This document shows positions 1 to 64,000 of a stretch of 64,000 nucleotides of DNA, in pieces (position 1 is the first letter of the stretch; each line of letters opens with the position of its first letter). Location of the stretch: positions 27,776,001 to 27,840,000 of the forward strand of contig OZ249438.1 in NCBI GenBank assembly GCA_965235115.1. Reading direction: 5' to 3'. This stretch comes from Laetmonice hystrix. Its lineage: Eukaryota. The notes under the pieces were generated by a model, which ran no database searches, was not told where the DNA came from, and saw only the letters and a list, made by a program, of their open reading frames with translations. Both the position numbers and the translations under genes were made by a program.

Positions 1-600
1 GCTTTCCAGGTCAGCCTGGGTCTCCCGTTCTGCCTGTGTAACTGCTGGCTTGTCTATGGTTTCCAGGTCAGCCTGAGTCTCCCGTTCTGCCTGTGTAACT
101 GCTGGCTTGTCTTTTATTTCCAGGTCGGCCTGGGTCTCCCGTTCTGCCTGTGTAACTGCTGGCTTGTCTTTGGTTTCCAGGTCAGCCTGAGTCTCCCGTT
201 CTGCCTGTGTAACTGCTGGCTTGTCTATGGTTTCCATGTCAGCCTGGGCCTCCCGTTCTGCCTGTGTAACTGCTGGCTTGTCTATGGTTTCCAGGTTAGC
301 TCGGGTCTCCCGTTCTGCCTGTGTAACTGCGGGCTTGTCTTTGGTTTCCATGTCAGCCTGGGTCTCCCGTTCTGCCTGTGTAACTGCTGGCTTGTCTATG
401 GTTTCCAGGTCAGCCTGGGTCTCCTGTTCTGCCTGTGTAACTGCTGGCTTGTCTTTGGTTTCCAGGTCGGCCTGGGTCTCCCGTTCTGCCTGTGTAACTG
501 TTGGCTTCTCTTCTTCAAGGTTTGCCTCAGTTTCTCGTTCTGCCTTTATAACTGTTGTCATGTCCCTGGCGTCAAGGTCAGCCTGGGTCTCCTGCTCTTT
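1..600. repeat. Coding tandem repeat, 57-bp unit, at least 9 near-identical plus about 2 degenerate copies
   Basis: ttccaggtcagcctgggtctcccgttctgcctgtgtaactgctggcttgtctatggt recurs at 4, 61, 118, 175 and onward. Confidence 0.95.
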
Positions 601-1140
601 TTGGACAGTTACTGTTTTGACCTGGGCATGGAAACCAACAAGAATTTCCTGTTCTGTTTGAATCAATGTTTGGTTTACAGTCTCAAGGTCAGTAGGTAAC
701 TCCAGCTCTGCCATGCCCTGAATGTGCTGGCCGTTCTCCTGGTCTGGGGTGACTGCTGTGAGGACGTCATCACGTTGGGCTGGGATCTCCGTGGTGTAAA
801 GAACCTCGGGGCAGGCCTGGTGAGCCCCCTCTGGATGTCTTGGTCGGGTGATAGTACTGTCTGTCACTTCCCAGGAGTGTTCATGTTGGCAAGCCACTGG
901 GGTGTGCCTGGACTCGGGAGTTAGGGAGGAGAGGTCCGTGGATGAGAGCTGCGATCTCCGGTCACTGTCGTCCGTCTGCGATTCCTTGTCCTCGACATCT
1001 GTTGGCAAGGTCACCTCCAGCTGCTCCAGGTCCGTCTGCGAGCTCTTGTCTTCCAAACTGGTCTCTGAACCCCAGCGGTCAAGGTTAGTGACGTGACCGT
1101 TAGGGGGCGGTGTGGTGGTGGAAGCGGCAAGCTGCGACAT
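1..1140 (-). CDS. Exon 68: large disordered exon with 19-aa tandem repeat, runs off the window
   Basis: Acceptor gtgcttctgtag|ATG, phase 0, stop-free to base 1; MSQLAASTT..DKSSQTD..DKESQTD..(ETIDKPAVTQAERETQADL)n. Confidence 0.82.
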   Translation of the reverse strand, partial: MSQLAASTTTPPPNGHVTNLDRWGSETSLEDKSSQTDLEQLEVTLPTDVEDKESQTDDSDRRSQLSSTDLSSLTPESRHTPVACQHEHSWEVTDSTITRPRHPEGAHQACPEVLYTTEIPAQRDDVLTAVTPDQENGQHIQGMAELELPTDLETVNQTLIQTEQEILVGFHAQVKTVTVQKEQETQADLDARDMTTVIKAERETEANLEEEKPTVTQAERETQADLETKDKPAVTQAEQETQADLETIDKPAVTQAERETQADMETKDKPAVTQAERETRANLETIDKPAVTQAEREAQADMETIDKPAVTQAERETQADLETKDKPAVTQAERETQADLEIKDKPAVTQAERETQADLETIDKPAVTQAERETQADLES

Positions 1141-4100
1141 CTACAGAAGCACACAGGTGCACACAGTACGCATACAACAAAGGAAGAAACACACACACAA
1201 CAGAAAGCAACCTTCAATTTCATGACTGAGAAAAACCAACATAATGTCAATATCAACATGAAATTAAAGTTAACCACGAAAATGTACATTACAATGAGAG
1301 CAAGGAAGAGTGTAGAATGTAGTACTGTGCAAATGTCGTTCAGTGTAGAAGTACAGACAACACTGTGCTGAGACTATAAGAAATCACAACATACAAATAT
1401 AAAGTACATAAACTGAAACATGATGTTGGTTAAATAATACCTATTCCCACCACTCATATATACACCACTCCACGACAATAAAAGCAGTTCCTGTGAATCT
1501 TCGCAATATTTGAATCTATACATAGGTTTATAATGTACGTTATTCATGGTTATATAATATGCGCTAATCATGGCCTATGTGAAATCATCCCTACCCTCAG
1601 CATTAGCAACAACTTTACAATATTGGCTCACACCTTGCACTAATAAGATATTAGTCCAAGGTTTCACCAAGGAGAGGCCTCATCCTATACATGTACGTGT
1701 ATTAACAACTTACAAGTGTGCCTTTCAATATAAAAATGCTCTTACTTTAAAATAAAACCGAAATTACGTTAATTGAATACAATGGTTTTCCAAACCTATT
1801 TTTTCTTAACATCTTAACACTATAGGATTGAGATATCTCCTTGTATACCCTACTAACTATTCTGAGTAACCGCTTACCCTGTCAATTATAACCGTAGCTT
1901 AAAACTTGTTATGATCAGGTTGGAGACTTGAAGTCGGAGGGAGAGAGTTGGGGATCAGGTCGTCAGGAGCACTTCAATGCATGCAAGCTTTGAATGCGCG
2001 AGTTTGGATTGGGGATTTCATTCAGAATGATCTCTATTTTTTAATGGAAATGAAATGATCTTTGCTTTCTTATAATCCTGTCGAAAGAGAAATATTAAAA
2101 TGACAGCAGAACCTAGAATTCGGAAAAGCTTTAGCTGTCCAAATGACAATGCCCCATTTTGAGTAAGATATTTGAATTTTACACAACACTATCCAAGCTT
2201 TCCATATAAGAATAATCACATACCGAGTACATTTCATTTCCATATTTCCTGGATGGTTAGCACAGTACCTGATCATAACACGTCTTATCCTTGTGCATTA
2301 TTACATGTTATAAACAGCTAGATCGACGTGTAGGACGCCTACAGTTACAGGTGACCGTCTCTCTCAGACCGCAGTAAGCTGTGTTATTTGTTACTGCCCG
2401 TCCCAGCTGTATCTATACTCTCCTCATACCTTCGGCATATGACTCATGTGTGTCAAGTAAACCTCAGCCTTTTTTACCCTGCTGTCCTTGTTACTTCAAC
2501 ACTTTAACAACAGTTCTGGACAAACATTTATCGGGTGACATCCACAATCAACAAGTCTGGTGTAATAATGACCCTCGCTATACAATCAACATGCCAGTCT
2601 ATTATACTCATTACATACATACTGCACTACATGACACGTTTCAACCAGAATAACCCCGTATGACGCAGTACTTTAGTGCTATAACATAAGTTATCATAGA
2701 ATAGGGCTGGAGAGCCGCTCTGATTATAAAAATCTACAATCATTCCTATCCTGGATATTGAACGGCTGACAGGGACGATACCCTGAACGTTGATCAGGTC
2801 GTGTCAGAGGTCAAGACCCACAGTCAGACGAACCGTCTACCTACCTGGGTGTCCCGCAGTTGTTGCCGGAGATAAGCTGTGTTGTGGGTACCGACGGCCG
2901 GGTCGTCCTCCTCCCCTCCGCCCCCGGACTGTGCGATCTTAGCGTCGGTAAGCCACGCCTCCGTGTCGTCAAACCGGGCCCGGTACTCGGCCACTGCCGC
3001 CTCATGTCGCTGCCGGTCTCGTAACACGGCCTGCAGGATAACGTACAGCGCATAGCTGAGTACCCAACCAATCACGATCATACTCCTACAATCACCTCGC
3101 TAACGGTGGCAGCCAGAACATACTCCTACAATCACCTCGCTAACGGTGGCAGCCAGAACATCGGCCAAATTGTCACCTTCTCCCGCCTCTGGAGGCACTG
3201 GGCAGGAGTCTGTCTTAATACGGTAAAAAATAGCAGGAAAACATAACTCTGGTCTAGTATTGTTTCACTCTCAGTGTCTGGGCTGCCAAGACTCTGCTGG
3301 GCTGGAAAAAACTAACGAAGGGTTATCCGTTACTCCCCCTGCATCGTGTGCGCCAGGAAAGGTACGAAAAAACTCCATATCTTCATATCCTCTCACATCA
3401 AGGCTGGTCTACCGACTGCTGGTCTTCGGGTTCACATCCAGGAAAAGTTATTCATACTCGGTGATTACTTTACACCACGTTTCCTTACAGCATTGGGCTT
3501 GAACGTTCTCCTAGGTCTGCCGGGTGTGAACTGATTCCAACTAAAAAACACAACTCTTGTCGAGTGTGTCTGAGCTACTGCTTTCCCACACGGCTCGGTG
3601 CACGTGAAGTTCCTAAGGAAACGCTCTCATATCTGGTCAATAAATGAACAGCGTCTCATTATACTGAAGTGAACGAGACTGCCTGACCATGCAGGTAGAT
3701 TGGGGTCGATCACATTGTGTGTGTTTGTGCATACTATGAAAAGATCCCTAATACCATTCCCCACCATAATACAGTGATGTAGGTTATAGTATAATGAATA
3801 CCAGTGACCAGATGTGGTGGTCTCCCGTCCTCGCTCTGTCACCTGGTATGATAGGAACCCCGTAATAAATGTCTGGAGACTGGGCGGGCCTGGGAGTGAG
3901 CTCACAGAGTAGTGTGGATGCCACCGACCGTGGCACCCAGTCGGGTGGGGTCGGGTGGGGTCTGCTTGGCTCGGCTCACCCAGGCGTGTCGGCCAAACCC
4001 AGAACTGTCACGGCTGCATTCACAGGTTTCAGCAACAGGTGTCCACGCACGCCTTGACACTGGCGTGGCTTCTTCACATTTGAGAAAATCTTCCCACATC

Positions 4101-7100
4101 AACTTAATGTAGTCAGTGATGGAATCCCCAATCCACTATCAATTTTCTGGCCTCACTGCCTTTCCTGCACTTCTGGCAGGCAGGCTGGTGCATGCATGGG
4201 GGAAGCTGATGAGAGGCTGAGGCTGAGCGACCGTGTGGATGTCTTATATCCTCCTTGGATACTTTCCTGTGACCAACACAGTCAGCCCTGTGAGCCCCAC
4301 TTACACAGCATACCTCCTGGACTGTCTGACGGATTCATTATGTCCAGGTACGAGTGGTCTCACAAGCCGTCTCAGGATGAACACGTGTGTTGCAGCCATG
4401 TGACCGGCCTGTTTACAAGATGGGGACATGTGTCCTGACGACGTCCAGTCGTGTATGAGCGGGCAGCACTGGCCGCCAACCACGTGGAGTTTGGTCGGTT
4501 TGTGGAAGAGTCCACTGCCCACTTCTCGAGGGGGTGGCAGGTCAAGGAGGTTATTACAATTAGCCACAATGACAGCTGCTGACAGCACATGTAATGGGCA
4601 CCGTCAAACAATGCACCCCCTGACATAATGACTGTAGTCCTAAGATTGACTGTCTCATGTGTCAAACAGTGGTTCCCCCCCAGTAACCTCCTCCCCTTTG
4701 TTATTACTGGACCCAAGCACTACCTCAGCAGCCTTGTATTATGTGGACTTGGGACAAGCTTTTCTCACAATACCGCGGCATTATGTCAAACCATAATGAA
4801 ATGATCTAGCAGGAAATCTTCCCCGTTCTTTGGGTCCATACGAAACCCCTGGGATCAATATCTCTGACCTGGTATGTCTGTGTCTGTGATCTCAGCGAGT
4901 TGACTGATAATATGAGGGTGTACCATCATCGTGTGAGGTCTAGATTATTATTCTGTTTACCATAACGCCGTATCATCGTAAATACCTGACATTTTGTTCT
5001 AACTTTAACTGACTAAATTAACTGAGCATCTCCCCTCACTGAGAAATGGGACTTGCCAGCTCGCTGTCAATAAGCGCCTAAATTAACTCGATCAGGAATT
5101 AATTTGACTTCAATCACTCCAAGATTTCAACATTTCCTTTTTCACACAGCACGCACTTCGTGCAGGTTTCTAATCTTGGTTGGCCCAACCCTTAAATTCT
5201 AGAACTGAACTTGGTTAATACATGGATAGTGACCATTGTCACCACCTTCACAATTCAAGTCCCAAGGCATACCCAGACCTTGCCAGGTTGAGCCGAGGTG
5301 AGAATGCCACTGGCGGTGTTCTCATGCCAACTCAATCCGACACACTTTTTACCTATCTCACTGCTATATTTAGAACAGACAAACATGGCGTTTTTACTGT
5401 TTTAACTGTTTTACGGGTGGGATTATTAGTACAGTGCTCGTAAGGTATAATGGTGGGAATATTGACTTCAGTAATGACAAATATTTAACGGGAATCACAA
5501 AACGTCAATCTAATTGGCCGATATACATATGTACAACCATCTGTTCTACCATATTAAGCAGAAAATCTTGGCGATTCTAAATTGCAATTCTTAAAAAATG
5601 CAGTAGACAGAAAACATGTTTTGACTCTCTCTCCTCTCTGTCACAAAAAAACACGGCACTTTTCCCCCGGAAAATATGAATGATGTAAGACAGCTGGAGT
5701 ATCAATGGAAGTTTTTTTGTTACGTACGGTACTGACATTATATTCCCCTTCACTGACACGCCTTCATGGAAACACAGCCACCTGTCACATGTAATTACAC
5801 ATAACTGGAAGATTAGAGAGTTTGGGGGGGGGGGGGGCAGGAGAGAGGGAGAGAGGGATAGAGAGGTGTGCGAACCTGGAGTTCCTGCTCCCGGTCAGTA
5901 AGCGTTGTCTCCAGTGTGTGCAGTCTTTCCTCCAGCATCTGGAGCGTGGTCCTCATGGCGGGTTGTCCATCCGGGTCACACCGCTCCAGGATCACCGCCC
6001 CCTGGTGGCGTACTGACACAACACTCTCGTGTATCGTCTCCAACTCTATCTTCAACGTCTGAAACAGGAACGTTTTCGATTTAAACAAACGGTTTTTATT
6101 GTTGAAGACAAGTTGGGCACTGCTTGGTGTAATAACTGAGAACATAGGACAAGACCTTGAAGATCTCATAAAGTACAGAAAGTGAGTCCATGAGCCGTCC
6201 ACCTCACCTGGAGTTGGTTGACCTGGGCTCGGACCTCCTCCAGGCCGTCGCCGGGAGTGAGGTCAGTGAGTTCAGCCGAGAGCTGGTCCATGTGACGAGT
6301 GACGTCCTGGAGGGAGTGCTGATATTCTTCCTGTCGGTGGAGGGCTGCCTCCAGGTCATGGGCACGCTGACTTAACTGTGACGGACAGACGGAGAGGTGA
6401 GAACCGGGCTTAAACAGACACATGGGGTGGTGGGCGGGGGAGGTATCGGGGAGACCATGTCATAGACAAGGTACCTGCTCTTTCTGTTCTGACTTCATAT
6501 TGTACCTGCTAGAAGAGACAGACGGGGACCTTCCAACCAATAGTTTGAGCAAACGACACAAGGGGGCACCACTGGGGCCAAGGTAAACCACACGGCCACA
6601 GGTCCCATCCCATCCCCTTGACCCAGATGATGGACTTCCCTCATCATGACACTGAAAAACTAGACTGATTAAAATAACATAAACAACGGTGTTCGAAAAA
6701 ATATTTCTGGATAATTCAAGACTAAAACAAAGCTGTTAAATTGACTGTCATGAAAGCTACCAAAAACGGTCCTAAACATGAGAAACACTTAACGGACTCT
6801 TGACAAATGTCATGGGTATCTATCTGATCATGTAGTAATGAGTCAACATTGTAATAAATTAGGAGAAACTATCAAAGAATGTTCGACTTTGGAGTATTTC
6901 TTTTTAGAATAACTGTTGAGAACATTTTGTCTGGAACCGCTTTTTGATCAGGTATCAACATTTTCTCAGCCAACACATTTACACGTAGCCAGGTTACATA
7001 GACACTTCCTGAAGCAACTTTAGCAAATACATGTACTCTGAAAGCAAAGTTTAATACACAAACTGCCCATACTCAATTCAACATCAACAGCCCAACACAT

Positions 7101-10100
7101 ATTCAGTAAGGTTAATGCAACTCCAGATATAAACTACACATTCAGATTTACGTGCTGCAGTACGGTTTTCCTTTTAGTAGCATCTTTGAATGTCAGCGTG
7201 ACAAAGTCTGTATACTATTATGCAGAGACAAAGTTGTTCATATACAAAAACATTATCATTCAACAGAATAATACATTGTTCAAATCATAATTGAATACTA
7301 CACACGGAAATAAAGCATGTGTATCTGTTTGAGATGAAGTTGTAATGTAGTTATCTTTTGTCACAATGAACTGTGTGGTCCTACCAGCACAGCAACACGT
7401 GACGTCACTATAACCGCTGACGTCACGTCTTTGGTGTAATACCTGAGCCTGAAGACGATTCCATGACGTGTTGAGGTCAACAAGAGAGGGCGTGGACGCA
7501 CGGGACAGAGACACGGGTAAGGAGACAGAGAGGTCTGCGCTCGTGTCCCACTGAGACGGTGGCAGGCCCGGGATTGCAACAAACTCCGAGCACAGCGACT
7601 GCATACAGAAGCACAGCATGCAAAACAAAAACAGTCAACAGGCTTCCACCGTCACTTCTAGTGATACAGACACATTGCACGAACGTCACCGTCAGCATCC
7701 CAGCCTCGTCACCAACAGATGCTTCGGGTTCAATACTACATTACAAGCCATTCTGTCAAATGCTAAAATAACAAAATATTAAATAAATAAACAAATAAAA
7801 AAAAAGCCACAATGCAAAATAATATGCAGGGCCACAAGATGCACGAAGTAGCTAAACTTTCTAAAAATAACCATGAATGTCTGGCAGTGTCTAGTTTTTT
7901 AATTGGCCATGGGGAAATGGAAAACGTACAATTGTGTTATGCCACCCAATAACCGTTCATGTTACTGAGTCAAGCTTTCCCATCCTAGGGTGTTCTTGGT
8001 TAGAGGGCAAAGTTTAGTTTCACTCAGAGATAACATTATATCTGGACGTGTTCTTTCCCTCCTTCCACCTGGGCATGAAATGTTCCTCATGACATCCAAC
8101 CACCTCATCTTATCGCCAATGACCACACACAACCGGTTACACTTTAATAAAACCAGTTTGACAAAAAAACAATATATTAGAACTAGACCAAGAAACACAA
8201 TTAGTACAAAACGGGCTCATTATCATTACAACACAGTTGATAAGGAAAACTCATGTTAGTGTATGTTTCTGATGATACAAAAGGAAGAGAAAAGCTGCCA
8301 GATGTTTAAGGTGCTACTGATGGTTTTCTGTTCCGTGACTCACGGGGAACATTTCATGCTGGGCTGGTGTTTGTGTGATGCTAGATGATGTGGAAGCCGT
8401 GTCAGTGTGACCCGTATTTACCTGGTTGGTAGAGACTGGATCAGCCACCGACAGACTCCGTGGGCTCTGTGTACTCCGGGATGTGTCCGAGCCAGAACCC
8501 GGGGTACAGACTCTCCACCCGGTCTCAGGCGGGGTCCCCTGCTCGGATACAGTCGGCATGGTGTCCTGTAGGCAGGATGCCGACCCCACTGGACGGGACC
8601 TTTCTTGAGTCGGTCTCCGCCCCAGTTGGACCTCCTGGGCCGCCAAAAGAAGCTCTCCTGATGCTGGGTGCATGGCTCGATCCGGGGCCCTCTCCAGCAC
8701 CTCTCCAGCTGTGGATCGTGTCAGCGGGACATGAACTGTTGGGATCTGAGGATCCACACTCTGGACCGATGGGTCTGATGTAATAACGTCCTTCCCACTC
8801 AGTGACCTCTCAGTGACCTTCGGGAGGTGAATGGCCATATTCTCGGAGTCATCGCCCACCAGGGTAGACGTGTCGCTGCTACCCGATTGGTCAGGTTCCA
8901 CGGTGGCCTCAACCATCAGGAAGTCTGTACTGTCCGAGCTCCCAGAGACAGGCCTGAAGGGACTCGTGGTCTCCCGCCTCCCGTCAAGTCTCCCGGCGAC
9001 CGCTGAGGTCATGACTGGGCTCCAGTTCTCCGCCTGCCCACTGACGGGCGTGTTGTAGACAGAGAGTGTGGCGCCATCTGGTGTCATCATCACGCCGCTA
9101 TCCTTCCTGTCCAGGAGTTGGTGAGCGGGGGAGGATGTGATAGAGACTGTGCGGAAACTCTCCGCCTCCCACACGCCATCAACGTCGTCACCGTGTAGCT
9201 GGGTGAGCAGGGTTCCGACAGGAGCAGGGCTCAAAGTTTCCATCCTCTCGGTCAACTCGAGTTGTCGAAGGTTAATCTCCTCAATAAGTGCCTGTGAGGC
9301 AGTGATCTGAGCGGTCAGAGCCTGAAAGCCAACAGCAACATAAGGGACGCCTCAACATTTAGCAACCAAACCGTAACCATGGAAACGTAAAATGGAAACC
9401 CTAACTGAACCTAGAAGTTAAAAAAACAGCTTCACAAACGTGTTGAGTTACTTCTTGGCACACACCTTCCTGATTACCACTCCTGTTTCCCTAGCCACTG
9501 TGACTTATGTTATTAATCCTTACTAAACTGCTCGTCTGGTGAAATGTTACTTTACTGACGGGCCAGACATTATTCCTAGACGTGCTTCAATTATTGTAAA
9601 ACAACGATAATACAATCAGATAAGTTTGAGACAATTAAGCATCAGAGAATCCCCCTAGTCAATAACAATATAAGTACAAATGATTAGATATGGCTTGAAT
9701 GGCTAAGGAAGCATGACGTATATCTTCGTCTAAGTCTTATCATCTAACATTAACATTCTTAACTTAGTATAACTAATTCTAGGTACTGATCTAGTCCTTT
9801 TAATCTCAAAGATCTCTAATCGGATGGATACAACGCCCTTCTGAAGATTGTCACCTTTATAACAGCTATGAATGTGCCTAACAATAAAATATAAACGAAG
9901 GTTCACTTATAATCTAAACAAAACTACATCATATAGCAGAGGTGTACGGACTTGCTGTGTGAGAGCCCTGGTTATCTACCTGTAATATTCTTTCTTTCAC
10001 CGACATCATATAGCAGAGGTGTACGGACTTGCTGTGTGAGAGCCCTGGTTATCTACCTGTAATATTCTTTCTTTCACCGACATCATATAGCAGAGGTGTA

Positions 10101-13100
10101 CGGACTTGCTGTGTGAGAGCCCTGGTTATCTACCTGTAATATTCTTTCTTTCACCGACATCATATAGCTGAGGTGTACGGACTTGCTGTGTGAGAGCCCT
10201 GGTTATCTACCTGTAATATTCTTTCTTTCACCGAGATCATATAGCAGAGGTGTACGGACTTGCTGTGTGAGAGCCCTGGTTATCTACCTGTAATATTCTT
10301 TCTTTCACCGACATCATATAGCTGAGGTGTACGGACTTGCTGTGTGAGAGCCCTGGTTATCTACTTGTAATATTCTTTCTTTCACCGAGATCATATAGCA
10401 GAGGTGTACGGACTTGCTGTGTGAGAGCCCTGGTTATCTACCTGTAATATTCTTTCTTTCACCGAGATCTATAGCTTTTTTTCTAACCTGAAGCCACAAA
10501 CCAGCCAAGAAAACGACAACCTTGATATAATTAAAAAATAAACATAATTCAATTCAACACAACTGTCCAATACATGAAAAAGCCAACTGAATAAAATGTT
10601 TACATATTTTCCAGAAAAAAAATCACAGACGGCAAAATCCACTTTCAAAGGTTTAATGTCCCCTTTCGTGCCGTGGACAGGTGCCAGTGCTTCCCCCTTT
10701 CGGGCTAATTTGTAAGTAACAGCGGTGACTGGTCCAAGTTGTGAACATAAGAAGTCTTCTGACAAGTCTGACATTCCTAGGTCTCTGACTTATAACCGGT
10801 GCCCATTAGATTCTACCTGAGATCTCTCATTAACAGCCCAATACTTCCTTTCTCTTACTCTCTTCTCCGTCTCACGGTTGATTGCTTGAACTGGTCAATT
10901 ACCACCATTCAAATCCTAATGTCAAACTTGTACAAGTAATCACGAATCTCTGTCCTCAAGCCATAACATGCCACTCAGTTTCAACAGCTTCTATCAGCTA
11001 CGAGTAACGGAAATATAGTCACTATGAAATATTTCTTTAGTTCTTTGATCTCGTCGTTCATGGAATAATGTAATCATGTAATTTATAATCCTAGGTTTCA
11101 AGTCAGGACACCGCAGTGTTCTTCAAATACAATTGTCTAACTGCATAGATCTCTCAAATATGTTTACACTTCAAAATTTCTTCATCATTATTTTAAAACC
11201 TACGTATCCTATCTCTAATACATTACACAGACATGTTTGTTGACAGAATACCAAATATTTCCTATGTATAGTCATGTAAAACTTGAATCCCAGAGTTGAC
11301 ACGTTCTCACAAACTTGTGCTGGTCTGAGTTAAACCTCCTCATACGTGGTTCTAACAAGCAGTGCTACGATCGTTTTATCCAAGAACTTACATAATCATT
11401 TTCTCATCACTAAAACACTCTTGTCATTTGTCTCCGACCATTTGTTTTGGAAGGGTTCGCTCGTTTTGTTTTGAAAACGTCTCGTGATAAGACATGGCTA
11501 GGATATCGGAGAGTCCCTCAGTATCGAGACTGTTCACGTTTACCTGACTAGGGAAGTATACAGGGTACTCAAATAGACACATCATGTAGTCATAAAACAA
11601 ATCGCATGAGACAACTGGCTTCTACCTGGCAATCACTTATAACTAACACAACATCTTCTAAACCACTGTTTTAAAATCAGATAAATCAGGGTTTCCATTG
11701 GTTCTCTGAGAGAAGACAAATCACCAATTGTTTGATTCCATAAACTGTTGATGTGGGTGAGTGGAGCTTGGCGCGGGCCACCTATGTTCACACACTATCA
11801 CAGTCCACGGCTGTGGGTGTATCTGAGTGCCACCAGGTCCCACAGTAACATCACTCCGGGAGGTGTCGTGGATGTAAGGCGGCACGGATCCTACACGGAT
11901 CTCATGTTATATACAGGAGGAGGGAATGCAGAATCTACACAGGTAGAGGGAGATGCAGGACCAAAGAGGGGTAGGAGACTGTTGATTATCAGGTGTCACA
12001 CAGCCCACCTTGCCATCAGTCTTAGAGACACAAATATGAAGAATCAGTAAACAATGATTTGTTATAGTCACATGCACAAGTTTTAACCCCTAACGTGACC
12101 CACACTCGGAAAACTGGTCGCCTTTAGTAGTCCGTGTTCACACACGGTTAAACTGGTCGCCTTTAGTACTCCATTTTCAGACACTTTGGTTACACTGGCA
12201 ACATTAAATAGTAGTGCCTAATCCTGGTAAAGTAAAATGATCAAATCCACCAAACAAAGAGCTGCATATATATTTAATTTGTTTAAATTCTTTTTTTCCT
12301 GATTGTCTTACACTTTCCTGTTCTACTTGTTCATTCCTCTCGCAAGTATTTCTTACAGAATGCCTTGTTTTCCGAATGAGTGTCAGTGTCTATGAAAACT
12401 AGGAGGAGAGAGTATATGATAAAAGTTAGAACTACCCATAATGCAAATGCCACCACACACCGGTAAGTAATTATGCGAATCATGCGCCAATCAAAGACCA
12501 CCGCCTTATTAGTGCTGCCACCTAGGGAGTGACTACGAGTGTCACCTACGTTGTGTTCTGCTAGTTGACGTCGGAGACCTTCGACGGACGCGGCTGTGGG
12601 CGGGGCGTCGCTCAGCGACGTCTGTGCTGACGCGATCCGATTGGTCAGTTCCGTCACTTGCTCTTCGTAAGCCTCTTGTTGTTGGAGAGCATTTGTTAGT
12701 TCATCTTTTCGCCGTATGGTGGCCATCTTGAGCTCGTTGATCTCGTCAGCCAGCTGCTCCCCCTGGTGGGAAGGAGCCAAATCATTGGCGATCTCTCGCA
12801 ACTCCTCGTGACGTGATAAAATATCTCTCACCCGGGTTTCATGCCACTCAATGTCCGTGATCAAATTCTGACAGAAAAACCAAACACAAACAAATTTTAG
12901 TATAACTTTCATGATTTCAAAATGTAAAATTTCCCCTTTACTTCCCCACTCATTGCCACATATGAATCGACCATGAATCTGGAGTTCCAGAATCTTTGTT
13001 ACAAACATCTAATATCGGATTAATTCTAGAAGAAGACGAAATGAAAGTCACTGCCTTCCAAAACTGCTTCTGCCACATAAATAAATAAATAAATAAATAA

Positions 13101-16100
13101 ATAAATGTAATGTGATGCTCACCTCTTGCATGGCCAACTGTTCCTCTACAGTGTGGGCTCTCTGTGCCGAGTTAAAGGCCTGACGAGCCTGGCCCATCCA
13201 TTGGGCCAGCGATTCAACCTCATTTGCATACGCAATGTACTGAGCTTCTGCCTCCTCCAGAAGGTGGAGCCTCCGTGCTGCCTCCTGGTGGGTGGAGCTG
13301 TAGTTAGAATCAATCTGTGCCACCTGTTCCAGCTGACCGTCGGAGACACCCTGCAGAGTCAGCTGGTCAGCCAGCTGGCCCATCTCCTCCAGGCGACCCT
13401 GGAGGGGCGCGGCGTCCGCCACCAGTGTCTGGAGAAAAACGTGAGCATCCTAATTATTGTCATGATCACATCCTGGCAGAACACATGTACTTGGAAGGAA
13501 CATCATCACAAGATAGAAAACAACGTCTGCATTGCGTTTGAGTTTAGAGCGAGAGAGAGAGAAATAAAAAAAACCTATGTCACCTTTCATTGTACCATCA
13601 GACTGAGGCTGACTCACCCTGTATTCTCTTAACTGACTCTGAACTCGATGAAGGTTGGTCCACTCCAGTTCCGAGTGGACCATCTCGTCAGCTCGCTCTA
13701 GCCACATTCCGACAACGTCCGAGTTTTGTTCAAAACGTTGATTGAGTTGAGCTATCTCAGCGAGGTGTTCCATCTTCTCCTCAGCTCTCTCACATAGTTG
13801 TTCCCACTGGGCACGGACCTCGGCCACCGTGTTGAGAACAACGTCTCGCTGCTCGGGCGGCACCGTGGCAGTGATAGCTATTGCCGACTCGTGAAGGTGG
13901 TCTAACTGGGGTCCGAGAGACTCCAGCTCACCCATCAAACTCTGGAACATCACCACACCAACATACATCCTCAGTCCATTCACACTGCTGCCAAATACTG
14001 CCTACGATCTAACTGGGATCTAATCCTGCTCTAACCGACAGTTGGTGGAGAATGAAGTCCTACCTTGTTCTCCTCCATGGTGAGCCTAGGATCCTCCAGC
14101 TTGTCTTCAGTGGCCTCCAGCATGGTGTCCAGTTCCAGTAGGTCAGCCTTGTACTCGGTACGGGCTGTCTTAGCTCGGACCAGGGCGTCCTCACACTCCT
14201 CCAGGGCACACGATACCTCAGACTCCAGGGACTTGAGGTCCTCCATCTGTTGACGGACGTCTCGCGGCATGCAGGATACGTCCATGTACTTCTCCTGCTG
14301 GGCTCCCACCATGGGCCGCACCTAGCCAACCAAGAGAACAACTTGACAACAATTCCTTGTCATAACCTACCAAATTCAGCCTGTTTCAGCTCTTCTATGA
14401 CATGCAATTTGTGCAGAAGTAAATAGAATTTCAGAATTTCTTTCTTTCAACCCTAGTATCACTTTGCAACCTGTGACTCACAAAGGACATGTAAGGACAT
14501 GGGATTATTCACCTGTTCTAGTCTGAGTGTGACTGTCTTACGTAACTCCTCCTGGTCAACGAGTCTCTGCTCGACCCCGCTGACCTCCAGGGGTAGTAGT
14601 TCCTCCGGTGTGAGTGAGTTGTGTGCCTTCAGTAACACCTCCTTGGCTTCTTCCAGTTCAGCTGTGAACCGGCTGCGGTCAGCCTCTTCAGCGATCAAAC
14701 TCTTCTGCTGCTCTTTACTTTGCCACTGCAGTCTGAAAATCAAGGATTCAAACACGGTGAGCTAAAGTGCTACTATAAAATCCAATCCTAACTTTGCATC
14801 ACTTTATTTCTCTGGTCTCTGGGGTATGCCAACTTTCAGGACCCTATTTTCTACCAGCACCGGTGATCTGATGAGGCCTTTCTGCCTACTTTCTATCACT
14901 ATGTGACCATCCTGCCTACCCACTATCACTATGTGACCTTCCTGCCTACCTACTATCACTATGAGCCCTTCCTGCCTACCTACTATCACTATGAGCCCTT
15001 CCTGCCTACCTACTATCACTATGTGACCTTCCTGCCTACCTACTGCCCCTCCTGGACTTTCTTGCCTATTTTATGTCTTTATTTGACGTTTCTGCATACT
15101 TACTGTTCATACTTGTCCTGGATGTGCAGCAATTCCTTCTGGATGGCAAGTTTGGCGTCTGATGCAGGCAGCTGGGCCAACACATTTTGTGCTGCCCGCT
15201 GGAGGGCTGTCAGCTCACTACTACCTCGCTCAATCATCTCCGAGGCAGACTAGAAAATATTAAATCAACATGAAACAGTTCCTTAAATCTCCCAAATGTT
15301 TCACATACGAAATGACTCTTCTGTAGATCCCAATATAGGGATTGGGATTCACTGTCACCAGGGCCGTGCCCAGAGATTGGTGCAGGGGGGGGTTACTGGT
15401 ACAGGGGAGGGGGGGGGGGTCACAGTGGACAGATCCAAGTGTTAGGACCTAAAAAAAACTAAAAATAAAAAAATCTTTGGCACCCAGGGGGGGTTACAGA
15501 CACCCAACCCCCCCCCCCCCCCTGGGCACGGCCCTGGTCACCTATAGCAGTGGGCATAATCAGGTTACCTTGGCTTGTTTGAGTTGTACTGGGAGTTGAG
15601 ATGTTGGGAGATTTTCCACATCTTCTGTAGTCAGTTTCCTGTCGACTGTGTGGAGGACTTGTTGGAGATGTTCTAGGAGTTCTGTGTAACCGACCCAGTT
15701 CACAACGGTCTCCTGTATTATCAATAACAAAGTACATGAAGTTACTGTTCATCTTGAAACCATAGGATATATACCTCACTGAGACTGTTCGCCAGCCTTA
15801 TAAAAACCAAACCACTGAAAACCAATGCAGAAAGCTCTGTGGCGGAGGTCAGAAGTACGGTTATAATTTTGGACAATGTTTGAAAACTCTATTTATGTGG
15901 TGTTGAGGAATAAAAGCCGTGTAATTTGTGCCTGACCTGGATGGCCCTGTGACGGTCAGAGGCCTTGGTTTGTAGACTGTTCCATCTCTCATTGACATTG
16001 TTAATCGCACGTTCTATAACCATCTGACTCGGCCCTGACGCCTTCCGATCCAACTGCTGACAGGCTTCGTTCAGTTCATCAATCACCTCTTGGTGGCGGC

Positions 16101-19100
16101 GTAGGCTGGCGATGTAGTCCTGAAATCAACACACAATCTCTTGTTTTACTGAATGTCTACCAATGTGTACCGGGGTGCCTATCACAGTCCATTGTTAGCT
16201 TGTGTCGATAACACCAATGTATTTCAATGGTTAAGGCACGGTATGATATAGTTCTGAAACACCTCCTGGTCTCAACCTGTTTGCTGCCACCTGACAAGAA
16301 GTTTTCTTTACCTCCGTCTCATCAATTTGGTGTTGAGCGTCTGTGACACTGGCTGGGGCGCCCTCGGGTGATTGGTCCCACTTTTCCTCGGAAGCTTTCA
16401 AGATCTTGTCTACGCGTGCCAAGTTTGTCTGAGAGACGAGACAAAGTTTTCTCTATCAAAACTTAAACACTGGAGAATGACCACACATGTGTGTTGCCTG
16501 GCACTCTCCCTAGCCAGGTGCTGGTTCAGGTAGTGATACCCTCCCTTTATGGAGGCTGTCTGTTGAGTCATAAAGTCAGGTATTCACAGACAATATTCTA
16601 CTTCACTCTATTTATTATTGGACCTTACTCTCGGAGTCTTTTACTTTCCTTTCCTTTTTAGTACAGTATTAGAATTGCATGAAATTTTTTGAAACTACAA
16701 AGGTGAACACCAATAATAGAATCGATCAATTTCGAGGACTCACCTGGTACTCATGCCATTGTTCAACACACTGTGCCAACTCCTCTTCCTTTTGTGCTGC
16801 CGACTTGCTGACTGCTTCATAACGCTGTCGGGTGTTAGACAACGACTCCTGCATTGTCGTTCGATCATTGACATCTAACGTTGGTTCAATCTTCTCAGCA
16901 AGCAACGTGATCTGTTCCAACTTCTCGGCGATCATTGGGCGATCAGAGAACGCGGCCTGTAACAACACCAACCCTTGTCAGCTCATTCATATCACACAGC
17001 ACATGCTGACATTAAGGTAGGATATACCTGTGATAATACCAAACATGACTGTCCAACTTTTGTCTCAATCAGAAATAGAGAAATACTTTAAATTTGTAAT
17101 GTGTGCTCTCTCCCGAGTCCGTTTACTCTGGTTGTTGTTGGTTGTTACCTTGTGTTGCTGGAGTTGCTCGTGCACTGTTTCAAAGTTGATTCCATCATAG
17201 TTGGGTTTGATGTGAGTCTGAGCGTTCTTTAGCCACTCCGATACCACCCTCCAGGCGGCGCTGTACGCAACACGCTCCTCCTTGGCTTTGTTCAAATACT
17301 GTCCTTTCTCCTTCATAACCTCCTACAACATAAACATACACAGACAACTTTAGGAATGGCAGTTAGCAGTTTATTATTACCTTCAGAAATTAATCAAATT
17401 TCTACGAATTTCATATCTATAAACGGTTACATATGCCTTTTTCAAGAACTGATTCCGTTCATGTAAATAAAATATGACAGAATAAGTGTGCAGGACTAAT
17501 TATTCCGTAACTAGTTGTAGAGATGTTCTTACCAGAAGGACTTCCCGTACTGTGATGAACTCGTCCATTCTCTCCTGAACCTCCAGGGGGATGGCCTCCT
17601 CCAGGCCCTCATACCTGACCCTCTGTTCCTCTACCTGCTCGTTGACAGCCTGGAGCCGGGCCATCAGACCGTGCCGGTCATCGTAGAACTTGTCTAGCTC
17701 CTTATCCAGACTCTCCGGGGCCAGACCGAGTAGGTCGCGTTGTTCGAGGTTCTCCTCTAGCTGTTTTAATTGTTCCATGTGTTCACCGAGTTCGGTATCA
17801 AACTCTTGTCTTTCCTCCAACACTCTGCTGAAGTCTGCAGCCTCACGCTCAGCGCGTCGCTTGAGGTTGTCAGCCTTGGCACGGAGACCAGCCCCCTGTT
17901 CACGGACTGCCCGACTGTCAGCTGGAGTTCCCTCGATACCAATCTGTTGAGCTCTGTCCTCCAGGTTCACCATCTGTGGCTCCCTGGAGGCCAGTGTTTC
18001 CACCACGTTCTGAAAGTTAAGGTCAGAAATAATGCTGAGTCTATCAGGGTCAGACCTCATACAAGGGTTGATATTGAATATAACTACAGCCTGACAGAAA
18101 AGGTATGTTAAAGATACTACATTTATTAACCTTTCTTTTAATCTTAAGCATTTTTATACTCTACTGTCCGGCCCAAGGAAGTCGTTGCAAAAGTACACCT
18201 GCTCACAATTGAGAAACCCACTTTAGTAAATGTTGGTTTTTGATGGTAACGGTCAGATACTCTACCTTGTATCGGTCGAGTTTGGCGGGTACAGAGACAC
18301 CAACCACACTAACTGCCTCTAACTGTTCGTGACAGACACGGAGACAGTTCTCTAAGTCAGAGTATGTTGAGTAGTACGCCTCACGTAGTGCCACCGCTGA
18401 CTCTAGTTTAGTTTGCTGTGTTGCTGCCTGTTCACACAGCTCTGTGTACAGACTCCGCAGTCTGACCACTTCCTCCGCAGCCGTTGGCTGACCGATGGCC
18501 TTCGCTTGATTGGCATCGTGCGACAGCTCGTCGAGGTTCTTCTTGTACGAGTCCAGCTTCTCCCTCAAATTCTGTCAAATTGAAGACAAAAGTAGACTGA
18601 ACTCTCTTTCTTTGATACTGTTACTGTATCTCAATATTTGTTGTCTACATTTAATGATAACCTATAAATTTGTTGAGACAACTGATTGAAAGTATTCTGT
18701 TTTCCCCCAGTTAGTATTTGCCATGGTTGTCGAGACTGACCTGGGCCTGCTCCAGCATGACCTCAGCGTCCTCCTGCCGGTGACCTACTGTACGCGACAG
18801 TCGGCGCAGCTCGTCCTGTGTATCATACAACCACCGTGAGCTCGCCAGCAGCTCGCCCTCCATCTTACTCTTGGCAGAGAGGGCGTCAGCAAGCTGCTTG
18901 ACCCGCTTCCGAACCAACACGGCCACTCTATCAACCAATAACAATCACTTAGAGACATTCCTACAACTGTCATCAATCTGCAGCTACTCTTCTTTCTTTC
19001 ATCATAACTATGTACAAGTTATTGTCCATATATCGGCCAGTCCCTTACTGACATGAGCCAGTACTCTCACCTGTAGAAGTCTTCCCGTATGGTGACGAGA

Positions 19101-22100
19101 GACTCTTTCAGAATCTGACGATCAGAATCATTGAGCTCAGTCACGATACTCTCGGCACGCTTGTTGATGTCCTTCAGAACAGCTTCATAGGTCCTTGCTC
19201 CAGCATCCAAACCCTGATCAAAGTCACCAGTAACACTCCAAGTCAATGAAAACTCAAGGCTACAACCAAATCTTTATAGAGCTCTATTGAAAAATACAGA
19301 GGATTTATACTAAGATATTATAAAAAGAACTTATGTCTCTGAAAATATTTACAAACTACATGTAATCTCATAAAATGACAACCAAAGTCCCCTATAGAAA
19401 AATACCGAAGATTTATAAAAAAAAAATGCCCACGTAAAGCAAAGCGCAACCTGGTGTTTCTTGCACTGTTCATCCAGGAAATCGAGTGGACAATCGAGCT
19501 GGAGTTCTGATGAACAACTTGTATCTGTCTCTCTCCTCCACAGTTCGAGCCGCAGGACGTCAGACTCAAACTGTTTCCTTGTGGCCACAGCATGTTCACT
19601 TCGAGACACCTGTTCATTCAGAGCAGCACTCAGTGCTTTGTATCGTCGGGATAGGTCACCGAGTGCATCCTCCAGGGGTCGCCTCTGTTCTGCTGGACAC
19701 TGGTGCAGGATTTCTTGGCCCTTTGACTCCAGATCTGTAATGGCTGGGTTGTAGTCTTTAATCTCTGCGAGGAGTGTCTGAAATGGGACGGTAAGGGTTA
19801 GCTGGGGTTTGTTATGGCAAGGTTTATTACATGGTTCAACATTTACTAGAGTCTGAAACGTAATGTGATATAATAGTTAGCAAAGTATCGTACAAAATTA
19901 CGAAATGTATAAAAAAAACATTCAAAGGTTATTATGTGTTATAAGATAATACAGGAGACTTTGAAACCGACCTTGTATTTATCAATTTGTTTTTCTATGT
20001 CACAAGCCTTGAGCCGTATGTTGGGAGCCTGCCCGACGACTTCCTCCTTCTCCCTCAACCAGGCGGTGACTCGGTCAATGTCCTGTTGGAGGGCCTCCCG
20101 GCGGGCCAAGTCCTGGGCCAGCTCTTTGTGACGGGCCTGAGCGCGGTCACCAAGCCGGTGGTGATCTTCACATAGCTCGCTTACTCTGCTCTCCACCAGG
20201 GAGCGCTCTGCCGGGCTCACGTCACGCAGCAACGAGTCCCCCTGGCGGCGGATACCGTCTAACATCGTCTGCTTGCTTTCTATGTCACGAACCAGGGCCT
20301 GTATGGGAAAACAAAGTACTGTAAGTTTCGTCTGAAAAACTCTACTGGGTGCCTCCTAGAATACGTCCCCCTCACATCAGGGAATAGGAGGCTTACTTTC
20401 AACATATTAATGCAAGTTGTGAAATTCTCAAACATACAGATGCATGGCAATGCTATCATCCACATAACTGGCCTACCGGTGACATCTGTCGCTGGACTTC
20501 CCTGTTTTATCTTGGGTTTACTTACCATTTGGAGGCTCTTGTTAAAACAAATGCTAAAAAAGACACTAGAAACACCAAGTGAATTATGTTTCTGCTACTT
20601 TGGCGAAACCAGTCGAGCTAAAATATATAGGATGTACACAACTGGAAAATTAGCCCAAACAGACAGGTAACAAAAACAGAAACCAAAACTCAATAATTTA
20701 GAATTCTTTACAACTCACACATCCCACCCCACTGAGGCACCTGAACGAGCAGGGTGTGAGGGTGAGGGGCGTTTGGTGTACCCCAAACGGTAGGGAATCC
20801 ACCTCGTCGTAACCCTCTACCTCATCATACTCATCACGATCCTGTATCACAAGTATTTCAAAAGAATAAGAAAGAACGGTCTGACTAAATCGAGTACTCT
20901 CTACAAGTAACACATTTTCAAACATCTGCATCATCTGCTATACATATCACATTGCAAAATCTGTAAAATAATGTACTGTTATGTACATGTGTACTCACGA
21001 AGTGGTCTTGAAGGGCAGTCTCAGCCTCGGCAACAGCTGCACCGGGGGCCTGACGACGACTCAAAGCTACTTCCGATTCTTTGAGCCAGGTGGTGTAGTC
21101 AGAGATCTCCTTCATGAGGGTTTCATACGTTGTAACCATCTGTTCGGACGCTTGCAACTGGTGACCCAGCGTCTGAAGGAGTTCTGCATGTTTACGCTCG
21201 ATTGAACTGAAATAAAAAAGGTAGAAGCAACATAAAAAATAAGATAATGCTTGGAAGATTATTTTTAATTCCTGGATGTATTCAAGAGGCTTTATCAAAT
21301 TTGCCAAATTTCTAAGTTAAATTTTCGTAAAAATTGACCTCTTTTTTACTCCGATCCAATCACCTGATGTGGTCACTGAGGGGGCTACCACTGACTGATG
21401 TGGTCACTGAGGGGAGACGACTGACCGATGTGGTCACTGAGGGGAGACGACTGACTGATGTGGTCACCGAGGGGAGACGACTGACTGATGTGGTCACTGA
21501 GGGGAGACCACTGACTGATGTGGTCACCGAGGGGAGACGACTGACTGATGTGGTCACCGAGGGGAGACGACTGACTGATGTGGTCACCGAGGGGAGACGA
21601 CTGACTGATGTGGTCACCGAGGGGAGACGACTGACTGATGTGGTCACCGAGGGGAGACGACTGACTGATGTGGTCACCGAGGGTAGACGACTGACTGATG
21701 TGGTCACTGAGGGGAGACGACTGACTGATGTGGTCACCGAGGGGAGACGACTGACTGATGTGGTCACTGAGGGGAGACGACTGACTGATGTGGTCACTGA
21801 GGGGAGACGACTGACTGATGTGGTTACTGAGGGGAGACGACTGACTGATGTGGTCACTGAGGGGAGACGACTGACTGATGTGGTCACTGAGGGGAGACCA
21901 CTGACTGATGTGGTCATTGAGGGAAGACGACTGACTAATGTGGTCACTGAGGGGAGACGACTGACTGATGTGGTTACTGAGGGGAGACGACTGACTGATG
22001 TGGTCACTGAGGGGAGACGACTGACTGATGTGGTCACTGAGGGGAGACCACTGACTGATGTGGTCATTGAGGGAAGACGACTGACTAATGTGGTCACTGA

Positions 22101-25100
22101 GGGGAGACGACTGACTGATGTGGTCACTGAGGGGAGACGACTGACTGATGTGGTCACTGAGGGGAGACCACTGACTGATGTGGTCACTGAGGGGAGACGA
22201 CTGACTGATGTGGTCACTGAGGGGAGACGACTGACTGATGTGGTCACCGAGGGGAGACGACTGACTGATGTGGTCACTGAGGGGAGACGACTGACTGATG
22301 TGGTCACCGAGGGGAGACCACTGACTGATGTGGTCACCGAGGGGAGACGACTGACTGATGTGGTCACTGAGGGGAGACGACTGACTGATGTGGTCACTGA
22401 GGGGAGACGACTGACTGATGTGGTCACTGAGGGGAGACGACTGACTGATGTGGTCACCGAGGGGAGACGACTGACTGATGTGGTCACCGAGGGAAGACGA
22501 CTGACTGATGTGGTCACCGAGGGGAGACGACTGACTGATGTGGTCACCGAGGGGAGACGACTGACTGATGTGGTCACCGAGGGGAGACGACTGACTGATG
22601 TGGTCACCGAGGGGAGACGACTGACTGATGTGGTCACCGAGGGGAGACGACTGACTGATGTGGTTACTGAGGGGGCTACAACTCACCTGATATGTTCGGT
22701 GACCAGCTCCTGGTCAGTCTTACTAACATCTTCACACACCTCGGCCCCGACTTCACTCAGCTCTTGAATATCTTCGCACTTCTCCGTCAATTTCTCCGAC
22801 AGGTTCTGAAATCAAACAAACGCAACAATCGAGGTGAGATCGAGATTTACAAAGTACATGATGATGTTACCCCAGTCCTCTTTCAGCTGCTGCGGGGAAA
22901 GGTCTTTCTCATGTTGTCACTAATGGCAGATTGCACACCGCGGATCCACGACTGCAGGGAAGCTGGAATGCCATACCACTGTATGACATATACATACATC
23001 TGGCAATGAATAGCGCCATGTCAACTGCAATATTTTGTATACCAGCTTGCACCTTGTTGTCGGTAGTGTATTTCGGCAAAGAATGCGAGGATACTTGGAG
23101 AAGAGTGGGGAGAAGCTTACAGAGGAATGTCTTTTTATTCATTTTCTCAACATATTCTTACATCTGCTACACTGCTGAAAACCACCTTTGTGGATGGTTC
23201 CTTTCCCTGTTAAAATTATATCCCATTCTATCCACGATATGCTATCACTTGACCGGTAAAGGCAAAGAAAGCCTGCCATCTTATTTCCCTTGTTGCTGAT
23301 CTGTATTTCTCGATGCAATCTTTACCCTACTGGCCCTGACCTTGGTAGAATCTAGTGTCCGGTTGTACTCCTCATACTGGACAGCGAGGTAGGAGGACTT
23401 TCCGCCGAGTTTGGTTTGTTTGAGAGAGAGTGCCATCCTAGTGGTTGGACTGGGAGACCGACTGGTATACGTGCATGTCTCCGTCCTCTTCTCTCGGCTC
23501 CTTCCCCCACGAGATGATGAAAGGTCTGGTTCGTTCTGGTCCAGAATAATGTCCACTTCCTTATGTCTCTGTGAGGGTTTACCAGGTCTAGATGAGGCAC
23601 TCTGACACCAGTCACGGTGGGTGGAATCGGGATGGTCATAACTCCCACAGGAATCAAGACAGTTATTGTGTGGTCTGGTGCCGGAGGGTAGGCGTTTACT
23701 TCTGCTGGATGGGACAGCCTTCGGTTCTTGTGATGGAACACTTTCACCACGTGATCTACAGAACTTTGTCTGGTTGGAGCGTCCAGGAGCTGCCCTTGAA
23801 GAGTTCGTCGTGTGTTGGCCTTTACATTCATTTTCTGTTATAGTCTTACTCCTCTGAGAACGTGTTTTATACCTTTTCCGCAGAACCCACTTTGGGTGTA
23901 CGGTATTTTCACAACGGCATACTGAATCAGTTAGCGGTGTGTCAGCAATTGTACCATTTCCCTTCCGTTCAGGGTTCAGCCACTTTGGCTGGCGGTCGAT
24001 CCAAACATTCTGTCCCACCCGGCCGCCATCAACTGAAGACACACAGCTGCCCATTATTACCCAGACAAGTAAGATAACCTCAGTCAATGAGGCCAACTTT
24101 ACCCATGTAAGCTGAGATTTATTACTATCCGTGACGCCTTCACACTGCGCACTGATCCAGGTTGTATATGACTCCTCTGTTTGACCATCCCAGACCTCAG
24201 TCAGAATCCTGGCAGACATCCATCCTGAAACCTCTGAGTTATCTTCCTGTGCCGGCCCAGTCAGACCCACAACCTGTTCAGACTGCTGCAGTACGGAGAT
24301 GTTGGAGCTGTGACCGAGTCCAGGCTGACTGTACCGGGGACTACATGCAACCTCTGGGATATGACCGGTCCTAACAGATCATCTGGTACCAAGGGGTAAG
24401 AATATCGTCCTGATCCCATGATTGCCGGCTGGGGTTGGGGGTAAATAACCGATCACTCTATGGGGTAACCAACAAATACATACCAATACCATAATTGTGG
24501 GGTTCCCAAGCTGTGATCTAGATCTCTGCTGTTTGACACTCAGTGTCCCTGGTCACGAACACCCTAACTCTAACCGATAATCTCACCCAAATTAACGTAA
24601 CTCAGGCCTTATAGCTCTATATAAGCTGGTATTATAAACCCACAGTCATCCAACTAGTAACCTCTTCTCAATTATGTTCTAGGTTTCTTTCCAACTTAAA
24701 TTTTTCAAATGGTTCCACGATTTTTAGCAAGTACATTTCCCAGCCAAATGTCCTTGAACATTATAGGTTACATTGATGTGAGCGTATGCTGGACTACCGA
24801 GTCCATCTATTCATTTACATAGTAACACAGCTTACAGTTTACACATTCTTACCTGCCTTAATCCCGTCTCCTTATCTTGATTAGTTGAAAGTTCAGGTGT
24901 TGGCATACCTTCAGCCGCCTGACACTCTACCTTCCAGTCTCCACCCTGTAAGGATTGTTCCTGGCAGATACAGCCTCTCGAGTCCATCACAACCCTGGCT
25001 CCATAAGTGGTACAACCACTACACATGGGATACTCTACAAAATGTCCATCTCTACTGACATCTGGCGGTGATACCAGGTCGTCTCCATCACAGACTCCTT

Positions 25101-28100
25101 CTCCAGTTGAGTATCCCGACACAGGTCTCTCATGTTGGCCTCTAGAGGGCAGCACTGAACAGTCATCCTGATCTCCAGGGGTCGAGATGTTGTCCCTCTC
25201 GACCTCAAAGACTCTGCCATCCTGGGAGGTTTTAATCGAGTCTATTTGATTTGTTTCTACAGACGTTTCCCTGTTTCGGTTGGTGTGTGGATTCACTGGC
25301 TGTGTCTGGTGTAGGTGTTGGTCAAGATTATGCTCTTTTAGAGGTTCCCACGTCATTCTGACGAGGACACGGCCCGCATCACCCGTCACACCCCACTGAA
25401 CAATAACCCAACCATTGACCCCAAGGTCACGGATTACCGAATCTAACGGAGTCGGCATGTTGACGTCTGCCATCCTGACGTTACGTCTGACGTCACACCA
25501 GCTGATTGAGAAGAAACTGAGTTTCTGTCGGCCTTGCTTTCCTTACCACGGAGTTACTCCCTTGGACTTGAAGGACGAAACGTGTCGAAAGTTTCGAAAA
25601 TATGGCAAGGAATCTTCCAACTTTGCAAGGCTGCAGAAACTCGTTGTTGATGAGTTTGCTTTTTTCATTAAATAGTGTTCTTATTCTTTCTTACCTGTTG
25701 CATAAACAATGGCGAAAATCGAAATTTCTCAATGTTAGGGCAAGAAAGCGAAGAACAGAAAACTAGCAACTTGTGACATCCGTGTGAGCCACCATGGTCG
25801 TCCGTAGATGGCGTCTGTTACCAGCGTCCCAGTGGTGGTCAATAAGTACAGGGCGGGGCTGCTGGTGGTAACAGGGATGTTGGAGACATGAGACTGAAGA
25901 GTTGACACCACGGAACGCCTATAAACCACACACAGCCGTGTCCCAACTAGTGAAGGTGTGATAGGAAAACATGTCCCAAGGTGATCTCTATGTCCATACA
26001 TCACATACAAGTCCGTAACGTCTGTGTCCCCCTGACTACTCTCTGCCCTTTGATGACAACTCTATGAAGGTAGAATCCCCCGGATTTATCTCCTAGTTCA
26101 CAAACCATCAAAACGCGCTGATCTCCCATGGAGGTCATCTCTAGTCGGTAATATAAAGGTGTAGTTGTAGTGACAGGGAACTGTAGAGGTCTCACAGCTG
26201 AGTGGAGCATAACCTTATCAAAGATATGACGCAGTGGGCTTCCAACTATAAAGTGCCTTATGACCCCTCACTATAAAACATCAAACTGGGGAGCTCTTTG
26301 AAATATCCGACTCGTACAGTGGTTGTCAGGCTGATTTACACAGTTACCCAGATATTGGAATCAGAAAAACCTGTCAGTAGGGGATACTGATTTATCTTTT
26401 AAACTGGGGGGGGGGGGTATTATAATACACGCGGTCCTGACCAAAGGGTCATTATTATAACCTGGATGGGAAGTCGGATAGCAATCAATAAACACGGAAT
26501 GTTTGGTATTCATGGTCCTCAGATGTCTCTCTAAGTTAGCCATCATAAAATAGTAGTTGAAATAATGACTTAAAGACTCACCAATACCTTATCTCTGTGA
26601 TTTTTTTCGCTAATGAACTTGACTCCTGTAGAATAAATCAATTAAGAGTTCCGTCTAACACTTGCAGTCGTTTTTTATAGAGAGGAAGACTGCTAAGGGA
26701 ACAGACGGGACCTGAGGTTTCCCAACCAGTAGAACTTAGTAGTATGTTTCATTTCAAGCCCGATTTCCGGCGATAAATCTACCCCAGTAATACCAAATGA
26801 AGGCGGTATAGGACAACTGGTTTTTATAGGAGGTTATAAAACACTTGAGGCTGGAATGGTGCCGATAACAAAAAGTCCGACGTATTCTGATCAATCCTGC
26901 AGACCCCAGAGCCCAATAAAATAGCACTGATCCATGTCTGACACCGAGAGGGACAGTGCCTCCCTCTGGCGACGGATCAAGTTATTACTAACAGGTGATT
27001 CCATGCTAATGGCGTCGGGCCGATACAGACTGCGGATTTTTTACTTGAGGGAGATTAACGGATAACTTAGTTTATAAATCGGAGTAGTAAGGCTTTTATG
27101 ACAGATCGATACAAAAATCCACTATTTCGTACAAAGAAGATTCACATTCTGTTGCACTGATGTTTATCCCACTCCCATGTCACAAGATCACAGAACAAGC
27201 ACATTTTTTTTCATTGTTTTTAATTTGGTAACATCTTTGATTCCCAGGCAGTATAATAAACAATAAACTGGAAAATAGACGGCAATATATGAATATAATC
27301 GCATAAAATAGAACTAAATTATTGTTTGTAAAATTGCAAATGACATCAATAAACTCATTTATACATAATACAATAACAGAACCCCTTATACCGTATAATT
27401 CCGTTTAAACACATGGTTTCTTATATTGAAGTAAATTAGGCCCATCGGAACTAAACTACACTAAACTTATACACGCTGAGGAAGTACAACCACTAATATA
27501 TTTATATAAGCATGTTGTATGGGCTGATTATGAACTAAAAGTAAACCCTACAGACACCCGGGCCTGGACGTCTAAATGGAAAATATTGTTAAGTTAAACG
27601 AAAGATCAATCTCATTTCATATCACAAATAAATGACAATAGTACTAATTATCATCACTGAAATCCCTGCATAGGACGGAATGTTTCTTGGAGTATCTCAG
27701 GAACGATTAAAATAAAACTCAAATCAGTCACTTTGTATCACAGGTAATCTCCTCGAAAAAATATCACATTGGTATTATGTTAGGAGTTAGGATCACTAAG
27801 AAGTCAGGGACGGAGTTCTTTTTGGAAAAATTATAAGACAAGTCAAATTATCCGCTTCACATACGTGTACTCCTAACAAGTAAATATCACAATTGTGTTT
27901 TCTTTATAGCTAAAATACAGGATCACTAAAATTTCAGTGAGGACGGAATCCTTCTTGTAATATTTATAAGGAGTTAAACTAAAACCAAACCATTATTCCC
28001 CAAATAAGAAACTAAAACAATCTTTAAGTCAAACACTAGAAAGATACGTGGAATGCCTACATTATTAATTCCAGCACTCTGCCCCTTCATAATGTCTAGT

Positions 28101-31100
28101 CAATCGTGGCTATTAGACAAGCTATTTCTGTTTTATATCCTACTGGGTAATATACTATAGGACTTGTTAATATCCTGCTTGACCAATATGCTGTTGCCAC
28201 TACTATTCAAATAAACAAAAAATGGACTTTTTCCATTGAGAGTGCGAAAGCATCCAATGGTTTTAAATTCATGCATTATCGGCATTCCCAGGCGTAGGAA
28301 ACAAGTCTTTGTTAAAGAAGTCTGTGAAGGCATGGTTTCCTCTTTATGAATACACAAATAGTTCGCAGGTATTTTGAACCACCATTTTTGTAGGTCGAGG
28401 CACCGACCTACAAGCATTCACTGAATGTATGTACTACAAGGCACCAATAAAGTCTATCAGCACACGTACAGTCGGTCAGGAATTCATTCTTACTGGAGAC
28501 TTCGGGACATTGTTCGCTTCGCCAGGTCATCAGATATAACCCTGTCGTTCAGAACTCACGACTGAACCTTTTTTTTAAGTCTTCCAGATATCTTCTTGAG
28601 TTTATCTGCTTGTTTTTGAGCCATGTCCAGGGAATCGTCTAAGTCCCTTGACTTTGAGTGTTTTTTCCTGGGTTTTGTGTTGGATTTGTCCTTGGTTGTG
28701 TTTTTAACTGGTGCGGTGACCACAACCCTGGGTTGGTGACCCGGAGTGGGGCCAGCCGGTATCAGGAGGACTGGGGGTCCGGGGATAGTGTTTACTGGCT
28801 GGTAACCTTGTGTACCAGGGACCGGGAACATACTTCCATTGGTGACGGAGCCGTGTCCTCCGAGAACCACCCCGGCGGCCTGGGGCAGCGAGCCGGGAGA
28901 AGGGTGGGAAACCACGGGGGGTACTGTCTGCGGGTACGGTACCGAGTGCGGGGGTACTGTCTGCGGGTACGGTACCGAGTGCGGGGGTACTGTCTGCGGG
29001 TACGGTACCGAGTGCGGGGATACTGTCTGCGGGTACGGTACCGAGTGCGGGGGTACTGTCTGCGGGTACGGTACCGAGTGCGGGGGTACTGTCTGCGGGT
29101 ACGGTACCGAGTGCAGGGGTACTGTCTGCGGGTACGGTACCGAGTGCGAGGGTACTGTCTGCGGGTACGGTACCGAGTACGGAGGCACGTCTCGGACTGG
29201 GACACTTGGAAGTCTCCTCTGGCCGGGCGAGTGTTGGTTAAAAGGATACTGATCACAGATTTCTCTGGGGTGTGAGGTGTATAATACCCCGGAGGGCGGA
29301 GTGAACGCCCGCCGCCTTGGTTCATACCGTTTGTTCCCTTCTAGCCGTCCCTTCAAGTCAATGTCAGCATCAGTGATCAGGCTCTCAATGCTATGCCGTC
29401 TCTGTAGGCGATGTGGGGATTTCTCTAACCTATCAAAGCGGACAGATGAGTCTCGAGGAGGGAGCTTTCTGACTCTTCTCCTCTCCTCCCTCCCTGGGTC
29501 CTCTCCCTTACTGGGACCCTCCTCCGCCCCTCCGTACTGGACCTTCAGGTCCCGTACCTGACGGAGCATATACTTTAGAAGGTCTTTCCTGGTTGTCGTG
29601 CCGCGCTCAGACTCGATGTCACGAGGGGGTTGACTCACTCGGCGGCTACCCTCCCGATTCTTGTGCTTCTTGTGTTTATCGGGCTTTTCCTTCTTCTTCT
29701 TTGATTGACTCCGTGATGAGGGCGCGTCTACTGGCTGGCCAATCAGAAGCAAGGATTCTGGTAGTGGAGGCTGTGAGTTGACCTTGACCGACGCTGTTGT
29801 TGGAGCAGCCTGGGCACTGATAACGTCCTCAGTTTGCCCTTGCTCAGTCTGAGTGGTCATTGCTCTCTGTGCCACCATCTGACCAAACGTCTGGGTGGAG
29901 AAGCTCCGAGCAGTTACAGTGAGAGGATCTGTGGAGGAGTCCTTGGTTTCCTTGACCACTTCACTTTGTGCTGCATGACCGCCAGCAGGTTCTCGGGGCT
30001 GACTATCGATGATCAGGCCCTCCAGTTTTTCAAGAAGGTTCGCAGTGTCTTCTTCACACGAAGGCTTGTTAGAGGCGGTTGCCTCTTGATGCGTGTTACC
30101 TGTGTTTACGGCTCCACCGGTAGGGTCTCTGAGCATGGGCATGGGCATGGCTGTAGCTCCAGTTGAGTTAGTTTGACCCGATTGTGGTGTCTGCCTTGAC
30201 ACAGCACTAGTAACACTTGCAGCTGGTCTAATAGTGGCCTCCTCAAACCCTGTGTTGTCCAAGGGCTCTCTGTCGTCCCCAGGTACAAAAGGTCCACTCC
30301 TGGTGCCATCAAAGGACTCTATGTATCTTTGATATGCTTGGATGTACGAGGGCGGCTCTGGGATGTCTCCAGTGGCGGGTAAAGCCAGGGTACCTGTGTC
30401 TGGAAGTACTCTGTCACCTAACATCGAGTCCTGCCCTGGTATTGGCATTGTCTGTAGTAAAACACTGCTTGTTCCACCTCCTCCTGTCGCAGTCAACATA
30501 TTGCTCCCTGGGTACGATGACCATGTAGTACCATTAAGTTTTATCAGGGTAGAGGCTGGGGTCTGGGGTCTGGTACCATCATCCCAAGGGGTCTGAGTGC
30601 AGGCATCCTCTGGGGTCTGAGTCGTTCTGTGCCGTGGGGTTTGAGTCGAGAAGTCCTGGCTGGACACACTGACTGAGGGAGGCTCTGGTTCCGTCAATCC
30701 AGATACCCAGGACTTGGCATCATCGCCCAGGTCGTCATATTCCTCCTCGGGTTCCTCAGTATAAAAGCCGTTTATACCTGGCTCCTCCTCTTCCTCTCCT
30801 GTCTCCTCCTCCTCGTCAGTTGAGTCTGACACCAAGTCGGTGTTTGGTTTGAGGATGTGTGTGATCTGCTCCACCTCGTGATCCACCACCTCCATGTGCC
30901 TGCGGACAGTCTGAGTGGAGATATCCGGACCCTCAATCAGCCACATGTTATCGGGGCACACGCCCCCTGGTGGCGGTGGTGAGAACTGTGGCGCCCTCGT
31001 GTGGAGATTGGTCACACCAGCGGTACAACTGATTGGTATGACAGTCACCTCATCCTCCTCGCCATCCTCCTCACTATCCCTGTGCTGAGTTTGTCCCAGT

Positions 31101-34100
31101 TCCTGTGTGTGAGGCACACCCTGGGTATCCTCCTCGTCCACCAACATCACTCTGACTGGGTAGAACTGTGTAGATACCGTGAGATCCTCCACACCCCTGG
31201 AGCCTGGGGTAGGTTGTAACGGTAGGGCAGACTCCTGCCCTGGCTGGTCCACTGCCATCAGTTCCTGCATGGCTCGATCTGCCTCCAGTACGGCCAGCAC
31301 CACGTTATCCTGAGAACTATAACTACTGGTAGCACTATCACAAACGTCCACCCTGTGCCGGTTACTCTCAGTCAACAAACGGTGGTCGTCAAAGGTCCTC
31401 TCTAGGTCACTCTCTACACGCACCAAACCTTCATCAGTCTGAGTGGATGCGACACTCACAGTCCTTCCCCTCGAGTCGGAGTCAGTTTGTAAACCAAGTT
31501 CCTCTGCCAGAACATGTTCCACACTGATGTTGATGGAGACACACTCAGTCTCACCGTACCCCGACTCCACATCACTTTCCTGTGGTTCGTCCTGGAACAC
31601 CTTCCCTCCTACCTTTGGCAGTCTCCTCCGTTTCCTGTCAGTGTCAGTTGCCGAGGATTTGGCTGATCTTGGTGATGAAGGTCCTGAGGCAGCTCCCTGG
31701 CTCACGTCAAGGTTCTGGTGATTATCTGAGTGAGGATGGATGAGTGTACGTGGTTTGGCACCACCACTACTAGGCTCAGGTAACCTTCTCTTGCCTGGTT
31801 TTGACAGATTCCTCCTTGATGACAGAGATGTTGCTGACCTGTCAGTCACTGCCGAACTCCCTGACGTCGTGTTCCCTGACCTGGGCCCAGCCCTCGATCC
31901 CCTCACAGGACTAGGTGACGGCCGTCCTTGCGCAGACCCTCGGACGGGACTCTTGGATTGTCCCCTTGTTGGCACATTAAGATCCCAGGAGGTTGGGTCA
32001 GGTTTCTGTCTGGGAGGGGCTCTCCTCACCGGTGATTGGTCCGCCGTCCGCCGGGGGATTCTACTAGCGCCACCTGGTGACACTGACCTATGTCGTACTA
32101 GAGACCCTGGAGGTGACCTTGATGTAGCTCTGCCCTGGAGTCGTGGGATCCGACTGGGACTCTGACTTAAGGTCCGCGGGTTGGACCTTCCTCCAGGAGA
32201 TTCTTGTCGGTTTCCTCCAGGAGGTCGAGCAGTCCTCCTGGACCTCTGTGAGCTGGAGCGTGGACTCCGGAGTGGTATCCGTGAGGGTGACGCTTGCCGG
32301 GACCTCCAGTCACGACCTCCTGATGACCTGATGTCGGCTCGAGCCTCGAGACCACGTCCACCGTCTGCCTCCTGGTGACTGTCAGTCCACGGCCTGCCGG
32401 CAGGTCCCTGTGTCTGTGATCGGCCTGTGTCTGAGGGCCTGCCGGTGTGTCCCTGTGTCTGGGATCGGCCTGTGTCTGAGGGCCTGCCAGTGGGTCCCTG
32501 TGTCTGTGATCGGCCTGTGTCTGAGGGCCTGCCGGTGGGTCCCTGTGTCTGTGATCGGCCTGTGTCTGAGGGCCTGCCGGTGTGTCCCTGTGTCTGTGAT
32601 CGGCCTGTGTCTGAGGGCCTGCCGGTGGGTGCCTGTGTCTGTGATCGGCCTGTGTCTGAGGGCCTGCCGAGGGAGTCCCTCAGCACACTGAGGGTAGTCT
32701 GCGTGCCAGCCTCAGAATTCCTCCCACGCTGAAATATCAAGGAGGACACTGGTTAGACAGAGCTCCCAACTTGTACAGGGACAGCAACTAAATGACATGT
32801 TCCTAACCCACAGACAATATACATGCAGCTTTCAGCTGTGGACCGGTCACAAGCTGTGAGGGTACCTTGAGTGCAACCTGTAAGAGGCTTACCACTGATC
32901 CTTGTTTATCCAAACACGTACTGACCTGCCATTTACATGTACATTCTTCCCCACAAAAGCTGTCCGGTGGAAAATGCCAATTTAAAAGCAAGTTTTAATC
33001 GCCGTGATTGCAAAACAAGGACTTCAAGCCAGCAACCAAATGACAGAGGAAGTGACATACTTTTGTAAACAACCAAGTGCCTAAATTTCTCTCACTGACT
33101 CTGAATCGAGATGTTGAATTCCGGGGTACTTTTTCTCTATGAAATTAGAAGGAACACAGTTTTTGGTTTGAAAATTCCACATTCAGTGTGACTTAAGTGA
33201 CTTCCATACTGGGAACGAGTGATTTTGTACCACTCCAAAGGCTTGCCTTCACATGTTTGTGTTATCGGTGGGTCAGGGGAGAAATCCTTCCAAATGCTAC
33301 AGAAACCAATCAAGAGATGCCACGGCCCATATCTCAATCAAGAGTTTATTGTTTTGTCATCGTACTGACTGAGGCCGACAGGAACAGATAGATAAAACTA
33401 AAATAAACGAGAGACAGTGCCATTAAGGGGTTACTCGAATCCTTGGGTGTAGAGACAAACCCACTGTCTCATGGAACATAACAAAGTCAAAGTGACTGCC
33501 GACCAGAAGTCCAACTCTGGTTACCTCCCCCCTGCTGGTTATGAATGTCTACATTTACTCCCGTCACCCAGCTGCTGGTTATGAATGTCTACATTTACTC
33601 CCGTCACCCAGCTGCTGGTTATGAATGTCTACATTTACTCCCGTCACCCAGCTGCTGGTTATGAATGTCTACATATACTCCCGTCACCCAGCTGCTGGTT
33701 ATGAATGTCTACATTTACTCCCGTCACCCAGCTGCTGGTTATGAATTTTACTCCCGTCACCCAGCCCACAGTCACTTGGGGTCAGGTTTCCTCCACCATT
33801 GTCGACCCCGGCTAACTGTCAGTTTCTGAGAGTGTGTGTTACTATGTGTATCCATATGTACTGTTACCAACGGGCCCCAAGGTGTTCGTAGAAGGGAGTT
33901 AAATTTTATAAAGTGTTCCGCGATACCTCCGTCCCGGGATCCCGGGTACCTATATCCATTGATATCATACATACATGCATGCACTCACGTGTAAGTGTTA
34001 GACGAGCGGGTTAGTTTTAACACTTAGCAATTGTTAGTCAGTTAGTGAACTACTAGGTACAAACAAGGAATATTTAGTGGACTACTAAAAGCATAAATGA

Positions 34101-37100
34101 CGGATCAGGATGGAGGGATGGGGCTGAGATACGGCTAGCAACCATCCACGTTAAAGTCCAACTACTGTACATTGTGCTGCTTGTGTCTATATTTTGGCGT
34201 GTTTAATGAAGCATTGGGCATGCTAGGCCGTGAGGGCATGGCAAGTGCTGAGTTACATTGGTTTGAAATGACTTGTTTGAATCAACCAACACTCCCTGGA
34301 TGTGTTATAAGCGGCGATTAAATCTTCATATTGCCGCTTGTTACACATTATGTGGCCGGTCTGGGGTATGAGTATATACAAGCACATGGCAATTATTGGA
34401 CAGCCGCCTCTCCCGCCCCCCGCACAATACAAAACACACAAAAGAGATTTCTCGAAGGACCATTGTTTCTTTGTAACTCCGTTACTTGTCAGAATAATGA
34501 AAGACTTCAGTTAAAATCCGAGATTGCCGTAGTCATTAACAAGGTTTTACCAGCAGTATAAACACTCCTCTCTCTCTATGAATGGGAAATATTGAATTGT
34601 TGAAAAATATCACGTCTACTTAGTAAATCCTAACGGGTAACGTTTATAACAGGATTATCTGGGATTAAAGCTTTACTGCTAACGAGATCACTAATCTGGT
34701 TAACTGATTCCTTCTTAATAATGGTGTGGACAACAACATTGGTCATTCATATGGTAGTATCTTAACATTCTTTCTGATCTAGAACTTGTGGTGGCACTAA
34801 TCGCATAAACATATTTTTGGACAACACATACATGCACAAATTAAGATAAAGCTGTCCGTGCAACTATGGGTATACCGTAAATCATATTAAAAACAATATA
34901 ATGGGAACAACTCACTTAACATGGGTTTCCACAAAAACTGTATTACCATGCTATGAGGGATTACTCAGCCAATTGTGGATTTAATAAGGAACTGAAGCAT
35001 TTCCTAAATAAACATAGGTTTCCAACAAGAATATAGTACCAAACTCTAATGGATTATTCAACAAAAATGGATGTAAAAAGGAACTAAAGCATTATTTAAA
35101 TATAAACCCACCTGTTTGTGCTTTGTTCAAGCTGAGTGATTCTCTAGTCCTTGGCTGTATGTACCCTCCATGGGGTACCAGGGTACACCCTTGGGTACTA
35201 GTACAAACTGCCAGTTATTCAGGTCTCTCCACATGGTCTCAGAAGATCTTGCTGTGAGTGGGGAAAAAGTCATCCAATCTACTCAGCCAATCAATGGTCG
35301 TGATTGGCTGCCAATCAAACAGCTCCTGACTCTGACAGGCTCTCGGCCCTATATTAGCCTCTCGTTGGGACGGTGCACACACTGAGGGGGGGGGGGGGAG
35401 TTTCGCGGGTTTCCAATGCTGTAGTCCTAGCTGGGTTGAACACAGGGTACGAGAGGGTACGAGTAGAAGCTCATCTCTACCCACACCCATTCTACACTAC
35501 ACCTACCCAAACGTGAGAGTAGTACTATACTACTCGCTTCACTTACAAGCGTCATATACAGTTCACGACCTCAATAATTCTCTGAGCATGCAAAGACAAG
35601 ACCGTAACAATGAACCCAGCGCTTTTATGGCGGCATCTCTACACAACAGTCCCTATCACTTCTATGGCATGCTATTACCATTTGAGGGTTTGGTGGTTTA
35701 TGACAGGTAGGAATATCATGAGAAGTTGGACAAGTCATCGGACCCAAATGCTTACTTCAGGTTTGGGGAATTTAATGGCGAGACACTCTGAGGCGACTCT
35801 GTCTGAACAAACTGACGGGAACCACGTACAATCGCTACTCATGGGAACCTCTACAGGCTCAGACAAGTCTGCCTCAGGCATCAACTTAGTTCCTTAACTC
35901 AGCAATAGGATTTCCCACCAACCCATGATTCTCCTTACATTCAGCTTCGTAAGCGTCGCTTTACGGCAAATCCTAGCTGAGACGGCTTTCTATACAGGCT
36001 GAGCTACATTTAACCATCGCTAAGTTTCCATTAATGTTTTTGTGCGAGGGTGAAACTGCTCAGGAATTGTTATAATAACGCTATCCATGGCGACACAGGG
36101 AACTCTCTCACAGCGGTATCATATCTGTAAGGGGTTGAGTGCGGCAGACAGACAGCTGCTACATTAACTGTTACTAATGACCACGGATGGCGACACAGGG
36201 AACTCTCTCACAGCGGTATCATATCTGTAAGGGGTTGAGCGTGGCAGAGAGACAGCTGCTACATTAACTGTTACTAATGACCACGGATGGCGACACAGGG
36301 AACTCTCTCACAGCGGTATCATATCTGTAAGGGGTTGAGCGCGGCAGAGAGACAACTGCTACATTAACTGTTACTAATGACCACGGATGGCGACACAGGG
36401 AACTCTCTCACAGCGGTATCATATCTGTAAGGGGTTGAGCGTGGCAGAGAGAGAGCTGCTACATTAACTGTTACTAATGACCACGGATGGCGACACAGGG
36501 AACTCTCTCACAGCGGTATCATATCTGTAAGGGGTTGAGCGCGGCAGAGAGAGAGCTGCTACATTAACTGTTACTAATGACCACGGATGGCGACACAGGG
36601 AACTCTCTCACAGCGGTATCATATCTGTAAGGGGTTGAGCGTGGCAGAGAGACAGCTGCTACATTAACTGTTACTAATGACCACGGATGGCGACACAGGG
36701 AACTCTCTCACAGCGGTATCATATCTGTAAGGGGTTGAGCGCGGCACAGAGACAGCTGCTACATTAACTGTTACTAATGATCACGGATGGCGACACAGGG
36801 AACTCTCTCACAGCGGTATCATATCTGTAAGGGGTTGAGCGCGGCACAGAGAGACAGCTGCTACATTAACTGTTACTAATGATCACGGATGGCGACACAG
36901 GGAACTCTCTCACAGCGGTATCATATCTGTAAGGGGTTGAGCGTGGCAGAGAGACAGCTGCTACATTAACTGTTACTAATGATCACGGATGGCGACACAG
37001 GGAACTCTCTCACAGCGGTATCATATCTGTAAGGGGTTGAGCACGGCACAGAGAGACAGCTGCTACATTAACTGTTACTAATGATCACGGATGGCGACAC

Positions 37101-40100
37101 AGGGAACTCTCTCACAGCGGTATCATATCTGTAAGGGGTTGAGCGCGGCAGAGAGACAGCTGCTACATTAACTGTTACTAATGACCACGGATGGCGACAC
37201 AGGGAACTCTCTCACAGCGGTATCATATCTGTAAGGGGTTGAGCGCGGCAGAGAGACAACTGCTACATTAACTGTTACTAATGATCACGGATGGCGACAC
37301 AGGGAACTCTCTCACAGCGGTATCATATCTGTAAGGGGTTGAGCGTGGCAGAGAGACAACTGCTACATTAACTGTTACTAATGACCAGGGATGGCGACAC
37401 AGGGAACTCTCTCACAGCGGTATCATATCTGTAAGGGGTTGAGTGCGGCAGTCAGACAACTGCTACATAAACTGTTACTAATGACCTGGGATGGCCAACA
37501 GCCAAGGTGATGGGATGGGAGTAAGGAGGACACAAGGGTAAGAAAACACGGACACCATTCTTGATACAGCACAAGACATCAGTTATCATGTCATAGGTTA
37601 GCTGACTGGTTCAGTCTTATATTCTCTTGATGTTTCAAATCTTTTTCCCTTCACTAGAAATAGTTACAACCGGAGGCTGAACATGGAATAAGTAGTTCTA
37701 ACAGCAAGTGATGTTTGCAGAATATATATCATTATCAAAATCCAAATTCTTTTTAGCTCTCGATCTGAACCATCTTGAAGAAAGATATGAGAGAAAGCTG
37801 TGAATCTAGAAAGATGTCAAGTGAAATATAAAAGCGTTATCATTAAAGTTGGGGAGGAATTACCTTAATCAACATGGGCATACTAATATATACAGAGACC
37901 AGCGGTCAGGTTCTGACCACCAGGCCTAGGACGGTCCGTGAGCAATCATCCAGATTAACAAGCAAAGCAGAATCGATGGCATCTACTCTACTGAAGGTGA
38001 CAGATACTAAACTACACTAACCCCACTTCCCGCCAGGTGGCGCGCCCAGACTACAGGGCCCGGTCAGGGTGTTATCACCACAGGTATACGGCCAGGTACC
38101 TTACACAATGGAGCACACAACCACTACCACACCCTCCATACACTAGTACCGACACCAAGTGGTCTGCACGTAGAAGGTATGGGTCAGGTCAAAGCGGGAT
38201 CACATTACTGGGTTGATCCCTACAGTATTGATGGACTGGATGCTTCACCTATGGACTGGTATTTCTATCTTCATAATATCAGGTGGTCGGAAACTCTTAG
38301 GTTGCAATAGTTATGTCTATGTGGCGTGCATTATCTCTTTAATCTAATATGGATGCAATATCCACAGGGATATCCAGTGATTGGATCTCAGTAGCTCAGT
38401 TTGGTGACTTAACTTACCTGCCACTAGGTGGCACCAAGTATAGAATAGTATCAAGGCTGGCTTACCTTGAGGCGTCCTCTCCTGTCAGAAAGCTGGAGTT
38501 CTCTGGCTGACTGCAGTTTCTCGATTTGTTTCTCGAGGTCGTCGAGCCCAGCGTCGACTTGGGCTCTCTGTCCGTGGTAGAGGCTACACTTGTTGAGAAA
38601 CTCCTTCCGTCTCTTCACTAGGTGGTCAATGTCAGCCAGCACAGTTCGCCACTGCTCCGCCAGGGGGAGCATGTGTTCTCTGACCCAGTCGGGGTTGTCC
38701 TTGGCCAGACGACCATAGCGGGAGGAGAGTTTGGACAGGACACTCTCCTTCTGACTAATGGCACCACGCAGCTCCTGCAAACAGACCGACATATCAAACA
38801 CAGCGCCAATACCAAACTAAGTCTGTTTTTTTTTTTAATCAAACCTCGTTATAAATTACTGAGCCAGTATTTGGATGCAAATGCAGATCGAAACATCCCT
38901 TGCCAGAAACTGCTCCCTGAGGGTCAGTAAAATATAGGGCCGTACCTGGAGGTGCTGGAGTTCCCGCTGAGCGGGGTCGATGTGTAGTTTGGCTGGTTTA
39001 CTGGCCAGTTGTTGGATCTCGGTTTGTCGGGCAGTCAGCCAGCCAACCAGATCTTCCTCCAATCGTTCTGCTGCCTCCCACGTCCTGATGTCCTCCTGTG
39101 TCCGTGACACGTGTCCCTCCATGGACAGGATAGCCTGAGAGAGGTTCATATTGACATCTTCGGCTTGTCTGGTGAGAGGCGAGTCGAGGTTGGTGGCCGC
39201 AGAGTCTGGGCTGCTGTCAGTACTGCCAAAGTTCTCACACTTCTGGGCGGCCGTCATGATGTCAACCCGGTACTGTACGAGTTGGTCTAACAGGGCCTGG
39301 GAAATGGCAATCATTCACGTGTCACAGTAACATGTTAATGTCAAACTACATCTTACTCCTCCTATCAAACACCAGGGGTTGTTTCAATAAGTGTGTCAGA
39401 CTGTCCAACAGGCGACGGTCAGGCTCTCGCTTGGTTGTAGGGCCTGGAACTTTTGGTCCATCACCAGTTCGACAGTCCTAAGCCATTATTGAAAGAGCCC
39501 CCTGAATATGTTCTCCGGGACTTGAAAACGTCTCGGGTATGGTACTGAATAATGACCTCATACAAATATAGGCTGACCTTGGCCTCCTGGTGGCGACCTT
39601 GAGCAGCGCTGAAGGTTTCTGGAGGAGGCTGCTCCAGTTGGCGTACCATCCAGGGCTGAGCTGTGTCCTGGAGGTGGCTCCTACAGCTCTCTAGGACGGC
39701 TTCATACTGACTCCAGCGTACTACTACCTCCGACAGACGCTCCTGGAGGTTAAAACAACATATATATAGATGTCTTCAAAGATTTAATCAATACTGACTG
39801 ACTGGTTCTACTGCTCATCCAAAGTAAACCATGTGACTGAAATCTGGTGATTATCACTAATAGTACTCAAGAATACTAGTACAGTTTCTATTGGTCCTTA
39901 TCATGGCTTTATTATGATGATGAAAGATAATCTAACTAGAAAAGGACATAAACGAACAAAACAATAATATCTGCATATTATTATCTCTTTTCTAGTGAAA
40001 AAGCATATGAACAAATTATATAAATTCTATAGAAAATTTGATAAAGGGATGAACATGAGGTAAATTTTGCCTTCTTGTAACTAAAATCTGAAAAAGCATA

Positions 40101-43100
40101 TAAAATATGCTGAAATGATCAATGACCTGATATTTCATTAAGCTAGTTTGTACCTGACCTTCAAGATGGCGAATCAGTTTTTGCAAGAAATAATCTGACG
40201 GCAGTTATGTATGTTGTCCATACATCTTTTATTCTAACATACAAATAGAAAGAGCAAGTACGGTACAATATTTGGTACGGTTGTTGTTTGAGCACTGTTG
40301 TGTACTTCTGCTATGATTAAGATAACATGTTTTCAACCCTCATATCAACATTTCTGGGGCTATGTTCCAAATGCTGATATCAATCCACCCAGAACGACGG
40401 AGGGAATACATTATTTATAGTTGAACCTTAACCTCCAATAATATATTTTAATGAAACTACCTGGGAAGAGTTAATTTTCTAGCCTATGTAATAAAATGTT
40501 ACAAAGATGCCTACCAGAGCAATATGGTAAAGCAATGCCTAGTGAGCATTTGGAGAAAGATATTACGATTTAAATCGAGAAAAAGATTCTATCATCTGGT
40601 ACCTTCAGTACATGTAGTTAAAAAATGTATTTCACTTGTCCTTGATATTTAACTGCCCTCCAGACAGTCTGTGATATATTAAATTTGATGGATCATTTGA
40701 TGTTCATAAGTCATTCCGATTGGATGTTTCCTTCTTGTAAACCCCCAGTTTTTGTTCACACTCAAACGTGATTACATGGAACACAACTGTCTCCAAATAG
40801 AAAGAAACCGTTCGAACGGTGGTGGAGAATGACAAAAACCAGAGTCTGACGTCTGACTGGGCTGTAAGACGTCACAGCTCCTAGAGGGTTTACAAACACC
40901 TGTTTCTACCAACGATACCCACGGCTCGTCCAAGGATCCTCTTACAGTGCGAAAGGTTATTACTGGCTTAATTCTGTAAGAGGACCTCACAGCCTTTTGT
41001 CAAAGCAATCATTTTAAAATCGTCAGTTTTAAAAGATGGGAGTCCATTTAGAAATATCTGAGGTCTATAAATCCAAGAACAATCTGCCGCATGAAAAGAA
41101 CATTTTATCCATTAAGTCTACTTTGTCACAGACAACATTAAGCACAAGGACATGTTTTACCCTTGGTCATGTTGCAGACAACAACCTCTTTCAATACTCT
41201 AACTACTGCAATCTTCAGACCTCAAACTTTGAATACTCTCTCAGAACTGGTATTCGCTTGCCTAATACTGACATAAATGTGATTCAGTCAAGGCTGACGT
41301 GAAGTTGTCACAGATCATTTTTTCTCAGTATTACAATACCGTAGATCCTCACCCGAGCTGATCATTTAATCTTCCAACTAAGGAAGGAGAACTGACCTAA
41401 GTGTGTGAGTTTACCTTAATCTGGAGCGCCGTTGCCTGGAGGGAGAGGTACGAATCCTCCAGGTTGGACAGCTGTGATTCGACCTGATCCCGGAGCGCCA
41501 CCTGTTGGTTCGAGGCGGCAACCAGCGCCTGCCCTTTGTGACGTACGTCGTCTAGGTGGACCTGATGGTTGTCTATCTCCTCAAGTAACACCTGGTAACC
41601 ATAACAACCACAAAACAACTCTTCAATTATTTCATCTTTTTCATGTTATTCTTCAAACGTGTTTAGAGTGAAAGTAGTCCGATTGGCCCTGTCGGATTGC
41701 AGGATCCATTCTCTGCCCGTAGATTTGAGTTTTGAATCGGTGACCACATTTTGGCCATGTGAAGATTGCCCCATGCCCCCTCCCCACACGGTGCCCCCCC
41801 CCCCCCCTCCATACGTTGAGTGCAGCCCAGAGGAGGCTGGCTGAGTTCTCACCTGGTGTTTGACCATCTCATCCTGGGCGTGCTCCTTGGTGCTGACGTT
41901 GAGAGCGCCGTGTGACATGAGACGGAATGACATCTGTAAGATCCACTTGTCAAGTTCCTGGAGTGACTCCCGGTATGTGAGGTGGTCACGGTGGGCCTGG
42001 TCCAGCTCTAGTACCTCTCCCTGAAACCATCACAACCATCAATCACACGGCTCATTGTACCATGTCAATAAATACCATCTACTGTGGGTTGGCTGGAGTT
42101 AGGAATAAGATATTTCGGTACAAATGCTTTTCCATTCAAACACAGACAGTATAAAAAATATGCATCCCATTCTATAAAAGAAAGAACAGAAAGTAAGCAT
42201 CTCGCTCAATAAAATAAGTCTCTCATTGGCAAATATTCAGATTTGTTTTTTACATTTACTTTTCAGACGAACCGTGAAGCAGGTCTTACCTGAATGGTTG
42301 CCTTGACCTTGTCGTAGCGATCCCTCAGGTCAATGTAAGCTGTCCCAAGTTCGGCACTGTCTTCACTTAGTAACTCATTTAGTTCCGACAGCTGCTCCAT
42401 CTGGTGACCATGGGATGAAATATCCTGGAGAAGTGACTGCAAAAAAACAAATTCTATGAAAAGAACCTGTGTGCCTGAAATAATGCTGCAATTGGGATCG
42501 AATCGAACCAAAGTCTGCAATCAAGCCACTCCCCTACGATTGTGTATTGATCAATTAAGAAGTTATATCACAGGCTGGAGGAACATTGTCAATCAAATAA
42601 TTGTAATCACTACGTGTTTTGGTATCCTGTTAGTCATACCTTGTATTTTTCTAGTTGGGCCTTCTTCTCGACGAGTTCGACCTTTGGCTGTGGGCCGACC
42701 TTGGCCAAACTTTCCACCTCGGTCAGCCAGGCCAGGATCTCCTGGTAGGTGTCCTCGAACTGCGTCCACCGGGTGAGACGAGTCTCGAGAGCACTACCGT
42801 GGGAGTTGATGGTTTTGTTCAGCCTGTCCCAGTCCTGTTTGACCCCTGTCACCTCCTCCTCCACTCTGACCTTGAGCTCAGGTGGCGCCCTCTGTGAGAG
42901 ACGCTGACTTGCCTCACACATTGTATTGAGTAGGTGGAGTCCATCCGGCAGGCTGTTGGTGATCTCCTGGTGATCAACATTACGATACCTCATCAGATAA
43001 CTAGTACGACTACGGCCTACCTTTACGCTGACGGTGATGAAATATGACCCTGTCAGATTTATATATTTGATGTGTGACATCTTACCTTGATAGTGTTGAT

Positions 43101-46100
43101 CCTTGCTTCCAAAGCCTGCTCGTTCCCTGATGTGTCCTCACACAACCCCAACTTCGTGTTGGTCGTGTCTAGCCATTCCCGGCAGGCAGCTAGCGCTATC
43201 TGGTGGGCTTTACGGTCTCTGGCCAACTGCTCTAACTTCTGACTCGACTCCTGCACACAACATATGTACTTAGTTCAAATCTACCATCTTTATCTATATC
43301 TGCTGACATTTACTGAGCCACTCAGTAAGTTCTTCGTTCACAAGCTCATGATATTATATCTGTACATAGTATCATTATTCATAATAAAAGGGTTAAGTTA
43401 AACATGAACAGCTGCGTGCTGCGGGTAATGTTTACACCACCACATATATAGTCTGGAGGTTGTTACCAAGATTTCAGTCACAAGGTGTTCATCGTGTACA
43501 CCAAGGAAGTGAAGTGTTCTTCGAGATAACACTTGGCACTCAATTCTAAATCCAGGATAAAGGACCTATATTATCTCCATATATTAAGTACCTTGGTTTC
43601 CAGTATAGTTTCCTTACTGACTAAATGTAAACAAACAGAACATTTTTTTACTTTGCTCACATGACTGGAAGCGTTTGACGAGACACAATCTAGATCAATA
43701 CACAGAAAGCTCCTAGACAACCTTAACTAACCAGCTTGTAATCATGCAAAGACCATGTGACTGCGCAAAATAAAGAAATGATAAACTCATCAATGAATAC
43801 ATAAAGCTTCACCCTTAGTCATCCAAACCACAATATACCGGTACATGGAAACATGAAAAACAGCACAGAGGTGATCAGTAATAATGTCTCCTCTCCAAAC
43901 TGTTTCCTCACAGAGTAAGTAGATCTAGCTATTCTCTGGTTTCATCTATGATGACATTATCCCGTATGTTTTAATACTGCAGAGATAAGTAATCACTAAC
44001 TGTGATGGTGCAACCCAAGTCTTACAAGCAAGTTGTATAATATTACAATAAAGCTCTAGCGTTGTGCACCATGAAGCGAGGACATTCCCATACACTTTTC
44101 TCTTAAAGTTGTCGGCCTTCTAACAGATGCGCTGACAATATTCTACTTGGATGGTTTAAAAAGACAAAATAATTTGAAATACATGTGAAATACTAGACAA
44201 CCTCTCACAAAAAAGGTTTTAACCATCTCTGTGTGATAATCTGAGACTAGTGAAAAACTTACAGTCCAAGCTCTCTGTAATTTGTAATATAATTATGGAA
44301 TAGAGTACTTATTGTTAACGGCCTCAAACAAAATCTGTACGTTCAGGGTCAAATAAATTACTAATGTTACTAAAATAATTAACTACCTTAGTAATTTTAC
44401 TATGAACTTTGAAACTACTTTTCCATGAAGCATTACATTGATTAATAATGCTCGTGGCGACTACAAACGCTTCTTATTGAAAAAAAAACAGGAGAAATAA
44501 AAATAAAGGAGAAATTCTTTTTCTTTTCCACACATGAGGATAGAGTACTGTTCTGTAAATCTCCTACCGAGTCTATACAGACTATTTACTCGTCTTGTTA
44601 AAAAATAGAAAGCTTTCAATGGGCAGTACAGCAGCCTGAAGCCTCATACTTTATAAGCCTAACTAATGTACATATAACATGTATACACACCTTTGTGGAT
44701 GTCTGCAAAGTCTGCCACCTAGTGGCTAACTGAAGCACCTTTGCGGCCAAAGCAGGGTCAGCTGACCTTTGAACTATGACATCAGACTTCTCTGTAAGCT
44801 TCTGTAGCATAGGTTTCTGTGCCAAGATTTGTGAGGATAGTACCTGGAAAAAAAGAGTCAATTTTCAGAACCCCAAAACGGATAACCACCAAAAGTGATA
44901 GATCTTTTCACGTATTAAGTAGCATTATAAACATAAGCTCCTACCTCGACCTCCTCGAGATGTATCTCTGGTGCACTGGTCAGAGGTTGTGATGCTGTGA
45001 CCTTGACCTGGTTTTCAGCCAGAGTGAGCCATTCAGCAAACTGTGCATGCTCAGTATCAAACTCATCCAGACCATGGAGGCAGTTCTCCAGTGTCTCTGA
45101 TGTCTCAGAGACTGTTGTCAGGAGACCATTCATCTCCTGTCTGAGAATATCAACATCGTGACTGATCACCTTGCAGCCACCAGGGGACGTTTCAGCCATG
45201 ACACTTTCTGCGACTCTGCAAGTTTCGGACAGTTTCTCCTCACCTTCCGGCAGGCCATTTTTGAGTTCCTGAAATTCATTCACCAAAGGAAACTGAGGAG
45301 GCACCCAACATTATTTAATTATTATTTAATTCGTAACACCATTCTGGTTTTGTGACACTCATAAAAGTTGCACTAAATCAATATAAATATTTATACTCTT
45401 GCATATCCCCTAACTGAACCCTTTTTATTCCTTTTAGAAGCTGCGACTAGATGTGACCCAAGAAGAGATTACCTCGAGTTGCTGCAGTCGGTCATGCATG
45501 TCAGCCTTGCTGCCACCAGCATCTGCTAGTCTCTGCAGCCTCTGTCTCGTGGCGGTCACCCACTCGAAGCAGCCATGGTAAACGGTCTTGTACGCCTCAT
45601 GGTTGGCAACCTCGGACTCCAGACGACCAACGACCTCCTCACTGAGGTTAGTGATGCCATCGTACTGCTCTGTTACCTCTGTCAACATATCACTAGCATG
45701 TGGCTCCTGTAACTGTACACATCTCTCCTCTAACTGTCGGATCTGGGGTTCGTGAAGGTCAACGTCCTTGGCCAACATCCTCATCTTCTCAAGTTGACCT
45801 TTCTTCTCGGCAAGGCTGCCCCGTGGGTCATTATCTGACCTCAGTCTGGCCACTACATCCTTCATCCACACCGTCAGCTGGGTACAGGCATGATCAAAAC
45901 TGTTCCACTGAGTCAGGGTCGACTCAAGGTCAGCCTTCGCTTCCACGACACCACTCTTAAGTCTGTCGTATTCTGTTTTGAATAGGTGGAGCTGTTCCCT
46001 GATGAACAACGTACCTTCCTCATTGCTACTGGGTATCACTCTCTCGCCAGTGTCGACAACAGCCTTCAACAACCCGGCTCCCTGGTCTAGTGATGACTGT

Positions 46101-49100
46101 AACTCCTGCAGGATACAAACCAATCATCCACATGATAACACGACTTGGAGCATACCTTCCTACAACATACAATCAGCAGGTCAGGTTACGCTACTAATCA
46201 CTCACCTTGAGCGTGCTCAGACGTGATTCCACATCTCTCCTTGTCCCGGCAGAGTTGTGCATTGTTTGAAGTTTCTCTGCAGCACCATCTAACCATGTGG
46301 CATACTCCTCCGTCGCCGTCTGGTAGCGGCGGTGATCATTTACATGCAGGTCTACCCGCCGCATGATGTCCTGGACATAACAGGACAAACCTTTATAGTA
46401 GTATTCAACTTTTACAGATTTTTCAACCTAAATTCACAGAAAGGCACCATGTATAGCATTTCGTTCATCAGTTCACCTTAGTATCAAAGGACAAGAATGT
46501 CAGTTCTACCATCAGTGTGTATTGTCAGAACACACAGGGTCGCTGTACCTCAAGGCAGCCTTACCTTACTGAGTGAAAGCAACGTCTGATACTTGGTGGT
46601 TAACTGAGTGATGGCATGGGAAACCCTGGCGTCTGAGTTCACTTCAAGAAGTCGGGTTGCACGCTGACTGACCACGTCCATGTCAGATTGCCGACGGAGT
46701 AACTCAGCATGTTCAGCCTGCAATGGCAACAGTTAGCCCTTCCAGTTGTCTAATAACGAAAGGCTAAACTATCAACTTCTGAAAAATTCTTCAATTAATT
46801 CATTAGAAGAGACTGATTGAGTTGATTACGTATCAGTTTCAACATTATGGACTGTAGGACTAGTGTGTCAGAATCCCTGTCCCTCAACAATACACCCAGC
46901 TTCTCCAACACAAGTCCATACCTGACAATGTTGGAGCTGCTCCTCCTTCTCCTCCAAGTTTGCCAAGCTGCCAGACTCTTGTCTGAGTCGAGCCTCGGTC
47001 TGTGTAAGCCAGGAGACAAACTCCTCAAACGCTTCCTCATATTGATGCCAACACTCGAGGCAGCTCTCCAAGGTGTGAGAGACTGCCTCCAGCTGGTTGT
47101 GGTAGTCCTCCAGATCACCAGTCATGGCCACCAACTCCTGCTGGATCCGTGGGTGTCCACCTGGTGCCGTGTGGGCCAGCAGAGACTCAGCCGCTGACTG
47201 CGCCCTCTCTAGGTGACCTTCGCCATCACCTAACTCTGGTTGCAGGGCCTAGACATGGATTTTAAGGTCATGACCATCATTAATTTTGAGAGTGCTGGGT
47301 ATATATACACATGACATAACACTCACGTCTTATCAGCAGGGTTTGGATAAACAAATCTTGGGCACTCTCACTCTCATCCAGCTAGCGTCATCCTAACTAG
47401 CACTGTAGAATTGGACTGATAAGAACCTGGAGACTATATCATAATTAACAATTTGATGGCTCCCTCTCCCATCGGACTTTACTGAAGGACACAATACACT
47501 ATAATATGTTTTAGGGGTTCCCACAATTTAATTAGACTAACAGACAACCTACCTTCAGTTTGTCAAGCTTGGCCTTGATACTCAGTTTGTCTCCGTACGT
47601 GTCAGAACAAGCAGCTAGTTTCTCACGAACTGATCGCAGCCAAGTGTTAAATGCTGTACATAAGTCATGGAAAGCTACATGTTCCTGGACCGCAATCTCT
47701 GCCTGCTGCAAGGACTCCTACAAAAACAGCACACACAACCTCATCAGACAATATGTCTCAGCTATTTGGTCCACACAAATGGTATTAATATATCATACCC
47801 TTGGCATCAGCCTTCACTCTTAACTCATGAGAAAATATTCCCACAATTCTAGAAACACTACCCTTCCATGCATCGTATTTTTCCGTTCCCCTAGACCTCC
47901 GACTCACCTTAACATTAGCCTGCAACGTGCGGTACTGTTGAAGCGTTGTAGTACTGTCGTCTGCCACCAGGCTGCCAGGACTTGTCACAGCCAGATCCTG
48001 GGCCTTGGTGACAGCAGAGTCAATGACGTGTTCATACGCTGTCACATCCTGATGAAGGCCCTGCAAGGTTACAAAAACAAAACCTTCAACTTCATATGAT
48101 AACATTTGCAATGGGTCGTAATACTGAATGCATCATCTGAATAAACTTGAGAATTAAAAATACTATTAACGATGTAATATAACTAATGGTGATGAACTTA
48201 GTCTTCCATGAAAATCGAAAATCTAAACCTAAGTACCTCACGTAGATTAAGATTCGTTAGTTTCCAGCACTCTCGGTTCTTTCTGCTACTCACCTTGACC
48301 TTTTGGAGCAGAGCCTTTTTCTCACTGAGGTCAGACTTGGGGTCAACACAGTCCTTCAGCCTCCGGTCTATATCTCGCAACCACTTGGTGATCTGATCGC
48401 TGGTGTCGCTGTAATCGACCCACCGGAGTAGGCACGACTCCAGGGCGGAGCGTGTGTCTGAGACACTAGAAATGAAGACATCCCAGTCAGCCTGGAGGGA
48501 GGCCAGGTCCCTACGGATAGTTTCTCGTCCTGCTGGACTGGTTGAGGTGAGGGTCTTGTCACCCCAGGTGTGTGCGGCGTGGATCAGTGACTGACCTTCC
48601 TCCTTCATCACCACAAACTCCTGTAACAGTGGGGAACTTTCGGTCAGATGGACATTTTACATTTATCCTTTCATATAATGCACATTTCAAATTTAAAATG
48701 TATGCATTGACTGTCATTGACCATAACTACATACATGTAGACTCTGAAGTTGAGCCTGAAGGGCCTGACGGTCACTGGACAGATCACTACAGGCTGACAG
48801 TTTCTCACTCGCTGATGTCAGCCACTGGGAGCACTTATCATAGCTCGTCTTGTACTGAAGGTGGTCGTCCACATGCTGCTCCAACTTCTTCAATGTGTCC
48901 TGTATTGGAAGGCAGAGTTACAACAGGACAATTAGTCCATGAATAACGCAGGACACTGTTCAATACTCTTATACAAGAATTCGTCTGTTAGTCACAAAGC
49001 AAGTAATTTCAACATTAGGTAGGGCTCTATTTTTTATCTCTCCCTCCTCAGGGTCACTTGTTACCTTTGAGGCAGTGAGTTAAGTAGGCCCGTATTTTTT

Positions 49101-52100
49101 TAACTCTCCCTCCTCAGGGTCACTTGTTACCTTTGAGGCAGTGAGTTAAGTAGGCCCGTATTTTTTTAACTCTCCCTCCTCAGGGTCACTTGTTACCTTT
49201 GAGGCAGTGAGTTAAGTAGGGCTGTATTTTTTTATCTCTCCCTCCTCAGGGTCACTTGTTACCTTTGAGGCAGTGAGTTAAGTAGGGCTGTATTTTTTTT
49301 ATTTCTCCCTCCTCAGGGCCACTTGTTACCTTTGAGGCAGTGAGTTAAGTAGGGCTGTATGTTTTTATTTCTCCCTCCTCAGGGTCACTTGTTACCTTTG
49401 AGGCAGTGAGTTAAGTAGGGCTGTATTTTTTTATCTCTCCCTCCTCAGGGTCACTTGTTACCTTTGAGGCAGTGAGTTAAGTAGGGCTGTATTTTTTTAT
49501 TTCTCCCTCCTTGGGGTCACTTGTTACCTTTGAGGCAGTGAGTTAAGTAGGGCTGTATTTTTTTATCTCTCCCTCCTCGGGGTCACTTGTTACCTTTGAG
49601 GCAGTGAGTTAAGTAGGGCTGTATTTTTTTATTTCTCCCTCCTTGGGGTCACTTGTTACCTTTGAGGCAGTGAGTTAAGTAGGGCTGTATTTTTTTATTT
49701 CTCCCTCCTTGGGGTCACTTGTTACCTTTGAGGCAGTGAGTTAAGTAGGGCTGTATTTTTTTATTTCTCCCTCCTTGGGGTCACTTGTTACCTTTGAGGC
49801 AGTGAGTTAAGTAGGGCTGTATGTTTTTATTTCTCCCTCCTCAGGGCCACTTGTTACCTTTGAGGCAGTGAGTTAAGTAGGGCTGTATGTTTTTATTTCT
49901 CCCTCCTCAGGGTCACTTGTTACCTTTGAGGCAGTGAGTTAAGTAGGGCTGTATTTTTTTATCTCTCCCTCCTCAGGGTCACTTGTTACCTTTGAGGCAG
50001 TGAGTTAAGTAGGGCTGTATTTTTTTATTTCTCCCTCCTTGGGGTCACTTGTTACCTTTGAGGCAGTGAGTTAAGTAGGGCTGTATTTTTTTATTTCTCC
50101 CTCCTTGGGGTCACTTGTTACCTTTGAGGCAGTGAGTTAAGTAGGGCTGTATTTTTTTATTTCTCCCTCCTTGGGGTCACTTGTTACCTTTGAGGCAGTG
50201 AGTTAAGTAGGGCTGTATTTTTTTATTTCTCCCTCCTTGGGGTCACTTGTTACCTTTGAGGCAGTGAGTTAAGTAGGGCTGTATTTTTTTATCTCTCCCT
50301 CCTCGGGGTCACTTGTTACCTTTGAGGCAGTGAGCAGGGCACTGTAGCGTGAGTTGAGCTGGGTGAGTTGTGATGTAAGTCGTGAGTCAGATGTCGTCTG
50401 CAGCAGATTCTGTGCCTTCTCATTGACACCGTCAAATATGGCCTCCTCACCAACAATCTCCTCATGACGAATCTACAGGTCAACACCATAATACTTTACA
50501 TACTGCCTCTCTGTCATCATTATATCTCCGAGAGGCTAGTCAGTCAAGACACTACCTCTAGTGTATCAGGTGAAATCTCATTTGAAATCTCATTTAAAAT
50601 ATCATTTAAAACATCAATATTTAGCAAGATCAACATTTGACATGGAATTTCAATTCAACCCTTCATTCTACACAAAATATCTCTTCTTTCTTTTTTTTTC
50701 TTTCTTAAAATATTTCTCCACTTGTGTTTCTGATGGCTTACCTTGTGTTTCTTCAAACTCTCCCTTTTCTCATCTAGAGTGGCCTTGAATTCCATGCCTG
50801 CCTTCACCTTGGCCTCCATGATCTTCACCCATTGGCTGAGCTGTTCATATGTTGCGTCATAATCTGCCCACTGTGACAGCAGACGTTCTGAATACAAAAA
50901 TAATTACCCATAGTTAGTACAATGTATTTTTGACTTGGAGAAATAAAACCTTCAAAGGTTATGTGTATATGAGTGAGACATATGGTGGGAGTGTTACTTA
51001 CCAAGTTGTGCCTCAGTCTCACTGATGGTAATGAAGCAGCTGTCAAACTCCTCACATAGTGCTCGAACTTCATGCTGGAGGATTTCCTGTCCACGGACCG
51101 CAGTGTTGGGGCTCGTCTTCCCAGCATGCTCCTTCACTGACGTTACTTTCTGACTGCCAACCTCCTCCTCACTTGACAACTCCTGTTTATACACATCATG
51201 AAAGTCTCAGCTACATGAAACTGACTTCAATTCCTACATACAAACAATTACAAGCCTCATTATTTGTTCACAAACAAACCTGTATCTTTTGAAGTTTGGC
51301 CACGAGACTGTGTTGGTCGCCCCGAACATCGGAGTTCATGACGAGCTGGTCTGAGATGACTGTCATCCAATCACGAGCCTCGGTGTATGTGTCCTGGTAG
51401 GCTGCATGCTCTTTGACACAGAGGGCACTCTGCTTCTCCAGGCCCTGGTATCAACAGGTGGTATACCAAAACATTTTACATTCCTGTCATGTAAATTGGT
51501 ATAGTTGACAATTCACACCAACTTTCAAATCCATCTCTAGTGTAGGCCAGATCAAGAAACAGTACGGAAATTATGATGAAGTAAATCAGTATATAAAAAC
51601 AAGTTTTAATCAAGCTTGTGATAAAAATGTAGTAATAGTGCACAGTCATTGAAGACATTTGGCCTTCTGAAAACATAAAAAAAAAACTTTCTTACCTGGA
51701 TAGTCTGTGCCAGGCTTTCATATCGCGAGACAATTGTTTCAACCTCGGCGCTGACTTGCGGGTCACTGATTGCCTCAGCCAGGGTGGCAGCCTTCTCTTG
51801 GAGACTGGTCACTGCTGGGTGCTGGCTCACTACTGCCACCTGGAGGGACTGCAGCGAACCAAATACAAACACATTCAACTCACTTACCCTCAACAAATTA
51901 TCAGCATTCATGCATTTCTGTTGAGAGGCGTTTCAAACTTTTTCATTGCGTTTAAATATGTAAACCCATCCAGTCTATCTGGAAGGCACAACTATCAGAT
52001 TCTAGTTTACCTTGACTCTGTCCAGCTGAGCCCGTTTTTCCGGTAGGGAGGACTGCGGGCTTGACTCGACCTTGATGACATTCTCTGTCTCTCTCAACCA

Positions 52101-55100
52101 CTTCTCCAGGCGTTCCATGGTATCATCATAGACCTCCCACTGTGCCGCTGCTACCTCTAGCTCTGTCTTACCATCAGTCATCCGTCCTATCATGTCATCC
52201 CACGTACACTGCAGCTTGTGCAGCTCACTGCGAATCTCGTCTTTACCCAGCGGCGCAGTGTTTGGTAAGACAAGCTGAGATTGGTCGATCACTGCTTGCA
52301 GTTTCTGGTATCCATCATCCCTCATAGCCACTAGCTCTGCCAACTTACCCAGCTTGTTGTTGATAGCGTACTTGTCTCCAGTATCAGAGGTACAAGCTGC
52401 TAGACGCTGGAGGACATCATCCTGCCATGCGGTACACTCCTGTTGAGTGTTCTCATACAGCTCTACATCAACAACATATTGCTCCCATCGACGCACCATC
52501 TCCTGCGAAAATATTACCAGCAAAAAAAGTTTAAAACCAAACACTTGCAAATATAACAATTACTCTTAACCACATGTGTCATAAATTAAAACTCTAACAT
52601 GACGTTCTTGTCTATAAATATGACATCCCCAGCCACATTCAGCTTTCATTTTGTGTATATAGAGTTAGTGTTTGTTCTGGTAGGTGAGCTTACCTTAATG
52701 TTAACTGTGAGAGTCTGGTAGCGGGAGGCGAGATGGGCAGCCTGGCTGCTGACCCGAGTGTCACCAGCCACGTGAGCCACAGCCTGAGCACGGTCTATCA
52801 TCTCGTCAATGTCTGCCTGGTGTCCAATGACGTCATCCAGTAACACCTAGCAACCAGCAACAATCACAACATTTTACCCTCTGCAGTTTAACTTATCTCA
52901 CACTATAATTATGATTTGGACCTCATCTTGTTTTTATTATTTCTCTTTTCTTACTTACTTTTAAAAATGATTTAATATCTAATATTTGGTAGGTGGAACT
53001 GACCCTCAGTTTCTCTAATTGTTCTTTCTTCTCTTTCTGTGTACTTTTCAGGTCCACCTCCTTGGCCTTGACCTCTGTGTCTTTGATCCAGGAAGCACAC
53101 CCCTCATGGGAATCCTCAAACTCTTTCCACCTCTGGATGCACTTCTCAAGGTCATCCTTTGTCTGTTCGCATGTATGGAATGGTGACCAAATATTGAAAT
53201 CTTTGTTTCTTCAACATTACTGAGATAGAAAGTGTGGCCTTCCTTGATCACAATCTATATATTTACTGGTTTTAGGAGATTACGCAGTTCCAATGTTAAT
53301 CAGTATTAATCTAGATTTTAAAATGAAGTATGCAAGACTTGAAAATGTAGCTACAAAAAACCAACAAGAGGAATCTACTACACAGAGAATAATGCACAAA
53401 TTCATCCTTAATTTTAAGACAACAATAATTCAGCTACGGAAAAGAATTAAGAAAAAATTCAAACTTTCATAACTTTATAACTGGAACGTTGAGAACAATT
53501 TAATAGATCAACCAAAGAATCAGCTTTTATCTCAGTACATGGCTAATGAAGACTGTTCAGTTACCACTTCTAGACCTGCCATCACTAAACTCTGGAAATA
53601 AACTATTCCTGGCGACTGAAAAGTAAACATATTCTAATTCATAATCTGTTTCAGACCGATTTTCTCTCGTGCACAATACTTTATGCCAAGTTATGGAAGG
53701 CTAATCTTGCCCTGTGATGATGAAACATCTCACCTGTTGAAGAGTGGACAGGAAGTTGTCCCAGTCTGTGCGGAGAGTGTCAACATCTCGTAATAAAGTC
53801 TCCTTGCCGTGGGGTGCCGTGTTCACCATCACACGCTCACTAAGATGTACGACGGTCGCAACACGAGGCTCACCTTGAGCACGAGTCTGATCAATGTCCT
53901 ACAAATATTGACATCATCCTGGTCAGCTTTTCTCTACTCACATGGAGAATGTACGTATGGGATAAAAAGAATATACATTTTATTGCAATCAGTGAAAAAA
54001 AGGAAACCTTTATTGCAGTAATTTATGCATTAATGATCCAAACATAAACTTGGTAACAATGATCTGATACAAAGTTAACTCTGCTGGACTTGCCCAAACA
54101 AATTCGTTGAAGTTGCAGTTTTTACAGATCCATCCATTGCAGTTACTGGTGAACATTAGTACAACAATAACACACTCTTGAACCCGTTACTTCAGGCTCC
54201 TTAGATGGAGTGGATGATCCATATTTTATATTCTTTGAAAAAAGTTGTATGCAGTGTCACACTCATTCCATGAATTCTAGTATTAATCTAACCATAATGA
54301 TAAAATAAATTCACGGGTCTTTTAGCTACATTCTCATCAATGAATCAATAAATACAATAAAAAAAATTAGTTCATTTTGCAAAGACAAGTCAAGCTTATT
54401 TACAGTGGAAGAGAAAATCAGTTGAAAGTATTCAGCTATTAAACTCTGCCTTTATCTTTGTATGACTTACACAACGTCTCTGTTGTAGACAGGAAATATA
54501 AGCAAGATGGGTATTAGGTACGCAGGACAAAGTGTCAACCGGGTGCTGAGTGAAACGGTCATGGTCACTTTATGTTATCAAATACTTTTTAAATTATGTT
54601 CATCTGAATATGCAATCTTAGTGTCGAGAAATAAACGACATGGATTTATCTTAAATAAGGAAGAAAAGAAAGGGTAGTAAAACAAATTAAGTAAATAACA
54701 ACAAAACAAAAACATGTTATTATGAGTAAATAATAAATAACAAAATTACCTGCAATCTATCCAGCCGGTTTTGGACAGTATGCCTGTCCCCAGACACATC
54801 ATTGCAGAGTGCGAGTTTTTCTCGGAGAACTCCAACCCACTCCACACAATCAGTATGGGCATTGTGAAACTGTTGGTGATCCTGGACATAGGCTTCGTAC
54901 CTCGCCACGTGATCCTGCATTGAAAACGACACTTAGGTGAATCTACCTCAGGAAATGATAATGGCTTGTCAAATATTTATTTACATCAGATAGGAATGCA
55001 TTGGATAGTATCCTATCCAATGCCACATAACGCACAGTTCAACTAGTATGTCTGTACCCTGTCAAGTAGAGGGACACTCGAGACTCACCCTGGCGTTGGA

Positions 55101-58100
55101 GCAGAGCTGTTTGTATCGATCATTGACTGATGTCATCTGAGCCTTGAGTCGGGGGTCAGAGCTGGTGTGTACCAAGGACTGTGCCTTGTCACCGATGCTA
55201 TCAATGACCCGCTGGTAGGACAATACATCCTGCATGAGGTTCTGAAACCAAACAAACCAAAACCATCAAGTTCCCAACTAAACGCTGCCTGATGAGCTGG
55301 TTTCTGAGAATGACTCAGCTAAACATTCACTTTATATTTAAAACTAGTAGGCCAGAACTGGTTAGGATCTTTACTATGAATCTGTACCTTATACGTCTGG
55401 AGCTGAGCCTTCTTCTCCTCCAAGGTTGACTTCAAGGGTAAGTCGTCCTTCAGCTGAACTTCCATATTACGCAGCCAAGTCTCCAAAGCTGTAGAACTGT
55501 CCTCGTATGATGCCCACTGTACCAGGCTGACCTCCAGATGGCGCTGTGAGCTCAGTATATCATCATAGAGCGTGTCCCACTCTGTCTTCAATGTACGAAG
55601 CTCCTGTCGTACAACCTCTCGTCCGTCGGCAGCAGTGTTGGCGTAGAGTTTTTCTCCCGCCTCCATTGCCGCAGTTAACCTCTGGGACCCGGCCTCCTTC
55701 TCCATGACTAAGTCATGGATGGTGGACTGCTTTGTCTCGAGATCGTCCTTATTGGTAGACAGAGACTCGGTCATAGCATAGCGATCCTTCGATGACTGTA
55801 ACCATGATGACGCCTCTCTAAAGTTGGCCTGGTACGTCTCATGGTCGGTAACGTTCTGTTCACATTTCTTCAGGATCTCCTGCAATGTGAGACAATAACA
55901 AACTCAGCGCACTGCCTTTCAACTACTGCAGTCAACTTACATTTCCTCTAACAGTATTTGGACCAAATTTACTAAATGTAATTCTTCCCATGCAAGGAGA
56001 ACAATGGGGTGAGCAGAGAAAACTTGCTTTGTTTGATCATGAAATTTTCAAAAGGATATTTCAGGCAAAAACGTTTCTTCCTAAAGTCTCTAATAAATCC
56101 CTGTACCTTTGTAGAAGTCAGTAGTGTCTGGTAGCGCGTACTGAGTTGGGCTCCATAGGTCGAAACACGTGGCTCGGAGGTCACCTGTGTCAGGACCTGT
56201 GCCTGGTCACCAAAGTCTTCCACCAGCGACTGCTTACTCTTCACACTCGAGAAGAGGTCCTAACAAACATCAGACAGATTATACAGAATGTACATCAAAA
56301 TAAGTTTTGTGATAATTTTACATTAAAGAGGATGTTATTTCATATCTGTCTATTCTCGACGCCATCAACTCTGTGACTTAACGGCAATTATTCCTCTTTA
56401 ATCACTTCTTAACTTGTATTGGGAAATACACTTGGAGATTTCTCAAAGACAGAATAGGTGGAACACATCAAGTCAATACTGGCTAAACATCATGTCAACT
56501 ACACAATCTTGAGGCGTTACCACTCAGACAACCACCGCAGATTTAGACACGGATGGCACATGTCAACTACACAATCTTGAGGCGTTACCACTCAGACAAC
56601 CACCGCAGATTTAGACACGGATGGCACATGTCAACTACACAATCTTGAGGCGTTACCACTCAGACAACCACCGCAGATTTAGACACGGATGGCACATGCA
56701 TATTCGTGCATGCCTGCACAGTTGGTCTGGAATACCGCATTGGGTGTGTAATATTGAGGAAAGCAAGCCCACGCCCATTGGTCATTTAGGAGTTTCCATG
56801 GTAACCAAAGCTACAAGGTGGGTCTAGGGTAGATTTGTCTACATGCTGAAGTTGTGAGACAGAGATCAACACGAGGTGGCTAACCATATCTATTGTTATA
56901 GCACAGGATGGCTGGGTGAGAGGAATGGGGTTGATGGGTACACAATGCATCCTTGTGCCTGATGGCCTGGAGGGCGAGCACTGAGCAGTGGAGGTTTACC
57001 GTGTTAAAGGCTGAGGAGTGTTGGGGGGTGGGGGCAGGCACCGAATGAAACGAGTACTTTATGCGACCTTTACATATTTGCTTGTGAGATTTCTTAGTGA
57101 TTCTTCTCACACACACGCCTCGAGTTATACCAGTATTGGGCTGGTGCTCCCTGCCAGAGTTCACTAATGCCTGCCCCTCGCCCCACTGTAAGCGGATATC
57201 TGCGGCGATCATTTGTTATTGCCTTACATGTTCCTTTGACACCAGAGCCTCCACAGGCTCTGAGTGATTATCTTCATCTTCTAGAATTTCCTACAGAACA
57301 AAGGAATTAATCCACTAACGTCACCTTTTATTGTCTTGATCACTTCAATCAAACTGTCAGGAATAATCATTTACACTGACACATTTATTGAGAAATCATG
57401 GCAGGTTGATCATATTGAGTGAATCAATGTACAGAGATACTGGTGGGGAAACACTTATCAAGTGGTGGTTTCAGAAGGATTCTGACTGATCTGGAGTTTG
57501 TATGACCTTACAGGGAGAAACATCGTGGGTGAATCAAAAGGATATGACTATAAACAGAATTTATCTGACTGCAACATTTGAACTTATCCAATGGGGGGAT
57601 AATTACAGTCTTTTCTTAGGATCAGGAGTCGGATTTTTAACTATCTTTTCTGATTCAATTACAAATAATCATAGATAAATACACATTAGTCATTACCTGG
57701 TACTTTTTCAACTGTGACCGTTTGTCTTCCAAGGTTGACACCAAGCCGAAGTCCTTGACCTTGCGCTCCGTGTCTTTGAGCCAGGTGAGAAGGGTATCGT
57801 AGGCAGAGTCATAATGCTGCCATTGGTCAAGCGCCGTTACAAGTTTGTCCTTGGCATCCTCAATGTCAGACTGACAGCTTGACCAATCAGAACTGAGGTC
57901 TTCCACTTCCTGCTGGATGGTGGCACGTCCCTCGTGGCCTGTGTTGACCAAAGTGTTTTCTGCTGCACGCAGACACTGGGATACCTTAGTGCTGCCATCT
58001 GGTAGAGAGTTCTCCAAGTCCTATCAACATCGACCACATAATATATAACAATCTTAGACCTATCGAGATACCCTAACCTTACGACTGGAATAAAAAGAAG

Positions 58101-61100
58101 ATACAAAAACCATGTAAAATTGGTGTTTCTTTGAACTGACCTGAATCCTGTCCAGTTTGTTTGTCAGAGTGTGTTTATCCCCAGTAACATCGACACAGGT
58201 CGCTACGCGCTCACGGACCACAGCCAGCCAATCACACGCTGCTTGATGTGCATCCTGGTACTGAACATGTTCCATGACACATCTCTCGGACTTCTGGATT
58301 GCTTCCTGGAATTTGTACAAAATCTTCTGTTAATTGTGTAATTTATTTTAATATACAGTCTGAGATAAGACAGCTAAGATGAGGAGGTGCTGGACCTACC
58401 ATAAAGGTATAACTAATGGTATGTTTACCTTGGCCTCAGTCAGGAGAGCACCATATCTGTCTGATGTTTCACTGATGACCGTGTTCAGACGACCATCACC
58501 AGACTGCGCTGCCAGTCCTCTCGCCTTGTCAAGCACGTTGTCAATAACACGTCGGTGAGAGTTGACGTCTTGTACCAACGCCTGTAACCAAAAGTGAACA
58601 TGTCCTCACAATCATTGTCAAATCAAGCCTTAATTTAAATAAGATTACATCTGCAGATGCTCATTCCAGGCTTAGAAAAATTCATAGCTTTACCTTTTTC
58701 AACATCTGAATATCACTTTCCATCTGCTAATAATTTTTAAATCCTCTGATATATTAATGACGAAATAAGATAAGATTTTCTAAGCTCCAACTGACCTTGT
58801 TATTCTGGAGTTGGGACCTTTTCTCTTGGAGCGTGTTGCGGAGGTCAGTATCAGTTCGCACCCATGTCTCCACCTCTAGCATCCACTTCTCCAAGTTCTC
58901 TTGCCCCTCCCGGAAGGCTGCCCATTGGTTGCTCACGTTGTCATGGCGACGCTGTAACTCATTGAGATCACCAAGGAGACTGTCCCAAACATCCTTGGCT
59001 GTTCGCAGCTGTTGGCGGATACGTTCACGTCCTGCAGAGGCTGTGTCTGGATACAGTTTCTCACCGGCCTCAATGGCCGTGTTCAACTTCTCCAGGCCAA
59101 CCTCTTTGTCTGCCAGCAGAACCTGTACACAACACAATCACTCAACTTATGAGGGCTAGTGTAAACTACTGGAAACATAACAAACACCTTCATTGCTAGT
59201 GTCATCCGAGGTTCTAATACATATTAGATGGGAATTCTTGTGAGATCCCTTCACCATCTAGTGGCTGATCTATTCATGCTTTCCTCCTTCCTCACAATGA
59301 CTCAACTAGCCTACATCCAGCAGGATTTTTTAACAGATCCAGACAAGATGAGTCCAATATTCTTGATTGCTTCTTTTACCTGCAGGGCTTCCTTTCGTTC
59401 CTCCATGGCATCTGGATCATTAGTCATTTCGCTGTAGCTGTCTCGTCTTTCTTTGGCTTCCCTAAGCCACTGTGTAAAGCTGTGGTACTTTTCACGATAA
59501 GCCTGGTGCTCTGATGCATAGCGAGTCCATTTGGTTATCAATTCCTAGAAAGATAGAGGTAAATAATATACTTTTTAAATCATATATCGGGTGGATAAAA
59601 AAAAACGCCCCGAACTTTAAACTTCAATATTTCAAAAAGTAATGACTGTAATTCAATGAAATTTTTCTTAATATCCCTTAATGGTGTTGTCTCTTAGTTG
59701 TTAATGTTACAACTCAATAGCTTGGATAATATTTCCGTGGGGCTAAAAACAAAAATCATTGTACAAAAGCGCAATGCCGGGCTAAAGCAAGTTGTAGTTG
59801 CACCCGGAATCATGGCCTCACACTAGAGTAGGTGGTCAATCAGTCCCCCGTTTTCACTCCATACTGCTCCCAGTCTCTTTTTTCATGAGCCAATGCACTT
59901 CCTGATCTCTGATAGGGAAATATCTTCCCAACATTGGGAAATACGCAACGTTCTGAATGTGTTGCTAAACGTGATAATGATACGATTTCCCTTGAACTTC
60001 TCGTTACAGTCATATCGTCCTAATGTTGCAGTTTCTCTGTAGGGTTTGGCACATTAAACATCTGTTTTTCTCTAAAAGTACTAAGAATAGCACATATTTT
60101 ATTATATCTAGTGGTCCACAACATGATACATATTGTAAAACATGCAAAAACTAAATATTGAAATTCCTTTTACCCAAGTTACAACGCGGTGCATCAAGCA
60201 GGTGTCAAATTGGACACCTGGTAGCTGCACGATATTTGACCTAATTCCGGCATTGCGTTTTTAGACACTGATTTTTGTTTTTAGCACCACGGGATTAATA
60301 TCAAAGCTATTGATCTGAAACTTTAACATACCAGAGATAATAGCATGAAATGATATTAAGAGAAATTTTATTGAATTATAATGCATAGTTTTTTAAATAT
60401 TAAAATTTAAATTTCGGGGCGTTTTTTTTATCCACCCGATATAAAGAAGCACAGGTTCACTGTAATGCTTCTGTGCAAACCTAAGCCATTTTTAGGCTTC
60501 TTACAGGCAGTAGAAGAATATGTGACCCTGATCAAATGTTTTCTTTCCCTTCTCTGACACTGAATCTCTTACACTGATGCCATATTCTGCATGAAGACAC
60601 GTGGTGTGTGATTGGAGGTCAGCGTGATCTTACCTTGACCGTGTCCTGTAGGGTCTGGTAGCGAGTCTGAGTTTGTGTCGTCAGGGTTGTGAGACGAGGA
60701 TCATTGCTGGACTCAGCGAGAGATGTTGCTCTTTCTACCACCGTCTCAACCTCAGCTTCATAGTCCTCAATCTCCGACTTGATATTCTGGAATTTTAATG
60801 GGCAAGAGCTAGAGACATTATTAACAGGACTTGAATACTGGAGGTAACAATACAAGGCATTTTTAACCATCCGTTCTTACATCTGTGATTCCCAACACTG
60901 GCCAAAACCTTTTCAAGTCAATTTATTATGATGACCAGTTTCCTACCTTTAATTTTTCCACCTGGCCGACCTTTTCTTCTAAAGTCGCCTTCAGTTCATG
61001 TTCCTTGACCTGCTGTTCTTTCATCCTAAGCCACTGTCCAAGAGCATTATGGGAGTCCTCAAAGTCCCGCCACGCATTGAGCGCCCTCTGTAGGGCCTGC

Positions 61101-63201
61101 TTGGTATCAGCGGTGTTGGTGACGAACACCTCCCAATCTGTCTGTAGTTTATCGTTCTCCCGCCGCAACATCTCCTGACCGGGACTTGACGTCGATGCTA
61201 GGGTACCTTTCTGGAGCTCAGAAATCCGTTTTAACCGACCCTCGCCTTCTTCCAGGCTTGACATCACATCCTGGGTACCAAATACAGACGCTCTCAGCAA
61301 CGGTTTCATGTAAACCGACCATGTTAACAATCTACTGGCAAAGATTCCAGTGGAGTGAGTATTTGTGGTTTTACATCTAAGGCCATCTTCATGACAATAA
61401 CATAAGAGAATATCGTACAGTATCCCAGAGGTGTTCCCCGTTCCACACACCACCTACCTCGAGTCGGTCCAGTTTGTTCTGGAGAGTGTAGCGGTCCCCA
61501 GAAGCATCAGAACATGCAGTGACTTTATCATTGAGACCAGCGAGCCATTCAGTCATGTCCTGGACGGCGTCCTGATACTGTTGGTGGTCACTGACTGCCT
61601 GCTCACAATGGCTCAGTAACTCAGCTGAACTCGTACAGAGGGTACTGTACTGTTTACTGATGTCAGACAGCACTCTCGCCACGCGTGAGTCAGGGGTTGT
61701 CTCTGATAGTGACTGAGCACGTTCAGCGAGCGAGTCGAGAACATGTTGATGAGACAAGATGTCTTGGTGGTGTGCCTGGAAACAATCACTCCATGAACCA
61801 CGCCATACAACTCAACCTCAGTCTACCTTTGTTAATACAGCAAATAACCTACAAACTGATTCTATTTGGGGGCCACAATCCAAAACAAGAAATATTTTAA
61901 TCACTTTCACGTAAAATTAATAATCTGTAAACTCAATATTTAAAACAAAAACCAAGTTACAATCATTAAATCACCTTGTGATTCTGCTGCTGAACTTTCT
62001 TGTCCTGGAGGGTGGCCTTGACCTCAGAGTCCTGTTTGACCTTGGCAGAAGCATCTGAGAGCCAGCGCTGGAACTGTTGAAAGCTGTCATCATAGGAGGA
62101 CCACTGGAGGAGGCGGACCTCCAACTTACGCTGACTGTCAGACAAAGTATCTCCTAACATCTCCCACTTCTCACGTAGTAACCTGTAAGTATGGAAACAT
62201 TTTTAACATCTGTCTTACATCATCACCTCTACTATATTTCATTCCAAATATCTTGAAATTAAAACTGGTAGAAAATCAATCATATGGGTCGCAGAATAGC
62301 GCAGCTAGCCTTGCATACCTGAGTTCCTGTCGTATGATTTCTCGACCCTCAGCAGTTGTGCTTGGATAGAGGCATTCCCCTGCCTCTATGGTCTGGTGGA
62401 CCTGTGGCGCCCCCTGTTCTTTCTCCATCAACAACTCCTGCAAATACAAGGAAATTTATATTTTCAAAACTAAAATGGTTGGGATATTGTCCAAAAATTG
62501 AAATAACACTCAAACTACCATTGAATTGCGATGATTGTAGGGATACAGACCTGAATGTGAGCCTGTCTATCCTCGACAACCTGTTTGTCTCCCGTCATGT
62601 CAGCGCAGGCAGCCACTTTCTTGGACAGGTCATTGAGCCATCTCACACAGTTATCATAGGATGTCTTGTACTGCTGGTGCTCGCCTACCTGTCCCTCCCA
62701 CTTCTCAATCACATCCTGGAGGTTCAAACAAAATTACTTAATCCTAACTTGTCCATGTACAAAGGCCTCAGACATCTACTGTCATGTCCAAATTCTAACA
62801 TAGGTCTCCTTGCTCCCATATCAAGTACCAAAGATTTACTCAAAGTAAACACAGATCTCTCAGTGTTCTTAGAACTCCTGTCATGTCAACTAACACCAAC
62901 TAACACCTTTCTTGCCAAATGTTCTTTATGATTTTGAATTTAGTGAATGTATTTTGGGCATACATGTATAAGCCTAGTGTGGATTCTACCCATTAGTGTC
63001 ATTGATGCAGATGGATTAATTTAAGAGAAATAAAGAAAGAAAAGGAGTCCTGACCTTGATGGCCTGTTTGAGGGCCTGGTAGCGGGTATTGAGTTGTGCC
63101 GTTTGTGTCACCATCTTTGATTCGCCCAGTTGAAGATGATGCGCTTTCACATTGACGGCTTCAAACAGAGGCTGTTTGGCTGCGATATCCTGCTGCTCGG
63201 C
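1..63201 (-). CDS. SYNE1: Giant spectrin-repeat protein, nesprin-1/Msp300-like; partial multi-exon gene (68 core exons, about 5,630 aa in window, both ends outside)
   Basis: Seen: 68 GT-AG exons join with matching phases into one open frame of consecutive spectrin-type repeats (helix-A Trp such as QWL/TWL, helix-C W/Y such as RYQTL). Inference: length, the two-repeat periodic array and the WILQMSFRLMSH segment resemble invertebrate nesprin-1/Msp300 as I recall it. CH and KASH domains are not in the window, so spectraplakin or dystrophin-like identity is not formally excluded. Confidence 0.72.
2845..3030 (-). CDS. Spectrin-repeat exon 67
   Basis: AG/GT, 186 nt; AVLRDRQRH..LRDTQ. Confidence 0.88.
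3079..3161. repeat. 40-bp direct duplication
   Basis: catactcctacaatcacctcgctaacggtggcagccagaa x2. Confidence 0.9.
5876..6058 (-). CDS. Spectrin-repeat exon 66
   Basis: AG/GT, 183 nt; TLKIELETI..EQELQ. Confidence 0.9.
6208..6375 (-). CDS. Spectrin-repeat exon 65
   Basis: AG/GT, 168 nt; LSQRAHDLE..VNQLQ. Confidence 0.9.
7443..7598 (-). CDS. Exon 64 (end of insert plus helix C)
   Basis: AG/GT, 156 nt; SLCSEFVAI..LNTSWNRLQAQ continues into LSQRAHDLE of exon 65. Confidence 0.82.
8422..9321 (-). CDS. Exon 63: helix B of a repeat plus ~270-aa S/T/P-rich disordered insert
   Basis: Acceptor ggctttcag, donor cag|gtaaat (second in-frame donor ccc|gtgagt at 8343), 900 nt, phase 0-0; ALTAQITAS..VSTNQ. 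Confidence 0.8.
9927..10468. repeat. Intronic minisatellite, 77-bp unit x7
   Basis: catcatatagcagaggtgtacggacttgctgtgtgagagccctgg.. at 9927, 10004, 10081 and onward. Confidence 0.95.
12550..12867 (-). CDS. Spectrin-repeat exon 62
   Basis: AG/GT, 318 nt; NLITDIEWH..LAEHN. Confidence 0.9.
13077..13106. repeat. (AAAT)n microsatellite
   Basis: About 7 copies just 3' of the exon 61 donor. Confidence 0.85.
13123..13428 (-). CDS. Spectrin-repeat exon 61
   Basis: AG/GT, 306 nt; TLVADAAPL..LAMQE. Confidence 0.9.
13618..13941 (-). CDS. Spectrin-repeat exon 60
   Basis: AG/GT, 324 nt; SLMGELESL..LREYR. Confidence 0.9.
14064..14321 (-). CDS. Spectrin-repeat exon 59
   Basis: AG/GT, 258 nt; VRPMVGAQQ..MEENK. 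Confidence 0.88.
14513..14732 (-). CDS. Spectrin-repeat exon 58
   Basis: AG/GT, 220 nt, phase 2-0; LQWQSKEQQ..LRLEQ. Confidence 0.88.
14881..15045. repeat. Intronic minisatellite, 30-bp unit x about 5.5
   Basis: cctgcctacctactatcactatgagccctt repeated. Confidence 0.9.
15113..15249 (-). CDS. Spectrin-repeat exon 57
   Basis: AG/GT, 137 nt, phase 0-2; SASEMIERG..HIQD. Confidence 0.88.
15359..15536. mobile_element. 178-bp MITE with 15-bp terminal inverted repeats and 5-bp target-site duplication
   Basis: Left end cagggccgtgcccag, right end ctgggcacggccctg (perfect inverse), flanked on both sides by gtcac; superfamily not assigned. Confidence 0.8.
15569..15712 (-). CDS. Spectrin-repeat exon 56
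   Basis: AG/GT, 144 nt; ETVVNWVGY..LKQAK (frame not shown in the ORF track). Confidence 0.88.
15937..16119 (-). CDS. Spectrin-repeat exon 55
   Basis: AG/GT, 183 nt; DYIASLRRH..HRAIQ. Confidence 0.9.
16312..16428 (-). CDS. Spectrin-repeat exon 54
   Basis: AG/GT, 117 nt; TNLARVDKI..IDETE. Confidence 0.9.
16744..16956 (-). CDS. Spectrin-repeat exon 53
   Basis: AG/GT, 213 nt; AAFSDRPMI..WHEYQ. Confidence 0.9.
17149..17322 (-). CDS. Spectrin-repeat exon 52
   Basis: AG/GT, 174 nt; EVMKEKGQY..LQQHK. Confidence 0.9.
17533..18009 (-). CDS. Spectrin-repeat exon 51
   Basis: AG/GT, 477 nt; NVVETLASR..REVLL. Confidence 0.9.
18266..18571 (-). CDS. Spectrin-repeat exon 50
   Basis: AG/GT, 306 nt; NLREKLDSY..LDRYK. 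Confidence 0.9.
18741..18927 (-). CDS. Spectrin-repeat exon 49
   Basis: AG/GT, 187 nt, phase 2-0; VAVLVRKRV..LEQAQ. Confidence 0.9.
19071..19213 (-). CDS. Spectrin-repeat exon 48
   Basis: AG/GT, 143 nt, phase 0-2; GLDAGARTY..REDFY. Confidence 0.9.
19451..19777 (-). CDS. Spectrin-repeat exon 47
   Basis: AG/GT, 327 nt; TLLAEIKDY..CKKHQ. Confidence 0.9.
19972..20298 (-). CDS. Spectrin-repeat exon 46
   Basis: AG/GT, 327 nt; ALVRDIESK..IDKYK. Confidence 0.9.
20719..20841 (-). CDS. Candidate 123-nt cassette exon (DRDEYDEVEGYDEVDSLPFGVHQTPLTLTPCSFRCLSGVGC)
   Basis: Acceptor ..tacttgtgatacag after a pyrimidine tract, donor tgt|gtgagt, phase 0-0, stop-free. Confidence 0.6.
20999..21206 (-). CDS. 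Spectrin-repeat exon 45
   Basis: AG/GT, 208 nt, phase 2-0; SIERKHAEL..LQDHF. Confidence 0.9.
21361..22680. repeat. Intronic minisatellite, 30-bp unit x about 44
   Basis: ctgactgatgtggtcactgaggggagacga, highly homogeneous; begins at the exon 44 donor. Confidence 0.97.
22687..22805 (-). CDS. Spectrin-repeat exon 44
   Basis: AG/GT, 119 nt, phase 0-2; NLSEKLTEK..VTEHI. Confidence 0.9.
23341..24370 (-). CDS. Candidate alternative exon B (phase 2 to 0), 343-aa mostly low-complexity segment
   Basis: Acceptor tctgttag, donor aag|gtcagg, 1030 nt stop-free (extends ORF 23281..24270 upstream); in frame with exon 44. Confidence 0.45.
24853..25501 (-). CDS. Candidate alternative exon A (phase 2 to 0; or first coding exon MADVNMPTPLDS.. 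from ATG at 25473)
   Basis: Acceptor tttcttctcaatcag, donor cag|gtaaga, 649 nt, stop-free; ATG in aggATGg context. Confidence 0.55.
28556..32728 (-). CDS. Giant 4.2-kb alternative exon, ~1,390-aa intrinsically disordered segment (terminal, or internal via the donor at 28559)
   Basis: 1,397-aa stop-free ORF in the ORF track; acceptor ccttgatatttcag|CGT at 32728 is in phase with exon 43; stop TGA (28556-28558) overlaps the donor tc|GTGAGT; contains coding tandem repeats in the open frame. Confidence 0.8.
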   Translation of the reverse strand, partial: RGRNSEAGTQTTLSVLRDSLGRPSDTGRSQTQAPTGRPSDTGRSQTQGHTGRPSDTGRSQTQGPTGRPSDTGRSQTQGPTGRPSDTGRSQTQGHTGRPSDTGRSQTQGPAGRPWTDSHQEADGGRGLEARADIRSSGGRDWRSRQASPSRIPLRSPRSSSQRSRRTARPPGGNRQESPGGRSNPRTLSQSPSRIPRLQGRATSRSPPGSLVRHRSVSPGGASRIPRRTADQSPVRRAPPRQKPDPTSWDLNVPTRGQSKSPVRGSAQGRPSPSPVRGSRAGPRSGNTTSGSSAVTDRSATSLSSRRNLSKPGKRRLPEPSSGGAKPRTLIHPHSDNHQNLDVSQGAASGPSSPRSAKSSATDTDRKRRRLPKVGGKVFQDEPQESDVESGYGETECVSINISVEHVLAEELGLQTDSDSRGRTVSVASTQTDEGLVRVESDLERTFDDHRLLTESNRHRVDVCDSATSSYSSQDNVVLAVLEADRAMQELMAVDQPGQESALPLQPTPGSRGVEDLTVSTQFYPVRVMLVDEEDTQGVPHTQELGQTQHRDSEEDGEEDEVTVIPISCTAGVTNLHTRAPQFSPPPPGGVCPDNMWLIEGPDISTQTVRRHMEVVDHEVEQITHILKPNTDLVSDSTDEEEETGEEEEEPGINGFYTEEPEEEYDDLGDDAKSWVSGLTEPEPPSVSVSSQDFSTQTPRHRTTQTPEDACTQTPWDDGTRPQTPASTLIKLNGTTWSSYPGSNMLTATGGGGTSSVLLQTMPIPGQDSMLGDRVLPDTGTLALPATGDIPEPPSYIQAYQRYIESFDGTRSGPFVPGDDREPLDNTGFEEATIRPAASVTSAVSRQTPQSGQTNSTGATAMPMPMLRDPTGGAVNTGNTHQEATASNKPSCEEDTANLLEKLEGLIIDSQPREPAGGHAAQSEVVKETKDSSTDPLTVTARSFSTQTFGQMVAQRAMTTQTEQGQTEDVISAQAAPTTASVKVNSQPPLPESLLLIGQPVDAPSSRSQSKKKKEKPDKHKKHKNREGSRRVSQPPRDIESERGTTTRKDLLKYMLRQVRDLKVQYGGAEEGPSKGEDPGREERRRVRKLPPRDSSVRFDRLEKSPHRLQRRHSIESLITDADIDLKGRLEGNKRYEPRRRAFTPPSGVLYTSHPREICDQYPFNQHSPGQRRLPSVPVRDVPPYSVPYPQTVPSHSVPYPQTVPLHSVPYPQTVPPHSVPYPQTVPPHSVPYPQTVSPHSVPYPQTVPPHSVPYPQTVPPHSVPYPQTVPPVVSHPSPGSLPQAAGVVLGGHGSVTNGSMFPVPGTQGYQPVNTIPGPPVLLIPAGPTPGHQPRVVVTAPVKNTTKDKSNTKPRKKHSKSRDLDDSLDMAQKQADKLKKISGRLKKKVQS
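28915..29190. repeat. Coding repeat, 33-bp unit x8 (PPHSVPYPQTV)
   Basis: gggggtactgtctgcgggtacggtaccgagtgc repeated inside the giant exon. Confidence 0.95.
32398..32670. repeat. Coding repeat, 45-bp unit x6 (GRPSDTGRSQTQG[P/H]T)
   Basis: gtgtctgtgatcggcctgtgtctgagggcctgccggtgggtccct repeated inside the giant exon. Confidence 0.95.
33532..33764. repeat. Intronic minisatellite, 40-bp unit x about 6
   Basis: ctgctggttatgaatgtctacatttactcccgtcacccag repeated. Confidence 0.93.
36087..37495. repeat. Intronic minisatellite, 100-bp unit (100-102) x14
   Basis: cgacacagggaactctctcacagcggtatc.. at 36091, 36191, 36291 and onward; variation mainly in a (ga)n tract. Confidence 0.96.
38030..38434. promoter_or_regulatory. 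Two CTCF-consensus-like motifs
   Basis: ccgccaggtggcgc (38030-38043) and ccactaggtggcac (38421-38434) vs core CCASYAGRKGGCRS; motif match only. Confidence 0.3.
38466..38774 (-). CDS. Spectrin-repeat exon 43
   Basis: AG/GT, 309 nt; ELRGAISQK..RRGRLK; phase-0 donor joins in frame to either 32728 or 22805. Confidence 0.9.
38946..39296 (-). CDS. Spectrin-repeat exon 42
   Basis: AG/GT, 351 nt; ALLDQLVQY..ELQHLQ. Confidence 0.9.
39578..39742 (-). CDS. Spectrin-repeat exon 41
   Basis: AG/GT, 165 nt; ERLSEVVVR..RHQEAK. Confidence 0.9.
41415..41591 (-). CDS. Spectrin-repeat exon 40
   Basis: AG/GT, 177 nt; VLLEEIDNH..TALQIK. Confidence 0.9.
41853..42020 (-). CDS. Spectrin-repeat exon 39
   Basis: AG/GT, 168 nt; GEVLELDQA..KWILQMSFRLMSH..MVKHQ. 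Confidence 0.9.
42290..42436 (-). CDS. Spectrin-repeat exon 38
   Basis: AG/GT, 147 nt; SLLQDISSH..VKATIQ. Confidence 0.9.
42640..42966 (-). CDS. Spectrin-repeat exon 37
   Basis: AG/GT, 327 nt; EITNSLPDG..LEKYK. Confidence 0.9.
43086..43250 (-). CDS. Spectrin-repeat exon 36
   Basis: AG/GT, 165 nt; ESSQKLEQL..RINTIK. Confidence 0.9.
44691..44843 (-). CDS. Spectrin-repeat exon 35
   Basis: AG/GT, 153 nt; VLSSQILAQ..LQTSTK. Confidence 0.9.
44945..45268 (-). CDS. Spectrin-repeat exon 34
   Basis: AG/GT, 324 nt; ELKNGLPEG..LEEVE. Confidence 0.9.
45473..46105 (-). CDS. Spectrin-repeat exon 33
   Basis: AG/GT, 633 nt; ELQSSLDQG..RLQQLE. Confidence 0.9.
46206..46370 (-). CDS. Spectrin-repeat exon 32
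   Basis: AG/GT, 165 nt; DIMRRVDLH..RLSTLK. Confidence 0.9.
46565..46717 (-). CDS. Spectrin-repeat exon 31
   Basis: AG/GT, 153 nt; AEHAELLRR..LLSLSK. Confidence 0.9.
46922..47248 (-). CDS. Spectrin-repeat exon 30
   Basis: AG/GT, 327 nt; ALQPELGDG..LQHCQ. Confidence 0.9.
47553..47717 (-). CDS. Spectrin-repeat exon 29
   Basis: AG/GT, 165 nt; ESLQQAEIA..KLDKLK. Confidence 0.9.
47908..48060 (-). CDS. Spectrin-repeat exon 28
   Basis: AG/GT, 153 nt; GLHQDVTAY..LQANVK. Confidence 0.9.
48294..48620 (-). CDS. Spectrin-repeat exon 27
   Basis: AG/GT, 327 nt; EFVVMKEEG..LQKVK. Confidence 0.9.
48735..48899 (-). CDS. Spectrin-repeat exon 26
   Basis: AG/GT, 165 nt; DTLKKLEQH..QLQSLH. Confidence 0.9.
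49015..50334. repeat. Intronic minisatellite, 66-bp unit, 20 copies including the exon 25 donor
   Basis: ttacctttgaggcagtgag counted 20 times at about 66-bp spacing (49061 to 50316). Confidence 0.96.
50320..50472 (-). CDS. Spectrin-repeat exon 25
   Basis: AG/GT, 153 nt; IRHEEIVGE..LLTASK; its donor is the first unit of the 66-bp array. Confidence 0.9.
50742..50887 (-). CDS. Spectrin-repeat exon 24
   Basis: AG/GT, 146 nt, phase 1-0; RLLSQWADY..LKKHK. Confidence 0.9.
51002..51182 (-). CDS. Spectrin-repeat exon 23
   Basis: AG/GT, 181 nt, phase 0-1; ELSSEEEVG..TEAQL. Confidence 0.9.
51280..51444 (-). CDS. Spectrin-repeat exon 22
   Basis: AG/GT, 165 nt; GLEKQSALC..KLQKIQ. Confidence 0.9.
51696..51848 (-). 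CDS. Spectrin-repeat exon 21
   Basis: AG/GT, 153 nt; SLQVAVVSQ..LAQTIQ. Confidence 0.9.
52011..52502 (-). CDS. Spectrin-repeat exon 20
   Basis: AG/GT, 492 nt; EMVRRWEQY..LDRVK. Confidence 0.9.
52694..52846 (-). CDS. Spectrin-repeat exon 19
   Basis: AG/GT, 153 nt; VLLDDVIGH..LTVNIK. Confidence 0.9.
53004..53162 (-). CDS. Spectrin-repeat exon 18
   Basis: AG/GT, 159 nt; TKDDLEKCI..LEKLR. Confidence 0.9.
53734..53898 (-). CDS. Spectrin-repeat exon 17
   Basis: AG/GT, 165 nt; DIDQTRAQG..LSTLQQ. Confidence 0.9.
54750..54914 (-). CDS. Spectrin-repeat exon 16
   Basis: AG/GT, 165 nt; DHVARYEAY..RLDRLQ. Confidence 0.9.
55089..55241 (-). CDS. Spectrin-repeat exon 15
   Basis: AG/GT, 153 nt; NLMQDVLSY..LCSNAR. 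Confidence 0.9.
55388..55879 (-). CDS. Spectrin-repeat exon 14
   Basis: AG/GT, 492 nt; EILKKCEQN..LQTYK. Confidence 0.9.
56107..56259 (-). CDS. Spectrin-repeat exon 13
   Basis: AG/GT, 153 nt; DLFSSVKSK..LLTSTK. Confidence 0.9.
56491..56698. repeat. 68-bp tandem repeat x3
   Basis: catgtcaactacacaatcttgaggcgttaccactcagacaaccaccgcagatttagacacggatggca x3. Confidence 0.93.
56768..56805. promoter_or_regulatory. Candidate cis-regulatory module: Sp/KLF box, CCAAT and palindromic RFX X-box
   Basis: cccacgccc (56768), attgg (56777), gtttccatggtaac (56792-56805; matches GTTNCCATGGNAAC); motif match only. Confidence 0.3.
57228..57290 (-). CDS. Candidate 63-nt cassette exon (EILEDEDNHSEPVEALVSKEH)
   Basis: Acceptor ttcctttgttctgtag, donor cat|gtaagg, phase 0-0, stop-free; the chain stays in frame with or without it. 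Confidence 0.6.
57697..58020 (-). CDS. Spectrin-repeat exon 12
   Basis: AG/GT, 324 nt; DLENSLPDG..LKKYQ. Confidence 0.9.
58141..58305 (-). CDS. Spectrin-repeat exon 11
   Basis: AG/GT, 165 nt; EAIQKSERC..KLDRIQ. Confidence 0.9.
58429..58581 (-). CDS. Spectrin-repeat exon 10
   Basis: AG/GT, 153 nt; ALVQDVNSH..LLTEAK. Confidence 0.9.
58796..59122 (-). CDS. Spectrin-repeat exon 9
   Basis: AG/GT, 327 nt; VLLADKEVG..LQNNK. Confidence 0.9.
59380..59544 (-). CDS. Spectrin-repeat exon 8
   Basis: AG/GT, 165 nt; ELITKWTRY..KEALQ. Confidence 0.9.
59585..60441. mobile_element. Non-autonomous Tc1/mariner-derived DNA transposon, about 855 bp, long imperfect TIRs, TA flanks
   Basis: Left tatcgggtggataaaaaaaaacgccccgaa matches the inverse of right ttcggggcgttttttttatccacccgata; inverted similarity continues about 200 bp; TA at both ends (exact boundary ambiguous by 2 bp). 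Confidence 0.85.
59823..59939 (-). pseudogene. Transposase C-terminal remnant
   Basis: SQCWEDISLSEIRKCIGS*KKRLGAVWSENGGLIDHLL*, matching the typical Tc1/mariner C-terminal W..I..I...I.S..KRL.AV...NGG..HL pattern; one internal stop. Confidence 0.7.
60634..60786 (-). CDS. Spectrin-repeat exon 7
   Basis: AG/GT, 153 nt; NIKSEIEDY..LQDTVK. Confidence 0.9.
60947..61270 (-). CDS. Spectrin-repeat exon 6
   Basis: AG/GT, 324 nt; DVMSSLEEG..VEKLK. Confidence 0.9.
61458..61775 (-). CDS. Spectrin-repeat exon 5
   Basis: AG/GT, 318 nt; AHHQDILSH..KLDRLE. Confidence 0.9.
61975..62182 (-). CDS. Spectrin-repeat exon 4
   Basis: AG/GT, 208 nt, phase 2-0; LLREKWEML..QQNHK. Confidence 0.9.
62319..62437 (-). 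CDS. Spectrin-repeat exon 3
   Basis: AG/GT, 119 nt, phase 0-2; ELLMEKEQG..IRQEL. Confidence 0.9.
62551..62715 (-). CDS. Spectrin-repeat exon 2
   Basis: AG/GT, 165 nt, phase 0-0; DVIEKWEGQ..RQAHIQ. Confidence 0.9.
63055..63201 (-). CDS. Spectrin-repeat exon 1 (window numbering)
   Basis: AG/GT, 147 nt, phase 0-0; AEQQDIAAK..ALKQAIK. Confidence 0.9.
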
Positions 63202-64000
63202 CTGCAACCAAAACAATATAAACCATGGCTATGTGGTACAGGTGTTGTCAACAATCTCAATATATTCACCTACATCAACGCGTACAGGACGGAATTGATA
63301 ACAAAAATTAGCACATGACAAAAAAAAGTGAAAACCTGTACTTTAATTGTGTTTTTTTTTAAGCAAAATTTAAAGATCTTCTATGAGTTCGATATATTTC
63401 ACTGCTTAGGTACTGGTATACATTCAAGACCTGGTTATCAGCATTCTCCACGCTGGGCATATAGTATGAAGTTGATATTCCTAAAAATCTGGTAATATAG
63501 TGCCAGCCTCTGACAAGCGATCAAACTCTATGGTTTCAACCAAACAGATCCACTACACTCATCTCGGAAACAAGACACTTGGAACAGTGTCCTCTCAATG
63601 GGCAATCTATGGAGATTAGCCTTTGTAGGCTATGAACAGGATGAGCACATGATGGTATTGCAAACACACACACTGGATTTCCTACAGGCCTAGGACTATT
63701 AAATGATACATCGGAGGAACTCAGAATAAGTGTGCAAGAGTGTTAGTGGCTGTGTATGGACAGGGCACCTGGAAAGGAGAGAAACTAGAACGCAGATTAA
63801 GGGTAGCAAGCTTAATCTTTACCATTCTATAGTTTATCACCGGTATAATTTATACAGTCTTCTTTGCATCCAATAGGCAATAACTGACATTTTCTATCAT
63901 AGATATAATTTTAAGACCTTTCATAGACTGACCACGCTAAAGCGAGTGCATACAAAAAGGTAAAATGTGCAAATCCGGCAGAAAGGCTAAACTTTGGTTT

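What the first reader, a model, noticed from the sequence alone, without database searches (positions are those of the whole stretch)
28556..32728. 4.2-kb disordered exon that could turn a nesprin-like rod into a microtubule-tip/LC8 scaffold
Seen: a ~1,390-codon stop-free exon in a 15.7-kb intron, in phase with exon 43. It carries three SRIP motifs in an R/S/P-rich context (32273-32284, 32144-32155, 32054-32065), six G/R/S-rich 15-aa repeats, eight TQT motifs, an acidic block, a Lys-rich patch and eight PPHSVPYPQTV repeats. Established: SxIP in basic disordered context is the EB1/EB3 plus-end-tracking signal, used by spectraplakins MACF1/Shot together with GSR repeats; TQT is the core LC8/DYNLL motif. 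Inference: including this exon gives an actin-binding nesprin a spectraplakin-like microtubule module. I am not aware of such a module in nesprins but cannot search to confirm novelty.
Basis: partly seen in the sequence, partly recalled or inferred. Interest (0 to 1): 0.88.

Follow-up and report, generated by a model that had tools for sequence, protein, structure and literature searches.

The report
Conserved disordered tail exon of nesprin
In the middle of a worm's giant nesprin gene lies a real, selected 4.2-kb coding exon for a floppy protein tail that keeps microtubule-tip (SxIP) and LC8 (TQT) docking motifs in many species, and most likely ends a shorter nesprin that lacks the nuclear-envelope anchor.

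Summary
A 1,397-codon open frame (28556-32749, minus strand) lies in the 15.7-kb intron between two spectrin-repeat exons of a giant nesprin gene. That gene has a CH-domain exon about 38 kb upstream of the window and a KASH exon about 28 kb downstream of it. All listed motifs are at the stated coordinates.

It is a genuine coding exon:
- Homologous open frames occupy the same intron in three other genomes, after the same phase-0 exon.
- A canonical phase-0 acceptor precedes the frame in seven loci.
- dN/dS is 0.10 between two tubeworm copies.

Only about 7% of residues form conserved islands. One or two SxIP motifs lie in basic Ser/Pro-rich sequence. A triple TQT (22 residues, almost invariant) and a further TQT pair are conserved. 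AlphaFold calls the rest disordered.

In every species the frame stops 0-7 codons after a conserved basic C-terminal helix, and two annotated tubeworm models (one a 7,869-aa "Nesprin-1" with a CH domain) end there. The conserved form is therefore most likely an alternative last exon giving a KASH-less CH-rod-tail protein.

EB1 and LC8 binding remain inferred; an LC8 docking prediction gave weak support only. No RNA data exist for this organism. No paper found describes the module.

The parts
38466..38801 (-). Its donor AAG|gtaagc follows 38466, in phase 0. The 5' limit given here is approximate.
   Evidence: Homologous exons also end in phase 0 in L001, L004 and L005.
32729..32748 (-). Acceptor: pyrimidine tract plus AG directly before the exon.
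   Evidence: An equivalent acceptor is present in L001, L002, L004, L005, L006 and L007.
28559..32728 (-). Giant coding exon, 1,390 codons, encoding a mostly disordered tail.
   Evidence: dN/dS is 0.10 between L005 and L007. AF2 mean pLDDT is 43.8. No Pfam hit.
32672..32704 (-). First conserved motif, TQT-x-LSVL[RQ]DS, 8 residues after the acceptor.
32408..32668 (-). Six 15-aa G/R/S-rich tandem repeats. Specific to this lineage.
   Evidence: Gapped in all homologues in alignment A1.
32273..32284 (-). SxIP motif 1 (SRIP) in basic Ser/Pro-rich context.
   Evidence: Conserved in P0001.
32144..32155 (-). SxIP motif 2 (SRIP).
   Evidence: In P0001 the Ser is replaced by Cys.
32054..32065 (-). SxIP motif 3 (SRIPR), the conserved one.
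   Evidence: R-I-P is invariant in window, P0001, P0002 and P0003. [ST]x[IL]P followed by R/K/P is found near the N-terminus in most homologues.
31778..31795 (-). Conserved basic motif GKR[KR]LP.
   Evidence: G312, K313, R314, L316 and P317 invariant
31604..31636 (-). Conserved basic motif RKRRxLPKVG, which looks like a nuclear localisation signal.
31550..31576 (-). Conserved acidic motif SD-x-ESGYG[ED].
31256..31315 (-). Conserved helix 1 (VVLAVLEADRAMQE core).
   Evidence: AF2 helix with pLDDT up to 90.
30719..30826 (-). Acidic block.
   Evidence: An acidic run is present at the same place in homologues.
30587..30712 (-). SW-x-SG-x-TEP[ED]P followed by the triple TQT, TQTPRHRTTQTPEDAxTQTP, with anchors 8 residues apart.
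   Evidence: The TQT triplets are invariant in 16 of 16 sequences. The stretch is identical apart from the variable (x) position in the Ridgeia protein. LC8 docking gave weak support.
30278..30346 (-). Conserved Y-x-x-Y-Q-x-YIESFDG-x-x-S-x-PF block, containing a short helix.
29843..29908 (-). Second conserved TQT pair: R-x-F-S-TQT-FGQ, then TQT 14 residues later.
   Evidence: F943, T945, Q946, T947, F948, G949 and Q950 invariant
29660..29704 (-). Lys-rich patch.
   Evidence: A K-rich stretch is present in homologues.
29543..29590 (-). Conserved helix 3 (DILKYML-x-QVRDLK).
29378..29407 (-). Conserved RRHS[IL]ES motif, a basophilic-kinase-type site.
   Evidence: The kinase assignment is inference.
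28922..29182 (-). Eight PYPQTV-type 11-aa repeats. This is a lineage-specific expansion of a Pro-rich region.
28559..28633 (-). Conserved basic amphipathic C-terminal helix (SL-x-x-A-x-K-x-A-x-x-[LM]K-x-[IL]-[ST]G-x-LKKK).
28554..28560 (-). Stop codon TGA (28556-28558), embedded in c|GTGAGT. This is either the true stop of a last exon or a phase-2 donor.
   Evidence: Compared across six loci.
22687..22805 (-). Next constitutive spectrin-repeat exon, which starts in phase 0.
   Evidence: Its homologue lies in L001 at 17846-17953.

Best explanation
The open frame is a conserved alternative coding exon of an annelid giant nesprin gene (CH domains, then a spectrin-repeat rod, then KASH). It is spliced in phase 0 onto the rod exon that ends at 38466. 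Most likely it is used as an alternative LAST exon: translation ends at the TGA at 28556-28558, just after a conserved basic helix. The product would be a KASH-less protein made of the actin-binding head, the proximal part of the rod, and a tail of about 1,390 residues that is intrinsically disordered.

The tail works through short linear motifs held in place by selection. Inferred roles:
- One to three SxIP motifs in basic Ser/Pro-rich sequence bind the EB1 C-terminal domain and bring the protein to growing microtubule ends.
- The invariant triple TQT and a second TQT pair bind LC8 dimers. These would zip two tails together and raise avidity for dimeric EB1.

The result would be a cytoplasmic actin-microtubule linker built like a spectraplakin, but from nesprin parts.

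Shown here: the exon is real and selected, its intron position and phase are conserved, the motifs are conserved, the tail is predicted disordered, and the stop position is conserved.
Inferred: actual splicing in this species, last-exon use, and EB1 and LC8 binding.
For: Gene context:
- Nesprin-type spectrin-repeat exons lie on both sides.
- A CH exon lies at G000:C3:27877498-27878081 and a KASH exon at 27747973-27748146, on the same strand.

Conservation:
- About 20 homologous open-frame clusters were found.
- The exon sits in the same intron in L001, L004 and L005.
- The preceding exon ends in phase 0 and the acceptor is in phase 0 in all of them.
- The window has no ATG in the first ~490 codons, so the frame needs an upstream exon to be translated.

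Selection and disorder:
- dN/dS is 0.10 over the whole exon, and 0.04-0.14 in each block of up to 200 aligned codons.
- Conserved islands cover 6.6% of residues and include the SxIP and TQT sites.
- AF2 gives mean pLDDT 43.8 with only three short helices.

Last-exon reading:
- The stop falls 0-7 codons after the conserved C-terminal helix in all six loci.
- Two of these (L004 CGT-TAA, L006 GAT-TGA) have no GT that could serve as a donor at the stop.
- Ridgeia KAK2179831.1 joins spectrin repeats to the module and ends at its stop.
- Lamellibrachia 'Nesprin-1' KAI0212904.1 has a CH domain, about 6,600 aa of rod, then the module as its C-terminal end.

LC8:
- The genome encodes canonical LC8.
- An LC8 dimer with exon residues 680-725 scored 0.36 against a best control of 0.10. 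The tool's verdict was 'weak support'. Partner pLDDT was at least 42, and the runs agreed in at least 40% of contacts.
Against: - There is no RNA evidence. No RNA run exists for this organism, and the three runs that hold the sequence are genomic DNA.
- In the window the stop is embedded in a perfect GTGAGT. Two further long single-copy open frames downstream (25501-24853 and 24285-23341) could carry phase 2 back to phase 0, so an internal-cassette use is possible here.
- Gene models are predictions and may simply end at the first long-frame stop.
- The three TQT anchors are only 8 residues apart. From what I recall of known multivalent LC8 partners, that is tighter than their spacing, so not all three could be occupied at once.
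- The LC8 score falls in the range the tool calls 'more often wrong than right unless the guess was likely beforehand'.
- PAS hexamers downstream are uninformative in AT-rich sequence.
Confidence: 0.5

Rival explanations
1. Internal cassette. The exon ends at 28560 using the phase-2 donor c|GTGAGT. It then continues through exon B (25501-24853, phase 2 to 0) and exon C (24285-23341, phase 0 to 0) into the rod exon at 22805. This would insert about 1,900 disordered residues into a nesprin that still carries KASH.
For: - The intron side of the donor is a perfect GTGAGT.
- There is a strong acceptor at 25502-25503 and a CAG|gtaaga donor at 24853, and the phases match.
- B and C are open for 236 and 365 codons and are single copy, so they are not transposon remnants.
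- G precedes the stop in 4 of 6 loci.
- The neighbouring constitutive exon ends in the same AG|GTGAGT way.
Against: - B and C have no detectable homologue in L001, L002, L004, L005 or L006.
- L001 has no long same-strand open frame between the giant exon and the next rod exon.
- L004 and L006 have no GT at the stop.
- The conserved helix directly before the stop looks like a true C-terminus.
- Both annotated models end there.
Confidence: 0.25
2. The exon is real, but its motifs serve functions other than EB1 and LC8. Candidates are S/T-Q cluster phosphorylation, proline-directed TP phosphosites (TQTP), and nuclear import through the KRKLP and RKRRKLPK motifs. The resemblance to a microtubule-tip protein would then be coincidental.
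For: - TQTP contains both TQ and TP kinase consensus sites (established knowledge).
- Conserved NLS-like basic motifs and an RRHS site exist.
- The TQT spacing of 8 residues is tight for LC8.
- LC8 docking gave weak support only.
- Three of 16 homologue sequences show no SxIP, though these are open-frame calls that may be cut at the N-terminus.
Against: - The full T-Q-T triplet is invariant at five sites in 16 sequences, which exceeds what a TQ or TP site would need.
- The middle site fits the curated LC8 pattern [^P].[KR].TQT (recalled from ELM).
- The SxIP motifs lie in the basic, Ser/Pro-rich, acid-free context that EB binding requires.
- SxIP and TQT counts exceed shuffles in nearly every homologue.
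Confidence: 0.3
3. A separate gene nested in the nesprin intron, with its own promoter and first exon somewhere in 32729-38465.
For: - Databases hold the open frame only as stand-alone calls of about 1,000-1,500 aa.
- Expression is untested.
Against: - Those calls come from a bacterial-style ORF caller run on raw contigs.
- The window frame has no ATG for about 490 codons, although conserved motifs begin at codon 9.
- The frame opens exactly at a conserved acceptor, in phase with the preceding rod exon, in four lineages.
- No conserved exon was seen in the 5.7 kb upstream.
- Two annotations join it to spectrin repeats.
Confidence: 0.07
4. Not a gene part: a chance or repeat-derived open frame.
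For: Two internal tandem repeat arrays exist.
Against: - 1,397 open codons.
- Homologues at 30-50% identity in the same intron.
- dN/dS of 0.10.
- Single copy in the genome.
Confidence: 0.01

Closest known systems
Lamellibrachia satsuma 'Nesprin-1' KAI0212904.1 (7,869 aa) and Ridgeia piscesae hypothetical protein KAK2179831.1 (2,001 aa)
   Same: These are orthologous gene models. Spectrin repeats (plus a CH domain in Lamellibrachia) are followed by the same module with the same motif order, ending at the same C-terminal helix.
   Different: They are automatic annotations with no description of the tail. The window species adds two private tandem repeat arrays and two extra SRIP motifs.
Spectraplakins (MACF1/ACF7, dystonin, Drosophila Shot)
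   Same: By analogy, the architecture is the same: actin-binding CH head, long spectrin-repeat rod, and a basic Ser/Arg-rich C-terminal tail with SxIP motifs for EB1 (established knowledge; spectraplakin review 10.1101/122010, listed).
   Different: The exon has no plakin domain, EF-hand or GAR/Gas2 microtubule-binding domain (no Pfam hit). The rod is nesprin-type. A TQT cluster is not, as far as I know, a feature of spectraplakin tails. This is not homology.
KASH-less nesprin isoforms (Drosophila Msp300-PB, -PE and -PF; mammalian KASH-less nesprin-1/2 variants)
   Same: They are made from the nesprin gene by alternative terminators. Msp300-PE is needed to build a perinuclear microtubule-organising centre together with Shot and Patronin (PMC11230431). 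Msp300 cooperates with Shot and EB1 (PMC4442817, listed).
   Different: The unique part of Msp300-PE consists of 101-108-aa tandem repeats predicted to form beta sandwiches, plus a transmembrane helix. It is unrelated in sequence to this tail. That paper describes no SxIP or TQT motif in it.
Multivalent LC8 hubs in disordered chains (ASCIZ/ATMIN, Nup159, Chica; Bim and dynein intermediate chain for the TQTP form)
   Same: Clusters of TQT anchors sit in a disordered chain. The 'S/T-TQT-P' form resembles the Bim and dynein intermediate chain sites (from memory, not tested).
   Different: The anchor spacing of 8 residues in the triple is shorter than in the known hubs I recall. Binding has not been measured.

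Membership tests
Nesprin (SYNE/Msp300/ANC-1) gene | Nesprin-type spectrin repeats | tested here: met
   Window exons hit PF00435 above its cut-off (42 and 41 bits against 29.9). They hit PF25034 Spectrin_SYNE1 just below its cut-off. The ortholog P0071 scores 222 bits on PF25034.
Nesprin (SYNE/Msp300/ANC-1) gene | C-terminal KASH domain in the same gene | tested here: met
   PF10541 scores 98 bits at G000:C3:27747973-27748146, same strand, 28 kb downstream of the window. That the two belong to one gene is inferred from strand and from rod exons continuing to the window's edge.
Nesprin (SYNE/Msp300/ANC-1) gene | N-terminal CH (actin-binding) domains | tested here: met
   The best match in the genome to the CH region of P0071 lies at C3:27877498-27878081, same strand, 38 kb upstream. 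P0071 itself hits PF00307.
SxIP-type plus-end tracking proteins (EB1 clients) | [ST]-x-[IL]-P in a disordered, basic, Ser/Pro-rich stretch free of acidic residues | tested here: met
   Three SRIP motifs sit in R/S/P-rich context. At least one is present in 13 of 16 homologues, against 0.1-0.3 expected.
SxIP-type plus-end tracking proteins (EB1 clients) | Binding to the EB homology domain and EB-dependent comet tracking | not testable with these tools
This needs a pull-down or live imaging.
LC8 (DYNLL) partners | TQT anchor in a disordered segment that can add a beta strand to the LC8 dimer groove | tested here: inconclusive
   Five TQT sites are invariant in 16 sequences and the region is disordered. 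Docking scored 0.36 against a best control of 0.10, verdict 'weak support'. That mark was reached by 51 of 78 solved complexes and 2 of 108 mismatched pairs, and scores of 0.60 or under count as weak.
Spectraplakin family | Plakin domain, EF-hands and GAR/Gas2 domain | tested here: not met
   The exon has no Pfam hit at E<=1. It works like a spectraplakin at most and is not a member.

The most novel reading that the evidence does not exclude
Annelid giant nesprin genes, and possibly those of other spiralians, use a conserved alternative last exon to make a KASH-less CH-rod-tail protein. Its tail would be dimerised by LC8 and would track microtubule plus ends through EB1. This would be a spectraplakin-like actin-microtubule linker invented independently from nesprin parts, and the first nesprin that is itself a plus-end tracking protein.
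Probability: 0.35. Interest if true: 0.75.

Novelty: new variant of a known kind. Interest (0 to 1): 0.6.

Why it matters
Nesprins are known as nuclear-envelope tethers that reach microtubules indirectly, through motors, or in flies together with Shot and EB1. A selected, conserved tail with EB1- and LC8-type motifs would give a nesprin a direct link to microtubule tips. It would also be a clear case of convergence with spectraplakins.

The finding further shows that a 1,300-residue disordered tail can be kept under dN/dS of 0.1 while only about 7% of its residues stay alignable. That makes it a useful natural set of candidate linear motifs. Several conserved islands (ESGYG, the FDG block, the three helices, the C-terminal basic helix) have no proposed partner.

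The limits are that it is so far seen only in non-model invertebrates and that there is no expression or binding data.

Tried and rejected
- **RNA evidence.** Two run searches found no RNA run for this organism. The one read-laying run showed that runs X1-X3 are genomic contigs covering the intron, with no joints.
- **Family and feature searches.** Pfam and the ESM Atlas feature search (best score 0.76, meaningless) gave nothing.
- **Giant annotated nesprins carrying the module.** The all-against-all representative search returned nothing longer than 1,880 aa. A length-matched search with the 7,869-aa model's core region found none. This negative is weak, because cluster representatives can be short open-frame calls.
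- **Literature.** No paper describes nesprin with SxIP as a feature of nesprin. No paper holds nesprin, LC8 and TQT together, or the peptide itself. The assembly accession of L002 could not be traced.
- **Downstream ORFs B and C.** No homologue was found in five related loci, even at E=10.
- **Poly(A) hexamers after the stop.** Present but uninformative in AT-rich sequence.
- **Missing DNA.** One look-up for Ridgeia timed out.
- **Cassette with the weak donor.** A phase-0-to-0 cassette using AAG|gttcag at 28568 was considered. It was set aside because that donor is poor and not conserved.
- **LC8 docking.** It passed the mark only weakly and is not used as proof.

Full report
**1. Observation**

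The minus strand carries a 1,397-codon open frame at 28556-32749. Nesprin-type spectrin-repeat exons lie on the same strand on both sides.

The splice context is as follows:
- The preceding exon ends AAG|gtaagc at 38466, in phase 0.
- A pyrimidine tract and AG end at 32729, so the exon starts at 32728 in phase 0.
- The next rod exon is 22687-22805, which gives the stated 15.7-kb intron.

SxIP and TQT are far more frequent than composition predicts. There are 3 SxIP against 0.16 expected and 8 TQT against 0.71 expected, and no shuffle out of 1,000 reached either count.

**2. The host gene**

In the whole assembly the exon is single copy. Two landmarks lie on the same strand of the same contig:
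- A CH-domain exon lies about 38 kb upstream of the window. It is the best match to the CH region of a tubeworm nesprin.
- A KASH exon lies about 28 kb downstream of the window (98 bits).

The host is therefore a complete giant nesprin of about 130 kb, and the exon sits in the middle of it. Earlier notes of this scan call the genome an annelid. I did not test that myself.

**3. Is it coding?**

Yes, on four lines of evidence.
- Protein searches found about 20 clusters of homologous open frames, 1,000-1,500 aa long and 27-50% identical.
- Where flanking DNA was available, the open frame lies in the same intron. It follows the homologue of the exon ending at 38466 and precedes the homologues of the exons at 22.8 and 21.3 kb. 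This holds in L001, L004 (upstream side only) and L005.
- That upstream exon ends in phase 0 in each of these loci. In seven loci the frame opens at a canonical acceptor a few codons before the first conserved motif, TQT-x-x-SVL.
- Between two tubeworm copies (80% amino-acid identity) dN/dS is 0.10 with dS 1.1. It stays at 0.04-0.14 in every block of up to 200 aligned codons, so the poorly alignable linkers are also under purifying selection.

The window frame has no ATG in its first ~490 codons although conserved motifs start at codon 9. It therefore has to be spliced to an upstream exon. The only phase-matched conserved candidate is the rod exon.

**4. What it encodes**

There is no Pfam domain. 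AlphaFold2, run with a 16-sequence alignment on residues 380-1100, gives mean pLDDT 43.8. Of 721 residues, 574 fall below 50. Only three short confident helices appear, at exon residues about 472-493, 794-805 and 1047-1065.

Conservation is concentrated in islands that make up 6.6% of residues. In order along the exon they are:
- TQT-x-LSVL
- one to three SxIP motifs in basic Ser/Pro-rich sequence
- GKRKLP and RKRRxLPKVG
- SD-x-ESGYG
- helix VVLAVLEADRAMQE
- an acidic run
- SW-x-SG-x-TEPEP
- the triple TQTPRHRTTQTPEDAxTQTP, with the TQT triplets invariant in 16 of 16 sequences and the 20-mer identical apart from the variable (x) position in the Ridgeia protein
- the YIESFDG block
- R-x-FSTQTFGQ plus a further TQT
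- a Lys-rich patch
- helix DILKYML-x-QVRDLK
- RRHS-x-ES
- RRLP-x-VP
- a Pro-rich region
- a basic C-terminal helix

The six G/R/S repeats and the eight PYPQTV repeats are private to this species.

**5. Internal or terminal?**

In all six loci with DNA the frame stops 0-7 codons after the conserved C-terminal helix. A phase-2 GT donor overlapping the stop is possible in four of them:
- the window (c|GTGAGT)
- L001
- L002
- L005

In L004 (CGT TAA) and L006 (GAT TGA) no such donor is possible.

Two annotated models end at this stop:
- Ridgeia KAK2179831.1 has spectrin repeats at 1-780, then the module.
- Lamellibrachia 'Nesprin-1' KAI0212904.1 has a CH domain, about 6,600 aa of rod, then the module as residues ~6640-7869.

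These are B (25501-24853) and C (24285-23341). However, they have no homologue in any related locus, and L001 has no long same-strand frame at that place.

I conclude that the conserved form is an alternative last exon giving a KASH-less CH-rod-tail protein. My estimate is about 0.6 for last-exon use in this species and about 0.25 for cassette use. The two could coexist.

**6. Mechanism (inferred)**

SxIP in a basic Ser/Pro-rich disordered context is the EB1/EB3 tip-tracking signal, and TQT is the LC8 anchor. Both statements are established knowledge.

The genome has three intronless canonical LC8 genes.

A complex prediction of an LC8 dimer with exon residues 680-725 gave these results:
- score 0.36 against a best control of 0.10
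- partner pLDDT at least 42
- at least 40% of contacts shared between runs
- tool verdict 'weak support'

In the tool's calibration the mark was reached by 51 of 78 solved complexes and 2 of 108 mismatched pairs. Passes at 0.60 or under are rated weak, so this lifts my odds only slightly.

The 8-residue spacing of the triple TQT argues against full occupancy. Sites 1 and 3, or the second pair 14 residues apart, are more plausible as simultaneous LC8 sites.

My working model is that LC8 pairs two tails, which multiplies the SxIP motifs for dimeric EB1. The CH head holds actin. Together this resembles a spectraplakin.

Other readings of the motifs remain open at about 0.3. They are S/T-Q or T-P phosphosites, and nuclear import through the basic motifs.

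**7. Comparison with known systems and novelty**

The exon is not a spectraplakin, because it has no plakin, EF-hand or GAR domain.

KASH-less nesprin isoforms made by alternative terminators are known. Drosophila Msp300-PE organises a perinuclear microtubule centre with Shot and Patronin (PMC11230431). Msp300 cooperates with Shot and EB1 (PMC4442817, listed). The unique part of Msp300-PE consists of folded tandem repeats unrelated to this tail.

No paper in the library links nesprin to SxIP as a feature of nesprin itself, or to LC8/TQT. None contains the conserved peptide.

The module does exist, uncommented, in two public tubeworm annotations. I rate it a new variant of a known kind.

The named homologues are both siboglinid annelids. 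The taxa of the other clusters are unknown, so conservation beyond annelids is not shown.

Noticed in passing
window 24835-25542 and 23284-24378 (minus strand): Two more long open frames (236 and 365 codons) lie in the same intron, downstream of the giant exon. Both are single copy in the genome, with no Pfam hit and no homologue in five related loci. Their splice sites would allow phases 2 to 0 and then 0 to 0, joining the giant exon to the rod exon at 22805. Alternatively, B starts with an ATG (about 25473) and C runs to its own stop at 23284, so they could form a small nested gene.
   Followed up: partly
window 21334-22767: A minisatellite of about 47 copies of a 30-bp unit, open in several frames on both strands (translated LTDVVTEGRR on the plus strand). 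It lies in the intron just after the rod exon at 22687-22805.
   Followed up: no
window 8314-9255 (minus strand): A 313-codon Ser/Thr-rich open frame without a Pfam hit lies among the distal rod exons. It may be a second disordered exon of the nesprin gene.
   Followed up: no
window 22687-22805 (minus strand): The constitutive rod exon after the big intron ends AG|GTGAGT in phase 2, with an in-frame TGA at intron positions +2 to +4. The giant exon's end looks the same. A stop placed in this way therefore does not by itself tell a donor from a true stop.
   Followed up: yes
G000:C18:14746101-14746352, 11747627-11747878, 11755736-11755987: Three intronless full-length LC8 (dynein light chain) genes, two of them 8 kb apart. 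A fourth, partial match lies on C1.
   Followed up: partly
This may be a tandem duplicate of the exon in that species.
   Followed up: no
L004 14555-14640: The last ~27 bases of the exon, including the stop codon, are repeated twice more in tandem after the stop. Each copy keeps a stop.
   Followed up: no
P0071 residues ~6545-6640: The Lamellibrachia 'Nesprin-1' model has a run of near-identical 10-aa units (ISCIITQK-type) between the last rod exon and the module. Ridgeia lacks it, so it is probably an intronic minisatellite annotated as coding.
   Followed up: no

What the first reader, a model, noticed from the sequence alone, without database searches (positions are those of the whole stretch)
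28554..28561. Stop codon embedded in a consensus donor: one exon, two fates
Seen: the giant ORF ends ..GTT CAG TC|G TGA GT, so its TGA lies inside a GTGAGT donor at phase 2. Read-through gives a protein ending at KKKVQS that lacks everything downstream, including the presumed KASH anchor. Splicing at 28559 keeps the frame only into a phase-2 acceptor, and two such exons lie downstream. I found no canonical AATAAA on the gene strand in 26.5-28.5 kb (only ATTAAA near 27218). Inference: a switch between a nuclear-envelope isoform with a ~1,600-1,730-aa elastic insert and a free cytoplasmic isoform.
Basis: partly seen in the sequence, partly recalled or inferred. Interest (0 to 1): 0.75.

Follow-up and report, generated by a model that had tools for sequence, protein, structure and literature searches.

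The report
Ancient terminal exon of a nesprin gene
The stop codon does sit inside a GTGAGT, but comparison with seven related loci suggests it is the real, conserved end of an old alternative last exon of a nesprin gene, and the donor-like letters around it are most likely chance.

Summary
On the minus strand a 4,169-nt exon (32728-28560) ends TC|GTGAGT, so TGA (28558-28556) lies inside the hexamer at phase 2.

That overlap is not special. Any phase-2 GTRAGT donor carries an in-frame stop. The next constitutive exon (22805-22687) ends the same way. The site scores 0.5 bits on my donor matrix, against 7-8 bits for sure donors in this gene.

The exon belongs to a nesprin (SYNE-type) gene. It is conserved at the same intron position in seven other animal loci, including an annelid.

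In 12 of 13 lineages the reading frame closes 6-13 residues after a conserved C-terminal helix. No other locus has a usable donor there.

The flanking exons are both phase 0, so skipping the exon keeps the frame.

Best reading: this is an ancient alternative last exon. It gives a KASH-less nesprin with a disordered tail rich in TQT motifs (the LC8 anchor). Envelope-anchored isoforms skip it.

Their exons have no detectable homologues. No transcript data were available.

The parts
38466..38774 (-). Upstream spectrin-repeat exon, 309 nt, phase 0 to phase 0, with donor AAG|GTAAGC
   Evidence: It is homologous to the 309-nt annotated exon in the annelid locus L003. Donor score 7.1 bits.
28560..32728 (-). 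Giant exon, 4,169 nt (1,389 codons plus 2 nt). It enters in phase 0 and encodes a conserved disordered region ending in a basic helix.
   Evidence: Acceptor. Homologues (best hit E = 5e-204). Conserved motifs. No Pfam domain. The first Met is at residue 487, so it must be spliced from upstream.
28556..28558 (-). TGA stop codon, proposed to be the true end of the KASH-less isoform
   Evidence: The ORF end is conserved 6-13 residues after the MKxLT anchor in 12 of 13 lineages.
28554..28559 (-). GTGAGT hexamer overlapping the stop. It is donor-like on the intron side only.
   Evidence: Score 0.5 bits. Not conserved in L001-L007.
27219..27224 (-). ATTAAA, the only canonical poly(A) hexamer within 3.3 kb downstream of the stop. 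It is followed by a GU-rich stretch, so it is a candidate 3' end giving a 3' UTR of about 1.35 kb.
   Evidence: Inference only.
24853..25501 (-). ORF-B candidate exon, 649 nt, phase 2 to phase 0, with donor CAG|GTAAGA. It also contains an ATG at 25473 in a good Kozak context.
   Evidence: Codon usage is weakly coding-like. No homologues.
23341..24370 (-). ORF-C candidate exon. It has a phase-2 acceptor at 24370 or a phase-0 acceptor at 24285, and a donor AAG|GTCAGG in phase 0. It contains the ATG at 24054 (MGSCVSS).
   Evidence: Codon usage is weakly coding-like. No homologues. It shares one weak motif with the ORF at the same position in L002 (E = 0.013).
22687..22805 (-). Next conserved constitutive exon, 119 nt, phase 0 to phase 2. 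It ends ATCAG|GTGAGT with the same embedded TGA.
   Evidence: The same 119-nt exon is present in L002, L003, L005 and L006.

Best explanation
The window lies inside a nesprin (SYNE-type) gene on the minus strand. The 4.2-kb ORF is an ancient alternative last exon.

When the acceptor at 32728 is used, translation runs through about 1,390 residues of disordered sequence carrying conserved short motifs. It ends at the TGA, directly after a conserved basic helix. The transcript is then presumably polyadenylated in the AT-rich sequence downstream, with ATTAAA at 27224 as the candidate signal. The product keeps the N-terminal rod and lacks the KASH anchor.

When the exon is skipped, 38466 joins 22805 in frame and the spectrin rod continues toward KASH. 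On this reading, the GTGAGT over the stop in this species is most likely coincidental.

Shown here: exon reality, position, phases, and conservation of the stop. Inferred: polyadenylation, exon skipping in vivo, and function.
For: - Nesprin identity: Pfam Spectrin and Spectrin_SYNE1 hits on 10 flanking ORFs.
- The exon is real and old. There are 17 homologues, ten of them at E <= 1e-10. Eight conserved motif blocks were found across 13 sequences.
- Exon order around it is the same in the window, in L002 and in the annelid Ridgeia locus L003.
- The first Met is at residue 487, so the exon needs upstream exons.
- The ORF ends 6-13 residues after the MKxLT anchor in 12 of 13 lineages. The best GT at the ORF end scores at most 0.6 bits in all 8 loci, and L005 has no GT at all in the last 60 nt.
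- Flanking junctions are phase 0 / phase 0 in the window, L002 and L003. Skipping reads ...RRGRLK|NLSEKL... in frame.
- The giant exon joined directly to the next conserved exon hits a stop 5 codons after the junction.
- The Ridgeia annotation ends one model at this stop. It starts the KASH-bearing model 5 kb downstream.
- KASH-less nesprin isoforms made by alternative 3' ends are documented in human (PMC3388047) and in fly (PMC11230431).
Against: - No transcript data of any kind were available.
- In this window GTGAGT is perfect on the intron side.
- Two long downstream ORFs, B (236 codons) and C (365 codons), have acceptor and donor phases that restore the frame. Their codon usage is above all 51 intronic control ORFs on one of the two models. 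So read-on splicing in this lineage is not excluded.
- Only one canonical poly(A) hexamer lies within 3.3 kb of the stop, and it is 1.3 kb away.
- The closest relative (P0001, 43-53% identity by two measures) gave no DNA.
- My donor matrix uses consensus frequencies typed from general knowledge, not a trained model.
Confidence: 0.58

Rival explanations
1. One reading: a composite exon with two fates. The 5' splice site at 28559 is sometimes used. It would join to ORF-B (25501) and/or ORF-C (24370 or 24285) and then to 22805. That gives a KASH-anchored isoform with an insert of 1,606 to 1,921 aa. When the site is not used, the TGA terminates the protein.
For: - All three read-on paths are open in frame.
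- B has a pyrimidine-rich acceptor comparable to real ones and a 7.2-bit donor.
- B and C are far longer than chance ORFs and have weakly coding-like codon usage in the right frame only.
- The part of ORF C upstream of its ATG is also open (108 codons) and coding-like.
- Fly Msp300-PE and -PG show that a giant exon region can either end an isoform or continue to KASH.
Against: - The donor scores 0.5 bits because of GTC on the exon side. Nine GT sites inside the exon score higher.
- No usable donor exists at the ORF end in the seven other loci.
- B and C have no homologues and no similarity to the giant-exon family.
- A phase match is only a one-in-three coincidence per AG, and each long ORF contains several AGs.
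- B and C can also be read as alternative first exons, with ATGs at 25473 and 24054.
Confidence: 0.22
2. The giant exon plus a partner exon is a constitutive (always included) internal segment of the full-length protein in this species. The embedded stop is then only the automatic by-product of a phase-2 donor.
For: Phase-2 GTRAGT donors always carry TAA or TGA. The constitutive 119-nt exon shows this. The frame is restored by B or C.
Against: Same as for the composite model. In addition, the canonical rod continues seamlessly when the exon is skipped, the stop is conserved where no donor exists, and the annelid models break exactly here.
Confidence: 0.08
3. The giant ORF is not part of nesprin mRNAs. 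It would be a nested independent gene, a pseudo-exon, or a poison exon whose inclusion triggers nonsense-mediated decay.
For: Direct joining of the giant exon to the next conserved exon shifts the frame and gives an early stop. No annotated long nesprin protein containing the exon was returned.
Against: - About 1,390 codons are kept open, with eight conserved motif blocks from annelid to this window.
- There is no Met before residue 487, while conserved motifs start at residue 9.
- The acceptor position is conserved, and the Ridgeia annotation joins the exon to upstream spectrin exons.
Confidence: 0.04

Closest known systems
Human nesprin-1 and nesprin-2 alternative 3' ends (Rajgor et al. 2012, PMC3388047)
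   Same: KASH-less isoforms arise when transcription ends inside the gene. There is a stop and a 3' UTR in sequence that is intronic for the giant isoform, and alternative 3' ends and 5' starts cluster together.
   Different: In the human cases an ordinary exon is extended into a retained intron and a few unique residues are added. Here a dedicated exon of about 1,390 codons, with its own acceptor and a conserved C-terminus, is used or skipped. Homology of position with any human site was not tested.
Drosophila Msp300-PE / -PG (PMC11230431)
   Same: This is a nesprin gene with a giant, mostly non-spectrin coding region. One isoform (PE) ends KASH-less after it and another (PG) continues to KASH. 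The KASH-less form has its own function.
   Different: The fly region is made of about 100-aa tandem repeats reported as conserved only in Drosophila, and PE ends in a transmembrane-like tail. The exon here has different motifs and ends in a basic helix. No sequence relationship was shown.
Intronic polyadenylation isoforms: 'skipped terminal exon' versus 'composite terminal exon' (general knowledge; a search hit on the topic, title and abstract only, is PMC5928244)
   Same: The choice is between using an internal last exon with its own poly(A) site and splicing past it.
   Different: Which of the two classes applies here is exactly the open point. Conservation favours the skipped-terminal type.
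Partners of the hub protein LC8 (DYNLL) that bind through TQT anchors (PMC6607443)
   Same: The exon has 8 TQT triplets in disordered sequence, several in contexts like FSTQTP. That resembles a validated bassoon peptide.
   Different: No binding was tested. The paper stresses that many TQT peptides do not bind. I found no paper linking nesprins to TQT motifs.

Membership tests
Nesprin (SYNE) gene | Long array of nesprin-type spectrin repeats | tested here: met
   PF00435 Spectrin is above its cut-off on 4 ORFs. PF25034 Spectrin_SYNE1 hits 9 of 10 ORFs, one of them above the cut-off.
Nesprin (SYNE) gene | C-terminal KASH domain | tested here: inconclusive
   The gene runs off the window at position 1. 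KASH (PF10541) is seen only in the downstream model of the syntenic Ridgeia locus.
Nesprin (SYNE) gene | N-terminal calponin-homology domains | not testable with these tools
   The gene also runs off the window at 64000. The upstream part is not available.
   GTGAGT is consensus on the intron side and GTC is non-consensus on the exon side, scoring 0.5 bits against 7-8 bits for sure donors. It is absent or weak in the 7 other loci.
   Paths through 25501-24853 and/or 24370 or 24285-23341 stay open. These exons have no homologues.
Alternative last exon (skipped-terminal type) | Own 3' splice site, used or skipped | tested here: met
   Pyrimidine tract plus AG at 32730-32729, phase 0. The equivalent acceptor is present in L002 and is annotated in Ridgeia.
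Alternative last exon (skipped-terminal type) | In-exon stop codon that is conserved as a protein end | tested here: met
   The ORF closes 6-13 residues after the MKxLT anchor in 12 of 13 lineages, whatever the nucleotide context.
Alternative last exon (skipped-terminal type) | Skipping keeps the reading frame | tested here: met
   The donor at 38466 and the acceptor at 22805 are both phase 0. The same holds in L002 and L003.
Alternative last exon (skipped-terminal type) | Poly(A) signal downstream of the stop | tested here: inconclusive
   ATTAAA at +1,332 nt with a GU-rich stretch after it. No AATAAA for 4.4 kb. The hexamers are common in AT-rich sequence in all loci.
Multivalent LC8-binding disordered region | Several TQT anchors in disordered sequence | tested here: met
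   8 observed against 0.73 expected in the window. In 13 family members, 5-10 observed against 0.25-0.73 expected, at conserved alignment positions.
Multivalent LC8-binding disordered region | Measured binding to LC8 | not tested
   This needs peptide binding assays. LC8Pred was not available.

The most novel reading that the evidence does not exclude
Bilaterian nesprin genes may carry an old 'break-point module'. Its first part is a giant, TQT-rich (LC8/dynein-light-chain-binding) alternative last exon that ends an N-terminal, KASH-less isoform. It is followed within a few kb by a short alternative first exon that starts MG..(S/C). That is an N-myristoylation-type start, which would give the C-terminal KASH isoform a lipid anchor. 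The full-length giant protein would skip both. In this window's lineage a GTGAGT may additionally have arisen over the stop, which would allow read-on.
Probability: 0.3. Interest if true: 0.65.

Novelty: new member of a known kind. Interest (0 to 1): 0.38.

Why it matters
The stop-in-donor overlap itself is ordinary. It should not be used as a signal of regulated read-through, because it follows from intron phase.

What lies underneath is more useful. It is a large nesprin exon conserved from annelids to this genome. It has a fixed C-terminus and an array of conserved short motifs, including 5-10 TQT triplets per protein.

If it is a terminal exon, it defines a KASH-less nesprin isoform class much older than the mammalian cases. 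It also suggests a testable partner, LC8/dynein light chain, for a cytoplasmic nesprin.

It further explains why automatic annotation cuts nesprin genes in two at this point, as in Ridgeia.

Tried and rejected
- Pfam on the giant exon and on ORFs B and C found nothing.
- Word-based homologue searches with ORF B and ORF C found nothing.
- I tested whether B and C are decayed copies of the giant exon. tblastn and an HMM built from the family gave only E >= 0.2, so I rejected the idea.
- Direct comparison of ORF C with the ORF at the same position in L002 gave only one 15-residue motif (E = 0.013). That is too weak to call homology.
- DNA for the closest relative (P0001/P0018) and for P0006 and P0009 could not be fetched, so the nearest comparison of the stop context is missing.
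- Poly(A) hexamer counts do not discriminate, because every locus is AT-rich downstream.
- I did not determine whether the gene is SYNE1-type or SYNE2-type, nor the organism.
- Simpson & Roberts 2008 on nesprin conservation is not held in the library.
- I built no full exon map of the window, so there is no gene-wide count of phase-2 donors with embedded stops. The ORF-end survey and the verified 119-nt exon stand in for it.

Full report
**1. What is there**

The window has no N. Its minus strand carries one gene along its whole length. Stop-free segments with spectrin-repeat character recur every 0.5-1.5 kb. Pfam gives Spectrin and Spectrin_SYNE1 ('Nesprin-1, spectrin repeats') on 10 of the 11 spectrin-type ORFs tested. 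The gene is therefore a nesprin (SYNE-type) gene. I did not determine the paralogue or the organism.

**2. The observation**

The minus strand reads AAG GTT CAG TCG TGA GTT. TGA is 28558-28556 and GTGAGT is 28559-28554. The open frame is 32752-28559. A pyrimidine tract and AG at 32730-32729 place the exon start at 32728 in phase 0. The exon is 4,169 nt and would end in phase 2.

There is no AATAAA on this strand until 24123, and ATTAAA is at 27224. Phase-2 acceptors exist at 25501 and 24370. The in-frame inserts of 1,606 and 1,733 aa are reproduced, and a 1,921-aa path also exists.

**3. Is the overlap meaningful?**

At phase 2, a GTRAGT donor always places TAA or TGA as the first intronic codon. 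This follows from the letters alone.

The next conserved exon (22805-22687, 119 nt) ends ATCAG|GTGAGT with the same in-frame TGA. It joins a phase-2 acceptor in frame. The same 119-nt exon in four other loci carries an embedded stop in one further case.

GTGAGT occurs 53 times in the window, against 50 +/- 7 expected from shuffles. Among ORFs of at least 35 aa, 27 of 433 on the gene strand and 23 of 539 on the other strand end in G|TRA|G.

The site is consensus only on the intron side. It scores 0.5 bits here, against 7.1, 8.4 and 7.2 bits for the donors at 38466, 22687 and 24853. About 10% of all GT sites on this strand do as well. Nine GT sites inside the exon do better.

**4. The exon is real and old**

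A search of 1.8 billion representative proteins with the non-repetitive 1,121 residues found 17 relatives. The best hits scored E = 5e-204, 5e-54 and 1e-48. All are 139-1,526 residues long. Almost all are plain ORF calls on unannotated animal assemblies. One cluster holds a named protein, a 2,001-aa hypothetical protein of the tubeworm Ridgeia piscesae.

I could fetch DNA for seven loci, L001-L007.

Exon order around the giant ORF is the same in the window, in L002 and in the Ridgeia locus L003. Three spectrin exons lie upstream. Downstream lie a 119-nt exon and further spectrin exons.

In Ridgeia the annotated model joins the giant exon to ten upstream exons, all of them phase 0, and ends at the giant ORF's stop. 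The next model starts 5 kb downstream and carries spectrin repeats and KASH.

An alignment of 13 sequences shows eight strongly conserved blocks, among them:
- ESDVESGYGE;
- VVLAVLEADRAMQE;
- GTQTPRHRTTQTPEDAxTQT;
- YxxYIESFDGTxSGPFVP;
- FSTQTFGQ;
- SRKDILKYMLxQVRxLK;
- PRRAYTPPP.

A C-terminal helix, LxxSLxxAxKxAxxMKxLTxxLKK, is also conserved.

In the window the first Met is residue 487, while conserved motifs begin at residue 9. The ORF therefore cannot be an independent gene.

**5. Where the frame closes**

In 12 of 13 lineages the ORF ends 6-13 residues after the MKxLT anchor. The nucleotides at that point differ between loci:
- L001: AA|GTAAAC.
- L002: GT|GTGATG.
- L003: AA|GTGATA.
- L004: CGT TAA.
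- L005: GAT TGA, with no GT in the last 60 nt.
- L006: GAC TAA.
- L007: TTT TAG.

No GT near any of these ends scores above 0.6 bits. The stop is conserved and a donor is not. That is the pattern expected of a true protein C-terminus.

**6. Phases**

The upstream donor (38466, AAG|GTAAGC) is phase 0, and so is the acceptor of the 119-nt exon (22805). The same holds in L002 and L003. Skipping the giant exon gives ...RRGRLK|NLSEKL... in frame. The giant exon joined directly to 22805 runs into a stop 5 codons after the junction.

The exon is thus either terminal, or it needs a partner exon running from phase 2 to phase 0.

**7. The candidate partners**

ORF B (25542-24835) has an acceptor at 25501 that scores like true acceptors on my crude scale, and a strong phase-0 donor at 24853. 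ORF C (24378-23284) has acceptors at 24370 (poor tract), 24285 and 24208, and a modest phase-0 donor at 23341.

Both ORFs are far longer than chance allows. Their codon usage is weakly coding-like in the open frame only: +0.06 to +0.19 bits per codon. The 51 intronic control ORFs average -0.29 and -0.40 on the two models.

Neither ORF has a detectable homologue. Neither resembles the giant-exon family. L002 has a 358-codon ORF at the position of ORF C, with a 6.2-bit phase-0 donor, but it shares only one short motif with C.

A phase match is a one-in-three event per AG, and each ORF holds several AGs. Both ORFs also contain ATGs in a good context (25473 and 24054), so they may equally be alternative first exons.

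**8. Best reading**

The exon is an ancient alternative last exon of the skipped-terminal type. Inclusion gives a KASH-less nesprin ending in the conserved helix. Skipping gives the rod that continues toward KASH.

The GTGAGT in this species is probably coincidental. Given G-TGA, only the two following letters are needed. I cannot exclude that this lineage has gained read-on splicing.

The mechanism class is known. Human nesprin-1 and -2 make many KASH-less variants by ending in intronic sequence (PMC3388047). Fly Msp300 has a giant-exon isoform that ends KASH-less (PE) and one that continues (PG) (PMC11230431).

**9. Poly(A)**

The only canonical hexamer within 3.3 kb of the stop is ATTAAA at 27224. 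It is followed 20-45 nt later by a GU-rich stretch. It is a reasonable candidate but not evidence. All loci are 60-71% AT downstream and full of such hexamers.

**10. Limits**

- There are no transcript data.
- The organisms of the related loci are unknown, except Ridgeia.
- DNA for the closest relative is missing.
- The splice matrices are approximate.

Noticed in passing
window 28560-32728 (-), exon residues 9, 429, 605, 695, 703, 711, 945, 959: The giant exon has 8 TQT triplets against 0.73 expected from composition. All 13 family members have 5-10 against 0.25-0.73 expected, at conserved alignment positions such as GTQTPRHRTTQTPEDAxTQT and FSTQTFGQ. TQT is the anchor of the LC8 (dynein light chain) binding motif (PMC6607443). 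I found no paper linking nesprins to it.
   Followed up: partly
window ATG 24054 (-); L002:16609; L003:33158; L005:21194; L006:16787: Between the giant exon and the conserved 119-nt exon, five loci have an ATG opening with an N-myristoylation-type start: MGSCVSS, MGASESA, MGTNASK, MGVCKSF and MGTCTCN. A candidate phase-0 donor follows in four of them (none was scored for L003). The Ridgeia one is the annotated start of the KASH-bearing model. The motif pattern is permissive, so chance is not excluded.
   Followed up: partly
contigs holding P0001 and P0018 (no DNA available): In the closest relative, giant ORFs of 1,377 and 1,385 aa lie about 11 kb apart on one contig, with a 318-aa ORF between them. 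On a second contig, a 1,385-aa ORF is followed 6.4 kb downstream by a 1,128-aa ORF. This could be a tandem duplication of the giant exon or an assembly duplicate.
   Followed up: no
window 32391-32669 and 28917-29182 (-): There are two tandem arrays inside the giant exon, with units of 45 bp (6.2 copies) and 33 bp (8.1 copies). Both unit lengths are multiples of three, so the frame is kept. They encode RPSDTGRSQTQGxTG and VPYPQTVPPHS repeats that fall outside the conserved blocks of the family alignment.
   Followed up: partly
window 21364-22674; 33532-33746; 36087-37495; about 49075-50264: The introns hold large minisatellites: 30 bp x 44 starting 12 nt after the donor of the 119-nt exon (open in two frames on the gene strand), 40 bp x 5, and 100 bp x 14. 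A roughly 66-bp periodic array is seen only as evenly spaced GTGAGT matches on the plus strand.
   Followed up: no
L003 (Ridgeia piscesae, JAODUO010000470.1): The public annotation cuts what looks like one nesprin gene into three models: one of at least 956 aa, one of 2,001 aa, and one of 4,681 aa with KASH. The second break is exactly at the giant exon's stop. All ten exons upstream of the giant exon in the 2,001-aa model are phase 0.
   Followed up: partly
window 8317-9351 (-) and 1-1140 (-): Two more long non-spectrin ORFs (345 codons and at least 380 codons) lie on the gene strand, with coding-like codon usage and no Pfam hit. They are probably further disordered inserts in the rod near the 3' part of the gene.
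   Followed up: no
It would keep phase 2 and could feed into 25501. No evidence beyond the letters.
   Followed up: no
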